In this document: positions 1-64,000 of the stretch, one piece after another
Numbering within the stretch: the first letter of the stretch is position 1
Layout: every line of letters starts with the position of its first letter
Origin: Macrostomum lignano
Lineage: Eukaryota
Assembly: GCA_002269645.1 (NCBI GenBank)
Contig: NIVC01000087.1
Location: 62,001 to 126,000 of the forward strand
Length of the DNA stretch: 64,000 bases
Reading direction: 5' to 3'
Translations under genes and position numbers: made by a program
Notes under the pieces: generated by a model
What the model saw: the letters and a program-made list of their open reading frames with translations, nothing else
Told to the model about the DNA's origin: nothing
Database searches by the model: none

Positions 1-494
1 AGGCGATAGGGTAAAGTCTCCGCATGCGCATACAAGCGTGTACTCAAAACCCGAAGCCAGTTCGTGCTAAATCTATTTTATTCTGGGGCCTAAAAGTATT
101 TTTCGATCCTGTTCGGTTTGCGTCACACGGGAGTGGCGCTGATTGGCTGGGGGGGGGTGACAAGTGTCATGGAGAACTCTGAGGGTAGAGAGATACGCTA
201 GCGAGGCCGTGAGCTCTAGAAAGGAAGACGAAATAAATATTGTACAAGGGAGGGGAAGAAGCGGTGGGTTTCAGGGGGAGCTTAGACGGGCTTCACTCCC
301 GCCTTGAACCGAAGAAAGGGGAGAATAGTTGCAGGAAACTGCGACACGAGGATTAAGTAAACGACTCGCAAGAAAAAGGGTGGAAACAGGGAAAAGACAA
401 ATAATAACATGCGTAATGGTCTCAGACTCTTTTTTATTTACGATAATTTGCTCATACAGGCCTTAACTACTGATGAACTTCTTATTTACTGCTG

Positions 495-1420
495 AAGCTA
501 CAGACATACAGATTCAGCTACAGACATACAGATTCAGCTACAGACATACAGATTCAGCCACAGACATACAGATTCAGCTACAGACATACAGATTCAGCTA
601 CAGACATACAGATTCAACTGTAGACATACAGATTCAACTACAGACATACAGATTCAGCTACAGACATACAGATTCAGCTACAGACATACAGATTCAGCTA
701 CAGACATACAGATTCAACTGTAGACATACAGATTCAGCTACAGACATACAGATTCAGCTACAGACATACAGATTCAGCTACAGACATACAGATTCAGCTA
801 CAGACATACAGATTCAGCTACAGACATACAGATTCAGCTACAGACATACAGATTCAACTGTAGACATACAGATTCAGCTACAGACATACAGATTCAGCTA
901 CAGACATACAGATTCAGCTACAGACATACAGATTCAGCTACAGACATACAGATTCAGCTACAGACATACAGATTCAGCTACAGACATACAGATTCAGCTA
1001 CAGACATACAGATTCAGCCACAGACATACAGATTCAACTGTAGACATACAGATTCAGCTACAGACATACAGATTCAGCTACAGACATACAGATTCAGCTA
1101 CAGACATACAGATTCAGCTACAGACATACAGATTCAGCTACAGACATACAGATTCAGCTACAGACATACAGATTCAGCTACAGACATACAGATTCAGCTA
1201 CAGACATACAGATTCAGCCACAGACATACAGATTCAGCTACAGACATACAGATTCAGCTACAGACATACAGATTCAGCTACAGACATACAGATTCAGCCA
1301 CAGGCACACAGGTTCAGCCACAGACATACAGATTCAGCTACAGACATACAGATTCAGCCACAGACATACAGGTTCAGCTACAGACATACAGATTCAGCCA
1401 CAGACACATAGATTCAGCTC
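495..1420 (+). repeat. 20-bp minisatellite (CAGACATACAGATTCAGCTA)n, ~46 units
   Basis: Direct reading; the 312-aa ORF 473-1411 is only the translated repeat. Confidence 0.97.
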
Positions 1421-2169
1421 ACCTACAGATTCGTATCGTATGAGTTATCTAGTCTAGTAAGTGTTGACTGAAATCAAGCCAGTTTCATAGCACATGTAAG
1501 AATAAAGCAAAAAGTGAGCTATATAGAAAAAGAGGTGGAGTCAGGACAAGCGAGAGCGCATCAAAAGTCCATCATATTAGCTTATCAATCTTGAGACACA
1601 TTTATTTAGGTCAGCAACAAGGAGATGGATTATATTATTGTCAATATAAACTCAACAAAAATAATCTGGGAAGAGCATTTTAGCAGTTTTCGAAAAAGTA
1701 CATATCTGTATTTTCTTCCCAGCAACAACAAGCGGTGCCTGGGAGTAGAAACTATTTAAAAGGTTACCTACTTCAGTTAATAAAGATTATACAGACAAAA
1801 AAATTCAATAAGCAATGTAATCCGATAGGGCCTGGCGGTACAAAAAAACAGATAAAAATACTTCTCTATTAGTAAAACAGCTTTAAAAACAATTGAGTAA
1901 TTCGATGTAAAGCCCAGCTATAGTAAATCTAACTCATATACTACTAAGAGTAGGGAACATTAAGGCACAAAAACGCCAATCGCATAGAGGAAAAATAGCA
2001 CAGCGTATATATAGCCTTAGAAGTTATCACAAAAGTAAAAAAATCGATTAAACATTGTAAAATAGTTCTGTTTTGAAAAAGGCGGCTTCTGTAAAAAAAT
2101 TATCACGCTGGTTTGCCTTCACTATTAATATACAAAGGGAAACTCGCTATTTGTTTTCTCTGATGTAAA

Positions 2170-2780
2170 ATAAGTGTACATTGGAGACCGGGGGTGGGTT
2201 AGAGGGGTAAGGGAGAGAATGAGTGTACATTGGGGATCGGGGTTGGATTAGAGGGGTAAGGAATAGAACGAGTGTACATTGGGGAGCGGGGTTAGGTTAG
2301 ATGGGTAAGGGATAGAACGAGTGTACATTGGGGAGCGGGGTTGGGTTAGAGGGGTAAGGGAGAGAAGGAGTGTACATTGGGGATCGGGTTGGATTAGAGG
2401 GGTAAGGAATAGAACGAGTGTACATTGGGGAGCGGGGTTAGGTTAGATGGGTAAGGGATAGAACGAGTGTACATTGGGGAGCGGGTTGGGTTAGAGGGGT
2501 AAGGGAGAGAAGGAGTGTACATTGGGGAGCGGGGTTGGGTTAGAGGGGTAAGGGAGAGAAGGAGTGTACATTGGGGAGCGGGGGTTGGGTTAGAGGGGTA
2601 AGGGAGAGAAGGAGTGTACATTGGGGAGCGGGGGTTGGGTTAGAGGGGTAAGGGAGAGAAGGAGTGTACATTGGGGAGCGGGGGTTGGGTTAGAGAAGTA
2701 AGGGACAGAATGAGTGTACACTAGGGAGCGGGGTTGGGTTATAGGGTCAGGGAGAGAGCGGGTGTACATTGGGGACAGGG
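2170..2780 (+). repeat. ~49-bp G-rich minisatellite (GAGTGTACATTGGGGAGCGGGGTTGGGTTAGAGGGGTAAGGGAGAGAAG)n
   Basis: Direct reading, ~12 units. Confidence 0.95.
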
Positions 2781-3498
2781 TTTGAAGAGGAACTGGTCAG
2801 GAGCAAAGGTACAATGAATACAGGGGGTTGTTTTGAAACCATATTTGCTTTTAAAACGAAACGCATAATAAGGCAATTAGAAGGAATGGACCAAAGAGCA
2901 GACATTTGGAAAGAGTCAAAAAATCTTAAAAACTCTGTTCGAAGTAGCCAAGTTAAAAAAGTAAAAAAATTAAATTCATGAAAAATAGATCTGTCATGCG
3001 AATACAACTGCATATCGAGGTTCAGTTAGGACGGATCAATCCCTGTCTTCATAACGGAAGTGTCTGAAAAGTGATCAATTGGCCAACAGCCAGCTGTCGT
3101 CCTGCAGAGTGTCGCCAGTCCTCGGCCGGCTGTCCTCAAGGCGCGCTGCTGGCGCATGAACCGGCCCAGCACTTCGTCGGATCGCCCGAGGCGCCCTCCA
3201 ACGAAGCCGAATCAGCCTGCATCCGCTGCAGGCGGCGCAGGCGGGCCTCGTTGGCCCGTGCGATTCTCTCGGCGTCCAGGCTGGCCTGCGAGCCGAAGCC
3301 GCCGCCGCCGCCGCTGACCGACGGCTGTCGCTGCTGATAGCCGTTCGGATCCAGGCGGCCAGTTGACACCGGCTGATCGATGTCAACGAAAAGCGGTGTC
3401 CGCCTGCAGCTGGGCAGAGTCGGCCCGAGAGTAGGACGCGCAGCCCGAGGTCGCGGGGCGAAGGCGCGAGGCCGTCGAGGTCATCGCCGCGCCGCCGC

Positions 3499-3721
3499 NN
3501 NNNNNNNNNNNNNNNNNNNNNNNNNNNNNNNNNNNNNNNNNNNNNNNNNNNNNNNNNNNNNNNNNNNNNNNNNNNNNNNNNNNNNNNNNNNNNNNNNNNN
3601 NNNNNNNNNNNNNNNNNNNNNNNNNNNNNNNNNNNNNNNNNNNNNNNNNNNNNNNNNNNNNNNNNNNNNNNNNNNNNNNNNNNNNNNNNNNNNNNNNNNN
3701 NNNNNNNNNNNNNNNNNNNNN
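3499..3721. other. Assembly gap (N run)
   Basis: Run of n. Confidence 1.
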
Positions 3722-3889
3722 TGCAGGAAACTGCGACACGAGGATTAAGTAAACGACTCGCAAGAAAAAGGGTGGAAACAGGGAAAAGACAAATAATAAC
3801 ATGCGTAATGGTCTCAGACTCTTTTTTATTTACGATAATTTGCTCATACAGGCCTTAACTACTGATGAACTTCTTATTTACTGCTGAAG

Positions 3890-4810
3890 CTACAGACATA
3901 CAGATTCAGCTACAGACATAGATTCAGCTACAGACATACAGATTCAGCCACAGACATACAGATTCAGCTACAGACATACAGATTCAGCTACAGACATACA
4001 GATTCAACTGTAGACATACAGATTCAACTACAGACATACAGATTCAGCTACAGACATACAGATTCAGCTACAGACATACAGATTCAGCTACAGACATACA
4101 GATTCAACTGTAGACATACAGATTCAGCTACAGACATACAGATTCAGCTACAGACATACAGATTCAGCTACAGACATACAGATTCAGCTACAGACATACA
4201 GATTCAGCTACAGACATACAGATTCAGCTACAGACATACAGATTCAACTGTAGACATACAGATTCAGCTACAGACATACAGATTCAGCTACAGACATACA
4301 GATTCAGCTACAGACATACAGATTCAGCTACAGACATACAGATTCAGCTACAGACATACAGATTCAGCTACAGACATACAGATTCAGCTACAGACATACA
4401 GATTCAGCTCACAGACATACAGATTCAACTGTAGACATACAGATTCAGCTACAGACATACAGATTCAGCTACAGACATACAGATTCAGCTACAGACATAC
4501 AGATTCAGCTACAGACATACAGATTCAGCTACAGACATACAGATTCAGCTACAGACATACAGATTCAGCTACAGACATACAGATTCAGCTACAGACATAC
4601 AGATTCAGCCACAGACATACAGATTCAGCTACAGACATACAGATTCAGCTACAGACATACAGATTCAGCTACAGACATACAGATTCAGCCACAGGCACAC
4701 AGGTTCAGCCACAGACATACAGATTCAGCTACAGACATACAGATTCAGCCACAGACATACAGGTTCAGCTACAGACATACAGATTCAGCCACAGACACAT
4801 AGATTCAGCT
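3890..4810 (+). repeat. 20-bp minisatellite, second copy
   Basis: Same unit as 495-1420. Confidence 0.95.
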
Positions 4811-5559
4811 CACTACAGATTCGTATCGTATGAGTTATCTAGTCTAGTAAGTGTTGACTGAAATCAAGCCAGTTTCATAGCACATGTAAGAATAAAGCAA
4901 AAAGTGAGCTATATAGAAAAAGAGGTGGAGTCAGGACAAGCGAGAGCGCATCAAAAGTCCATCATATTAGCTTATCAATCTTGAGACACATTTATTTAGG
5001 TCAGCAACAAGGAGATGGATTATATTATTGTCATATAAACTCAACAAAAATAATCTGGGAAGAGCATTTTAGCAGTTTTCGAAAAAGTACATATCTGTAT
5101 TTTCTTCCCAGCAACAACAAGCGGTGCCTGGGAGTAGAAACTATTTAAAAGGTTACCTACTTCAGTTAATAAAGATTATACAGACAAAAAAATTCAATAA
5201 GCAATGTAATCCGATAGGGCCTGGCGGTACAAAAAAACAGATAAAAATACTTCTCTATTAGTAAAACAGCTTTAAAAACAATTGAGTAATTCGATGTAAA
5301 GCCCAGCTATAGTAAATCTAACTCATATACTACTAAGAGTAGGGAACATTAAGGCACAAAAACGCCAATCGCATAGAGGAAAAATAGCACAGCGTATATA
5401 TAGCCTTAGAAGTTATCACAAAAGTAAAAAATCGATTAAACATTGTAAAATAGTTCTGTTTTGAAAAAGGCGGCTTCTGTAAAAAAATTATCACGCTGGT
5501 TTGCCTTCACTATTAATATACAAAGGGAAACTCGCTATTTGTTTTCTCTGATGTAAAAT

Positions 5560-6160
5560 AAGTGTACATTGGAGACCGGGGGTGGGTTAGAGGGGTAAGG
5601 GAGAGAATGAGTGTACATTGGGGATCGGGGTTGGATTAGAGGGGTAAGGAATAGAACGAGTGTACATTGGGAGCGGGGTTAGGTTAGATGGGTAAGGGAT
5701 AGAACGAGTGTACATTGGGGAGCGGGGTTGGGTTAGAGGGGTAAGGGAGAGAAGGAGTGTACATTGGGGATCGGGGTTGGATTAGAGGGGTAAGGAATAG
5801 AACGAGTGTACATTGGGGAGCGGGGTTAGGTTAGATGGGTAAGGGATAGAACGAGTGTACATTGGGGGCGGGGTTGGGTTAGAGGGGTAAGGAGAGAAGG
5901 AGTGTACATTGGGGAGCGGGGTTGGGTTAGAGGGGTAAGGGAGAGAAGGAGTGTACATTGGGGAGCGGGGGTTGGGTTAGAGGGGTAAGGGAGAGAAGGA
6001 GTGTACATTGGGGAGCGGGGTTGGGTTAGAGGGGTAAGGGAGAAGGAGTGTACATTGGGAGCGGGGGTTGGGTTAGAGAAGTAAGGGACAGAATGAGTGT
6101 ACACTAGGGAGCGGGGTTGGGTTATAGGGTCAGGGAGAGAGCGGGTGTACATTGGGGACA
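5560..6160 (+). repeat. 49-bp G-rich minisatellite, second copy
   Basis: Same unit as 2170-2780. Confidence 0.93.
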
Positions 6161-6459
6161 GGGTTTGAAGAGGAACTGGTCAGGAGCAAAGGTACAATGA
6201 ATACAGGGGGTTGTTTTGAAACCATATTTGCTTTTAAAAACGAAACGCATAATAAGGCAATTAGAAGGAATGGACCAAAGAGCAGACATTTGGAAAGAGT
6301 CAAAAAATCTTAAAAAACTCTGTTCGAAGTAGCCAAGTTAAAAAAGTAAAAAAATTAAATTCATGAAAAATAGATCTGTCATGCGAATACAACTGCATAT
6401 CGAGGTTCAGTTAGGACGGATCAATCCCTGTCTTCATAACGGAAGTGTCTGAAAAGTGA

Positions 6460-9400
6460 TCAATTGGCCAACAGCCAGCTGTCGTCCTGCAGAGTGTCGC
6501 CAGTCCTCGGCCGGCTGTCCTCAAGGCCGCGCTGCTGGCGCATGAACCGGCCCAGCACTTCGTCCGGATCGCCCGAGGCGCCCTCCAACGAAGCCGAATC
6601 AGCCTGCATCCGCTGCAGGCGGCGCAGGCGGGCCTCGTTGGCCCGTGCGATTCTCTCGGCGTCCAGGCTGGCCTGCGAGCCGAAGCCGCCGCCGCCGCCG
6701 CTGACCGACGGCTGTCGCTGCTGATAGCCGTTCGGATCCAGGCGGCCAGTTGACACCGGCTGATCGATGTCAACGAAAGCGGTGTCCGCCTGCAGCTGGG
6801 CAGAGTCGGCCGAGAGTAGGACCGCAGCCCGAGGTCGCGGGGGCGAAGGCCGAGGCCGTCGAGGTCATCGCCGCCGCCGCCGCCGCCTCCGCCGCCGCCT
6901 GCATGCGGCGCAGCCGGTCGCGCTGCTCTCGTAGGAGGGCCGCCTGTTGCGCTTCGAGAGCTTCGCCGCTGATTGGCGTTTCCGGGAAATAGTTGCGCAC
7001 CTGGAATGAGCGATTATACTGAGAGTGAGCTGACGCTGGATAGAATAGAATAAATAGCATATCTGAGATTTGCAGCTAGATTATATTAATATCTAGTATT
7101 TCTGATCCAGCTGACGTACAGTAACTTCAAAGATAGCTCAGGATCCCATATCATGCCCTCAGTATCCCAGGTGAGACCAAAATATCCGAGGTGAGACCTA
7201 AACGTCCCAGCTAGGTAAGACCTAAATATCACAGGAGAGACTTAAATATACCGGCTAGGTGAGACCTAAATATCCCATGTGAGACCTAAATATCGCATGT
7301 TAGACATACAAATATCCCAGGTGAGACCTCAAGCCACCAGACGGGCCTAAGGATCCCATGTCTGATCAGAAGCTCCCAGATGGGACACCCGGCACCCGCA
7401 CCTGATTTGCTGCCGGGTCGCTAGAGTTGGCCTTGAGCCTGTTAAACTCCTGAGCCGCAGTAGGGTCCAGGCTGGACTGCTGCTGATAATTGTTCGGCCT
7501 GCGCGACACCGGGGCCGCCTTGCGCCGGTCCCTGGCCATGTCGAAAACGTCGACCTGCTGGCCAACAGCCGGCCCCTGCACTGGCCGATGATCGCCCGGA
7601 CCCTCGAATCCGTGCAGTCGAGGGTCAAACACCTCCGGCTGATATTTCTGCGTCTCCAGTGCGTCTTCAACGCGTTGGCGCTCGCTGCGCAGCTGATTCC
7701 TCAGCCTGGCCAGCTGCACAATCGACTCGCTGTCGGTTGGCGGCTCCTCGCGTTGGGTGTCGGCCTCCTCGGCGGCTGAAGCCGGTGCGCCGCGAAGGGA
7801 CGGCACTGGTGGAGAGCGGGACCGCTGCTGCTCGGTCATGGCCACGTCCGCTGCCCGCTCCACCCGCTCCCTGGCACCGCGAATGGCGGGTCCGGAGCTT
7901 GGTTAAAATGTCTGTCATTGCACCTACCTGTCCATCCCCGCACCAACCTGTCCATCCCCGCACCCACCTGTCAACCCCCGCACCCACCTGTCCATCCCCG
8001 CATCCATCTGTCCATCCCGCACCCATCTGTCTTCACCAACCTGTCCATCCCTGCACCCACCTGTCCATTCCCGCACCCACCTGTCCACCCCGCACCCACC
8101 TGTCCATCCCGCACCCACCTGTCCATCCCAGCACCACCTGTCCATCCCGCACCCACCTGTCCATCCAGCACCCACCTGTCCATCCCGCACCCACCTGTCC
8201 ATCCCAGCACCCACCTGTCCATCCCGCACCCACCTGCCCACCCCTGCACCCACCTGTCCATCCCTGCACCCACCTGTCCATCCCTGCACCCACCTGTCCA
8301 TCTCCGCACCCACCTGTCCACCCCGCACCCACCTGTCCACCCCCGCAACCACCTGTCCATCCCTGCACCCACCTGTCCATCCCCGCACCCACCTGTCCAT
8401 CCCCGCACCCACCTGTCCATCCCCGCACCCACCTGTCCATCCCGCACCCATCTGTCCATCCCCATCCACCTGTCCACCCCCGCAACCACCTGTCCATCCC
8501 TGCACCCACCTGTCCATCCCGCACCCACCTGTCCACCCCGCAACCACCTGTCCATCCCTGCACCCACCTGTCCATCCCTGTACCCACCTGTCCATCCCCG
8601 CACCCACCTGTCCATCCCCGCACCCACCTGTCCATCCCGCACCCACCTGTCCATCCCGCACCCATCTGTCCATCCCCGCATCCACCTGTCCATCCCCGCA
8701 CCCACCTGTCCGCCTCCTTGGCCTTGCGCGCCGCCTCGCTAGACCGTCGTTTCTCTTCGGCAAGCCGCAGCATCTCCTCGTTCTTGCGCCTGGCCTCCTC
8801 CTCTTTCTCCGTCTGTTTCCGTTTCTCAGCGTCCAGCTCCGCTTGAATTCGCCTCTGCTGCTCCTCAACCCGCCGCTGCTCTCTTTCGTCTTCCTCGCGC
8901 TGGCGCAACTGGTCAAGCTCGCGCAGCCGCCGGCGCTCCTCCATCTGGTTGCGCAACTCGTCCTGATAGCGCTCGCGTTCCCGCTTCTGCGCGTCGGTGA
9001 GGCCCTGGCCGAATATGCCGTGGCCGCCTCTGGCGTGAGTGGCCTCGCCTAGTGCGTTAGTCTGTCTGGGCGTCGGCTTCTCAATCCACGGCAGCGGCTC
9101 TTGGGTCCGGCTGATGGGGCAAGGGATGAGAATTGCAAATTTATATAGCAACTCACAGGTTTGGAGCTCGCTAGTTGTATTTATTTCACTTTGGATGGGA
9201 CACCGCTGCTCACCACTGTCCTTGGATGGGACACCGCTGCTCACCACTGTCCTTGGATGGGACACCGCTGCTCACCACTGTCCTTGGATGGGACACCGCT
9301 GCTCACCACTGTCCTTGGATGGGACACCGCTGCTCACCACTGTCCTTGGATGGGACACCGCTGCTCACCACTGTCCTTGGATGGGACACCGCTGCTCACC

Positions 9401-12400
9401 ACTGTCCTTGGATGGGACACCACCACCCCATACCTTGGATCTTGAGTACTACTATATTTGATTCTACAATACACCCTTATGGTGCAGCAAAGCGGAACCT
9501 GATGACTCACCTGCGAGCTCGGCCAGTTGCTCCGCCGCCGCCGCCGCCTCTTCTACCTTGCTCCTCCGTAAAGGAGTTAGCTAGCCGCAGCCGAAGGTCC
9601 TTCAACGGATCGCCTGTGGACGCCGCACCGCTGCCACCGTAATCGCCATAGTCGCCACCGCCGCGGCTCCTAGTGGTTTGCCCGTCACTGCCGCCGCCTC
9701 CGCCGCGTATGGTGCCCCGCAGGTCGGCCCGGGTGTTGCCCTGTTCGTCTTTGAGCGGCGCTCCGCCACCGCCGCGGCCCCACGGATCGTAGGTGGCGAT
9801 CTCCAGCTCCTTCAGCCGGTCGTATTCGTCGCGTTCTTTACGCCGGCCCTCGTCGCGAGTTCGCTTGGCGTCCATCTGCTGGTTGAGCTCCAGCGCGTAT
9901 TCAACTTTCTGGCGGGCCAGACGGGCGCGCCGCTCCTCCTCGGAGGTGAACAGCATCCCCGTTGAGGCGGTGCCATCGTTGTTCTCCTGGTAGCGGACGC
10001 GCGAAGACTTGGCTGGCCCGCTACCGCCGCTGCCGCCGGCGCCTGCGCCACCGCCGACGTATCCGCCTCCACCCCTGCCGCTAAAGCCGCCTGATTGAGC
10101 GAAAGTCAGAAAGAACTATGCGTTAAAAGAAGCGTCATGAGGAGCCAAACTGAGGAAGTTGAGAGAGGCGCCAAACTAAGGAAGTCAAGAGAGGCGCCAA
10201 ACTGAGGAAGTAAAGAGAGGCGCCAAACTGAGGAAGTCAAGAGAGGCGCCAAACTGAGGAAGTCAAGAGAGGCGCCAAACTGAGGAAGTCAAGAGAGGCG
10301 CCAAACTGAGGAAGTCAAGAGAGGCGCCAAACTGAGGAAGTTGAGAGAGGCGCCAAACTGAGGAAGTCAAGAGAGGCGCCAAACTGAGGAAGTTAAGAGA
10401 GGCGCCAAACTGAGGAAGTCAAGAGAGGCGCCAAACTGAGGAAGTCAAGAGAGGCGCCAAACTGAGGAAGTCAAGAGAGGCGCCAAACTGAGGAAGTCAA
10501 GAGAGGCGCCAAACTGAGGAAGTCAAGAGAGGCGCCAAACTGAGGAAGTCAAGAGAGGCGCCAAACTGAGGAAGTCAAGAGAGACGCAAAACTGGGGAGT
10601 CCAGAGGCCAATAATTGAGGAACATAAAAAACAAAAGGCGCCACTACTAATGCCCAAGCCCTTTTACACTAGCTCGGAGAGCAGCCCAACCACTCACTGC
10701 CGCTGCCGTCCTCCAGCGGATTCTGCATTCCGTAATAGAAATACGAATCGTCCGCAGGTGTATTATAAGGCGACAATTGCGGCAGGCCGCCAGACTGAGC
10801 GGCCAGCAGGCCCGGCGAAGTGGCACCGCTTCCCGCGCCGGCGCCAGCGCCGCCAGGCCGGTCGGTGACGGCGCCGCCTAGAACGCCGGGGGCGTCGCTG
10901 CGAGCGTCTCGACGCTCCTGCTTGCGACGGTTCTCCTCTTCGGCCATCTGGCGTTGAAGTTCGCGTTTGTAAGACTCTTTGCGGTTCTCGCGAACGGTGC
11001 CGGAGTCCGGCCTATGCAGGTCGATTGTGCCGCCAATGCCGTCTGGGTGGGGCGGGTTGGGGTTCTCTAAGATCTCTATGAGATTGCAGTGAGGCAGTGA
11101 GCGGATGAAGGGGCGGGTGAGGAGGCAGTGAGCGAATGAAGGGGCGGGTGAGGAGGCAGTGAGCGAATGAAGGGGCGGGTGAGGAGGCAGTGAGCGAATG
11201 AAGGGGCGGGTGAGGAGGCAGTGAGCGGATGAAGGGGCGGGTGAGGAGGCAGTGAGCGGATGAAGGGGCGGGTGAGGAGGCAGTGAGCGGATAAAAGGGC
11301 GGGTGAGGAGGCAGTGAGCGGATGAAAGGGCGGCTGAGGAGGGAGTTAGCGGATGAAGGGGCGGGTGAGGAGGGAGTTAGCGGATGAAGGGGCGGGTGAG
11401 GAGGTGAGCATGAAAATCAGTAATCAAGCAAAGTAGGAACAAACCGATTAAGCCGGCTCCGTCTTTGCCCCCGCCGCCGCGCTGCTGGAAGTGCCGATTG
11501 CGCCGCAGGCTGAGGTCCAAGTCCAGCGACTTGTCTGTGTTGCCGCCGCTGCGAAGCCAGGCGTCATCGTTGCGACGCCTGCCGCCGGCGCCGCCTCCGC
11601 CGAACAGCAAGCGCAACTTGGCGCTGTCATACTGAGCCTCCAGCTCGGACAGGCGCTTCTCCTCGGCCAGGGTGGCCGGATCCTTCACGGCCACAGGACG
11701 GGGCCGATTGTACGCGGCGTACTGATCATCGGGATTGTCGACGTACCTGCCGATTGAGCGGGGCATTAGGGACTGACAGACACTGCGATTCCCAGACACT
11801 GGGATTCCCAAAGACACTGGGATTCACACAGACACTGCAATTCACACACCCTGGGGTTCCCAGACACTGGAATTCACAAAGACACTGGGATTCCCAAAGA
11901 CACTGGGATTCCCAAAGACACTGGGATTCCCAAAGACACTGGGATTCACACAGACACTGCAATTCACACACCCTGGGGTTCCCAGACACTGGGATTCACA
12001 AAGACACTGGGATTCCCAAAGACACTGGGATTCCCAAAGACACTGGGATTCCCAAAGACACTGGGATTCCCAAAGACACTGGGATTCCCAAAGACACTGG
12101 GATTCCCAAAGACACTGGGATTCACACAGACACTGCAATTCACACACCCTGGGGTTCCCAGACACTGGGATTCACAAAGACACTGGGATTCCCAAAGACA
12201 CTGGGATTCCCAAAGACACTGGGATTCCCAAAGACACTGGGATTCCCAAAGACACTGGGATTCCCAAAGACACTGGGATTCCCAAAGACACTGGGATTCC
12301 CAAAGACACTGGGATTCACACAGACAATGGGATTCACACGGACAATGGGAATCACACACACTGGGATTCCCAAAGACACTGGGATTCACGCAGACACTGG

Positions 12401-15400
12401 GATTCCCAAAGACACTGGGATTCACACAGACACTGCAATTCACACACCCTGGGGTTCCCAGACACTGGGATTCACAAAGACACTGGGATTCCCAAAGACA
12501 CTGGGATTCCCAAAGACACTGGGATTTCCAAAGACACTGGGATTCCCAAAGACACTGGGATTCCCAGACACTGGGATTCACACAGACAATGGGATTCACA
12601 CGGACAATGGGAATCACACACACTGGGATTTCCAAAGACACTGGGATTCCCAAAGACACTGGGATTCACGCAGACACTGGGATTCCCAAAGACACTGGGA
12701 TTCACACAGACACTGCAATTCACACACCCTGGGGTTCCCAGACACTGGGATTCACAAAGACACTGGGATTCCCAAAGACACTGGGATTCCCAAAGACACT
12801 GGGATTTCCAAAGACACTGGGATTCCCAAAGACACTGGGATTCCCAGACACTGGGATTCACACAGACAATGGGATTCACACGGACAATGGGAATCACACA
12901 CACTGGGATTTCCAAAGACACTGGGATTCCCAAAGACAGTGGGATTCACACAGACACTGGGATTCCCAAAGACACTGTGATTCCCAAAGACACTGGGATT
13001 CCCAAAGACACTGGGATTCCCAAAGACACTGGGATTCCCAAAGACACTGGGATTCCCAAAGACACTGGGATTCACACAGACACTGCAATTCACACACCCT
13101 GGGATTCCCAGACACTGGGATTCACACAGACACTGGGATTTCCAAAGACACTGTGATTTCCAAAGACACTGTGATTTCCAAAGACACTGGGATTCCCAAA
13201 GACACTGGGATTCCCAAAGACACTGGGATTCCCAAAGACACTGTGATTCCCAAAGACACTGGGATTCACACAGACAATGGGATTCACACGGACAATGGGA
13301 ATCACACACACTGGGATTCACGCAGACACTGGGATTAACAGACACTGGGATTCACGCGGACACTGGGAGTCACACAGATACTTGAATTCACAGACACTGA
13401 CCCACACAGACACAGGGATTTAAAGTGCAATATCAGAGAAAATCTCGTTATGACAAATGATATGTCTGGGCGCGGTAGAAAATCTACTGTATGAAAAAAT
13501 CATCTTTATGGCGCACCTGTACAGTCCCTCCTCCATCCGTTTCTGCGTCAGAACGTCCTCGTAGTGAACTCCGGTACCACCCCTGCGCCAGTCCCTGTGC
13601 GTGGCCTCCTGGTCCAGTTTGCCGCGCAAGAATTCATTATATTCGCGATTGCGCTCGGCCCGTTTCTGGGCGGCGGCTCGTTCGCGATCGTCCACGAATG
13701 GCAGGGAGGTGTTCTGCGGCCCGACGTCCGCTGGGATGCCGCGGGGGCTGTGGCGGCCTGCGGACCGGATTGGCGGTTTGGCGCGGCTGATTACTAACTG
13801 GAATAATTCTGCTTGAATGATTGAAGTCAGCGAGGAGAATGCGGTGACGTCGGTAGAACATGGGAAAAGTGGTTCACTAAATAGGGGGATGGGTGGGGAA
13901 AGATAGAGAGTAGAGTCGGCGTGATAAACATAAGAGTTGGTTGGATAGATAAGCTATTAAGAGTCAGTGGAGAAGACAATATAATCGGTGGGTAGACAAT
14001 AGAATCGGTGGGGTAGACAATAGAATCAGTGGGGTAGACAATAGAATCAGTGGGGTAGACAATAGAATCAGTGGGGTAGACAATAGAATCAGTGGAGTGG
14101 ATACTATAAACACAAGCCCGACTAACCAGGCGGTTCAGGCAGAGCCAATGGATCCAATTGTTCAGGTGGCGCCGGCGGAGGCGCAGCTTCAAGCGCCGGC
14201 CTCTGTGGGGCGCCGCCATTGTACGGGCCCTGCGGCTGTCGCAGCTGAGTGACTTGCCGCTCAAGTTCGTCGAGAGTTGGATCAGACGCCGGCGGAGCCT
14301 GTGGCTGCGGCTGCGAAGCGGCGCGAATCGGCTGGCGGTACTGCGATTGCGCGGCTGGCTGCGGCTGCTGCTGGCGTGACCGACCGTCGGCCTCTTTCCG
14401 CTTCAAATAATCATTATACTCAGCGTTGCGTTCGCGACGCTTCCGCTGACGCGAGGCGGCCGAATCCCGCTGCCCGATTGCGCCGGACACGCCTGGCCGG
14501 TCGTCTGGCGAAGCGTCGCTGCCGACGCGCCGAGCGGCGGCAGGCTGAGCTCGAGCCTGCAGCTGCTGATACTCCAATCGTCTGGCCTCGTCCAGCTGTC
14601 GCCGGCGGGCCTCATAGTCTCCAAATTTTTCAAAGAAATTCCCATCCTCGTCGTAATAGCCGGCTTCGTTTTTAGAGGATCGGCGAAGCTGCTGAGTCGG
14701 CGGCGGCGGCGGCTGCTGCTGCTGCTGCTGTTGTTGAGCTGCACGACGGTCCAGCAGCTGCTGCTGGCGCTTCTGCTGATCGTTGCTCAGCCTGGCAACC
14801 AGAGGCTCCTCGTCGCGATAGTCGTAGCGAGGCGCAGCAACGGACTCCGGCTCGGCCGGCTGATAGTGGGCGAACACGGCCTTCTGGGGCGGCACCTGGG
14901 CACCGACCGGGTCTGCGGGGCAGTCAGAGTAGCCACAGCAGGGGCGGAGCGGGTTAAAGCGTCTGATTTCCGAGCGACATGTACACTGCCCAACGATGTC
15001 ATGCACACCCTGTGTAAGCGTGTGCCTGTGTACGTATCCGGGTCTGTGTGCTCCTAGGCCCCCCGCCATGACTTAACAAAGACTCTCTTGTCCATTTCGT
15101 TCATGTCCCTTGGCTGGGCTTTCGACAATTTTTATATTGAAGAATTATTGCAATTACGAGATAACTGAAGAATTGATGAATATCTAGACCAGGGTTTGGC
15201 GAGCTATTTACGTCGAGGACCAGGAGAATCCAGTGCCTGACTGCGGGCCAGAGAAAGGAGAGAAGACAGACAATACTAGAGAGGACAGAAGACAGAGAAA
15301 AGGAGCGAGAGAAGAGAGAGGAGAGAAAAGAGAGAGAGGAGAGAGAAGAGAGAGAGGAGAGAGGAGAGATGAAAGAGGAGAGAGGAGAGGAGAGAGGACA

Positions 15401-18400
15401 GAGGACGGAAAACAGAGGAAAGCAGCGAGAAGAGAGACGTAAAAGAGAAAAGAGAAAAGAGAGAGGAGAGAGAGGAGAAATGAAAGAGGAGAGAGGAGAG
15501 AAAAATAACGAGAGAGAGGAGCGAGAGGAGAGATTTGATAAAAGAGAAGAGAAAAGAAAGAGGAGAGATAAGAGAGGAGCGAGGGGAGAGAGGAGAGAAA
15601 AGAGAAAAGAGAAAAAGAGGAGAGAGGAGAGAGGACAGAAAACAGAGGAAAGCAGCGAGAAGAGAGAAGAGAGAAAAGAGAAAATAGAAAAGAGAGAGGA
15701 GATAGGAAAGAGGAGAGAGTTGATAAAATAGAAGAGAAAAGAAAGAGTAGAGATAAGAGAGGAGAGAGAGGAGAGAGGACAGAAGACAGAGAAAAGGAGC
15801 GAGAAGAGAAAAGAGAAAAGAGAGAGGAGGGAGAGAGAGGAGAGAGATGAAAGAGGAGAGAGGAGAGAGAGAGAGAAAAGAAAAGGGACGAGAGAGAGGA
15901 GCGAGAGGGGAGGGTTGATAAAAGAGAGAGGAGAGATAAGAGAGGAGCGAGGAGAGAGAGGAGAGAGAGGAAGGAGAGAAGAGACGCAAACCTTTAGCGG
16001 GCCGGATTGCCATTGGGAAGTTTCAAAGAACCTGAGAACCGGAGTTTGCCGACCCCTGCTCTGAGACGTCATGAACGCTGCAGATCAGAACAATTTTGCT
16101 CATATCTTACAATATTTCAATGATAATAAAAAATGACACATCCAAACCTATTCTCGCAGTTTTTCTTTGCACTTCATTTTAGGGAGCAGAAAGATGAGAT
16201 AGTTGGGGATTTCGGGAGCCATAATCACAGCAGCTGGATTATCTCTGAGGCTATAATTATAAGAATTTATGTTCCTACATACAAGCGGGGCAGCTGTGAC
16301 TGATTTGCAAGACAAAAAAACCATCACGAATTGCTGCAGAAATCTGCATTTATACAGAGGCAGACACGGCGCTCAATCATCACGTTTGCTAAAACAAGAA
16401 ACAGGAATTCAGGGAAAAAGAACAGGAGCAATACGGCTTCATTCATTATCCTGCTATTATTTTAACTTCAAAGGGGCAGCCTAGCCTGCAAGTAAACACA
16501 GGTTGTGCGGGTTGGAAAAACTGCTTAAGCCTGAATTCATACAATGCCTTTCATAGGCTGTGTTTTATGGAGTTTTAGCCATGTGTTTTATGGAGTTTGA
16601 GCCAGTTGTGTTTTATGGAGCTTTAGCCATGTGTTTTATGGAGTTTGAGCCAGGTGTTTTATGGAGCTTGAGCCAGGTGTTTTATGGAGTTTTAGCCAGT
16701 TGTGTTTTATGGAGTTTTAGCCAGGTGTTTTTATGGAGTTTTAGCCAGGTGTTTTATGGAGTTTTAGCCAGGTGTTTTTATGGAGTTTTAGCCATGTGTT
16801 TTATGGAGTTTGAGCCAGTTGTGTTTTATGGAGCTTTAGCCAGGTGTTTTATGGAGCTTTAGCCAGGTGTTTTATGGAGTTTGAGCCAGGTGTTTTTATG
16901 GAGTTTTAGCCATGTGTTTTATGGAGTTTGAGCCAGTTGTGTTTTATGGAGCTTGAGCCAGGTGTTTTATGGAGCTTTAGCCAGGTGTTTTATGGAGTTT
17001 GAGCCAGTTGTGTTTTATGGAGCTTGAGCCAGTTGTTTTATGGAGTTTGAGCCAGGTGTTTTATGGAGTTTGAGCCAGGTGTTTTATGGAGTTTGAGCCA
17101 GGTGTGTTTTATGGAGTTTGAGCCAGGTGTTTTATGGAGTTTGAGGCAGTTGTGTTTTATGGAGTATTAGCCAGGTGTTTTATGGAGTTTGGGCCAGGTG
17201 CTTCATGGAGTATTAGCCAGGTGTTTTATGGAGTTTGAGCCAGTTGTGTTTTATGGAGTTTGAGCCAGGTGTTTTATGGAGTTTGAGCCAGGTGTTTTAT
17301 GGAGTTTGAGCCAGGTGTTTTATGGAGCTTGAGCCAGGTGTTTTATGGAGTTTTAGCCAGTTGTGTTTTATGGAGTTTGAGCCAGTTGTGTTTTATGGAG
17401 CTTGAGCCATGTGTTTTATGAAGTTTGAGCCAGTTGTGTTTTATGGAGTTTGAGCCAGGTGTTTTATGGAGTTTGAGCCAGGTGTTTTATGGAGTTTGAG
17501 CCAGTTGTGTTTTATGGAGTTTGAGCCAGGTGTTTTATGGAGTTTGAGCCAGGTGTTTTATGGAGTTTTAGCCATGTGTTTTATGGAGTTTGAGCCAGGT
17601 GTTTTATGGAGTTTGAGCCAGGTGTTTTATGGAGTTTGAGCCAGTTGTGTTTTATTGAGCTTTAGCCATGTGTTTTATGGAGTTTGAGCCAGGTGTTTTA
17701 TGGAGCTTTAGCCAGGTGTTTTATGGAGTTTGAGCCAGCTGTGTTTTATGGAGTTTGAGCCAGGTGTTTTATGGAGCTTTAGCCAGGTGTTTTATGGAGC
17801 TTTAGCCAGGTGTTTTATGGAGTTTGAGCCAGCTGTGTTTTATGGAGCTTGAGCCAGTTGTTTTATGGAGTTTGAGCCAGTTGTGTTTTATGGAGCTTGA
17901 GCCAGGTGTTTTATGGAGTTTTAGCCATGTGTTTTATGGAGTTTGAGCCAGGTGTTTTATGGAGTTTGAGCCAGGTGTTTTATGGAGCTTTAGCCAGGTG
18001 TTTTATGGAGTTTGAGCCAGTTGTGTTTTATGGAGCTTGAGCCAGTTGTTTTATGGAGTTTGAGCCAGGTGTTTTATGGAGTTTGAGCCAGGTGTTTTTA
18101 TGGAGTTTGAGCCAGGTGTGTTTTATGGAGTTTGAGCCAGGTGTTTTATGGAGTTTGGGCCAGGTGTTTTATGGAGCTTTAGCCAGGTGTTTTATGGAGT
18201 TTGAGCCAGGTATTTTATGGAGTTTGAGCCAGGTGCTTCATGGAGTATTAGTCAGGTGTTTTATGGAGTTTTAGCCAGGTGTTTTATGGAGTTTGAGCCA
18301 GTTGTGTTTTATGGAGTATTAGCCAGGTGTTTTATGGAGTTTGGGCCAGGTGCTTCATGGAGTATTAGCCAGGTGTTTTATGGAGTTTGGGCCAGGTGCT

Positions 18401-21400
18401 TTATGGAGTATTAGTCAGGTGTTTTATGGAGTTTTAGCCAGGTGTTTTATGGAGTTTGAGCCAGTTGTGTTTTATGGAGTATTAGCCAGGTGTTTTATGG
18501 AGTTTGGGCCAGGTGCTTCATGGAGTATTAGCCAGGTGTTTTATGGAGTTTGGGCCAGGTGCTTTATGGAGTATTAGTCAGGTGTTTTATGGAGTTTTAG
18601 CCAGGTGTTTTATGGAGTTTGGGCCAGGTGCTTTATGGAGTATTAGTCAGGTGTTTTATGGAGTTTTAGCCAGGTGTTTTATGGAGTTTGGGCCAGGTGC
18701 TTCATGGAGTATTAGTCAGGTGTTTTATGGAGTTTTAGCCAGGTGTTTTATGGAGTTTGAGCCAGGTGTTTCGTGTTTCAATTCCCAGTTTAATGATTAA
18801 TGACTTTATAACTGCTGCGAATAATAGAATCATTTGAGATTTGGTACTTTTTATTTTAAGCTTAATGATATTTTATCAAGTGATTTAATCATTTTCAGTC
18901 TTTTAATAAGTACTACTAAAGTTAGAAGTAGTTAAAATAAAAACAAGACCACTCATATGATCAAAAACCTATGAGTATATCAGGGATCGGCAAACCCCAG
19001 CCCGCAAAGCCTCTCTATCCGGCCATCGGGTCCTTTGAAACTTCACAATAGCAATCTGGCCCGCTCAAAGTTTGTGTTTCTTTCTTCTCAGCTCTCTTCT
19101 CTTCTCTCCCTGTCTCCTCTCTTCCACCTTCTCGCCTCTTACGCATATTTTCTCTCCTCTCTCAGTTCCGCATTCAAGTGCTAGATTCTTCAAGGCCTCT
19201 GAATTAAAAAAGTTTGCCGACTACTCATCTACCTAGAAAATAGTTAACAAAGCCGAGTAGAAAAAACAAAACCAGATAGACGGAATAGAAATACGGCGCA
19301 ACTGAACTAAAGAAGAGCTAATTAAGGGTTATTAGCCATAAAAAGAATTATAAAATAAAAAACTTTGTAAATAGTAGAGCCAGATCAAAAGTTAGGCAAA
19401 GAAAAGGAAATGAAATGATGACCCCTAGAGTGGTCTGTCGTTGAGGTTTCTGATGTGGGCTGCCGCTAGAGTACTACATGTACAGAGGGTTGTCGCGAGA
19501 GCACTACAGTGGGTTGCCGCGAGAGCACTACAGTGGGTTGCCGCGAGAGTACTATAGTGGGTTGCCGCGAGAGTACTATAGTGGGTTGCCGCGAGAGTAC
19601 TATAGTGGGTTGCCGCGAGAGTACTATAGTGGGTTGCCGCGAGAGTACTATAGTGGGTTGCCGCCAGAGTACTATAGTGGGTTGCCGCCAGAGTACTATA
19701 GTGGGTTGCCGCCAGAGTACTATAGTGGGTTGCCGTGAGAGTACTATAGTGGGTTGCCGCGAGAGTACTATAGTGGGTTGCCGCGAGAGTACTATAGTGG
19801 GTTGCCGCTAAAGTACTATAGTGGGTTGCCGCGAGAGTACTATAGTGGGTTGCCGTGAGAGTACTATACTATAGTGGGTTGCCGCGAGAGTACTATAGTG
19901 GGTTGCCGCGAGAGTACTACATGTACAGAGGGTTGTCGCGAGAGCACTACAGTGGGTTGCCGCGAGAGCACTACAGTGGGTTGCCGCGAGAGTACTATAG
20001 TGGGTTGCCGCGAGAGTACTATAGTGGGTTGCCGCGAGAGTACTATAGTGGGTTGCCGCGAGAGTACTATAGTGGGTTGCCGCGAGAGTACTATAGTGGG
20101 TTGCCGCTAAAGTACTATAGTGGGTTGTCGCGAGAGTACTATAGTGGGTTGCCGCCAGAGTACTATAGTGGGTTGCCGCCAGAGTACTATAGTGGGTTGC
20201 CGCCAGAGTACTATAGTGGGTTGCCGTGAGAGTACTATAGTGGGTTGCCGCGAGAGTACTATAGTGGGTTGCCGCGAGAGTACTATAGTGGGTTGCCGCT
20301 AAAGTACTATAGTGGGTTGCCGCGAGAGTACTATAGTGGGTTGCCGTGAGAGTACTATACTATAGTGGGTTGCCGCGAGAGTACTATAGTGGGTTGCCGT
20401 GAGAGTACTATACTATAGTGGGTTGCCGCGAGAGTACTATAGTGGGTTGCCGCTAAAGTACTATAGTGGGTTGTCGCGAGAGTACTATAGTGGGTTGCCG
20501 CTAAAGTACTATAGTGGGTTGCCGCCAGAGTACTATAGTGGGTTGCCGCCAGAGTACTATAGTGGGTTGCCGTGAGAGTACTATAGTGGGTTGCCGCGAG
20601 AGTACTATAGTGGGTTGCCGCGAGAGTACTATAGTGGGTTGCCGCTAAAGTACTATAGTGGGTTGCCGCGAGAGTACTATAGTGGGTTGCCGTGAGAGTA
20701 CTATACTATAGTGGGTTGCCGCGAGAGTACTATAGTGGGTTGCCGCGAGAGTACTATAGTGGGTTGCCGCTAAAGTACTATAGTGGGTTGTCGCGAGAGT
20801 ACTATAGTGGGTTGCCGCTAAAGTACTATAGTGGGTTGCCGCGAGAGTACTATAGTGGGTTGCCGCGAGAGTACTATAGTGGGTTGCCGTGAGAGTACTA
20901 TACTATAGTGGGTTGCCGCTAAAGTACTATAGTGGGTTGCCGCGAGAGTACTATAGTGGGTTGCCGCGAGAGTACTATAGTGGGTTGCCGTGAGAGTACT
21001 ATACTATAGTGGGTTGCCGCTAAAGTACTATAGTGGGTTGCCGCGAGAGTACTATAGTGGGTTGCCGCGAGAGTACTATAGTGGGTTGCCGTGAGAGTAC
21101 TATAGTGGGTTGCCGTGAGAGTACTATACTATAGTGGGTTGCCGCGAGAGTACTATAGTGGGTTGCCGCGAGAGCACTATAGTAGGTTGCCGCTAAAGTA
21201 CTATAGTGGGTTGCCGCGAGAGTATTACAGTAGGTTGCCACTAGAGTCCTGAGGAGGGCTGCTGCTAGAGTACCACAGTGGGCTTCGAAAAGTCAGAAAC
21301 AAAGACCAGAAACAAGCAATATCTATATTTATGAAGATCCAGTAACCTTTCGTACCTGCCAGTAGCTGAACTGCTTGACTGGGTAAATACAGCAAGCTGT

Positions 21401-22079
21401 AGAGTGGGTCTGCAACAATTGCCACACGCGAATGTTTATGGCGAAAAATCGAAAACACGCATATTTGATTTCAATCAGCGTGTATGTTTGACATTTAAAA
21501 TTTGAAGAAAGTTAATCACATATATTTGAAGAAAGTTACTCAAAGATACCGAACCTGTACATATCTTATCCTGTCTCAACCTGTATCTTATTGTCTCAAC
21601 CGGAATCTCATGCTGTCTCAACTGGAATCTCACTCTGTTTGAACCAGAATCTCATCTTGTCTCAACTCAACCTGTATCTCATCCTGTCTCAACCGGGATC
21701 TCATCCTGTCTCAACCTATATTTCATCCTGTCTTAACCTATATTTCATCCTGTCTCAACCCATATCTCACTCTGTCTCAGCTTGTATCTCACTCTACCTT
21801 AATCTGAATCTTATCTTGCCTTGAAAACAAATTTCAGCTCAAGTCTTGGAAACAATAAATCACACTGAAAAGCAGTCAAGTGCATGAAATACAAGTTTCA
21901 AAACTGAAGTGCAGCTCACCATGCCTAGGAATTGGGTACTGGGCCTCACGAATAGCGGCGGCCACCCCAGCACCCTCCCGCTCTTGGCTCCGATCTCGGC
22001 CAGTTTGCTGCTGCCGATTGGCCACCAGCCGCTGCTTCTCTTGCACAATGAATGAATCAATTTCAGTGGCAGCAGCCAT
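6460..22079 (-). CDS. CSPP1: Centrosome and spindle pole-associated protein 1 (CSPP1)-like, multi-exon. Approximate exons: 22079-21919, ~15055-14127, ~13798-13517, 11746-11445, ~11075-10698, ~10090-9511, ~9067-8706, 7870-7402, 7000-6460
   Basis: N-terminus MAAATEIDSFIVQEKQRL resembles CSPP1 MADNLDEFIEEQKARL; signature YDPWGRGGGGAPLKDEQGN; ARGGHGIFG followed by the E/R coiled coil; RSPPVPSL; LRNQLRSERQR. GT-AG phases check for most internal junctions; the 14127/13798 junction and a possible 54-nt exon near 21355-21410 are unresolved. The last exon has indels, likely sequencing errors. Confidence 0.88.
7150..7340 (+). repeat. Degenerate ~21-25-bp tandem repeat (GTGAGACCTAAATATCCCAG) in a CSPP1 intron
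   Basis: Direct reading. Confidence 0.75.
7915..8705 (+). repeat. 18-21-bp intronic minisatellite (CACCCACCTGTCCATCCCCG)n
   Basis: Direct reading; fills the intron 7871-8705. Confidence 0.95.
8706..9067 (-). CDS. CSPP1: CSPP1 coiled-coil exon
   Basis: YQDELRNQMEERRRLRE...RIQAELDAEKRKQ; donor GACAG|GTGGGT. Confidence 0.85.
9190..9425 (+). repeat. 31-bp intronic minisatellite (CCTTGGATGGGACACCGCTGCTCACCACTGT)n
   Basis: Direct reading, ~7.5 units. Confidence 0.95.
9511..10090 (-). CDS. CSPP1: CSPP1 exon with the conserved YDPWGRGGGGAPLKD motif
   Basis: ORF 9507..9956; donor CGCAG|GTGAGT; acceptor CAATCAG|GCGG. Confidence 0.88.
10140..10590 (+). repeat. 26-bp intronic minisatellite (GAGGCGCCAAACTGAGGAAGTCAAGA)n
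   Basis: Direct reading, ~17 units. Confidence 0.95.
11090..11405 (+). repeat. 31-bp intronic minisatellite (GAGCGGATGAAGGGGCGGGTGAGGAGGCAGT)n
   Basis: Direct reading, ~10 units. Confidence 0.93.
11775..13400 (+). repeat. 18-bp intronic minisatellite (GACACTGGGATTCCCAAA)n with higher-order blocks
   Basis: Direct reading; explains the many spurious ORFs here. Confidence 0.95.
13990..14100 (+). repeat. 21-bp tandem repeat (GGGGTAGACAATAGAATCAGT)x5
   Basis: Direct reading. Confidence 0.9.
14127..15055 (-). CDS. CSPP1: CSPP1 large N-terminal exon (Q/P-rich; RRERNAEYNDYLKRK)
   Basis: ORF 14122..15069; 5' boundary uncertain. Confidence 0.7.
15189..16060 (-). mobile_element. hAT-like MITE with an expanded AG/CT low-complexity interior
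   Basis: Ends CAGGGTTTGGCGA... and ...GTTTGCCGACCCCTG (CAGGGGTCGGCAAAC-type TIR). Shares the subterminal CTTTGAAACTT.CAAT.GCAAT..GGCCCGCT with 18981-19225. TSD not established. Confidence 0.6.
16555..18770 (+). repeat. ~23-bp minisatellite (GTTTTATGGAGTTTGAGCCAGGT)n, ~2.2 kb
   Basis: Direct reading. Confidence 0.95.
18981..19225 (+). mobile_element. hAT-like MITE, same family as 15189-16060
   Basis: CAGGGATCGGCAAAC ... AAAAAGTTTGCCGACT inverted ends. Confidence 0.65.
19455..21250 (+). repeat. 24-bp minisatellite (GAGAGTACTATAGTGGGTTGCCGC)n
   Basis: Direct reading. Confidence 0.95.
21570..21825 (+). repeat. Degenerate TCTCATCCTGTCTCAACC-type repeat
   Basis: Direct reading. Confidence 0.7.
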
Positions 22080-23802
22080 TTTGGCATCCAATTTAAGTGT
22101 AATACACTTTTACTTAGCCTAGGGAAGCTCTTAGCTAATGGCAGTCAACAGCCACTGCCCAGTTGCAGCAATCAAACATGTTCAAACAATAAAAGAGAAA
22201 CTTTTCTATATAAGCAAACTATTAGTTCTAGACTTCAAGATCCTAATGTTGATGACATTATGTTTTAAGCAAATAATCTTAGTAATTTTTTTGTTAACAA
22301 CTTTGTTAATTCTAACAAATATTCTATACTGGTAAGATTGTTCCTTATATTTTAAAAAGCTAAACAATAGATTATAATTACAAATTTTGCTAGATTCATT
22401 TAAATAAATAAAATTAAATAAAAATCTCATATAATTGAAATAGAATAATCTCTAATAATTTTAGATTTGAATTTTATAATTATTAATATTTTAAAGTAAA
22501 CTACTATATATGCTTCAATGCTTAACAACTCAATTTAAAATAGAATAAAATCATTAAATTAAAATAGGATTTCATATAGATGTTAAATATCTTAGATCAT
22601 GCATGAATTTATCTTTATAATTATGCTTACAGCCAAACTATATTATAATATTTGAAATATATATAGTATTATATTTTAAAGATGATCAAGAAAGATAAAA
22701 ACTTTTTTGTCTAAATGATCTATTAGAACTAATGAAATTATCTAAAGATTGAGTTTTAGGTTAGTTATATAACTTAGTTGTATTATTAGTTAGTTCCGAA
22801 CTATCAGTTATTGGCAATGTAAATTATTTTAGATGGCTAGATATCTTTATTATTGTAATAAAACAACTCAATTTAAACAAACTTAAGTAAAAACTTATCA
22901 AATGCTATGTAATATTTTATTGAATTTAACTTAAATCCAAGACATTATATTAAATGAAAATAATAAATATTCTGATGGCAATTTATCTACTTATAAGTTA
23001 ATTGCCTTTAATTTTTGAATTGCAATTTAGCAAAAACATATGGACAAATAACTAACTAAATAATGAATGAAAATTGAATGAATAATAAAATAAGATGCTC
23101 ACAAAATAGAAAACATGATGGATAAACTGAAAACATAATAAGAAATTAATTTTTTGTTTGATTTATGTAGGCATCTTTATGGAATGTAACTCAGCACACA
23201 TATTGATATTTCACTCTGATAGTCCAACCTTTTATCTGGCTAAAGATTAAGCAAGGGAGGAGAAGGGACAAGGGTTGCATTAAAATATTTTAAGTGGCAT
23301 ACATAATCTGTATAAAAAACTTGAGATACATTCAGTTGAAACAGTTTTGCATCTCAAATTAAATCTGCTGTTGTGAAACATTTAAATTTTATAATAAAAA
23401 CAATCGAATTTTAATTTTACAGTATTAGTAAACAAGAAACGTATAAAAACAACTCCTGCGTCATATACGAGGCAATATTTTTAATTTTTATGCAGACCAT
23501 TTTGCCTAAATGACTTCTTTTTGTTTTAACTTTAAAACAAAAAACTAAGTTTTTCAAAACTGCTATTTTCTTTATTTTATTCATCACACTTTCTTAAAAA
23601 GCCTTCACATACCTTGCTGCAGCTAGCTAATAAGACTAAGAGCAAAAGGTCCCCCGAAAAAATAGATTAGTTGATTGAAATACAACTGGTGTAAAACTAG
23701 CATTCTAAACGGCCAATGGTTGAATATCGTGATCAATCTGTTTAGTTAGGGTTTTATTTGCTTTGTGTTTCAATTATATATTAGTGAAGTCCAATTACAA
23801 AA
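22080..23802. promoter_or_regulatory. AT-rich divergent (putatively bidirectional) intergenic region between CSPP1 and HCF
   Basis: Start codons point away from each other 1.7 kb apart; both lie in the context AAAATGGCT; no specific motif proven. Confidence 0.45.
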
Positions 23803-23971
23803 ATGGCTGACATGCCTTTTAAGTGGAAAAAGGTCGCACACACATCATCTGGTAACATTCCACTGCCTAGACCACGGCATGGTCACAAAGCTGTGTCAAT
23901 TAAGGACCTTATTATAATATTTGGAGGTGGAAATGAAGGAATCATTGATGACCTTCACGTTTTTAACACAA
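23803..23971 (+). CDS. HCFC1: Host cell factor exon 1 (Kelch repeat 1); missed by the ORF track
   Basis: [56 protein letters not shown] matches HCF-1 [35 protein letters not shown]; donor A|GTGAGT. Confidence 0.93.
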
Positions 23972-26199
23972 GTGAGTAATTTCATTACTTTATGACATTT
24001 AAATTTTGCTTTTTCCTATCATGTAACGACTTAGTGAGATTGAATGACTTTGAATGAATTGAATGAAAACAAAATACTGTGATTTAATCATTAATGTTGG
24101 CCTATCAAATCAATGCCTTATTTGATTCTTAATATTATATATTATATATAGTAAACAAGAATAAATAATCTATTCATTTAGTTTTCAGGCCATTGGCATT
24201 AGGCATAATTCAAATTTACCCAATTTAAGCCAAACTTTGATTTATAGAGGATCAAAAGCCACATTCTCAAATGTTATATATATATGCCAAAGAATTCTAA
24301 TTTAGTCTATGTTCTGACTATAGTTCATAGTACAACATATTTTAGAAAAAGGTCTCTTTCATTATAGCATATCCAATATATGCCACTTTTACATTGCAAA
24401 AATGTAGTAATAATAATAGGCCTAATAAGTTTGGCTTAGGCAAAAAAGCTATTTGGCCTATAGTTTAGAAGGCAATATATATAATATATGCCAAGATTTC
24501 CTAGCATACAGCCATATTGCGGAAGGTGTAATATGACTATAAAAATGCTTTAGCTGGCGTACATCTGGCGTACAAACGCTTTAAGTGGCTTACATCTGGC
24601 ATACAAATTCTTTGGCTGGCGTACATCTATTGTAACCGGAGGAAATACAACCTCCAAGCACAATCATCTGCTTACAATTCTTAACTATACTTGTTCAAGC
24701 TTTCAGCGCAGCATACAAAAGCATTGATGTACGACACCATTACGTAAATTACGCTAAATAGTCAATAAAGTTACTTTGCTAAGTTATGACAATATATTGA
24801 ATATTTATACAATATATTAAAGTTCTTTTTAAAAAATGTACCTTAACTAGTAGTAAACATAAAAACTTTGTTTTTTACTAAATATTTTTGGTTTTAAACA
24901 ATGTATGTTTTCAATTTTACTTTTTTACAGTAATTTTTTGATGCGCGCCTCGGCATGCTTCTTTCATAGTTTTTGTACTTGTTAATCATGCATTTTTTAT
25001 TGGCGTACAATCTACTAGAACCCTTAATTGGCATACTTTATTGGCGTACACTTTACTATATAGCCAGATACTTTCCAGTGTACATATAACATGATCCGCA
25101 ATATGGGCATACAATAAAGGCACTTGCCATTTTTTGGTAATGGATAGAGTTCCAACATTGGAACCCATTTTTTAATGGCTATGGATCTGGTAGTCTTCTG
25201 CAAGTAGTTATCTACTAATGAAGTCTCTGAACATTAAAAGTATCTTGTTTTGAATCTAATTATTTTGTTTTGATAAGTATGAGTCTTGTAAAAAAATATA
25301 GAATTTGAAAGAGTAGCTAAACAATTCTTTATGAATCTTCAAACTAAATTAAAGAGCTAATAAAACAAGAAGCATTTTAATAAGGAATTATAAAACGGGT
25401 GTTATATGAACTTTATAGAGAGAGCAATTTTTCTAGTAAGTGATTAAAAAATAAATATAGTTAAGTATTCACTGAATATAAAATATTGAATATATAGATA
25501 GCTAGCAATATCATATTATTATATATTAGGCATTTAAAAATGAAAAATAATTTTATAAAATGAAACAACCAAAATAAATAAGACATTTAAAACAAAGATT
25601 TAGATAGACATAAAAAAAAGTTAAAGTTAAAATTTTTTAAGCATAATTTTTCTAGTTTTTTCAAGCTTATAAAGAAGCATTTAAACAAATCTTTGTGTGT
25701 ATTGATTTTCTAGGATAAATAGTATCGCAAAAAAGCATAAAAATCAACTAAGTTATTTGCTAATAAGGTATCTATTATGCAATTTAAATAAATGTCATTG
25801 AAAATGCAATGTGAAAGTGTAGCACTAGACTTGATTTAGATTGGGTAACCATAATGTTAACTGATACTGACTGGCTGAGAAGTTGATTATGTCATAATTG
25901 CTTTGTGTGATTTACTCTGCTTAGAGTTTAAAGTGTTGAATTATATGTGCTAAATTTCATGCTATCAAAACAATGAGAGCTAGCCTAGAAATGAATAGAC
26001 TGAACTGCTAAATGCAGCAATGATAGTTCAAATTTTCTTAGAATAGAATTTTTTTAATTAAAGCTTACATCAGGAAAACTAAAAAACTTTTTAAAAAGAA
26101 ATGTCAAATAAAAATTATAGAAGCATAATGTAAAGAATTATAGAAGCATCATATGAAAAATTGTAAAAGGGTCATGTAAAAATGATAATAAAAGAAAGA

Positions 26200-27550
26200 A
26201 TAATAAAAGAAATGTCATGTCAGACATGAAAGAAGTGTCGTATAAAAATCAAAAGAAGCATAATGTCAAAAATAAAAAAGCATCATGTAAAATTGTGCTG
26301 TGACTCTTGAGGAGAATTACTATGATGTCAAGGCTCACAGAGAATAATTGAGATTTCTGAGATATTAAGGCAAAAGTCAGGCTATATGTAGTGTGCTCGA
26401 ATTTTTTATTATATTCTTTGTTGGCTTGCTACGGGCGGTGCTGATAGAAGAAGCATAATATAAAAAAGAAAAGAAGCATTATGTAGACATAAAAGAAGAG
26501 TCATGTCAAAGTTAAAAGATTCATTTGGGATTTGCTACAATGTCAAGGCTTGGAGGGAATCGCTATAGTGCTGTGATTCTTGGGGAGGAATCACTAAAGT
26601 GTCAAGGCTTAAGGGAGAAGAACTTTTGCAATGTAAAGGCTTTAGGGTTAGGGTTAGGTTTAGTTCAGGTTTTGGTTTAGGATTAGGGTTTATGGGGTTT
26701 CAAGGTTGACAAATGATTTTTTAGATTTCAAGGTTTATGGGGGGCATTGCTGAGATGTCAAGGCTTGCAAGGGGAATAGCTAAGATGTCAAGACTTGCAA
26801 GGGGAATAAATGAGATGTCAAGGCTCCCAAGGGATTGATAAGGTTATTGCAAAAAGAAGCTGTAGTTTAAACAGGTATAAACATGTAGTTTATTCAAAAG
26901 TAGAATAAAGCCTTGACAAAAGAAGTGTCATGTCAGACATGAAGGAAGTGTGATATCAAAAATAAAAGAAATGTCATGTCAGACATTCAAGAAGCATCAT
27001 GTAAAAAACATCACATGAAACTGTGTGCCATGACTTTTGAGGAGAATTACTATGATGTCGAAGCTTATGGGAGAATAGCTGAGATATTAAGGTTCATGGG
27101 GGAATAAATGAGATGTCAAGGCTAAAGTCAGAAGCTACATGTAGTTTATTCAACTTTATTCACTGATAGAAAGTGTCATTTAAAAAAAACAAAAGAAGCG
27201 TCATGTCAAAGTTAAAAGATTTATTTGGGAATCCCTACAATGTTAAGGCTTGCAGGGTATCACTATGATGCTGTAGTGCTATAATGACTCTTGGTGAGAA
27301 TTACTAAAATGTCAATGCTTTAGGGTAAAGGTTAGGGTTAGGCTAGGGTTAAGGTTATATTAGGCTAGGGTTAGTCTTAGAAGCTAGGTTGACCATTTTT
27401 TTAAGATTTCAAGGTATGGGGCATCACTAAGATGTCAAGGGGGGTTTGATATGTTAAAGCTTGTGGGGGAATTGCTGACATGTCAAGGCTTACAAGGAAC
27501 TACTGAGGTATAATGCAAAGAGATGCTACATGTAGTTTATTAAAAAACTT
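26200..27550 (+). repeat. Diverged ~700-bp tandem duplication in HCF intron 1, each unit with degenerate TTAGGG runs
   Basis: TCATGTCAGACATGAA.GAAGTG at ~26215 and ~26928; TTAGGGTTAGG clusters at ~26640 and ~27320. Confidence 0.6.
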
Positions 27551-28309
27551 TTACTGCATTTTTGGCTCTCCAATAAGGGGTGCTGATTGCTAGTGTGAGC
27601 TAAAATAAAACATGGAATTTTAAATTTTATTAAAAAGGCCTAAAATGCAACAAAATTGATCTGTTATTTTAAATTTTGATTTAATCTGAATTTTACTAGA
27701 TTTTTTAGTATTACTATATATTAGTGCTCCACTATATAGATATTTGTATATCAAACAAATATAAGACATAGTGCTCAAATTTGTATTTTAGCTTTGCGCA
27801 CAGTGCATGCTCCAAAAGAGATGCTAAAAATATTTTTGAGCACATGTGACACTTTCCTGAGTATAGGCATAAAGGACCCTTTTTGATTGATAATTCAACC
27901 AAAATCCTCTCCAAGAAATAGAAATCTATCAAAATTCCTCTCTATGAAAACTGAAATCCTCTTGATTAAACAGATATTCAATACACATCAGCAGTTAAAA
28001 ATTGATAGCTACTTCCTCTCTTCCATTTTTCAAAACATGCTACTAACCCATCTACTAAAGAGACAAACAGACTAAATAAGGTTATAGAAGTGGTTTATGC
28101 TTGTTAACAACCTTAATTTTGAAATTTTCAACATTAAAATTGGCTATTTGTTGCATAGAAATATTCTGCATTGTTATATGTAAAAGTTTACTAGCTGTTT
28201 AACTGAAATGGGCAAATAGTCTGCTAGATTAATTGTCTTAGTTTCCAAGTAGTTAACAATGGCGTATGGTCTAATTAATCTAACATATTCTACCCCCAAC
28301 CCAACGCAG

Positions 28310-29202
28310 CCACTGGCCAGTGGTTCCAGCCGCAGGTGCGAGGCGATGTGCCACACGGCTGCGCCGCCTTCGGCTTCGTAGCCGATGGCACCCGAATTCT
28401 ACTATTCGGCGGCATGATGGAATACGGCCGCTATTCTGACGAAGTATTCGAATTGCAGGCCACCAGATGGGAGTGGAAGCGGATTAAACCGAAGCCGCCG
28501 CGTCACGGTCCGCCGCCCTGCGCCAGACTCGGCCACTCGTTCACCCTGGCCGGCGGCCGGGCCATCCTATTCGGCGGCCTGGCCAACAAGAGCACCGATT
28601 TGAAGGCCAACGTGCCGCATTATTTAGACGACCTATACGCCATGGACGTGAAGGCCGGCAGCACCGCCTGGGATCTGCTGAAGCCGGCCGGCATGACGCC
28701 TTGCCCGCGCGAGTCGCACTCGGCCGTGTCCTTCCAAACTGCAGGCGTTAATAACCAACGTAAATGGCACCTGCTAGTGTTTGGCGGCATGAACAATGGC
28801 ACTAGGCTTAACGATCTGTGGCAGTTGGATTTGGATTCGCTGGTTTGGACCAGGCCAATGGTGCACGGTAGTCCGCCGGCGCCAAGGTCGCTGCATAGCG
28901 CCACTATGATTGGCGCTAAAATGTTCGTCTTCGGCGGCTGGGCAGCCATGACCGAGCGAGACAAGACCGAGGCGCTCAGCGTTGGCGACACCGTCCAGGC
29001 CGAGTCCGAGTGGCGCTGCACCAACACCCTGGCCTGTCTGGACTTGGAGACTCTTAATTGGCACGTGTACGACTATCCCAGTAGTGCCGCCGCCGACGAT
29101 CTGGTGCCGAGGCCGCGCGCCGGCCACTGCGCCGTGTCCGTCAATAGCCGACTGTGGATTTGGTCCGGGAGAGACGGCTTTCGCAAGGCCTGGGGCAATC
29201 AG
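28310..29202 (+). CDS. HCFC1: Host cell factor exon 2 (Kelch propeller)
   Basis: Acceptor AACGCAG|CC in phase 1; TGQWFQPQVRGDVPHGCAAFGF...PRPRAGHCAVSVNSRLWIWSGRDG. Confidence 0.95.
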
Positions 29203-29294
29203 GTTTGTTGGATTGGCTTTTGGGCCGCCCCTTTTCCTTTGCCCTAAAGAGGGTCCCCTCCGCCCTCAGTTTGCTCAGTATGGCGCCCTCTTAG

Positions 29295-29425
29295 TGTCTA
29301 ATATGGTACTCCACTAGTGTATGTTATGGTGCCCCTCTAGTGTATATTATGGTGCCCCTCTAGTGTATATTATGGTGCCCCTCTAGTGTATATTATGGTG
29401 CCCCTCTGGTGTATATTATGGCGCC
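29295..29425 (+). repeat. 23-bp repeat (ATGGTGCCCCTCTAGTGTATATT)x5 in HCF intron 2
   Basis: Direct reading. Confidence 0.85.
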
Positions 29426-29579
29426 CCCACTTATGGTTAAAATCCGCCCCCCTCATTTTATATTTCCAAATCCGCCTCTGGTCTTTTGGTTTGTCCGCTT
29501 CCCCTCACGCCCTTTGATTCTCTGTTTTCTGAATCTCACCCATTACATCAGTGTCAAACTCGCCGCATAACACTCGCAG

Positions 29580-31352
29580 GTGTGCTTTAAAGATCTCTGG
29601 CTACTGGAGACAGACGCTCCGCCAGTGGTTGGCCGAGTCCAGCTAGTCAAAGCCAATACTCACAGTTTAGACGTGTGCTGGCCAGCTGTAGCCACAGCTG
29701 ACGAATACGTGCTGCAGATTCAAAAGTACGACTTAGTAGTGCCGGCTCCGACGCCTCCGCCAACGCCGACTTCGGCTATTCAACCCGGCGTTGCCGCCCT
29801 GATGGCCGCAGGCGTACCCGTGTCGGCCTCGATGGCAGCCGGCGGCGGCGGCGGCGGTGTTGCCAGGGTGACTCTGCAGCCGCAGCGCGTGGCCCCGACC
29901 GTGGTTGTCAGCCGGCCAGCCCAGGTGATCCAATTAGCCAGGCCGGCTGGCCAGCTCGCTCAGCAGCAGATGATGACTCTGGTGAAGACGCCCACAGGCC
30001 AGCAGATTCTCCGGCCAACCATGTCCAGCGCATCGCAGGTTGTGAAGCTGCTGCCGCAGCAGGCTAGGCCTCTGGCTCCTGGCGCTACCGGCACCTCCAA
30101 GTACATCATCGCTGCTAGCCGCGGCTCTATCGGCCAGCCGCAGGCGCAGGGCGGAGCCACCGCATCGCCAATCATTGTCATGAATGCGCCAGCCAGCGGT
30201 CAGCAGCAGCAGGCGCCATCATTCACTGTCAAGCCGGTCATCAGTACCGGCGGCACCGGCGCCTCAGCCTCAACTTCTGACGCTGGCGGCTCTTCAACAA
30301 TTCCGCAATTCGACGGCGCTGTTGATGAAGGCGACGAGGCTGCCGGAGCGGACAAGCCTGATGGCCATCAGGCCGCCGCTTCGTCGTCGTCGACTTCGGG
30401 CGCGACTCCGACAACGTCCGGCGCCGCAGCCGCTACGGCATCCGGCGGCAGCGAGGATTTGCCGACCGACCTGCCCTACGACCTGTTCGCCACGGTGGCC
30501 GACTCGGCCAACGGCACGCCCGGCCTGCTGGCCGATCCCCTGGCCACCCTGGCCAGCGTGGCCGCCGCCGGCCTGAAAAAAGCTACGCCAGCCGCCACAG
30601 TTTCAACATCGTCTTCGGCTAATCCGCTTGTGGCATCCGGCGTGTCGCCGGCCTCGTCGTCCAATGCCGACGGCAGCGGCGGGCTCTGGCACGACGTGGC
30701 CACGGTGCGCGGCACCTCCTATTGCGTGCGCAATTACCTGGCTCCCAACAGTGCCGGCGTACTCGAACGCTGCGACCTGACGCCTGGCACTGCTTACAGA
30801 TTCCGCGTGTGCGCTGTTAACGCCTGCGGCCGCGGGCCCTGGTCCGAGGTGGCCGCCTACAAAACCTGCGTGCCCGGCTTCCCAGGCGCTCCGTCGGCTA
30901 TTAAAATTAATAAGTCAGATTTCGGCGCCCAGCTATCCTGGGAGCCGCCGCCGCCCAGCGCCCCGGGTTCCGGCGACATATTCGAGTACACGGTGTACTT
31001 AGCCGTGAAACCGGCCCCGGTCGGTGCCAGCAGCATCGAGGCCAAGACGGCCGGCGGCCAGCAGCAGATGTCATTCGCTAGAGTGTACTGCGGCTCCCAG
31101 CCATTCTGCCAGGTGTCCAACCAGAGCCTGGCCGCCGCCTACATCGATATGAGCAGCAAGCCGGCTGTCATATTTCGCATCGCCGCTAGGAATGACAAAG
31201 GCTACGGGCCGGCTACTCAGGTCCGCTGGCTGCAGGAGGGCGCCTCAGCCCTGCCAGGCGTTGGCATTGGGGGCGGCGGCCTGGCTACAGGCAGCAAGCG
31301 GCTGGCCCAGGATCCCATGCAGCAGGCTAAACGGGTCAAGGATGATTATTAA
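29580..31352 (+). CDS. HCFC1: Host cell factor exon 3 (SAS1N/FN3, linker, C-terminal FN3 pair, basic NLS)
   Basis: VCFKDLWLLET..RVQLVKANTHSLDVCW; PGTAYRFRVCAVNACGRGPWSE; PGFPGAPSAIKI; FRIAARNDKGYGPATQVRWLQE; terminal KRLA...KRVK. Confidence 0.95.
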   Translation: MCFKDLWLLETDAPPVVGRVQLVKANTHSLDVCWPAVATADEYVLQIQKYDLVVPAPTPPPTPTSAIQPGVAALMAAGVPVSASMAAGGGGGGVARVTLQPQRVAPTVVVSRPAQVIQLARPAGQLAQQQMMTLVKTPTGQQILRPTMSSASQVVKLLPQQARPLAPGATGTSKYIIAASRGSIGQPQAQGGATASPIIVMNAPASGQQQQAPSFTVKPVISTGGTGASASTSDAGGSSTIPQFDGAVDEGDEAAGADKPDGHQAAASSSSTSGATPTTSGAAAATASGGSEDLPTDLPYDLFATVADSANGTPGLLADPLATLASVAAAGLKKATPAATVSTSSSANPLVASGVSPASSSNADGSGGLWHDVATVRGTSYCVRNYLAPNSAGVLERCDLTPGTAYRFRVCAVNACGRGPWSEVAAYKTCVPGFPGAPSAIKINKSDFGAQLSWEPPPPSAPGSGDIFEYTVYLAVKPAPVGASSIEAKTAGGQQQMSFARVYCGSQPFCQVSNQSLAAAYIDMSSKPAVIFRIAARNDKGYGPATQVRWLQEGASALPGVGIGGGGLATGSKRLAQDPMQQAKRVKDDY

Positions 31353-31529
31353 TCTCTGTTGAATTAGTCGATTGCATTGCTTGGACTGAATCAATTTCTC
31401 GGTTTTCTCCATTAATATTTGTATATGCTTTTTTATAGTGTTTTTTTATATTTTTGCCCCAACTTTTTTGCTAATCTCTTTGAAGTTACCGCCGTAGTAA
31501 CGTAGAATTTCCCTAGTTACTGTCTCTAG

Positions 31530-31800
31530 CACCATAGCAACGCATGATTTACCATAATTACGGTCGCTACCACTATGACAACAGCATAGCAACGTAGGAT
31601 TTACTTTATTTGCGATCGTTGACACCATGGCAACAGCATAGCAACGTAGGATTTACTTTATTTGCGATCGTTGACACCATGGCAACAGCATAGCAACGTA
31701 GGATTTACTTCATTTGCGATCGTTGACACCATGGCAACAGCATAGCAACGTAGGATTTACTTGGTTACGGTCGTTGACACCATGGCAGCAGCATAGCAAC
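31530..31800 (+). repeat. 52-bp tandem repeat downstream of the HCF stop codon
   Basis: ACCATGGCAACAGCATAGCAACGTAGGATTTAC... x4-5. Confidence 0.85.
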
Positions 31801-32929
31801 CCATGAGGTTTATAGCGGCCTAGTAGCACAGTTGACCCCAGTCCAATGCTGCTTATGCTTATCCAGTTAAATATGATGATTTAATTTTTTGTATACTTGA
31901 AACTTGAATTTATTAATTTGATTTGTTAGTAGTCAGTTAGGTGTTTTTCTATTTTATTTAAAATTCCTCATTTGGTAAATCAGCTGGAGTGAATCGCCTG
32001 ATTTGGCTAAGTAATGAAGCTAAATAATCAATTTTCATCCCCTTCTAGCGTCTAACTTATTCATTTTTCTCTGCTGTGCAGCCCTTAGTAGTTTTATTTA
32101 TAAATTGTCCTCGAACTCACTGCTTCTGCGTTTTGTTATTTATTTATTTATTTACGTAGCACCTGCTGTTTAATGTCTGTAAATTTTTGTTTTTTGTTTA
32201 TATTTATTGTTTAGTTCGCCATTCATATGCGTGTGTGTTATATTATTACTACTAATATTCATCTGTGCAGCTATGTAAATCTTAAAAACAAAAAAGACTC
32301 ATATTTCAGCCTATTGTGTAATTATGCGTAAATGTTAATAAGCTTTGTTTGTAATTTAATTAGCAATAATGTGCTCATCATTAGTTATGTGTTATCAGCA
32401 AGTTAAGTCTGAATTTTTGCTGCAGTTAATAATCATAACCACAAGTAAGCTGGTGTTTCTGCTACTATTCATGTCCGCTGTTTACTAATTAGTTGTTATT
32501 AATCTTAATTACTGACTGGCAAGTTTTTTAATTTGTAAATAAATCTATCCAATGACACTACTTATATTAGTAATATAAATTCACACGAACATTTCTGCAA
32601 TTGCAAGAACTTATTCAAAAAATAAATTAATCAAATGCAACGGTAGCCTTAACTTGTTGCCTGTAAATACATAATTTAATTAATGCTATTTAATAATTTA
32701 TTCCGATCAGAGTGGGAAAAATGATTTTGAATTAAGTATTGTTGATAGAGTCATTTATTTATTGTTTAAAGCCTGTAGTAAAAGAGTGCCTATCTAGCGA
32801 TATTTATTTAAAAGGCCCAATTTCTATTCAAATTCAAATTAGTGAGTGCTGAATAAAAAACCTGGCTAATTGAAGTTTCTGAAATCAGTGGCGTTCTCGT
32901 GCTTGCTAACATGTCATTCAGGGTCCTGA

Positions 32930-33175
32930 TGGGGGGTGACAGCGACTGCGTCAGCGATATACCTGTTGTTTTGGCCATAGACATTCTCAGGCACTACTCA
33001 GAGAGCAGCTATCGCGCTGCTCTGGGGGGGGGAGTCGCCACACAATTACCCCAGCTAATGCTGCCACGAATTTTACTAAGTGTCTTGCTCAAGGACACAA
33101 ATTGTTCCGATTTGGTCGAGAATCGAACCCCCGACCTTTTAGTCGTGAGTTCGCTCTAACCACTGGCTACACCCC
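32930..33175 (-). mobile_element. tRNA-derived CORE-like SINE
   Basis: Minus strand: box A TAGCCAGTGG, box B GGTTCGATTC, then GTGTCCTTGAGCAAGACACTTA resembling the MIR CORE GTGACCTTGGGCAAGTCACTTA; 3' boundary approximate. Confidence 0.7.
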
Positions 33176-33354
33176 TTGTCCAAAAAAGGAACGGTTATAA
33201 TTGTATTGTGTAGGCTGATAAGAGCTATTATCTTGACGAATTCATTTTGAAGAAAAATCTTGCACAGAGCCTTCCAAACTAGTCCTTTTTATTACTAACA
33301 GGCAACAGCAGTCCTAATTGAAGCGCGTTTGTCAGTTCAGGCATCGTTAGCTGG

Positions 33355-38243
<4,889 letters not shown>

Positions 38244-38792
38244 TCTGTGCGGCTCGCGTGTATGCTGGACAAGTCTAAGGCTGAGATTTTCCTCTGAGGG
38301 GTTTGAACGATGCATCAGTTTAATTTATGCTAAATATCAGTTATTGATCTCTTGCTTAGGCTCTGGATTAAAGCAGTTGCCATGCGTTCTTGATGGTTCA
38401 ATTGATATGACTTAACTTATCTGCAAACCGCATCAGCAAACTGCATGATACGAATGAATAATCCGCAACATAGAAAATCGAAGAACACATCTGCACCCAG
38501 AGTTGCAAAACTTGTCATAGATTTTAGAATGCGATTGACGAATTATTAAACAACTGCAGTGTAACTATCATGCTGAATTTGTTACGCTGCCCTAGAGACT
38601 GTCTCTGTAGGATTTTAGCATCTATCAGAGTCCTTCATCATCTGGAATTGCGGCAAAGAATGTATATATCAGTGTGTAAAAGGGTCACAAAAGTTTTCCT
38701 TCTGTTTATTTATTACACTTGTAGCCGCAGCTATTGCGCGGCGCATCTGAAGGCTGCGCACGGCTGTTCAGTCCAAGGACTGGGGGGTCGCC

Positions 38793-39077
38793 AGTAGTAG
38801 GTAAAACGACGCCTACAGACCCAGAGCACTTTTTTAACAGCCGTTTTAAGGGTCTAGAGGGGGACACGGGGGTAAATAAAAAAACACATCTAAACACCCT
38901 TAACACATCTAATCACCCTTAATCACCCATAAACACCCATAATCACCCACATTACCAAAAAAGCAATATAACCCATCCCCAACCCATCTTATCAGCCCCC
39001 CTCGTGTCCCCCCTCTGGAACCTTATAAACGGCCATTAAAAAAGGTCTGATCTGTAGGCGTCGTTTTACCTACTACT
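38793..39077. repeat. 285-bp unit bounded by ~80-bp imperfect TIRs starting AGTAGTAGGTAAAACGACGCCTACAGA (mirror copy 45929-46214)
   Basis: First 27 bp form a perfect inverted repeat; no TSD visible. Confidence 0.8.
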
Positions 39078-39185
39078 ACACATCCAACACCCCCCAACAC
39101 TTCTAACACTTCCAATTCTCTATAACCCCTCGCACGCGCCGCAGGCGCGAAGGGTCTTTTTCTGTTACTAAAAATAGAACAAAAA

Positions 39186-39596
39186 ATGACACACGTTACA
39201 CATATGCAAAATCTGAACGAATTGCAGGTGGGAGACCCAGTTGAATACCGAGGTGAGGGTCTTTTTGATGTGGTTGGTACAGCAGCGAATTTCGTTAAAG
39301 ACAATATGGGTCTTATAGGCCAAGCAGGCTCTGCAGCAGGTTCTATAACAAACGCTGTAAAGGGCGGAATCGAAGCAGCGAGGGCAGTAGAAGAACTAAA
39401 GAAATTGAGAGAATTTAACGACACCCTCTCACAAATAAAAGCAATAAAAGATTTGAAACTAGCGCAGGAAACAACTCAAGCCGCACAACCAACAGAAACC
39501 CCCACGAAAAGCGCGCCAATAAGTAATAAAGATATTCAGGATTTTAATAAAATGTTAACCACAATTAAAGGCGGAAAAGGATTAAAGAAATTTTAA
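39186..39596 (+). CDS. Polinton virion core or membrane-active protein candidate (136 aa)
   Basis: RGEGLFDVVG followed by an amphipathic G/A-rich helix; KGGKGL C-terminus; family assignment by motif only. Confidence 0.6.
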   Translation: MTHVTHMQNLNELQVGDPVEYRGEGLFDVVGTAANFVKDNMGLIGQAGSAAGSITNAVKGGIEAARAVEELKKLREFNDTLSQIKAIKDLKLAQETTQAAQPTETPTKSAPISNKDIQDFNKMLTTIKGGKGLKKF

Positions 39597-39606
39597 CAAT
39601 ATAAAA

Positions 39607-40581
39607 ATGGACACAGATAACGACCGCTTATATTTTATAGGAGAAATTGTAGATACTTTAGATCTAGATGATAATAAACATAGCCACACAATGTTAAAAA
39701 GATTGGATCGTTTAGGTAAAAAACTTGACTACGATATCGATACATTTAAACTTGCTGCAAAATATGCACAAGAAGGAAGGCCAATATCCTTTAAGTATCA
39801 TGGTAGAAATTATAGGTTGACAGACTCTGATGTAAAATTTTTATTGGAGACTCACACTAAAAAAGACGGTGGGTTGTTACCTATTTTACCAATTCTTTTA
39901 GGCCTCGGAGCAGCCGGAGCAGCCGGTTTAGCAGGTAAAAGAATTCATGATAACCGAAAACAGTTAGCAGAATTAAAAGCAAAACAAGGAGGAATATTGC
40001 CATTAGCAACTTTATTACCAATAATTTTTGCAGGAATAGGAGCAGCTGGTGGAATAGCAGGGGGCGCAGCTGGAATCACAAAAGCAGTAAATGATAAAAA
40101 AGCTGCGGATGAAAAAGCTAAACGAGATGCAGAATTTCAAAGACAGCAAATAACACAGGACGCACAATTCAAACAGAAACTTATTGATACCATTAATAGT
40201 AGTTCAGCAACAGCAGAGCAAAAAAGAAATGCAGAAGCTAGGTTAGCAGCCGGAAAAGGTTTACTGTTAAATGGCAACGGTTTGGTACTAAAAGGAACAA
40301 CCCAAGGAAGTGGAGTTGTAGCAGATAAACTACAGGAATTTGGTCAAACTTTAGAAAAAACGGGTGAGAAAGCTAAAGGATTTTTTGACAATATTGGATC
40401 CAATTTTAGACCAGCTGTTCAGAAAATTTTTAATAAATTAGGAAAAGATTTTAACATAATTGAAAAACACGATGGAAGCGGATTATATCTCGAAATGAGA
40501 CCAAAAGCAGGATCAGGAATTTTCTTAAATTCAAACGTTATGGGCAATGGATTGCTATTACCAAAAGCAGATCTCGAATAG
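39607..40581 (+). CDS. Polinton pX/Mu-like core protein (324 aa)
   Basis: GGILPLATLLPIIFAGIGAAGGIAGGAAGITKAVND resembles adenovirus pX GGILPLLIPLIAAAIGAVPGIA; repeated GKGL/GSGLYL motifs. Confidence 0.75.
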   Translation: MDTDNDRLYFIGEIVDTLDLDDNKHSHTMLKRLDRLGKKLDYDIDTFKLAAKYAQEGRPISFKYHGRNYRLTDSDVKFLLETHTKKDGGLLPILPILLGLGAAGAAGLAGKRIHDNRKQLAELKAKQGGILPLATLLPIIFAGIGAAGGIAGGAAGITKAVNDKKAADEKAKRDAEFQRQQITQDAQFKQKLIDTINSSSATAEQKRNAEARLAAGKGLLLNGNGLVLKGTTQGSGVVADKLQEFGQTLEKTGEKAKGFFDNIGSNFRPAVQKIFNKLGKDFNIIEKHDGSGLYLEMRPKAGSGIFLNSNVMGNGLLLPKADLE

Positions 40582-40665
40582 GCTCCTGGGGGGAGGGTCT
40601 GGACACCAAAAACACAAAATTAAAAAATCAATAATTCAAACATTATATAAATTTGATTCTATAAA

Positions 40666-42367
40666 ATGGAAGCAATTTTAGCTCAAATCGACAATCCTGA
40701 AATTAGAGCACAATTAATAGCTCAATTGGAATTAGAAAGAGCTAATATAGAAGCTAGAGTTAGGGCAGAAAATGAGATACGTTTAGAAAGACAATTAAAT
40801 GATATTGATAACCCCCAACCACAAGGACAAAATGGAGCTAAAGTAATAGATATAGATATAGATATAAATACAAATTATAAAGAATATTTTAAACAAATTA
40901 AAGATAAATTAAAGACCATATTAAACAATTATACTATAAGGCCAAATAACAAACGACAGCCAATTAAGTATAAAATAGAAGTTGAAACAGAATTTAAAAA
41001 ACCAAATATTCTTAATGCAAATTCAGAAATTGAAGTAATAAATAACTTTTCACAAGAATCATATAAAACATTATTATCAATGGGAAATTACAACAATCAA
41101 TTCGATCAAATAGAAGCTGAGTTTGATGAATGGATAGATAAGATGACAGAAAACGGATCTGGGTTTATATTTGTATCCTGTAATTCAGCAACAGTAAAGA
41201 TTGTTCCTATTGAAATTCTTAAAGGACGATCACACATGAATCCCAGATTTAAATCACATATGATTATAAATCCAGACAATAGAGATAATAAATGTTTATT
41301 ATGGTGTTTATTAATTCATAAATACCACAAACAAGTAGAATCCCACACTAATAAAATATATAATTATAGACAATATGAGGATGAAATAATAATGAAAAAC
41401 ATATCATACCCAGTAGCAATAGATGATATATATAAGATTGAAAAAATGAATGGTTTAAATATTAATGTGTTTACAATTGAACAGCCAGAAGAAGAAAAGC
41501 CAACCGATCCAGAATGGTATAAGAAAAGGTGTTATCTTGTTAAGCCAGCAACTGATATAACCGCACCAGATCAAATCGACCTTTTGTACATACAGCGCGA
41601 AAATGAAACACATTATATATACATAAAGGACATTAGTTCCTTTTTAAGAGAAAATAGAAATAGAATGCCATTATGTAGAAACTGTTTCACATTTAAATGG
41701 GATGAAACAGCTCTTAGAAACCACCAACGATTTTGTTTAGATCACAAATTTACTAATGCTGTAATGCCAGCATCTGAAGATGCAACCCTAAAGTTCCAAC
41801 AACATTATATGGCAATTAAAAAACCAATAGTAATATATGCAGATTTTGAAGCAACAAATGTTCCCTTAAAAGAACCACAGACAGTATCTGATGGTGAATG
41901 CACAAAAAAATTGGCACAACAGCTTCCGAATAGTTATTGTATATATGTACACTCCGTAGCTGATCATATATTTAAATCAAGGATGATTACTTACCACGGT
42001 AAGGATGCAGCTAAGCACATGGCAGAATCATTAGTAAATGTATTTGAATATATTCAAAATCAATATGATAAATTATCAAAAAATATTATTATGACAGATA
42101 AGGATAGAGACAATTATAAAAATGCAACAAATTGTTATATGTGCAAAAGATATTTAAGTGGGAAAAATAAGATACGAGAACATTGTCATCTAACGGGAAT
42201 TTATCGAGGGGCAGCATGTAGATCATGTAACGCAAAAGAAGGAAAGGGATGTAAGGAAATACCAGTATTTTTTCATAATGGTTCCGGATATGATTTTCAT
42301 TTCTTAGTTCGAGAATTGCTTCATTTAGGTAGGGATGAATATGAATTAAATATATTACCTAAAACAT
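40666..42367 (+). CDS. polB: Protein-primed DNA polymerase B, N-terminal part (terminal-protein region, ExoI, EndoVII-like Zn motif, ExoII), truncated
   Basis: DNKCLLWCLL, GLNINVF, IDLLYI, VIYADFE, CYMC..HCHLTGIYRGAACRSCN, FHNGSGYDFHF; breaks after ILPKT. Confidence 0.9.
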
Positions 42368-43445
42368 GTGCTGCTTGTGCTGCTATGGCACCGGATTGAA
42401 GCCAATATAAATCCCCATTTGTTCTTTTACTCCTTCTGTTTGTTATTTTAAACCAAACAAAAATATATCTCACCCGACGTTTTGATGTAATTATCTGCCA
42501 CTGGAATGAATCCTGGTTATTATTAATGGTTCGCATAAAATGTCGACGATTCAAATAAAATATTTCCTGATCATGCGTTAACTGATTATCAATGTGTTTT
42601 AAAAGTGGGGCTGTTACCTCAATAGTTGGTACGACTAATTGAATTGAATCTATACGAACTGCTATATCGGTTGAAATTGAGGTTCCATAAAGTATCCTAG
42701 GCTGATATCCACCAGATATTTGCAATTGTATCCCAAATTTTAATCCTTTCCATACCCGATTTGGTGAGAAGAACCCAAATAGCGGAAAGATTGAAAAGTC
42801 TTGCTCATATGCTGTTGCTGTGGTTAAAACCGCGACTGGGAATTTATTCTGACGATCTATAAAACCTGTATTAATCTCTTTTGTATTAGTCATAGTGGTT
42901 ACAACTGGAACTATATTGGTATTAAGATAAGCTATAAGAGCTGCGGTATCTGCACCAGCTGCGTTTTGTACATTAGGGAAAACTACTGCTTGACCATTAC
43001 CCTTATCAGGCATCCACCCAACATTATCACCAACTTGTTTTGATAAATAAGTATAATTTAAATGTTTCAAAACTCCATTAATCTCTGCGGGGTTTGATGC
43101 TGTCTCAACCTCGGCTCCATTAACTGACAGTTGGGCTTGGGAAAAACATTTATAAAACCAATCATTTTCTATTATAATACCAGAACGATCTGCGATATCG
43201 CCGGCTGCAAGAGCAGTTCCATCATTTCTAGTATACAACCATCTAACACGGAAAAACGCATTTTTCATATCCAATATAGTGTTGGTTGCGCCGATGTCAA
43301 AAGTTACCGTTCCGGTTGTAAAGTTATTTGAATTATCACTTGTTGGTAGGGTAAAATTTAAATCTCTTGCTCTGACTTCATTAATATACTGGCGGTGCTT
43401 TTTGAAATGAAATTTATCACTCCACATAGTTTTTGTTTCAGCCAT
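42368..43445 (-). CDS. Polinton major capsid protein (double jelly-roll, PY/hexon-like), C-terminally truncated
   Basis: NDWFYKCFSQAQLSVNGAEVE, GW, PLFGFF, LQI, WQIITSKRRVRYIFVWF follow the Polinton MCP motif order; recognised from memory, not an HMM result. Confidence 0.7.
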
Positions 43446-43478
43446 TTTTTAAGTTAAAAAAGTTTTTTATGTTAAAAA

Positions 43479-44150
43479 ATGAGTCAATTTATGGACGTTG
43501 ATGGAGAGTTAGCGATTTATAAAGAAAAGCAAAGATATTCTGATTTTGTTAGAAATTTGCAAAAAAGAAAGTTAGGAATACAATTAGCTGGTGAAAGATT
43601 TGCTGCTCCTTTTGTTAATCCTATTACGGGGAAAATTAGTGAACTAGAAAAAACAGATAAAGACCTTCTGGAAAAAATTGCTAAGAATACAGAGCCAAAA
43701 GAGGATGAAATTTTGGATGAGCCGCCTACTTATGATGTTGCTCAAGCACTATTGAGAGTTGCAGAAATTAGGGCTGCAGAAAGGGGTGGAGTTGATGAAT
43801 ATCCGAGACCTGCACCAACTAGTATTGCTGTGACAGATTTAGATAATAATAATTATCGAATTGGTGGGGTTAATAAAAATCAGAATGAGCTATATAGAGA
43901 ATTGGGTGGAGCATATAATATTGTTATGAACCCTAGGGTAAAATTTAACCCCGATTTATACACTAGAGATGAATTAGTAAGTGCTAAAAATTTTTATGAT
44001 GAGTTAGGAGTAAGAGCTGCTAAGAATACAAGTTTATATAAAAGGATTGTTGATTCTATAAATAACAAACCGGCTGTTGGAGAAGGATTTAAAACTCCAC
44101 GAAAACTTGTTTTAGCTGCTGCGAAAGCTGCTGGACATACCGGTGTTTAA
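43479..44150 (+). CDS. Polinton uncharacterised protein (223 aa)
   Basis: Clean ORF; FAAPFVNPITGKISEL resembles the FKPITEPL-type N-terminus of conserved Polinton accessory proteins. Confidence 0.55.
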   Translation: MSQFMDVDGELAIYKEKQRYSDFVRNLQKRKLGIQLAGERFAAPFVNPITGKISELEKTDKDLLEKIAKNTEPKEDEILDEPPTYDVAQALLRVAEIRAAERGGVDEYPRPAPTSIAVTDLDNNNYRIGGVNKNQNELYRELGGAYNIVMNPRVKFNPDLYTRDELVSAKNFYDELGVRAAKNTSLYKRIVDSINNKPAVGEGFKTPRKLVLAAAKAAGHTGV

Positions 44151-44173
44151 TTGTTAAATTTATTTTTTATAAA

Positions 44174-44869
44174 ATGGAAACTAAAAAGATTTGTACTAAG
44201 TGTAAAGATGAGAAATTTTTGTTTGAGTTTAGATTTCGTAGAGATCAAAATAGATATTATAGTATTTGCAAACCTTGTGAGAGAAAGTATGATAAAGAAT
44301 GGTATGAGAAAAATCGTGAATATAAGCTTCAATGGAAAAAAGAATACGATAAAAATAATATAGAAAGCCGCAGAAAATATGAAAATGAAAGAAGATTAAC
44401 TGATGAAAATTTTAGAAATAAAAAAAACACCAGATGTAGAATAAATTCTCTTCTAAAATCTAATAATACTCGAAAAAATAATCATACTATTGATTACCTT
44501 GGTTGCTCAATTGAATTCTTTACTGATTGGTTAAATTTCACAAAACATTATTACGTCCCAAAAGACTATTGTGGTGCTTTACATATTGATCATTTTATTC
44601 CTGCTTCTTCATATGATTATCGCGATGATGAACAAATTAAAAAGTCTGAAAATTGGAGAAATAAAAGATACTTAGTTGCTGTAGATAATATTTCAAAAAA
44701 TGATAAACAACCAACCATTGATGAATTTGCAAAACAATTGGTGCTATCGTGTATTTTTAAGGCTATTAAAAATATTAAAAAAAAAAATAATATAAAAACA
44801 TTACTACTATTAATGGTATCAATAAGTTTCTGTTTGAATTGTGCGTCCTGTGTTATTTGCTGTCTTTGA
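44174..44869 (+). CDS. HNH endonuclease-like protein with an N-terminal CxxC...CxxC motif; C-terminus runs into the inverted arm
   Basis: CTKC..CKPC; HIDHFIP; NWRN..LVAVDNISKNDK, similar to phage/NCLDV HNH proteins. Confidence 0.72.
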   Translation: METKKICTKCKDEKFLFEFRFRRDQNRYYSICKPCERKYDKEWYEKNREYKLQWKKEYDKNNIESRRKYENERRLTDENFRNKKNTRCRINSLLKSNNTRKNNHTIDYLGCSIEFFTDWLNFTKHYYVPKDYCGALHIDHFIPASSYDYRDDEQIKKSENWRNKRYLVAVDNISKNDKQPTIDEFAKQLVLSCIFKAIKNIKKKNNIKTLLLLMVSISFCLNCASCVICCL

Positions 44870-45399
44870 AATTCTGCATCTCGTTTAGCTTTTTCATCCG
44901 CAGCTTTTTTATCATTTACTGCTTTTGTGATTCCAGCTGCGCCCCCTGCTATTCCACCAGCTGCTCCTATTCCTGCAAAAATTATTGGTAATAAAGTTGC
45001 TAATGGCAATATTCCTCCTTGTTTTGCTTTTAATTCTGCTAACTGTTTTCGGTTATCATGAATTCTTTTACCTGCTAAACCGGCTGCTCCGGCTGCTCCG
45101 AGGCCTAAAAGAATTGGTAAAATAGGTAACAACCCACCGTCTTTTTTAGTGTGAGTCTCCAATAAAAATTTTACATCAGAGTCTGTCAACCTATAATTTC
45201 TACCATGATACTTAAAGGATATTGGCCTTCCTTCTTGTGCATATTTTGCAGCAAGTTTAAATGTATCGATATCGTAGTCAAGTTTTTTACCTAAACGATC
45301 CAATCTTTTTAACATTGTGTGGCTATGTTTATTATCATCTAGATCTAAAGTATCTACAATTTCTCCTATAAAATATAAGCGGTCGTTATCTGTGTCCAT
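44803..45399 (-). pseudogene. Truncated duplicate of the pX-like ORF
   Basis: Identical to 39607.. up to DTINSS, then reads into HNH antisense. Confidence 0.85.
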
Positions 45400-45409
45400 T
45401 TTTATATTG

Positions 45410-45820
45410 TTAAAATTTCTTTAATCCTTTTCCGCCTTTAATTGTGGTTAACATTTTATTAAAATCCTGAATATCTTTATTACTTATTGGCGCGCTTTTC
45501 GTGGGGGTTTCTGTTGGTTGTGCGGCTTGAGTTGTTTCCTGCGCTAGTTTCAAATCTTTTATTGCTTTTATTTGTGAGAGGGTGTCGTTAAATTCTCTCA
45601 ATTTCTTTAGTTCTTCTACTGCCCTCGCTGCTTCGATTCCGCCCTTTACAGCGTTTGTTATAGAACCTGCTGCAGAGCCTGCTTGGCCTATAAGACCCAT
45701 ATTGTCTTTAACGAAATTCGCTGTTGTACCAACCACATCAAAAAGACCCTCACCTCGGTATTCAACTGGGTCTCCCACCTGCAATTCGTTCAGATTTTGC
45801 ATATGTGTAACGTGTGTCAT
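45410..45820 (-). CDS. Duplicate of the 136-aa Polinton ORF
   Basis: One amino-acid difference from 39186-39596. Confidence 0.6.
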   Translation of the reverse strand: MTHVTHMQNLNELQVGDPVEYRGEGLFDVVGTTANFVKDNMGLIGQAGSAAGSITNAVKGGIEAARAVEELKKLREFNDTLSQIKAIKDLKLAQETTQAAQPTETPTKSAPISNKDIQDFNKMLTTIKGGKGLKKF

Positions 45821-46763
45821 TTTTTGTTCTATTTTTAGTAACAGAAAAAGACCCTTCGCGCCTGCGGCGCGTGCGAGGGGTTATAGAGAATTGGAAGTGT
45901 TAGAAGTGTTGGGGGGTGTTGGATGTGTAGTAGTAGGTAAAACGACGCCTACAGATCAGACCTTTTTTAATGGCCGTTTATAAGGTTCCAGAGGGGGGAC
46001 ACGAGGGGGGCTGATAAGATGGGTTGGGGATGGGTTATATTGCTTTTTTGGTAATGTGGGTGATTATGGGTGTTTATGGGTGATTAAGGGTGATTAGATG
46101 TGTTAAGGGTGTTTAGATGTGTTTTTTTATTTACCCCCGTGTCCCCCCTCTAGACCCTTAAAACGGCTGTTAAAAAAGTGCTCTGGGTCTGTAGGCGTCG
46201 TTTTACCTACTACTGGCGACCCCCCAGTCCTTGGACTGAACAGCCGTGCGCAGCCTTCAGATGCGCCGCGCAATAGCTGCGGCTACAAGTGTAATAAATA
46301 AACAGAAGGAAAACTTTTGTGACCCTTTTACACACTGATATATACATTCTTTGCCGCAATTCCAGATGATGAAGGACTCTGATAGATGCTAAAATCCTAC
46401 AGAGACAGTCTCTAGGGCAGCGTAACAAATTCAGCATGATAGTTACACTGCAGTTGTTTAATAATTCGTCAATCGCATTCTAAAATCTATGACAAGTTTT
46501 GCAACTCTGGGTGCAGATGTGTTCTTCGATTTTCTATGTTGCGGATTATTCATTCGTATCATGCAGTTTGCTGATGCGGTTTGCAGATAAGTTAAGTCAT
46601 ATCAATTGAACCATCAAGAACGCATGGCAACTGCTTTAATCCAGAGCCTAAGCAAGAGATCAATAACTGATATTTAGCATAAATTAAACTGATGCATCGT
46701 TCAAACCCCTCAGAGGAAAATCTCAGCCTTAGACTTGTCCAGCATACACGCGAGCCGCACAGA

Positions 46764-48286
46764 ATGCTACCGAAGGCGGCACTGGCGCTGCTGATCTGTT
46801 CCGCCGCCCTGGTGGTGGCAGAAACTGCAACGTCGTGCAGCCACCTGGACGACGATAGCCTGACCAATCCGCGCACAGTGATGGCCCACGGCTGCCAGCT
46901 GACTCTGTGGCAGGCCGCCTCGGACAGCAGCCGCCTGTGGGCTGAGCCGGCCTTCTGCGTGCCTGCAGCAGTTCAACCGTCTCGCAGCGACTTCTACAGC
47001 GACGCGGCTTCTGTCGACGTATTGGAGGACCCGGTTGGCGGCTACTCGTACGTGAATGTGCCGGTGATGCTGGCCAATCGGACTCTGCTAGATGAGGCAG
47101 TCCGTCAGCTGACTGCCCGCAGCGGCAGCGGGCCTGTGGTGTCCGCCGACTATCTGGAACTGGCCGGCGGTGTGGCCGTCAGCTCGCATCAGCCGGCGCA
47201 GTTTGTGGCGCGCGATTTCGTATGGAGCCAGTCGGATCAGACCGTCGGCCTGTTGAAGCTCAGCTGCGATGGCATCGGCTGCTCCTTGCTGGTGTGCGTT
47301 TTCATCGGCTCTTAGAGTTACAATGTGGGTGCGGTCAAGGACAACTAAATTAGAACGACACTGGACTGGAGGCCAGTTTTCACTGCACACTTCATTAGCT
47401 AGATAGAAGACGGGAATTAATTGAATGGGGCGCATTCCCCCATTGAGCCTTAGCTTCTCAGCATTCCCCCTTGAGCCTTGGCTTCTCAGCATTCCCCCTT
47501 GAGCCTTGGCTTCTCAGCATTTCCCTTTGAGCCTTGGCTTCTCAGCATTCCCCCTTGAGCCCTGGCTTCTGCGAGTGAATTGCAAGCAGTTAGTAAGGCT
47601 GTGCGGGAACTACATGTAAGTGTATATCCTTCAGCCTGCTGAACTTTCGATTTCAGCCAGATAATCCGAGCTGCAGGCGACTCAAAAGCTGCGGAGGCTC
47701 TGGAGCCGGTGTCTGTCGAAGCCGAGCTGCTGCACCCCTGCTCTCGCCGCCTACTGAAGTCCGACGCCATCAGTCAAGGTCAAGGCAGGCCAATCGCGCT
47801 GCAGCACAGCTCCTATCGACCTGTCCGAGGCCTCCCGCTGTCCGCTGGCCAGCTGGCACCGTGCCTGAATGTCACCGCGCTGCCGACATTCGAAACTCCA
47901 ATTGGCGGCGGCAACTGCAGCCTCCGGCTACACCAGTCGGAAGTCAATGGCACCAACGCATTCTACCTGGAGCCGCTGCTCTGCTACCTGGGTGAGGCCC
48001 TCATCCGGCGTGACTTCAACCGGCAGCTGAACTACCTGCAGCTGCAGGTGCAACTGCACAGCGATGAGGCACTCTCGGCTGCGATAGCCTGGCTGACTAA
48101 GAACGGCATGTCGGATGGCGAGCCGGCTGTGGCCTTCATGCGGCTGCTGGATCCGCGACTGTCAGTGCGGCAGTGGCCGAGTGACTCGGACAGTTTTGGA
48201 CGGCCGCAGGTGCTAATTGCTGCCGACGAATCAGCCCTGCTGCTCAGGATAGCCTGCGGCAGCTACCGCAACTGCTCCCGGCTGCG
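46764..48286 (+). pseudogene. Duplicated 5' half (exons 1-2) of the host FReD gene, lacking the FReD domain
   Basis: Mirror of 38243-36721; the downstream (TAC)n intron is cut at ~49000 and has no acceptor. Confidence 0.85.
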
Positions 48287-48290
48287 GTGA

Positions 48291-48997
<707 letters not shown>

Positions 48998-49000
<3 letters not shown>

Positions 49001-49179
49001 GGAATGGTAGTTTTAGATTATGCAAAGCTAGTAATGTATGAATACTATTATGATGTTATAAATAAAACCTGGCCAGATAACTATCCAATATATGCAGACA
49101 CCGATAGTTTGGTATTTAAGGTTGAAACAGATGATCGGACGGAGTCCGCGACCCTGCGGGGCGATCGGGCAAAGCCCGC
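48998..49179 (+). pseudogene. polB: pPolB fragment with catalytic motif C (YADTDS)
   Basis: TGMVVLDYAKLVMYEYYY...YADTDSLVFKVETD. Confidence 0.9.
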
Positions 49180-49703
49180 TGTGACGATATCTGGTCCGAG
49201 TTCGCGTGCTGACGGGCTGCTATTAAAGTAGTGAGTAAACACACAGTTAGTGGTGACGATAACTGACGGCGCCGATAATTCGATTACGGATTATGTATAT
49301 TTGCAGGTTACACATGTAGTGGTTATTGCTGATGCTAACTGGTAACGAACAATTGCAGTGTCAATGGAATGGCTTCGAAGATGACCTTAGTGGGTAACAC
49401 TACTAAATTGAGAGCGATCTTGAACTACTGTTTTTTTTAGTGTTTACTAAAATCAATCAGCGTTTACTAAAATCAAATTACTGGCGATAGGAACAGCAGC
49501 CGCACACCACGCTCAGTCTTCTCCGAAGCCACAGAATTCAAAATGTTAAATATAACTATTTAATGCAGTAAAACAAAGCATTGCTTACTATTTTCAATAA
49601 ACATAAAAGTGAAACCAATTGATATAAATAAAGTACATATTAAATACTTTTTAGTAGATATTAATCGACGAACTGGGAGAATAAAAGAACCACCAACGTC
49701 ACA
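49180..49703 (-). repeat. 3' LTR of Gypsy copy 1
   Basis: TGTGAC...GTCACA. Confidence 0.95.
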
Positions 49704-49717
49704 CTCGCCTCTCTCCC
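49704..49717 (-). promoter_or_regulatory. Polypurine tract (GGGAGAGAGGCGAG)
   Basis: Immediately upstream of the 3' LTR on the minus strand. Confidence 0.85.
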
Positions 49718-50104
49718 AAAAAAACAAAAAACGAAGCGCTTTCTACTTCAAGTAGTGATTTCGAACATTGTTTTTCAAAATGAATTTGGTACGATTGGGC
49801 CGCGTTGCAAAAATCGAATTTTTTGAACAATTGAAGATAATTTCGCAAAGTAGAACGATGGAGTAAAATTGAACATTCCAACGAAACAGCAACAAGGATT
49901 GATTGATTTTTAAACGCATGCGCAGCTAGCATTTGGATAGAGGAGTAAAATGTAATATTCGCGCGAACAAGGAAGCCTAATAACGAATAAGTAGTAACAA
50001 CTGAATATTGATAATTATGACAAAATTTACTGACAGCATCGACGGGACCCGTGCTGCAGATGCCTCAGACTCGAACACCGCGCCAAGAACTTGCACTGCG
50101 CGGC

Positions 50105-50285
50105 CAGCAGTTGATGAAGCGGCCGGCTGCCGCCAGCAGATGATGAAGCGGCCGACTGCCGCCAGCAGATGATGAAGCGGCCGGATGCCGCCAGCAGATG
50201 ATGAAGCGGCCGACTGCCGCCAGCAGTTGATGAAGCGGCCGACTGCCGCCAGCAGATGATGAAGCGGCCGACTGCCGCCAGCAGA
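50105..50285 (+). repeat. ~29-bp tandem repeat in the Gypsy 3' UTR (CAGCAGATGATGAAGCGGCCGACTGCCGC)x6
   Basis: Direct reading. Confidence 0.9.
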
Positions 50286-50521
50286 AACCCGCACCAGACA
50301 ACGGAACAACAGATAACCAGCCACACAGAGGAGCGCACAGCACGGCACCAGGCACCACACAACACAGCCAAACATAACCACGGCAACCCACCACAACGGC
50401 CAGCAACACAGAAAAAAACAAAGAGCAACCACACCGGGAGGGCACCGCCCCAAAGCAACAGAAGCCACCCCGGAGGAGCACATCACAGGCAGCAGACTAC
50501 ACCCCCCCGAAAGGGCAGGAA

Positions 50522-53500
50522 CTACCCCGACCCAGTGCTTCCCTTCCTGGAGCACCGATCGATAAAAGCCGCCAAGAACCTTGCCGGCCTGCGCACAACT
50601 CGACCAGACCTGGTGGTGATAGGCGGCCTCGCAGCAACGGATTGAGACGTCTGAGAACTGACGCTCTCAGTAACTGTAGTGGCAGGAGAATTGTCTGATT
50701 GTGGCTCCAGCTTGAGGTCACCAAGTTCCTCGCTTGGCAACTGATCTGACTCTGGCCGCGAGTGGCTCGAATCGGTCCTCGAGACCTGCTGCTTGACCTC
50801 CTCAGTGTCTTGACCTAGCTCTCGTCGACTTTCACCACCGACTGTCACCGCTACCGACCCTGAAACCCTACTAGCGGTCGTTCCAGACGTGGCCCCTTGA
50901 GCACTGTGGGCAGGAGGCTCTTCCGATGCCGGGTTCCGCCTGCTACTAGCAGGAATCGAACTTCCCTCCTCCGACTCCTCCCAGTCTCGATCTAGAGAAC
51001 GCCTCTGAACGCAGACTGTGGAGACGGACCTGTCAGTCGAGGGCTGCTGAGCCGGATTTGAAGATCGAGTCTCTCCCGGTGCGGATGCCTGTCCGAATTT
51101 GTCGATCAAATCGACGTACGCGGGCTTTCTCACACACCTTTTTAGCCTGTCGATGTTGTAAACATTGTGCCTTGGGTTCGGCATCCCGGTGTCTGACTCT
51201 GGGACAAGTCGGTAGTTTCTGTCAGAGATCTTTTCAATGATCTTGTACGGCCCCAACCACACCGCCGTGTCCAGACCCTTGTGGTCCGGGTTCAAGACCC
51301 ATACAAGCTCACCTTCCTTGAATACCGAATGGTGGGTGCCCCGATCGTAGTAGCGCTTCTGGCGCTGTTGGGCTTTACCGCGAATCTGTCTGGCCAAGGT
51401 CGAGACGGACACAAGCTCGTGATATAGTTTATGGGCGAACCTGTTAGGCTGAAACTGGTCCTGCGCTGGAGACCCATATATTAGGTCTAGAGGGAATACG
51501 AGCTCGCGCCCTAGGAATAGGCGCGCTGGCGTAAAGCCGGTGGACTCAGCTTCCGACGCTCTGACTGACATGCCAACGAGGCGGGCTGCCAGTGGCCAAT
51601 TGCACTCCCTGTCCTGACACACGGCGCGGATCTGGCTCTTTATTGTCTGAATCGCCCTTTCAACCTTGCCGTTGGCTTGGGGACGGCGAGCTACGATCCG
51701 AACTTTTCCGATTTCAAGGAGGCTAGTCAGCTCCTCCAATACATGATTGATGAAAGCTGTGCCATTGTCGGACACAATTGCTTCCATCGCCCCGTACCTG
51801 ACGACCCATTCGGTCAAGATTGTTTGAGCGGTGGTTTCGGCAGTTGTATCTGGTACCGGAATTATTTCGACCCAGCTGGTGAAGCGGTCAATAAGAACCA
51901 GCAGGTACCTGTTGCCATCTTGTTCTGAGAATGGGCCTGCATGGTCCACGTGCACCACTTGGCCTGGATAGCCAGCAAGGGTGGGCTGCATCGGCTCCTT
52001 ATTTTTCTTCTTGTTTTTCTTAGTTCGAGCACAAGTCTCACATTCAGAGATTATTCCTGTGACATGGGTTGTTAACGCAGTGATTTTGAAACGGTTCTTT
52101 AGTGCTTTCGTGGTTTTTGTTACCCCACTGTGATTCAGAGCTTGGTGATAATTCAAGACGACTTCATCGACGTTCGCCGTCTCGGGAACGACTAAGACAG
52201 AGCGAGAAGGCCTACCCTTTTTGGACGGTTTCTGGAGGTATAACAGGCCCTCATTTAGAGTGAGTCTCTCAAAATTTGAATACAATATTCGGACCTCACG
52301 ACTGCACGACTGAAGCTCTTCGCTACTTGGCTTTCGCTCATTCTTCACAGCTTCTACTAGCCTCATGATGTCAATTGAGGACTCCTGAGCTTGCCTAGCC
52401 CAGTTTTCTTCTTGCTGATCTGACCACTCTTCATCAGACTCGGAGTTGCTTCCAGCCTCTGATCTAATAGGGTGCCCCACTGCTCGGATTGCCGGCGTTT
52501 CAGCAGGCGTTGGCAGTTCAGTTTCCGTTTGCTTTTGATCAGTATTCCCAGAGAGCGCTTCCAGCTGCTGTGGGGTCTGAGCCTCAGCCTCCTTGTGGTC
52601 GGGCGTCAAATCGCAGTTCTCATTGCTCTCCGTCTGGATAGCAACAGTGCGTGTCTGAATCTTTTTCCCTCTGGCCGCCCGTACGACTACAGACGCACTT
52701 TTGGCGTTTCCAATGAATTTTTCCTTAAACTCCGGTATGTGGCTGCATGTTGGGCAGTCGTAATGATCCGCCCGGAACTTTGGGTTCCGGCTTAGAAAAT
52801 CGGCATTTGAATGTTCTTGTCCAGCCCTGTGTTTGACCTCAAAGTCGTATTCCCCCAGGCGCTCAAGAGGTGTTTGATCGATTTTGAAATCATAGGCTTC
52901 GATCGTGGCCAACCATTGGGCCAGCATGCCTGTGGCATGTCTCTTGGCGTGCAACCACTTCAACGCTGCCGCGTCAGTGCGCACGATGAAGGGATGATCA
53001 AGCAAATAGACTCTGAAGTTCTCGAGCATGATCACCACGCCCAAGAGCTCTCTCATCGTGGCACAATAATTTCGCTGCGCGGCGGTAAATTTTTTTGAAG
53101 CGTAGCTGATCACATTTTCCTGACCATCAGCACCTTGTTGCGACAAGACAGCGCCAACCCCCTCGAGGGAGCTGTCGCAGTCCAAGATAAATGACCCGGC
53201 ATTCGGTGAAAAGTCCGGGTAGGCTAGGACCGGAGGTGAGCAGAGGCTTGACTTCAGCTCAGTGAATGCTTTTTGGTGCTTTTCTTGCCAGGCAAACTTC
53301 TCCGCCCCCCTTGCCAGGCTGTACAGCGGTGCGGCTATCACTGAGAACCTGGGAACAAATTTTCTGTAATAATTACAGAAGCCTAAGAACGACAAGAGCT
53401 GCTTCTGATTACTCGGAGTTGGCCAATCGCGAACGGCATCGGTTTTCTCTGGGTCAGCTTCTATGCCTTGTCCGGATACCACGAACCCGAGGAACCGCAC

Positions 53501-56491
53501 TTTGTCCTTAAACAGTTCACACTTACTAGGTTTGATTTTTAAATTTGCTTTTTGCAACCTCCACAGCACTAGCGCTAAATTAACAATCATCTGATCATTA
53601 TCCCTTGCTTTCACAATGACGTCATCCAAGTAAATCAAGCTGACCTTAAGCAGCAGGGGTTGGAAGACCCGGTGCATCAACCGCGCAAAAGTTGCCGGGG
53701 CGGTCTTGATGCCGAACGGGACGACCTTCCACCTGAAGGTGCCTTGTGGGCAAGAAAAAGCAGTGAGGTCCCTGTCTTGCTCACGGATCCCGACTTGCCA
53801 GTAGGCGGATGTTAGGTCAAGACTGGAAAAGACCTGTGCCCCCGACAAGCTGTCAAACGACTCGTCAACCAGTGGTAGCGGGAAGCTACAAGGTTTGATC
53901 ACTTTATTGGTCTGTCGATAATCAACGCAAAGCCTTTGACTCCCATCTTTTTTCCGCACCAACACGATTGGGGACGACCACTCGGAGTCACATTCTTCTA
54001 TTACGCCACAATCCAGCAACTTGGAGATGTGCTTGTCCAGGAACTCCTTCTGTGCCGGTGTGGTCCTCCGAGAGGGCTGAAATACCGGTCGACAGGTCTG
54101 GTCTTTTAGCTCAATTGACATCTCTGTCAGCGACGTCTTTCCTAGATCGGTGTCGGACTTTGAAATTTGATTATGGAAGAAATTTAGCAACTTTATAGTT
54201 GTTGTCAGTTGTTGGGTTGTCAGATTTGATTTTCCCAGGCGAAACTCCCCTTTGAGCCACTCTGCAGTAGCTTTATCCGGGTAAGGCAATTTTTCTAACT
54301 GTTTTCCCAACCTTTCAGCGTTATTGATCGAAAAATCACGCTCATGTAGCCGAGTGTGAGTGACAACCTCATCAGCGCCTACATCCTGAAAAGAGGCCAC
54401 TTCTTGCCCCCTTTTTATTGATATTGTCTGATCTTCACTGTTAAGCAAACGGACCAGGACATGGCGGCCTGTACTAACACTGTCTAGGGACCTGGCCACC
54501 AGACATTCCCCATCTCCACGGAAAAGGCGCGGTCCAAGGACTCCTTGAGCCCCTGGGACCGCTTCAGCGACACGACTTGGGACAATAGCTTCCGATCGGG
54601 GGGCCATTTCTAGGTCACACGCTGATGTCACCCGCCTGACGCGGTAGAGACTACTGTCACCCTCAATGATCGGAATGGCCTCTCCATCCACTGTAGCTTT
54701 ACCATCGGCAATTAAGAGGTTGACCCTGAAGCTCTTGAGAAAGTCGAGACCGAGCAAGACATCAGACAGTCTTGTTTCCATGACTAAAAAGACTTGTGTC
54801 CTGGTCAGCTTTCCCAATGAAACCTCGCAACGCAAAGTGCCTAAGATTTCAGTTGACGTACCATTGAAAGCGGTAGCTGCGCGTCGCTGTGTGGACGGCT
54901 TGAAGACGTTGTTAATGGGATCAGCCTCGACTAGCTGATCCTTTACTCGGACTCCCATGACACTAGCGTTGGCACCAGAGTCTAGGCAGGCAATGATTCG
55001 ACTCTCACCGACATCCAGTTGCACGAAATAACTCGAATCGGTCTGGAACTCCGTGTCTTGCGCAGCGGACTGCTCACAATTCGGGGGCGAAGCCAACTCG
55101 CAGACGTCTAAGGCCCGATCACTAGGTTTTGCACTGTCGGCCACCCGACGAAACCTGACCCGGAGACCAACAATTTGATGGGGTGCCGCTCTGCCCCGAA
55201 GCTCTTGATCAAGCTGCGAGACATGCACAAAAAGATTGTCTCCCATCAGCGCTGACCGAATGAACCCATGTGACTGAAACCACTGGGTGATGACCCCGGT
55301 CTCCACTAGTTCAGCTCTTTGCTTCCCTGGCTCTCTTCCAGAGCGACCCCTGTGATTTAGCGGTGGTGGATGAGGGCAATCTGCGACCAGATGATCTGTT
55401 AACCCGCATCGATAGCATGCTCTAGGCGGTCGGCTGCTAAACTGAGCTCCCTTGCCATATGCCAATTGATGGGGCGGCGATGATTGTGTAACTCGAGTCT
55501 GCTTTGGATTGCCTACCCCGCTAACCACTGGCACTTCATTTTGAGACGCCCTGACTGATGTTTGGTTAGACTGCTCCACCAGTAGTTTTTCCAGTTCTTT
55601 AACCCTTGCTTCAAGCTCCGCAGTCTTGTCTGAACCCACAGAACGGACTTTAGCCAGCGCCGACTGCCCAGGGTTCAAGAGCTGTCGGACACCTGTAATC
55701 TCCCTGGCCTTCTTGGCCAGGTCAACAGAGGATAGCGAAGGATCTTCCCGACTGGCCAGCAGCAGCTTTTCGGCCAAGCTTCTATCTAGCAGCCCATGGC
55801 AGAACCGGGCCCGCACCAGTGGCTCAGACTCTTTGAGAGACAAGTTAGCAGCATGTGAAAGTCTTATTAGTCGATCAAAGTATTCTTGGACATCTTCAGC
55901 ATCATGTTGCTGAGCACTTGCTAGTTCCAGATAACTTTTGTCCTTCTCCGAAACATCCGTGTAGCGCAGGTCCAATGCTTTTAGTGCGACCTCAGCATCT
56001 TGCTTATGCAACTGGTTGTGAAAGCAATACTCCTGGCATTCAGGCGATAAAAGGGACAGCAAAATGGCTGACTGCTGCTCCTTGGGAATTTTGTGCGCCT
56101 CCACGTAAGTGCGAAATTGCGTTTGCCACAAGTCGAATCTCATTTTCGGCATGTAGGGTTGTGGGGGTCGGAGGCGGACATTACCACTGCCCTCAGACGC
56201 TCTTGGTGAGGTCGATGGTGCCGTTGGATTTGATGCACGATTTAAGCTATTGGCCAATACCTGGGAGAAGCTTTCTAAGAAATTCTGCATAGTAGCGGGG
56301 AGCAACGCTGCTTCAGCCGAACCAACAGCAGCTGATGCTCCATTTTCAGATTCATGAGCATTAGCTCCACCAGCAGCTGATGCTCCATTTTCAGATTCTT
56401 GAGCATTTGCTCCACCAGCATCATTATTAACAGAGCCACCATCTTCAAGACCAGCCACATTGGCTACCACTCCATCCTCGTTATTAGACAT
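50522..56491 (-). CDS. Gag-Pol polyprotein (Gag, CCHC knuckle, putative cold-shock domain, protease, RT, RNase H, integrase), 1989 aa
   Basis: CYRCGLTDHLVADC; CLDSGA; LCVDYR; YLDDVIV; LDCDSS; HQALNHSG..CETC; HVDHAGPF, SDNG, NGKVER. Confidence 0.97.
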   Translation of the reverse strand: MSNNEDGVVANVAGLEDGGSVNNDAGGANAQESENGASAAGGANAHESENGASAAVGSAEAALLPATMQNFLESFSQVLANSLNRASNPTAPSTSPRASEGSGNVRLRPPQPYMPKMRFDLWQTQFRTYVEAHKIPKEQQSAILLSLLSPECQEYCFHNQLHKQDAEVALKALDLRYTDVSEKDKSYLELASAQQHDAEDVQEYFDRLIRLSHAANLSLKESEPLVRARFCHGLLDRSLAEKLLLASREDPSLSSVDLAKKAREITGVRQLLNPGQSALAKVRSVGSDKTAELEARVKELEKLLVEQSNQTSVRASQNEVPVVSGVGNPKQTRVTQSSPPHQLAYGKGAQFSSRPPRACYRCGLTDHLVADCPHPPPLNHRGRSGREPGKQRAELVETGVITQWFQSHGFIRSALMGDNLFVHVSQLDQELRGRAAPHQIVGLRVRFRRVADSAKPSDRALDVCELASPPNCEQSAAQDTEFQTDSSYFVQLDVGESRIIACLDSGANASVMGVRVKDQLVEADPINNVFKPSTQRRAATAFNGTSTEILGTLRCEVSLGKLTRTQVFLVMETRLSDVLLGLDFLKSFRVNLLIADGKATVDGEAIPIIEGDSSLYRVRRVTSACDLEMAPRSEAIVPSRVAEAVPGAQGVLGPRLFRGDGECLVARSLDSVSTGRHVLVRLLNSEDQTISIKRGQEVASFQDVGADEVVTHTRLHERDFSINNAERLGKQLEKLPYPDKATAEWLKGEFRLGKSNLTTQQLTTTIKLLNFFHNQISKSDTDLGKTSLTEMSIELKDQTCRPVFQPSRRTTPAQKEFLDKHISKLLDCGVIEECDSEWSSPIVLVRKKDGSQRLCVDYRQTNKVIKPCSFPLPLVDESFDSLSGAQVFSSLDLTSAYWQVGIREQDRDLTAFSCPQGTFRWKVVPFGIKTAPATFARLMHRVFQPLLLKVSLIYLDDVIVKARDNDQMIVNLALVLWRLQKANLKIKPSKCELFKDKVRFLGFVVSGQGIEADPEKTDAVRDWPTPSNQKQLLSFLGFCNYYRKFVPRFSVIAAPLYSLARGAEKFAWQEKHQKAFTELKSSLCSPPVLAYPDFSPNAGSFILDCDSSLEGVGAVLSQQGADGQENVISYASKKFTAAQRNYCATMRELLGVVIMLENFRVYLLDHPFIVRTDAAALKWLHAKRHATGMLAQWLATIEAYDFKIDQTPLERLGEYDFEVKHRAGQEHSNADFLSRNPKFRADHYDCPTCSHIPEFKEKFIGNAKSASVVVRAARGKKIQTRTVAIQTESNENCDLTPDHKEAEAQTPQQLEALSGNTDQKQTETELPTPAETPAIRAVGHPIRSEAGSNSESDEEWSDQQEENWARQAQESSIDIMRLVEAVKNERKPSSEELQSCSREVRILYSNFERLTLNEGLLYLQKPSKKGRPSRSVLVVPETANVDEVVLNYHQALNHSGVTKTTKALKNRFKITALTTHVTGIISECETCARTKKNKKKNKEPMQPTLAGYPGQVVHVDHAGPFSEQDGNRYLLVLIDRFTSWVEIIPVPDTTAETTAQTILTEWVVRYGAMEAIVSDNGTAFINHVLEELTSLLEIGKVRIVARRPQANGKVERAIQTIKSQIRAVCQDRECNWPLAARLVGMSVRASEAESTGFTPARLFLGRELVFPLDLIYGSPAQDQFQPNRFAHKLYHELVSVSTLARQIRGKAQQRQKRYYDRGTHHSVFKEGELVWVLNPDHKGLDTAVWLGPYKIIEKISDRNYRLVPESDTGMPNPRHNVYNIDRLKRCVRKPAYVDLIDKFGQASAPGETRSSNPAQQPSTDRSVSTVCVQRRSLDRDWEESEEGSSIPASSRRNPASEEPPAHSAQGATSGTTASRVSGSVAVTVGGESRRELGQDTEEVKQQVSRTDSSHSRPESDQLPSEELGDLKLEPQSDNSPATTVTESVSSQTSQSVAARPPITTRSGRVVRRPARFLAAFIDRCSRKGSTGSG

Positions 56492-57237
56492 TCCAGAGCC
56501 TAATCACCTCGCCAAGCCGAGTTTTTTGCACCAGCAATGATCGGGACGACCAACCGAACAGGTGCAAGCAGGAAAAGAAGCAAAGGGGAAAGCAACCCAG
56601 ACAGCAGTTGGCGGGATCTAATCTAACCCTGACACAGACACAAACGCTATCTAAACCCGTCAACCTGGGACTACCTCCTATTTTTAAACAGGCAAACAGA
56701 CTCACCACACGCACACAGATTGGCTGACCGCTGGTGTGTAGTCGCAGTTGTCCGGCCAGTTAGACGTAACCAGCAGTTCGTTCCAAGCTGTTGCTAACAC
56801 GCAGAAGCAGCTCTGTTGACGCGCCAAGGGTCAATTGGGACTGGTGTAGGCCGAGGCTGGCAGCTGTGGCCAATTACTGTTGAGCTAGGCAGAGTGCAGG
56901 CCGCGTAGATTAATTGTCCTTGGGGTGGGTTGGCTGCGCTTGCACTGGATCCACTCGCGTTAAAGGACAGTGTAGGCTGACTAAGATTGCACTGATTCCG
57001 TTGGGCACAATTATTTTCGGCGCTCGGAGTAGCCAATTAGCCACAGAATGCGATAAGCAATGTACAGCTTGGTTGGTCTTGTGTTGCAATTGTACACGCT
57101 GGCTGGCTGGCTAGGGTTATGACTCACGATAAGAATTTTATGACAATTCCAATATTCACTTCTTGGCTGCCGCCTGGATAGCCCGGGCTTGTTGTTGACT
57201 TGTTTGGTGTTCAAACCGAACGGTAAGTAGCAGCCCG

Positions 57238-57254
57238 TCTCGGTGGGACCTCCA
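57238..57254 (-). promoter_or_regulatory. Primer binding site complementary to the tRNA-Gln 3' end
   Basis: TGGAGGTCCCACCGAGA is complementary to ...TCTCGGTGGGACCTCCA. Confidence 0.85.
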
Positions 57255-57260
57255 AAATTA

Positions 57261-57784
57261 TGTGACGATATCTGGTCCGAGTTCGCGTGCTGACGGGCTG
57301 CTATTAAAGTAGTGAGTAAACACACAGTTAGTGGTGACGATAACTGACGGCGCCGATAATTCGATTACGGATTATGTATATTTGCAGGTTACACATGTAG
57401 TGGTTATTGCTGATGCTAACTGGTAACGAACAATTGCAGTGTCAATGGAATGGCTTCGAAGATGACCTTAGTGGGTAACACTACTAAATTGAGAGCGATC
57501 TTGAACTACTGTTTTTTTTAGTGTTTACTAAAATCAATCAGCGTTTACTAAAATCAAATTACTGGCGATAGGAACAGCAGCCGCACACCACGCTCAGTCT
57601 TCTCCGAAGCCACAGAATTCAAAATGTTAAATATAACTATTTAATGCAGTAAAACAAAGCATTGCTTACTATTTTCAATAAACATAAAAGTGAAACCAAT
57701 TGATATAAATAAAGTACATATTAAATACTTTTTAGTAGATATTAATCGACGAACTGGGAGAATAAAAGAACCACCAACGTCACA
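57261..57784 (-). repeat. 5' LTR of Gypsy copy 1
   Basis: Direct repeat of 49180-49703. Confidence 0.95.
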
Positions 57785-57788
57785 CCGC

Positions 57789-58503
57789 GAACCAAAGGTT
57801 CGATGTCTATAAAGATATGGAAAAAATTAAGGATACATTGGACACATCAGACTATCCGGATAACCATCCCTTAAAATCGAATCAAAATAAGAAAGTTGTA
57901 CTTAAAATGAAAGATGAATTAAATAGCAAAATCATAACTGAGTTTATAGCAATAAGATCAAAATGCTATGCATTTAAAGTTTTAGGACAGGAGGGAGAGG
58001 TAAAAAAAATAAAAGGGGTATCAAGGGCAGCAGTTAAAAAGATAACATTTGATGATTATAAAAACGTACTTTTAGATTACCTTAATACAATTGAAAATTA
58101 TCATGCTCCACAATATCGATTAAATTCAGATAAGCATCAGATGTTTGTCATCGAGACAGATAAAAAAACATTAAGTCCATTTGATGATAAAAGATATTTA
58201 GATGATAAAATTAAAACATATCCATATGGTTTAAAAGATGAGATAAAAAATATGATAAAAGATAAAAAACAAAAAGAAGATATAATAAGCAAATATAATG
58301 AATACAAAGAGGCAATAAATAATTATTATTACGATTGTGATTGTGAATCCGAATGTGAATGTGAATATAATACATTTCTAGAATATGAAAAAGATGTAGA
58401 TAATTATTATGCAACATTTCCAAAAGAACTTAAAAAATTAAACAAGGAAAAAGTCTTGGATAACTGGAAGAGATTAACAGAAAAATTACTTGTAAAAAAC
58501 TAA
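57789..58503 (+). pseudogene. polB: pPolB C-terminal part (thumb), continuing the 48998-49179 fragment
   Basis: DVYKDM..DTSDYP..HP...NKKV.LKMKDE...EFIAIRSKCYA..KIKGV..KKTLSPFDDKRY...TYPYG. Confidence 0.92.
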
Positions 58504-58547
58504 AGCATGTAATTGTTTAAGCATAATATCCATTTCAATTTCATATT

Positions 58548-58892
58548 TTATAGAACACCAATTATCCTCACAGTCGGCAGGATCGGTCGAAGACCGCGAC
58601 CCTTCGGGCGGTAACTTAAACATTCTTTTACTTTTTTCCTAAGTACTTTTATTCGTCTAATCAATCTATCTATTTCGTTTTCAATTACTGTTTCAGCATA
58701 AGCAATCGCAGCTTTTATAAAACGCTTTCTTTTTTCCAACTCGTATCGGATGGGAAACATATCATCCCCATAATCACTATATTTCTGAGATATAATTATA
58801 TTTATTTTTTTATTAATATCTTTAATTTCACGCTCTTTAGTGATAAGGATTTTTATTGTCTCCATTTTCTTATAAAAAAATTTAGTCATCAT
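58548..58892 (-). CDS. Polinton orphan ORF (114 aa)
   Basis: ORF track; AT-rich viral-like codon usage. Confidence 0.5.
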   Translation of the reverse strand: MMTKFFYKKMETIKILITKEREIKDINKKINIIISQKYSDYGDDMFPIRYELEKRKRFIKAAIAYAETVIENEIDRLIRRIKVLRKKVKECLSYRPKGRGLRPILPTVRIIGVL

Positions 58893-59214
58893 CGCCAGCC
58901 TCCCAAACAGAAGCCAATTTTACAGTCCGGTCACTCTTTTTATTATTTGTTTGTTTTAGTTTAAATTGCAATCCACCCTCGGTGCTGTATTTTATAATGA
59001 ACGCTTTAGGTTTATTAATAACTAAAACTGGAAAATTTTTAACATCATTCCCACTTAGACATAGTATTATTTGCCCATCTAATTGTAAAAATATCGATTG
59101 AAGTCCAATAAATTTAACCTGTCTCAAACATATAATATTATATTCTTTATTCTCCAACATATTGGGTGTGAGATAATTAATCACATTAGAATCGGTTTTG
59201 AACCAGCTCTCCAT
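58882..59214 (-). CDS. Polinton orphan ORF (110 aa)
   Basis: ORF track; abuts or overlaps the next ORF. Confidence 0.55.
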   Translation of the reverse strand: MESWFKTDSNVINYLTPNMLENKEYNIICLRQVKFIGLQSIFLQLDGQIILCLSGNDVKNFPVLVINKPKAFIIKYSTEGGLQFKLKQTNNKKSDRTVKLASVWEAGDDD

Positions 59215-59240
59215 TTTTAATCTAAAAAAATAACAAAAAA

Positions 59241-59762
59241 ATGAAAGACATTTATGAATGTAATAAATGTAATGTGACTATGCATAGAGCTCAAACAGCA
59301 AACGGAGATATATATCATATGTGTTATTCATGTTCTAAAATATATCAATTTGAAAAAACAAAAAAGATTGAAAACTCATATTACTATTTTAAAAACACAA
59401 TTTTAAGAAATCTTACAAGAGACATATCTGATCCAATTTTAATTCCCGGAAATAATGTTTATTTATATAACAACTTTTCCCATTTAAATAAAGGAAAGGG
59501 ATTAAGTTCGAAAGACGCTGAAAGGATTTTAATTTTAGTTGGATATTATTTTAATTTTCTTATGCGAGAGAATACAAAGTTTATAAGGATAGGTAACATA
59601 CCTAACGAAATGTTACTGAAAAAGTCATTGGAATTTTTATGTATTGATAAAAAATTTAAACCTAGGATCACAAGAGAATTACCACTTTGGGAAGAATATA
59701 TAACATATGCATTAGAAAAACTGTACTTTGTACACATGCTTTGCATGATTAAACAACATTAA
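59241..59762 (+). CDS. Polinton orphan ORF with an N-terminal Zn ribbon (173 aa)
   Basis: CNKC..x14..CYSC. Confidence 0.55.
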   Translation: MKDIYECNKCNVTMHRAQTANGDIYHMCYSCSKIYQFEKTKKIENSYYYFKNTILRNLTRDISDPILIPGNNVYLYNNFSHLNKGKGLSSKDAERILILVGYYFNFLMRENTKFIRIGNIPNEMLLKKSLEFLCIDKKFKPRITRELPLWEEYITYALEKLYFVHMLCMIKQH

Positions 59763-59796
59763 GTTCTACAGTGCTACCTGACCGAACCGAAGGTTC

Positions 59797-62700
59797 TGTG
59801 ACGTTGGTGGTTATTTTATTCTCCCAGTTCGTCGATTAATATCTACTAAAAAGTATTTAATATGTACTTTATTTATATCAATTGGTTTCACTTTTATGTT
59901 TATTGAAAATAGTAAGCAATGCTTTGTTTTACTGCATTAAATAGTTATATTTAACATTTTGAATTCTGTGGCTTCGGAGAAGACTGAGCGTGGTGGGCGG
60001 CTGCTGTTCCTATCGCCAGTCATTTGATTTTAGTAAACACTGATTGATTTTAGTAAACACTGATTGATTTTAGTAAACACTGAAAAAAACAGTAGTTCAA
60101 GATCGCTCTCAATTTAGTAGTGTGACCCACTAAGGTCATCTTCGAAGCCATTCCATTGACACTGCAATTGTTCGTTACCAGTTAGCATCAGCAATAACCA
60201 CTACATGTGTAACCTGCAAATATACATAATCCGTAATCGAATTATCGGCGCCGTCAGTTATCGTCACCACTAACTGTGTGTTTACTCACTACTTTAATAG
60301 CAGCCCGTCAGCACGCGAACTCGGACCAGATATCGTCACATAATTTTTGGAGGTCCCACCGAGACGGGCTGCTACTTACCGTTCGGTTTGAACACCAAAC
60401 AAGTCAACAACAAGCCCGGGCTATCCAGGCGGCAGCCAAGAAGTGAATATTGGAATTGTCATAAAATTCTTATCGTGAGTCATAACCCTAGCCCAGCCAG
60501 CCAGCGTGTACAATTGCAACACAAGCCCAACCAAGCTGTACATTGCTTATCGCATTCTGTGGCTAATTGGCTACTCCGAGCGCCGCAAATAATTGTGCCC
60601 AACGGAATCAGTGCAATCTTAGTCAGCCTACACTGTCCTTTAACGCGAGTGGATCCAGTGCAAGCGCAGCCAACCCACCCCAAGGACAATTAATCTACGC
60701 GGCCTGCACTCTGCCTAGCTCAACAGTAATTGGCCACAGCTGCCAGCCTCGGCCTACACCAGTCCCAATTGACCCTTGGCGCGTCAACAGAGCTGCTTCT
60801 GCGTGTTAGCAACAGCTTGGAACGAACTGCTGGTTACGTCTAACTGGCCGGACAACTGCGACTACACACCAGCGGTCAGCCAATCTGTGTGCGTGTGGTG
60901 AGTCTGTTTGCCTGTTTAAAAATAGGAGGTAGTCCCAGGTTGACGGGTTTAGATAGCGTTTGTGTCTGTGTCAGGGTTAGATTAGATCCCGCCAACTGCT
61001 GTCTGGGTTGCTTTCCCCTTTGCTTCTTTTCCTGCTTGCACCTGTTCGGTTGGTCGTCCCGATCATTGCTGGTGCAAAAAACTCGGCTTGGCGAGGTGAT
61101 TAGGCTCTGGAATGTCTAATAACGAGGATGGAGTGGTAGCCAATGTGGCTGGTCTTGAAGAAGGTGGCTCTGTTAATAATGATGCTGGTGGAGCAAATGC
61201 TCAAGAATCTGAAAATGGAGCATCAGCTGCTGGTGGAGCTAATGCTCATGAATCTGAAAATGGAGCATCAGCTGCTGTTGGTTCGGCTGAAGCAGCGTTG
61301 CTCCCCGCTACTATGCAGAATTTCTTAGAAAGCTTCTCCCAGGTATTGGCCAATAGCTTAAATCGTGCATCAAATCCAACGGCACCATCGACCTCACCAA
61401 GAGCGTCTGAGGGCAGTGGTAATGTCCGCCTCCGACCCCCACAACCCTACATGCCGAAAATGAGATTCGACTTGTGGCAAACGCAATTTCGCACTTACGT
61501 GGAGGCGCACAAAATTCCCAAGGAGCAGCAGTCAGCCATTTTGCTGTCCCTTTTATCGCCTGAATGCCAGGAGTATTGCTTTCACAACCAGTTGCATAAG
61601 CAAGATGCTGAGGTCGCACTAAAAGCATTGGACCTGCGCTACACGGATGTTTCGGAGAAGGACAAAAGTTATCTGGAACTAGCAAGTGCTCAGCAGCATG
61701 ATGCTGAAGATGTCCAAGAATACTTTGATCGACTAATAAGACTTTCACATGCTGCTAACTTGTCTCTCAAAGAGTCTGAGCCACTGGTCCGGGCCCGGTT
61801 CTGCCATGGGCTGCTAGATAGAAGCTTGGCCGAAAAGCTGCTGCTGGCCAGTCGGGAAGATCCTTCGCTATCCTCTGTTGACCTGGCCAAGAAGGCCAGG
61901 GAGATTACAGGTGTCCGACAGCTCTTGAACCCTGGGCAGTCGGCGCTGGCTAAAGTCCGTTCTGTGGGTCCAGACAAGACTGCGGAGCTTGAAGCAAGGG
62001 TTAAAGAACTGGAAAAACTACTGGTGGAGCAGTCTAACCAAACATCAGTCAGGGCGTTTCAAAATGAAGTGCCAGTGGTTAGCGGGGTAGGCAATCCAAA
62101 GCAGACTCGAGTTGCACAATCAGCGCCGCCCCATCAATTGGCATATGGCAAGGGAGCTCAGTTTAGCAGCCGACCGCCTAGAGCATGCTATCGATGCGGG
62201 TTAACAGATCATCTGGTCGCAGATTGCCCTCATCCACCACCGCTAAATCACAGGGGTCGCTCTGGAAGAGAGCCAGGGAAGCAAAGAGCTGAACTAGTGG
62301 AGACCGGGGTCATCACCCAGTGGTTTCAGTCACATGGGTTCATTCGGTCAGCGCTGATGGGAGACAATCTTTTTGTGCATGTCTCGCAGCTTGATCAAGA
62401 GCTTCGGGGCAGAGCGGCACCCCATCAAATTGTTGGTCTCCGGGTCAGGTTTCGTCGGGTGGCCGACAGTGCAAAACCTAGTGATCGGGCCTTAGACGTC
62501 TGCGAGTTGGCTTCGCCCCCTAATTGTGAGCAGTCCGCTGCGCAAGACACGGAGTTCCAGACCGATTCGAGTTATTTCGTGCAACTGGATGTCGGTGAGA
62601 GTCGAATCATTGCCTGCCTAGACTCTGGTGCCAACGCTAGTGTCATGGGAGTCCGAGTAAAGGATCAGCTAGTCGAGGCTGATCCCATTAACAACGTCTT

Positions 62701-64000
62701 CAAGCCGTCCATACAGCGACGCGCAGCTACCGCTTTCAATGGTACGTCAACTGAAATCTTAGGCACTTTGCGTTGCGAGGTTTCATTGGGAAAGCTGACC
62801 AGGACACAAGTCTTTTTAGTCATGGAAACAAGACTGTCTGATGTCTTGCTCGGTCTCGACTTTCTCAAGAGCTTCAGGGTCAACCTCTTAATTGCCGATG
62901 GTAAAGCTACAGTGGATGGAGAGGCCATTCCGATCATTGAGGGTGACAGTAGTCTCTACCGCGTCAGGCGGGTGACATCAGCGTGTGACCTAGAAATGGC
63001 CCCCCGATCGGAAGCTATTGTCCCAAGTCGTGTCGCTGAAGCGGTCCCAGGGGCTCAAGGAGTCCTTGGACCGCGCCTTTTCCGTGGAGATGGGGAATGT
63101 CTGGTGGCCAGGTCCCTAGACAGTGTTAGTACAGGCCGCCATGTCCTGGTCCGTTTGCTTAACAGTGAAGATCAGACAATATCAATAAAAAGGGGGCAAG
63201 AAGTGGCCTCTTTTCAGGATGTAGGCGCTGATGAGGTTGTCACTCACACTCGGCTACATGAGCGTGATTTTTCGATCAATAACGCTGAAAGGTTGGGAAA
63301 ACAGTTAGAAAAATTGCCTTACCCGGATAAAGCTACTGCAGAGTGGCTCAAAGGGGAGTTTCGCCTGGGAAAATCAAATCTGACAACCCAACAACTGACA
63401 ACAACTATAAAGTTGCTAAATTTCTTCCATAATCAAATTTCAAAGTCCGACACCGATCTAGGAAAGACGTCGCTGACAGAGATGTCAATTGAGCTAAAAG
63501 ACCAGACCTGTCGACCGGTATTTCAGCCCTCTCGGAGGACCACACCGGCACAGAAGGAGTTCCTGGACAAGCACATCTCCAAGTTGCTGGATTGTGGCGT
63601 AATAGAAGAATGTGACTCCGAGTGGTCGTCCCCAATCGTGTTGGTGCGGAAAAAAGATGGGAGTCAAAGGCTTTGCGTTGATTATCGACAGACCAATAAA
63701 GTGATCAAACCTTGTAGCTTCCCGCTACCACTGGTTGACGAGTCGTTTGACAGCTTGTCGGGGGCACAGGTCTTTTCCAGTCTTGACCTAACATCCGCCT
63801 ACTGGCAAGTCGGGATCCGTGAGCAAGACAGGGACCTCACTGCTTTTTCTTGCCCACAAGGCACCTTCAGGTGGAAGGTCGTCCCGTTCGGCATCAAGAC
63901 CGCCCCGGCAACTTTTGCGCGGTTGATGCACCGGGTCTTCCAACCCCTGCTGCTTAAGGTCAGCTTGATTTACTTGGATGACGTCATTGTGAAAGCAAGG
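59797..64000 (+). mobile_element. Ty3/Gypsy copy 2 (5' LTR 59797-60340, PBS ~60348-60364, gag-pol running off the window)
   Basis: Reverse complement of copy 1 with scattered substitutions and a 20-bp LTR duplication. Confidence 0.95.
61112..64000 (+). CDS. Gag-Pol polyprotein of copy 2, partial (Gag to RT YLDD)
   Basis: ATGTCTAATAAC at 61112; not in the ORF track because no stop falls inside the window; differences include D>E, S>F, T>I. Confidence 0.92.
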   Translation, partial: MSNNEDGVVANVAGLEEGGSVNNDAGGANAQESENGASAAGGANAHESENGASAAVGSAEAALLPATMQNFLESFSQVLANSLNRASNPTAPSTSPRASEGSGNVRLRPPQPYMPKMRFDLWQTQFRTYVEAHKIPKEQQSAILLSLLSPECQEYCFHNQLHKQDAEVALKALDLRYTDVSEKDKSYLELASAQQHDAEDVQEYFDRLIRLSHAANLSLKESEPLVRARFCHGLLDRSLAEKLLLASREDPSLSSVDLAKKAREITGVRQLLNPGQSALAKVRSVGPDKTAELEARVKELEKLLVEQSNQTSVRAFQNEVPVVSGVGNPKQTRVAQSAPPHQLAYGKGAQFSSRPPRACYRCGLTDHLVADCPHPPPLNHRGRSGREPGKQRAELVETGVITQWFQSHGFIRSALMGDNLFVHVSQLDQELRGRAAPHQIVGLRVRFRRVADSAKPSDRALDVCELASPPNCEQSAAQDTEFQTDSSYFVQLDVGESRIIACLDSGANASVMGVRVKDQLVEADPINNVFKPSIQRRAATAFNGTSTEILGTLRCEVSLGKLTRTQVFLVMETRLSDVLLGLDFLKSFRVNLLIADGKATVDGEAIPIIEGDSSLYRVRRVTSACDLEMAPRSEAIVPSRVAEAVPGAQGVLGPRLFRGDGECLVARSLDSVSTGRHVLVRLLNSEDQTISIKRGQEVASFQDVGADEVVTHTRLHERDFSINNAERLGKQLEKLPYPDKATAEWLKGEFRLGKSNLTTQQLTTTIKLLNFFHNQISKSDTDLGKTSLTEMSIELKDQTCRPVFQPSRRTTPAQKEFLDKHISKLLDCGVIEECDSEWSSPIVLVRKKDGSQRLCVDYRQTNKVIKPCSFPLPLVDESFDSLSGAQVFSSLDLTSAYWQVGIREQDRDLTAFSCPQGTFRWKVVPFGIKTAPATFARLMHRVFQPLLLKVSLIYLDDVIVKAR

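Follow-up and report, generated by a model that had tools for sequence, protein, structure and literature searches.

A close described parallel to the locus reported here is found in the EMALE virophages of the protist Cafeteria burkhardae. There, EMALEs contain 91% of the Ngaro type 1 retrotransposons, a preference that ORF1 appears to determine, and the portions of this source available to us mention no hairpin target (PMC8547959). Preferences for palindromes are known from other systems, again as far as the accessible portions of these sources go: the REP palindromes of bacteria are the target of IS1397, whose transposase is of the DD(35)E type (PMC1525189), in vitro retroviral integrases show a preference for the stems of cruciforms beside the loops (Katz 1998, cited through PMC3279379), and in plant LTR elements the palindrome preference is slight (PMC6911290). 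In the literature searched, some of it accessible in part, we found no case of natural structure- or palindrome-directed LTR-retrotransposon integration in Polintons.

Here we describe a window of 64 kb from Macrostomum lignano (the whole stretch of DNA that was analysed), in which two copies of one Gypsy family lie in a single Polinton (Table 1). As with Ngaro in EMALEs, a GC-rich retrotransposon sits in an AT-rich, pPolB-bearing endogenous virus, with adjacent double insertions, one of them in pPolB. Ngaro, however, uses a tyrosine recombinase and its preference extends over 80 copies, whereas the present element is an animal Gypsy with a DDE integrase, inserted at palindromes, with n=2. With IS1397 and ISKpn1 (IS3 family) the locus shares a DD(35)E enzyme akin to retroviral integrase and a family of short GC-rich palindromes (PMC1525189), but the targeting by these bacterial elements is fixed and proven by experiment, while the eukaryotic case has a variable register and is a candidate only. 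The sites lie in stems beside loops as in the cruciforms of Katz; those were in plasmids in vitro, and these are natural insertions at 5-6-bp stems. Finally, fungal mitochondrial double-hairpin elements are also short, GC-rich, possibly mobile two-hairpin repeats in AT-rich DNA, but they are found between genes or in rRNA genes, in contrast to the DNA-type C(GNA/AAA)G triloops seen here in a Polinton and in frame in pPolB (PMC10085805).

Table 1. Features of the locus, in window coordinates.
Feature	Position	Strand	Remarks
Polinton, left part	38795..44802	.	fold-back terminus, pX-like gene, pPolB piece, four further ORFs
Single mini-hairpin	39135..39149	+	loop GCA; upstream of first Polinton ORF
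pPolB N-terminal piece	40666..42399	+	endonuclease VII-like domain; truncated
Inverted duplication, 4.2 kb	44803..49000	-	of 36016-40203 (99.6%); splits Polinton
pPolB piece with motif C (YxDTDS)	49001..49135	+	left break at duplication junction; P0001 aa 951-994
Double mini-hairpin unit A	49136..49165	+	30 bp; loops GGA and TGC; in pPolB frame
Unit B, first hairpin	49166..49179	+	loop AAA; left of copy 1
Target-site duplication CCGC, left	49176..49179	+	
Gypsy (Ty3/Mdg4) LTR retrotransposon copy 1	49180..57784	-	full length
Copy 1 3' LTR	49180..49703	-	
Polypurine tract	49704..49717	-	
Gag-Pol ORF	50522..56491	-	single ORF, 1989 aa; zinc knuckle, cold-shock domain, protease, RT, RNase H, integrase, SH3-like domain, tail
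Cold-shock (OB-fold) domain in Gag	55124..55285	-	UNR/CSDE1-like; Pfam CSD E=1.5e-4, 22 bits (below 27-bit cut-off)
Primer-binding site	57237..57254	-	begins TGG, 6 nt inside 5' LTR
Copy 1 5' LTR	57261..57784	-	524 bp; identical to 3' LTR
Target-site duplication CCGC, right	57785..57788	+	
Unit B, second hairpin	57788..57804	+	GAACC-AAA-GGTTC core; right of copy 1, beside its 5' LTR
pPolB C-terminal piece	57802..58503	+	P0001 aa 994-1135
Double mini-hairpin unit C	58584..58610	+	loops GAA and TTC; no insertion
Diverged double mini-hairpin unit D	59722..59749	+	loops TTT and TTT; no insertion
Hairpin E	59783..59796	+	GAACC-GAA-GGTTC; abuts copy 2 5' LTR
Gypsy copy 2	59797..64000	+	continues past window end; 5' LTR 59797-60340; ORF open from 61112

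Copy 1 has the TG...CA LTRs (524/524 bases identical to each other), primer-binding site, polypurine tract and short target duplication of a Ty3/Gypsy element, and its primer-binding site is one that we take to be for tRNA-Gln. The polyprotein has the order Gag-PR-RT-RH-IN and Ty3 Gag-Pol is its best PDB match. An earlier note on this DNA reported that copy 1 duplicated CCGC at the 3' arm of the hairpin CGGGC-AAA-GCCCG, and this holds: the duplication is exactly 4 bp, lengths of 3, 5, 6 and 7 bp failing to match, and the left CCGC is made up of the last three bases of that arm plus one extra base. On the right side, the extra base is the first base of another hairpin that the note did not list, CGAACC-AAA-GGTTCG (57788-57802). 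Copy 2 runs in the opposite orientation and its LTR does start, as was also claimed, directly after GAACC-GAA-GGTTC; this position, 2008 bp from the first insertion site, is intergenic and no ORF is disrupted.

Between the copies, the LTRs differ by 6 substitutions and a 20-bp insertion and the interiors by 11 substitutions and two one-base indels over 3658 bases. We consider it very unlikely that copy 2 and its flank derive from copy 1 by rearrangement or mis-assembly, with a single insertion event. The adjoining 4.2-kb inverted duplication, the similar 5' flanks of the two copies and the far end of copy 2, projected near 68,400 and so outside the window, would fit such an origin, but copy 2 begins precisely at the TG of its LTR, without the bases duplicated by copy 1, and 17 substitutions (6 amino-acid changes among them) separate the copies, yet the LTRs of copy 1 are identical. 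The proposal of separate events is therefore confirmed: the copies represent two independent integrations by a single Macrostomum-type Gypsy family, in a Polinton that is scrambled. The note also predicted GTTC at the far end of copy 2. Any 4-bp duplication there is GTTC by definition, so this prediction probes normal insertion only and not targeting.

The recipient element has the protein-primed PolB of a Polinton or adintovirus, in three pieces, and copy 1 interrupts this gene. Its fold-back terminus (38795-39077) is AGTAGTAG-ended; the opposite true end and a 6-bp duplication were not found in the window. The pX-like gene is below cut-off (E=1.4e-4), and a candidate double jelly-roll capsid protein (42321-43445) has no Pfam or PDB match and a single-sequence model with pLDDT 30. 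Among the ORFs scanned there was no rve integrase, packaging ATPase or protease; the element is partial and may extend beyond copy 2. For the ORF at 59241-59762 an atlas search gave weak leads. The window is repeat-dense and rearranged, and the Polinton, at ~30% GC, lies beside many kilobases of 55-65% GC.

The hairpins at the insertion sites belong to a family whose double mini-hairpins, ~30 bp long, carry C(GNA/AAA)G loops on stems that covary. Seven are found in 2.2 kb, against about 0.07 expected (by hit segment, 5 against 0.07 and 2 against 0.0; 0/200 shuffles each), while the same count with shuffles finds none in Gypsy and a chance level in host DNA. Across three aligned units, three of the five stem pairs changed on both sides, a pattern reached in 18/500 shuffles; with weak statistics from 3 units, this describes a short GC-rich repeat whose two adjacent stems are kept by covariation. 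The hairpin units cover 129/8195 Polinton bases (1.6%) and 114/2187 (5.2%) of the segment hit, in agreement with the claim that they are a minute share of the AT-rich element. Two units form a 20-codon in-frame insert in pPolB, which is edged by a 3-bp direct repeat and missing from 132/132 measurable homologues (~50% identity). The family is conserved and also occurs without Gypsy. Rfam gave no matches in 38700-64000, and the ORF at 58548-58892, which overlaps unit C, has no homologues.

Most probably, these hairpins act as small repetitive elements that belong to the Polinton. They may have been selected for stability as ssDNA in strand-displacement replication, and the ends of genes and a loop of pPolB would be places that tolerate them. 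According to the accessible part of PMC13037366, this class of loop has extreme ssDNA stability and is used at phage and plasmid priming sites. That said, mini-hairpins as a general Polinton trait were rejected (10 observed and 9.2 expected over 31 loci and 259 kb, some overlapping). Hairpin-coded inserts in other pPolB proteins (e.g. P0040) were not supported: 13/14 inserts were unremarkable and P0017 reached 10/200 shuffles, in a test of low power whose positive control itself reached 35/200.

How unusual are the two positions? Both sites are within 1-3 bp of the end of a hairpin with a stem of at least 5, for which P = 2.5e-5 to 1.3e-3 under uniform insertion, in a test framed after seeing the sites, with n=2 and one duplication verified (copy 1). 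The statement that two insertions 2 kb apart hit hairpins more than chance allows is thus upheld under a uniform model, with P about 1e-4 to 1e-3. The palindrome GAACC-N3-GGTTC occurs twice in 64 kb (0.06 expected, 0/100 shuffles), and both occurrences adjoin a 5' LTR, at distances of 4 and 0 bp and oriented as the element is. The register differs, with copy 1 at the first hairpin of a unit and copy 2 at the second, so that the sites are one duplication length (4 bp) apart relative to the shared palindrome and there is no fixed insertion register; the duplication begins 1-2 bases into the 3' arm, past the loop. Both copies of the family in the 64-kb window lie in the one Polinton, no Gypsy was found at the 31 other pPolB loci, and the window holds no tRNA genes that could serve as targets. 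Nearest-neighbour folding of the flanks is modest (z -0.2 to -1.9, with one at -3.4; two flanks folded separately). Stems of 5-6 bp seldom extrude as cruciforms without supercoiling.

On a rival account, the Gypsy is an ordinary one, biased towards GC or bendability, that came down twice in a graveyard of repeats, and the hairpins were hit simply as the chief GC islands in AT-rich DNA. The left flanks are indeed 73% and 60% GC against a background of about 30%, hairpin units make up 18-41% of such GC-rich positions, and a strong GC-weighted null raises P to as much as 0.02-0.05 (a cruder GC-threshold null gives 0.18 x 0.41, about 0.07). The window is repeat-dense and rearranged, and the case was selected for looking unusual. 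The bias would have to be steep, however, and both copies lie in the ~30% GC Polinton despite many kilobases of GC-richer DNA nearby, each abutting one of the only two GAACC-N3-GGTTC palindromes in the window. We regard this account as somewhat unlikely.

The explanation that we prefer, tentatively and short of even confidence, is that the Gypsy family inserted twice into a broken Polinton, each time at a mini-hairpin unit that is GC-rich and palindromic, in its arm or at its base, through a local target preference and a neutral landing zone rather than a defence system. The intasome would act on duplex DNA, and the palindromes may be favoured as the most distortable, cruciform-prone GC islands of the AT-rich element, as with retroviral integrases in vitro; the broken Polinton would retain the insertions because they carry no cost to the host. 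Three units (A, C and D) and the 39135 hairpin were not hit, which counts against this explanation. With n=2, the observations give hints of a preference for these hairpins.

A dedicated Polinton specialist, in which a Polinton or host protein binds GAACC-N3-GGTTC and tethers the integration complex, perhaps via Gag, as Ngaro ORF1 seems to do for EMALEs, is unlikely. It would account for the identical palindrome 5' of both elements and for a single Polinton holding both copies, 2 kb from each other, with none elsewhere in 64 kb, and it has precedents, in the portions accessible, in Ngaro in EMALEs (PMC8547959) and IS1397 at REP (PMC1525189). Yet the palindrome offsets differ by 4 bp, a domain profile search found no dedicated targeting domain in Gag-Pol, and no match between the element and its flanks exceeds 9 nt, with nothing guide-like. 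Moreover, M. lignano has numerous sister clades (137 families), and the accessible part of their description does not mention Polinton targeting (PMC12801592). Three short motifs of the element were not found in 5 supplements of that paper, in which long cells are shortened, and an exact-identity search found 0/10 window proteins in the protein collection.

The protein itself also bears on the suggestion that the extra OB-fold or the integrase C-terminus guides integration. The OB-fold is, judging from sequence, a real cold-shock domain: all five PDB matches of the region are cold-shock proteins (best E=0.014), although a single-sequence fold of the Gag region has pLDDT 36. It occupies the part of Gag that follows the zinc knuckle and precedes the protease. 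Two Ty3/Mdg4 polyproteins of M. lignano share it, P0029 and P0030 (BOX15 gene models), which are each 55% identical over the alignment and have the same single-ORF layout, yet belong to different families. The literature searched has no mention of a cold-shock domain in Gag of such Gypsy families. A genome-chaperone role beside the zinc knuckle is simpler than targeting. Of the OB-fold idea the domain stands; its role as a targeting module is not supported, and it is a candidate specificity determinant at most. The integrase C-terminus is an ordinary SH3-like domain followed by a disordered tail, with no chromo match at E<=1 and hence no sign of a chromovirus, and a guiding role for it is not supported. 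The tail ends in a TTRSGR motif, shared with P0029, which presumably resembles the LANA nucleosome anchor; the accessible part of PMC9040877 describes this anchor without mention of retrotransposons.

A reading in which the element works against Polintons, its cold-shock domain or integrase tail picking out hairpins in single-stranded form while the Polinton DNA replicates, is exceedingly unlikely. This would make use of the domain, of loops in a class with extreme ssDNA stability (PMC13037366, in the part accessible) and of the interruption of pPolB by copy 1. A clean direct 4-bp duplication straddling two adjacent hairpins implies, from integrase chemistry, that both duplex strands were cut; such a duplication would not be expected if concerted integration had used a single strand in folded form. 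The domain sits in Gag, where both sister families have it, pPolB is broken elsewhere too by other rearrangements, and copy 2 lies between genes, so the label 'anti-Polinton' is not warranted. From the interpretation in the earlier note, the two events, the hairpin arms and the rare, non-random hairpins are kept, guidance by ssDNA, targeting by the OB-fold or integrase tail and an action against Polintons find weak or no support, and targeting as a trait of the whole family is a hypothesis from n=2. The note overlooked that the hairpins form a repeated double element with an in-frame occurrence in pPolB, and that one palindrome adjoins the 5' LTR of either copy.

A bolder and doubtful proposal is that a lineage of flatworm Gypsy elements captured a cold-shock domain and has specialised on Polintons, recognising ultra-stable double mini-hairpins that spread through Polinton genomes, even in frame in the polymerase gene. 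If true, this would be a case of three nested layers (Polinton, hairpin element and retrotransposon) and a eukaryotic counterpart of REP-targeting insertion sequences. Two findings hold whether or not there is targeting: C(GNA/AAA)G double mini-hairpins as a family of Polinton elements, with an in-frame pPolB insertion, and a cold-shock domain carried by the Gag proteins of three Macrostomum-type Gypsy families. Should a count across the whole family bear the targeting out, an animal Gypsy integrase would have a defined target of 13-30 bp, and the nesting of host, virus and transposon could be tested in a genus that serves as a transgenic model.

Both insertions of one Gypsy (Ty3/Mdg4) family into the Polinton lie no more than 1 bp from the end of a GC-rich mini-hairpin. 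The observation in the earlier note is real, and there is more to it than the note described. Copy 1 (minus strand, 49180-57784) is a complete element with a single ORF of 1989 aa, 524-bp LTRs that are identical to each other and a 4-bp target-site duplication, CCGC. Copy 2 (plus strand) starts at 59797, immediately 3′ of GAACC-GAA-GGTTC, and extends past the window end; its far end is predicted at about 68,400. Between the two copies, the LTR shows 6 substitutions and a 20-bp difference, and 3658 bases of the internal region show 11 substitutions. As copy 1's own LTRs are undiverged, copy 2 did not arise by duplication of copy 1 after its insertion, and the two are separate events, as had been proposed. 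No further LTR copies occur elsewhere in the 64-kb window. The nearest named relatives of the Gypsy protein, from 3 matches among 7999 candidates scored, come from Macrostomum lignano: two gene models, with 54% and 48% over the searched region, which make a Macrostomum species the probable host.

The host of both copies is an AT-rich Polinton-like element that runs from 38795 onward; animal host DNA is also present in the window. The Polinton is split by a 4.2-kb inverted duplication (36016-40203 and 44803-49000, 99.6% identity), and pPolB is left as three pieces, matching residues 44-481, 951-994 and 994-1135 of protein P0001. The duplication terminates in an (AGT)n tract, and a few bases at the 49000 junction are common to it and the pPolB piece; this junction suggests template switching or mis-assembly. 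At the Polinton end lies a fold-back of 283 bp (38795-39077), whose two AGTAGTAG-ended arms share ~85% identity across some 80 bp. An endonuclease VII-like domain lies inside pPolB (42115-42280, Pfam E=1.4e-7); enzymes of this kind cleave cruciforms, and one may speculate about a connection to the mini-hairpins. A truncated ORF at 44174-44869 resembles, by eye, a zinc-ribbon or HNH-type nuclease, with no match in Pfam, and a putative capsid-like ORF (42321-43445, minus strand) is cut off at the junction with the N-terminal piece of pPolB.

Positions of the mini-hairpin units and of annotated host and Gypsy features
Feature	Position	Strand	Description
Host cell factor 1-like gene	23800-31352		Host, upstream of the Polinton; Kelch and fibronectin III domains
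Unit A	49136-49165		Double mini-hairpin
Unit B	49166-49179 + 57788-57804		Double mini-hairpin, interrupted by copy 1
Unit C	58584-58610		Double mini-hairpin
Unit D	59722-59749		Double mini-hairpin
Hairpin E	59783-59796		Corresponds to the second hairpin of unit B
Cold-shock domain, UNR-like	55124-55285	minus	Between zinc knuckle and protease

The mini-hairpins form one family. Units A to D each comprise two adjoining 5-6-bp stems with three-base loops, some 30 bp in total; every loop is GNA, AAA or a complement of these, and the closing pair is C-G. AAA-loop mini-hairpins are similar to GNA ones in behaviour. GNA mini-hairpins are described as having exceptional stability when the DNA is single-stranded, and as occurring at phage and plasmid priming sites (PMC13037366). 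Hairpins of this loop class with stems of at least 5 bp, the class being defined post hoc on data already seen, number five in 57785-59796 against a shuffle mean of 0.07 (0/200 shuffles), two in 49001-49179 (0/200) and one in the left part of the Polinton (26/200). The Gypsy has none and host DNA one in 32 kb, the chance level. Three of the five first-stem pairs are altered on both sides across three aligned units (18/500 shuffles), and standard folding energies are just modestly unusual. Units C and D and hairpin E lie at or near the 3′ ends of ORFs, and may also act in forming transcript ends.

The pPolB homologues run unbroken across the position of units A and B. Among 178 proteins patterned, the first motif was missing from 30 and the second from 16 by the patterns used; in 109 of the 132 measurable homologues motif C is 25 residues from the next conserved motif (maximum 36). 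Units A and B (49136-49179 and 57789-57804) form 20 extra stop-free codons, in frame just past motif C. Because the 132 measurable homologues lack this stretch and a 3-bp direct repeat bounds it, we take the two units to be an insertion into pPolB; the kept frame hints that it was probably tolerated before the Gypsy arrived. In P0040, a pPolB relative with 58% identity, there are two inserts that keep the frame, and one of them contains a six-residue unit that repeats; a peptide-level test of little power over 14 other pPolB inserts gave no support for hairpin coding of these. The 31 other pPolB loci, taken from genome contigs, have no general excess of mini-hairpins (10 observed, 9.2 expected). 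One of them, the unrelated contig L029, has two against 0.07 expected: a C(GAA)G hairpin overlapping the pPolB stop codon (1902-1918) and another that opens an in-frame double mini-hairpin (33-64), in a stretch of 55 residues compared with 27-40 in 31 of 34 homologues (two have 48 and one is a mis-hit). As a single locus of 31, at a contig edge, this is only a lead.

Could the coincidence be chance? Hairpin units account for 1.6% of all Polinton bases and for 5.2% of those in the segment hit. Under uniform insertion the probability of two such sites lies between 2.5e-5 and 1.3e-3, according to the tolerance and region chosen; a steep GC preference as the null raises it to as much as 0.02-0.05. 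GAACC-N3-GGTTC occurs twice in the 64 kb (0.06 expected), in element orientation just 5′ of each 5′ LTR, at 4 and 0 bp, and is absent from the 31 other pPolB loci. Against a preference, there are two events, with the duplication verified for one, the chance tests are post hoc, the insertion register is variable and four further hairpin sites are empty. Summed over mechanisms, we nonetheless consider a genuine preference for these palindromes fairly probable.

As to mechanism, the earlier note had proposed guidance by single-stranded or cruciform hairpins and a possible action against Polintons. A direct 4-bp duplication arises only if both strands of a duplex are attacked at staggered positions, and that of copy 1 spans two adjoining hairpins, which would be incompatible with integration into a folded single strand. 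Guidance by single-stranded DNA is unlikely, and so is an anti-Polinton action. Nothing found shows host benefit. Most simply, the intasome would favour a distortable palindromic duplex or a transient cruciform; retroviral integrases favour cruciform stems beside loops in vitro (Katz 1998, as described in PMC3279379). The main alternative is that a protein on the shared GAACC-N3-GGTTC palindrome tethers the integration complex.

An OB-fold domain or the integrase C-terminus had been suggested as the guide. The extra domain is of the cold-shock type (Pfam E=1.5e-4, below the cut-off; 5/5 PDB matches are cold-shock proteins), and its position between zinc knuckle and protease suggests a nucleocapsid-type chaperone. 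It is found in both M. lignano relatives, not in a fish relative, and is common to three Macrostomum-type Gypsy families; possibly it was captured from a host gene. The integrase carries an SH3-like domain in its C-terminal part, with no chromodomain match. At the tail end (50570-50620, minus strand) a TTRSGR motif is kept in P0029, a Macrostomum lignano Ty3/Mdg4 polyprotein, the rest of the tail being unalignable; we take it to be reminiscent of arginine-anchor nucleosome tethers. A part for the cold-shock domain in targeting is still conceivable, because the Gag-like ORF1 apparently decides the targeting of Ngaro elements (PMC8547959).

Neither "hairpin" nor "palindrome" occurs in a term search of the adintovirus paper (PMC8502044), and in literature listings and abstract openings, subscription papers and bioRxiv supplements aside, Gypsy elements at Polinton hairpins, such hairpins in Polintons and a cold-shock domain in Gag are unreported. 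Polinton-class viruses are known to harbour retrotransposons, with Ngaro in EMALEs at a preference of up to 91% (PMC8547959), and MULEs and LINEs nested in those of Halocafeteria (10.64898/2026.07.28.741278); cryptophyte PLVs contain elements flanked by direct repeats (PMC12220804). Also known are palindrome targeting by a DDE enzyme, IS1397 (PMC1525189), a slight palindrome preference of plant LTR elements (PMC6911290) and double-hairpin elements in fungal mitochondria (PMC10085805). From the two events recorded here, targeting of Polinton mini-hairpins by a Gypsy element is plausible.
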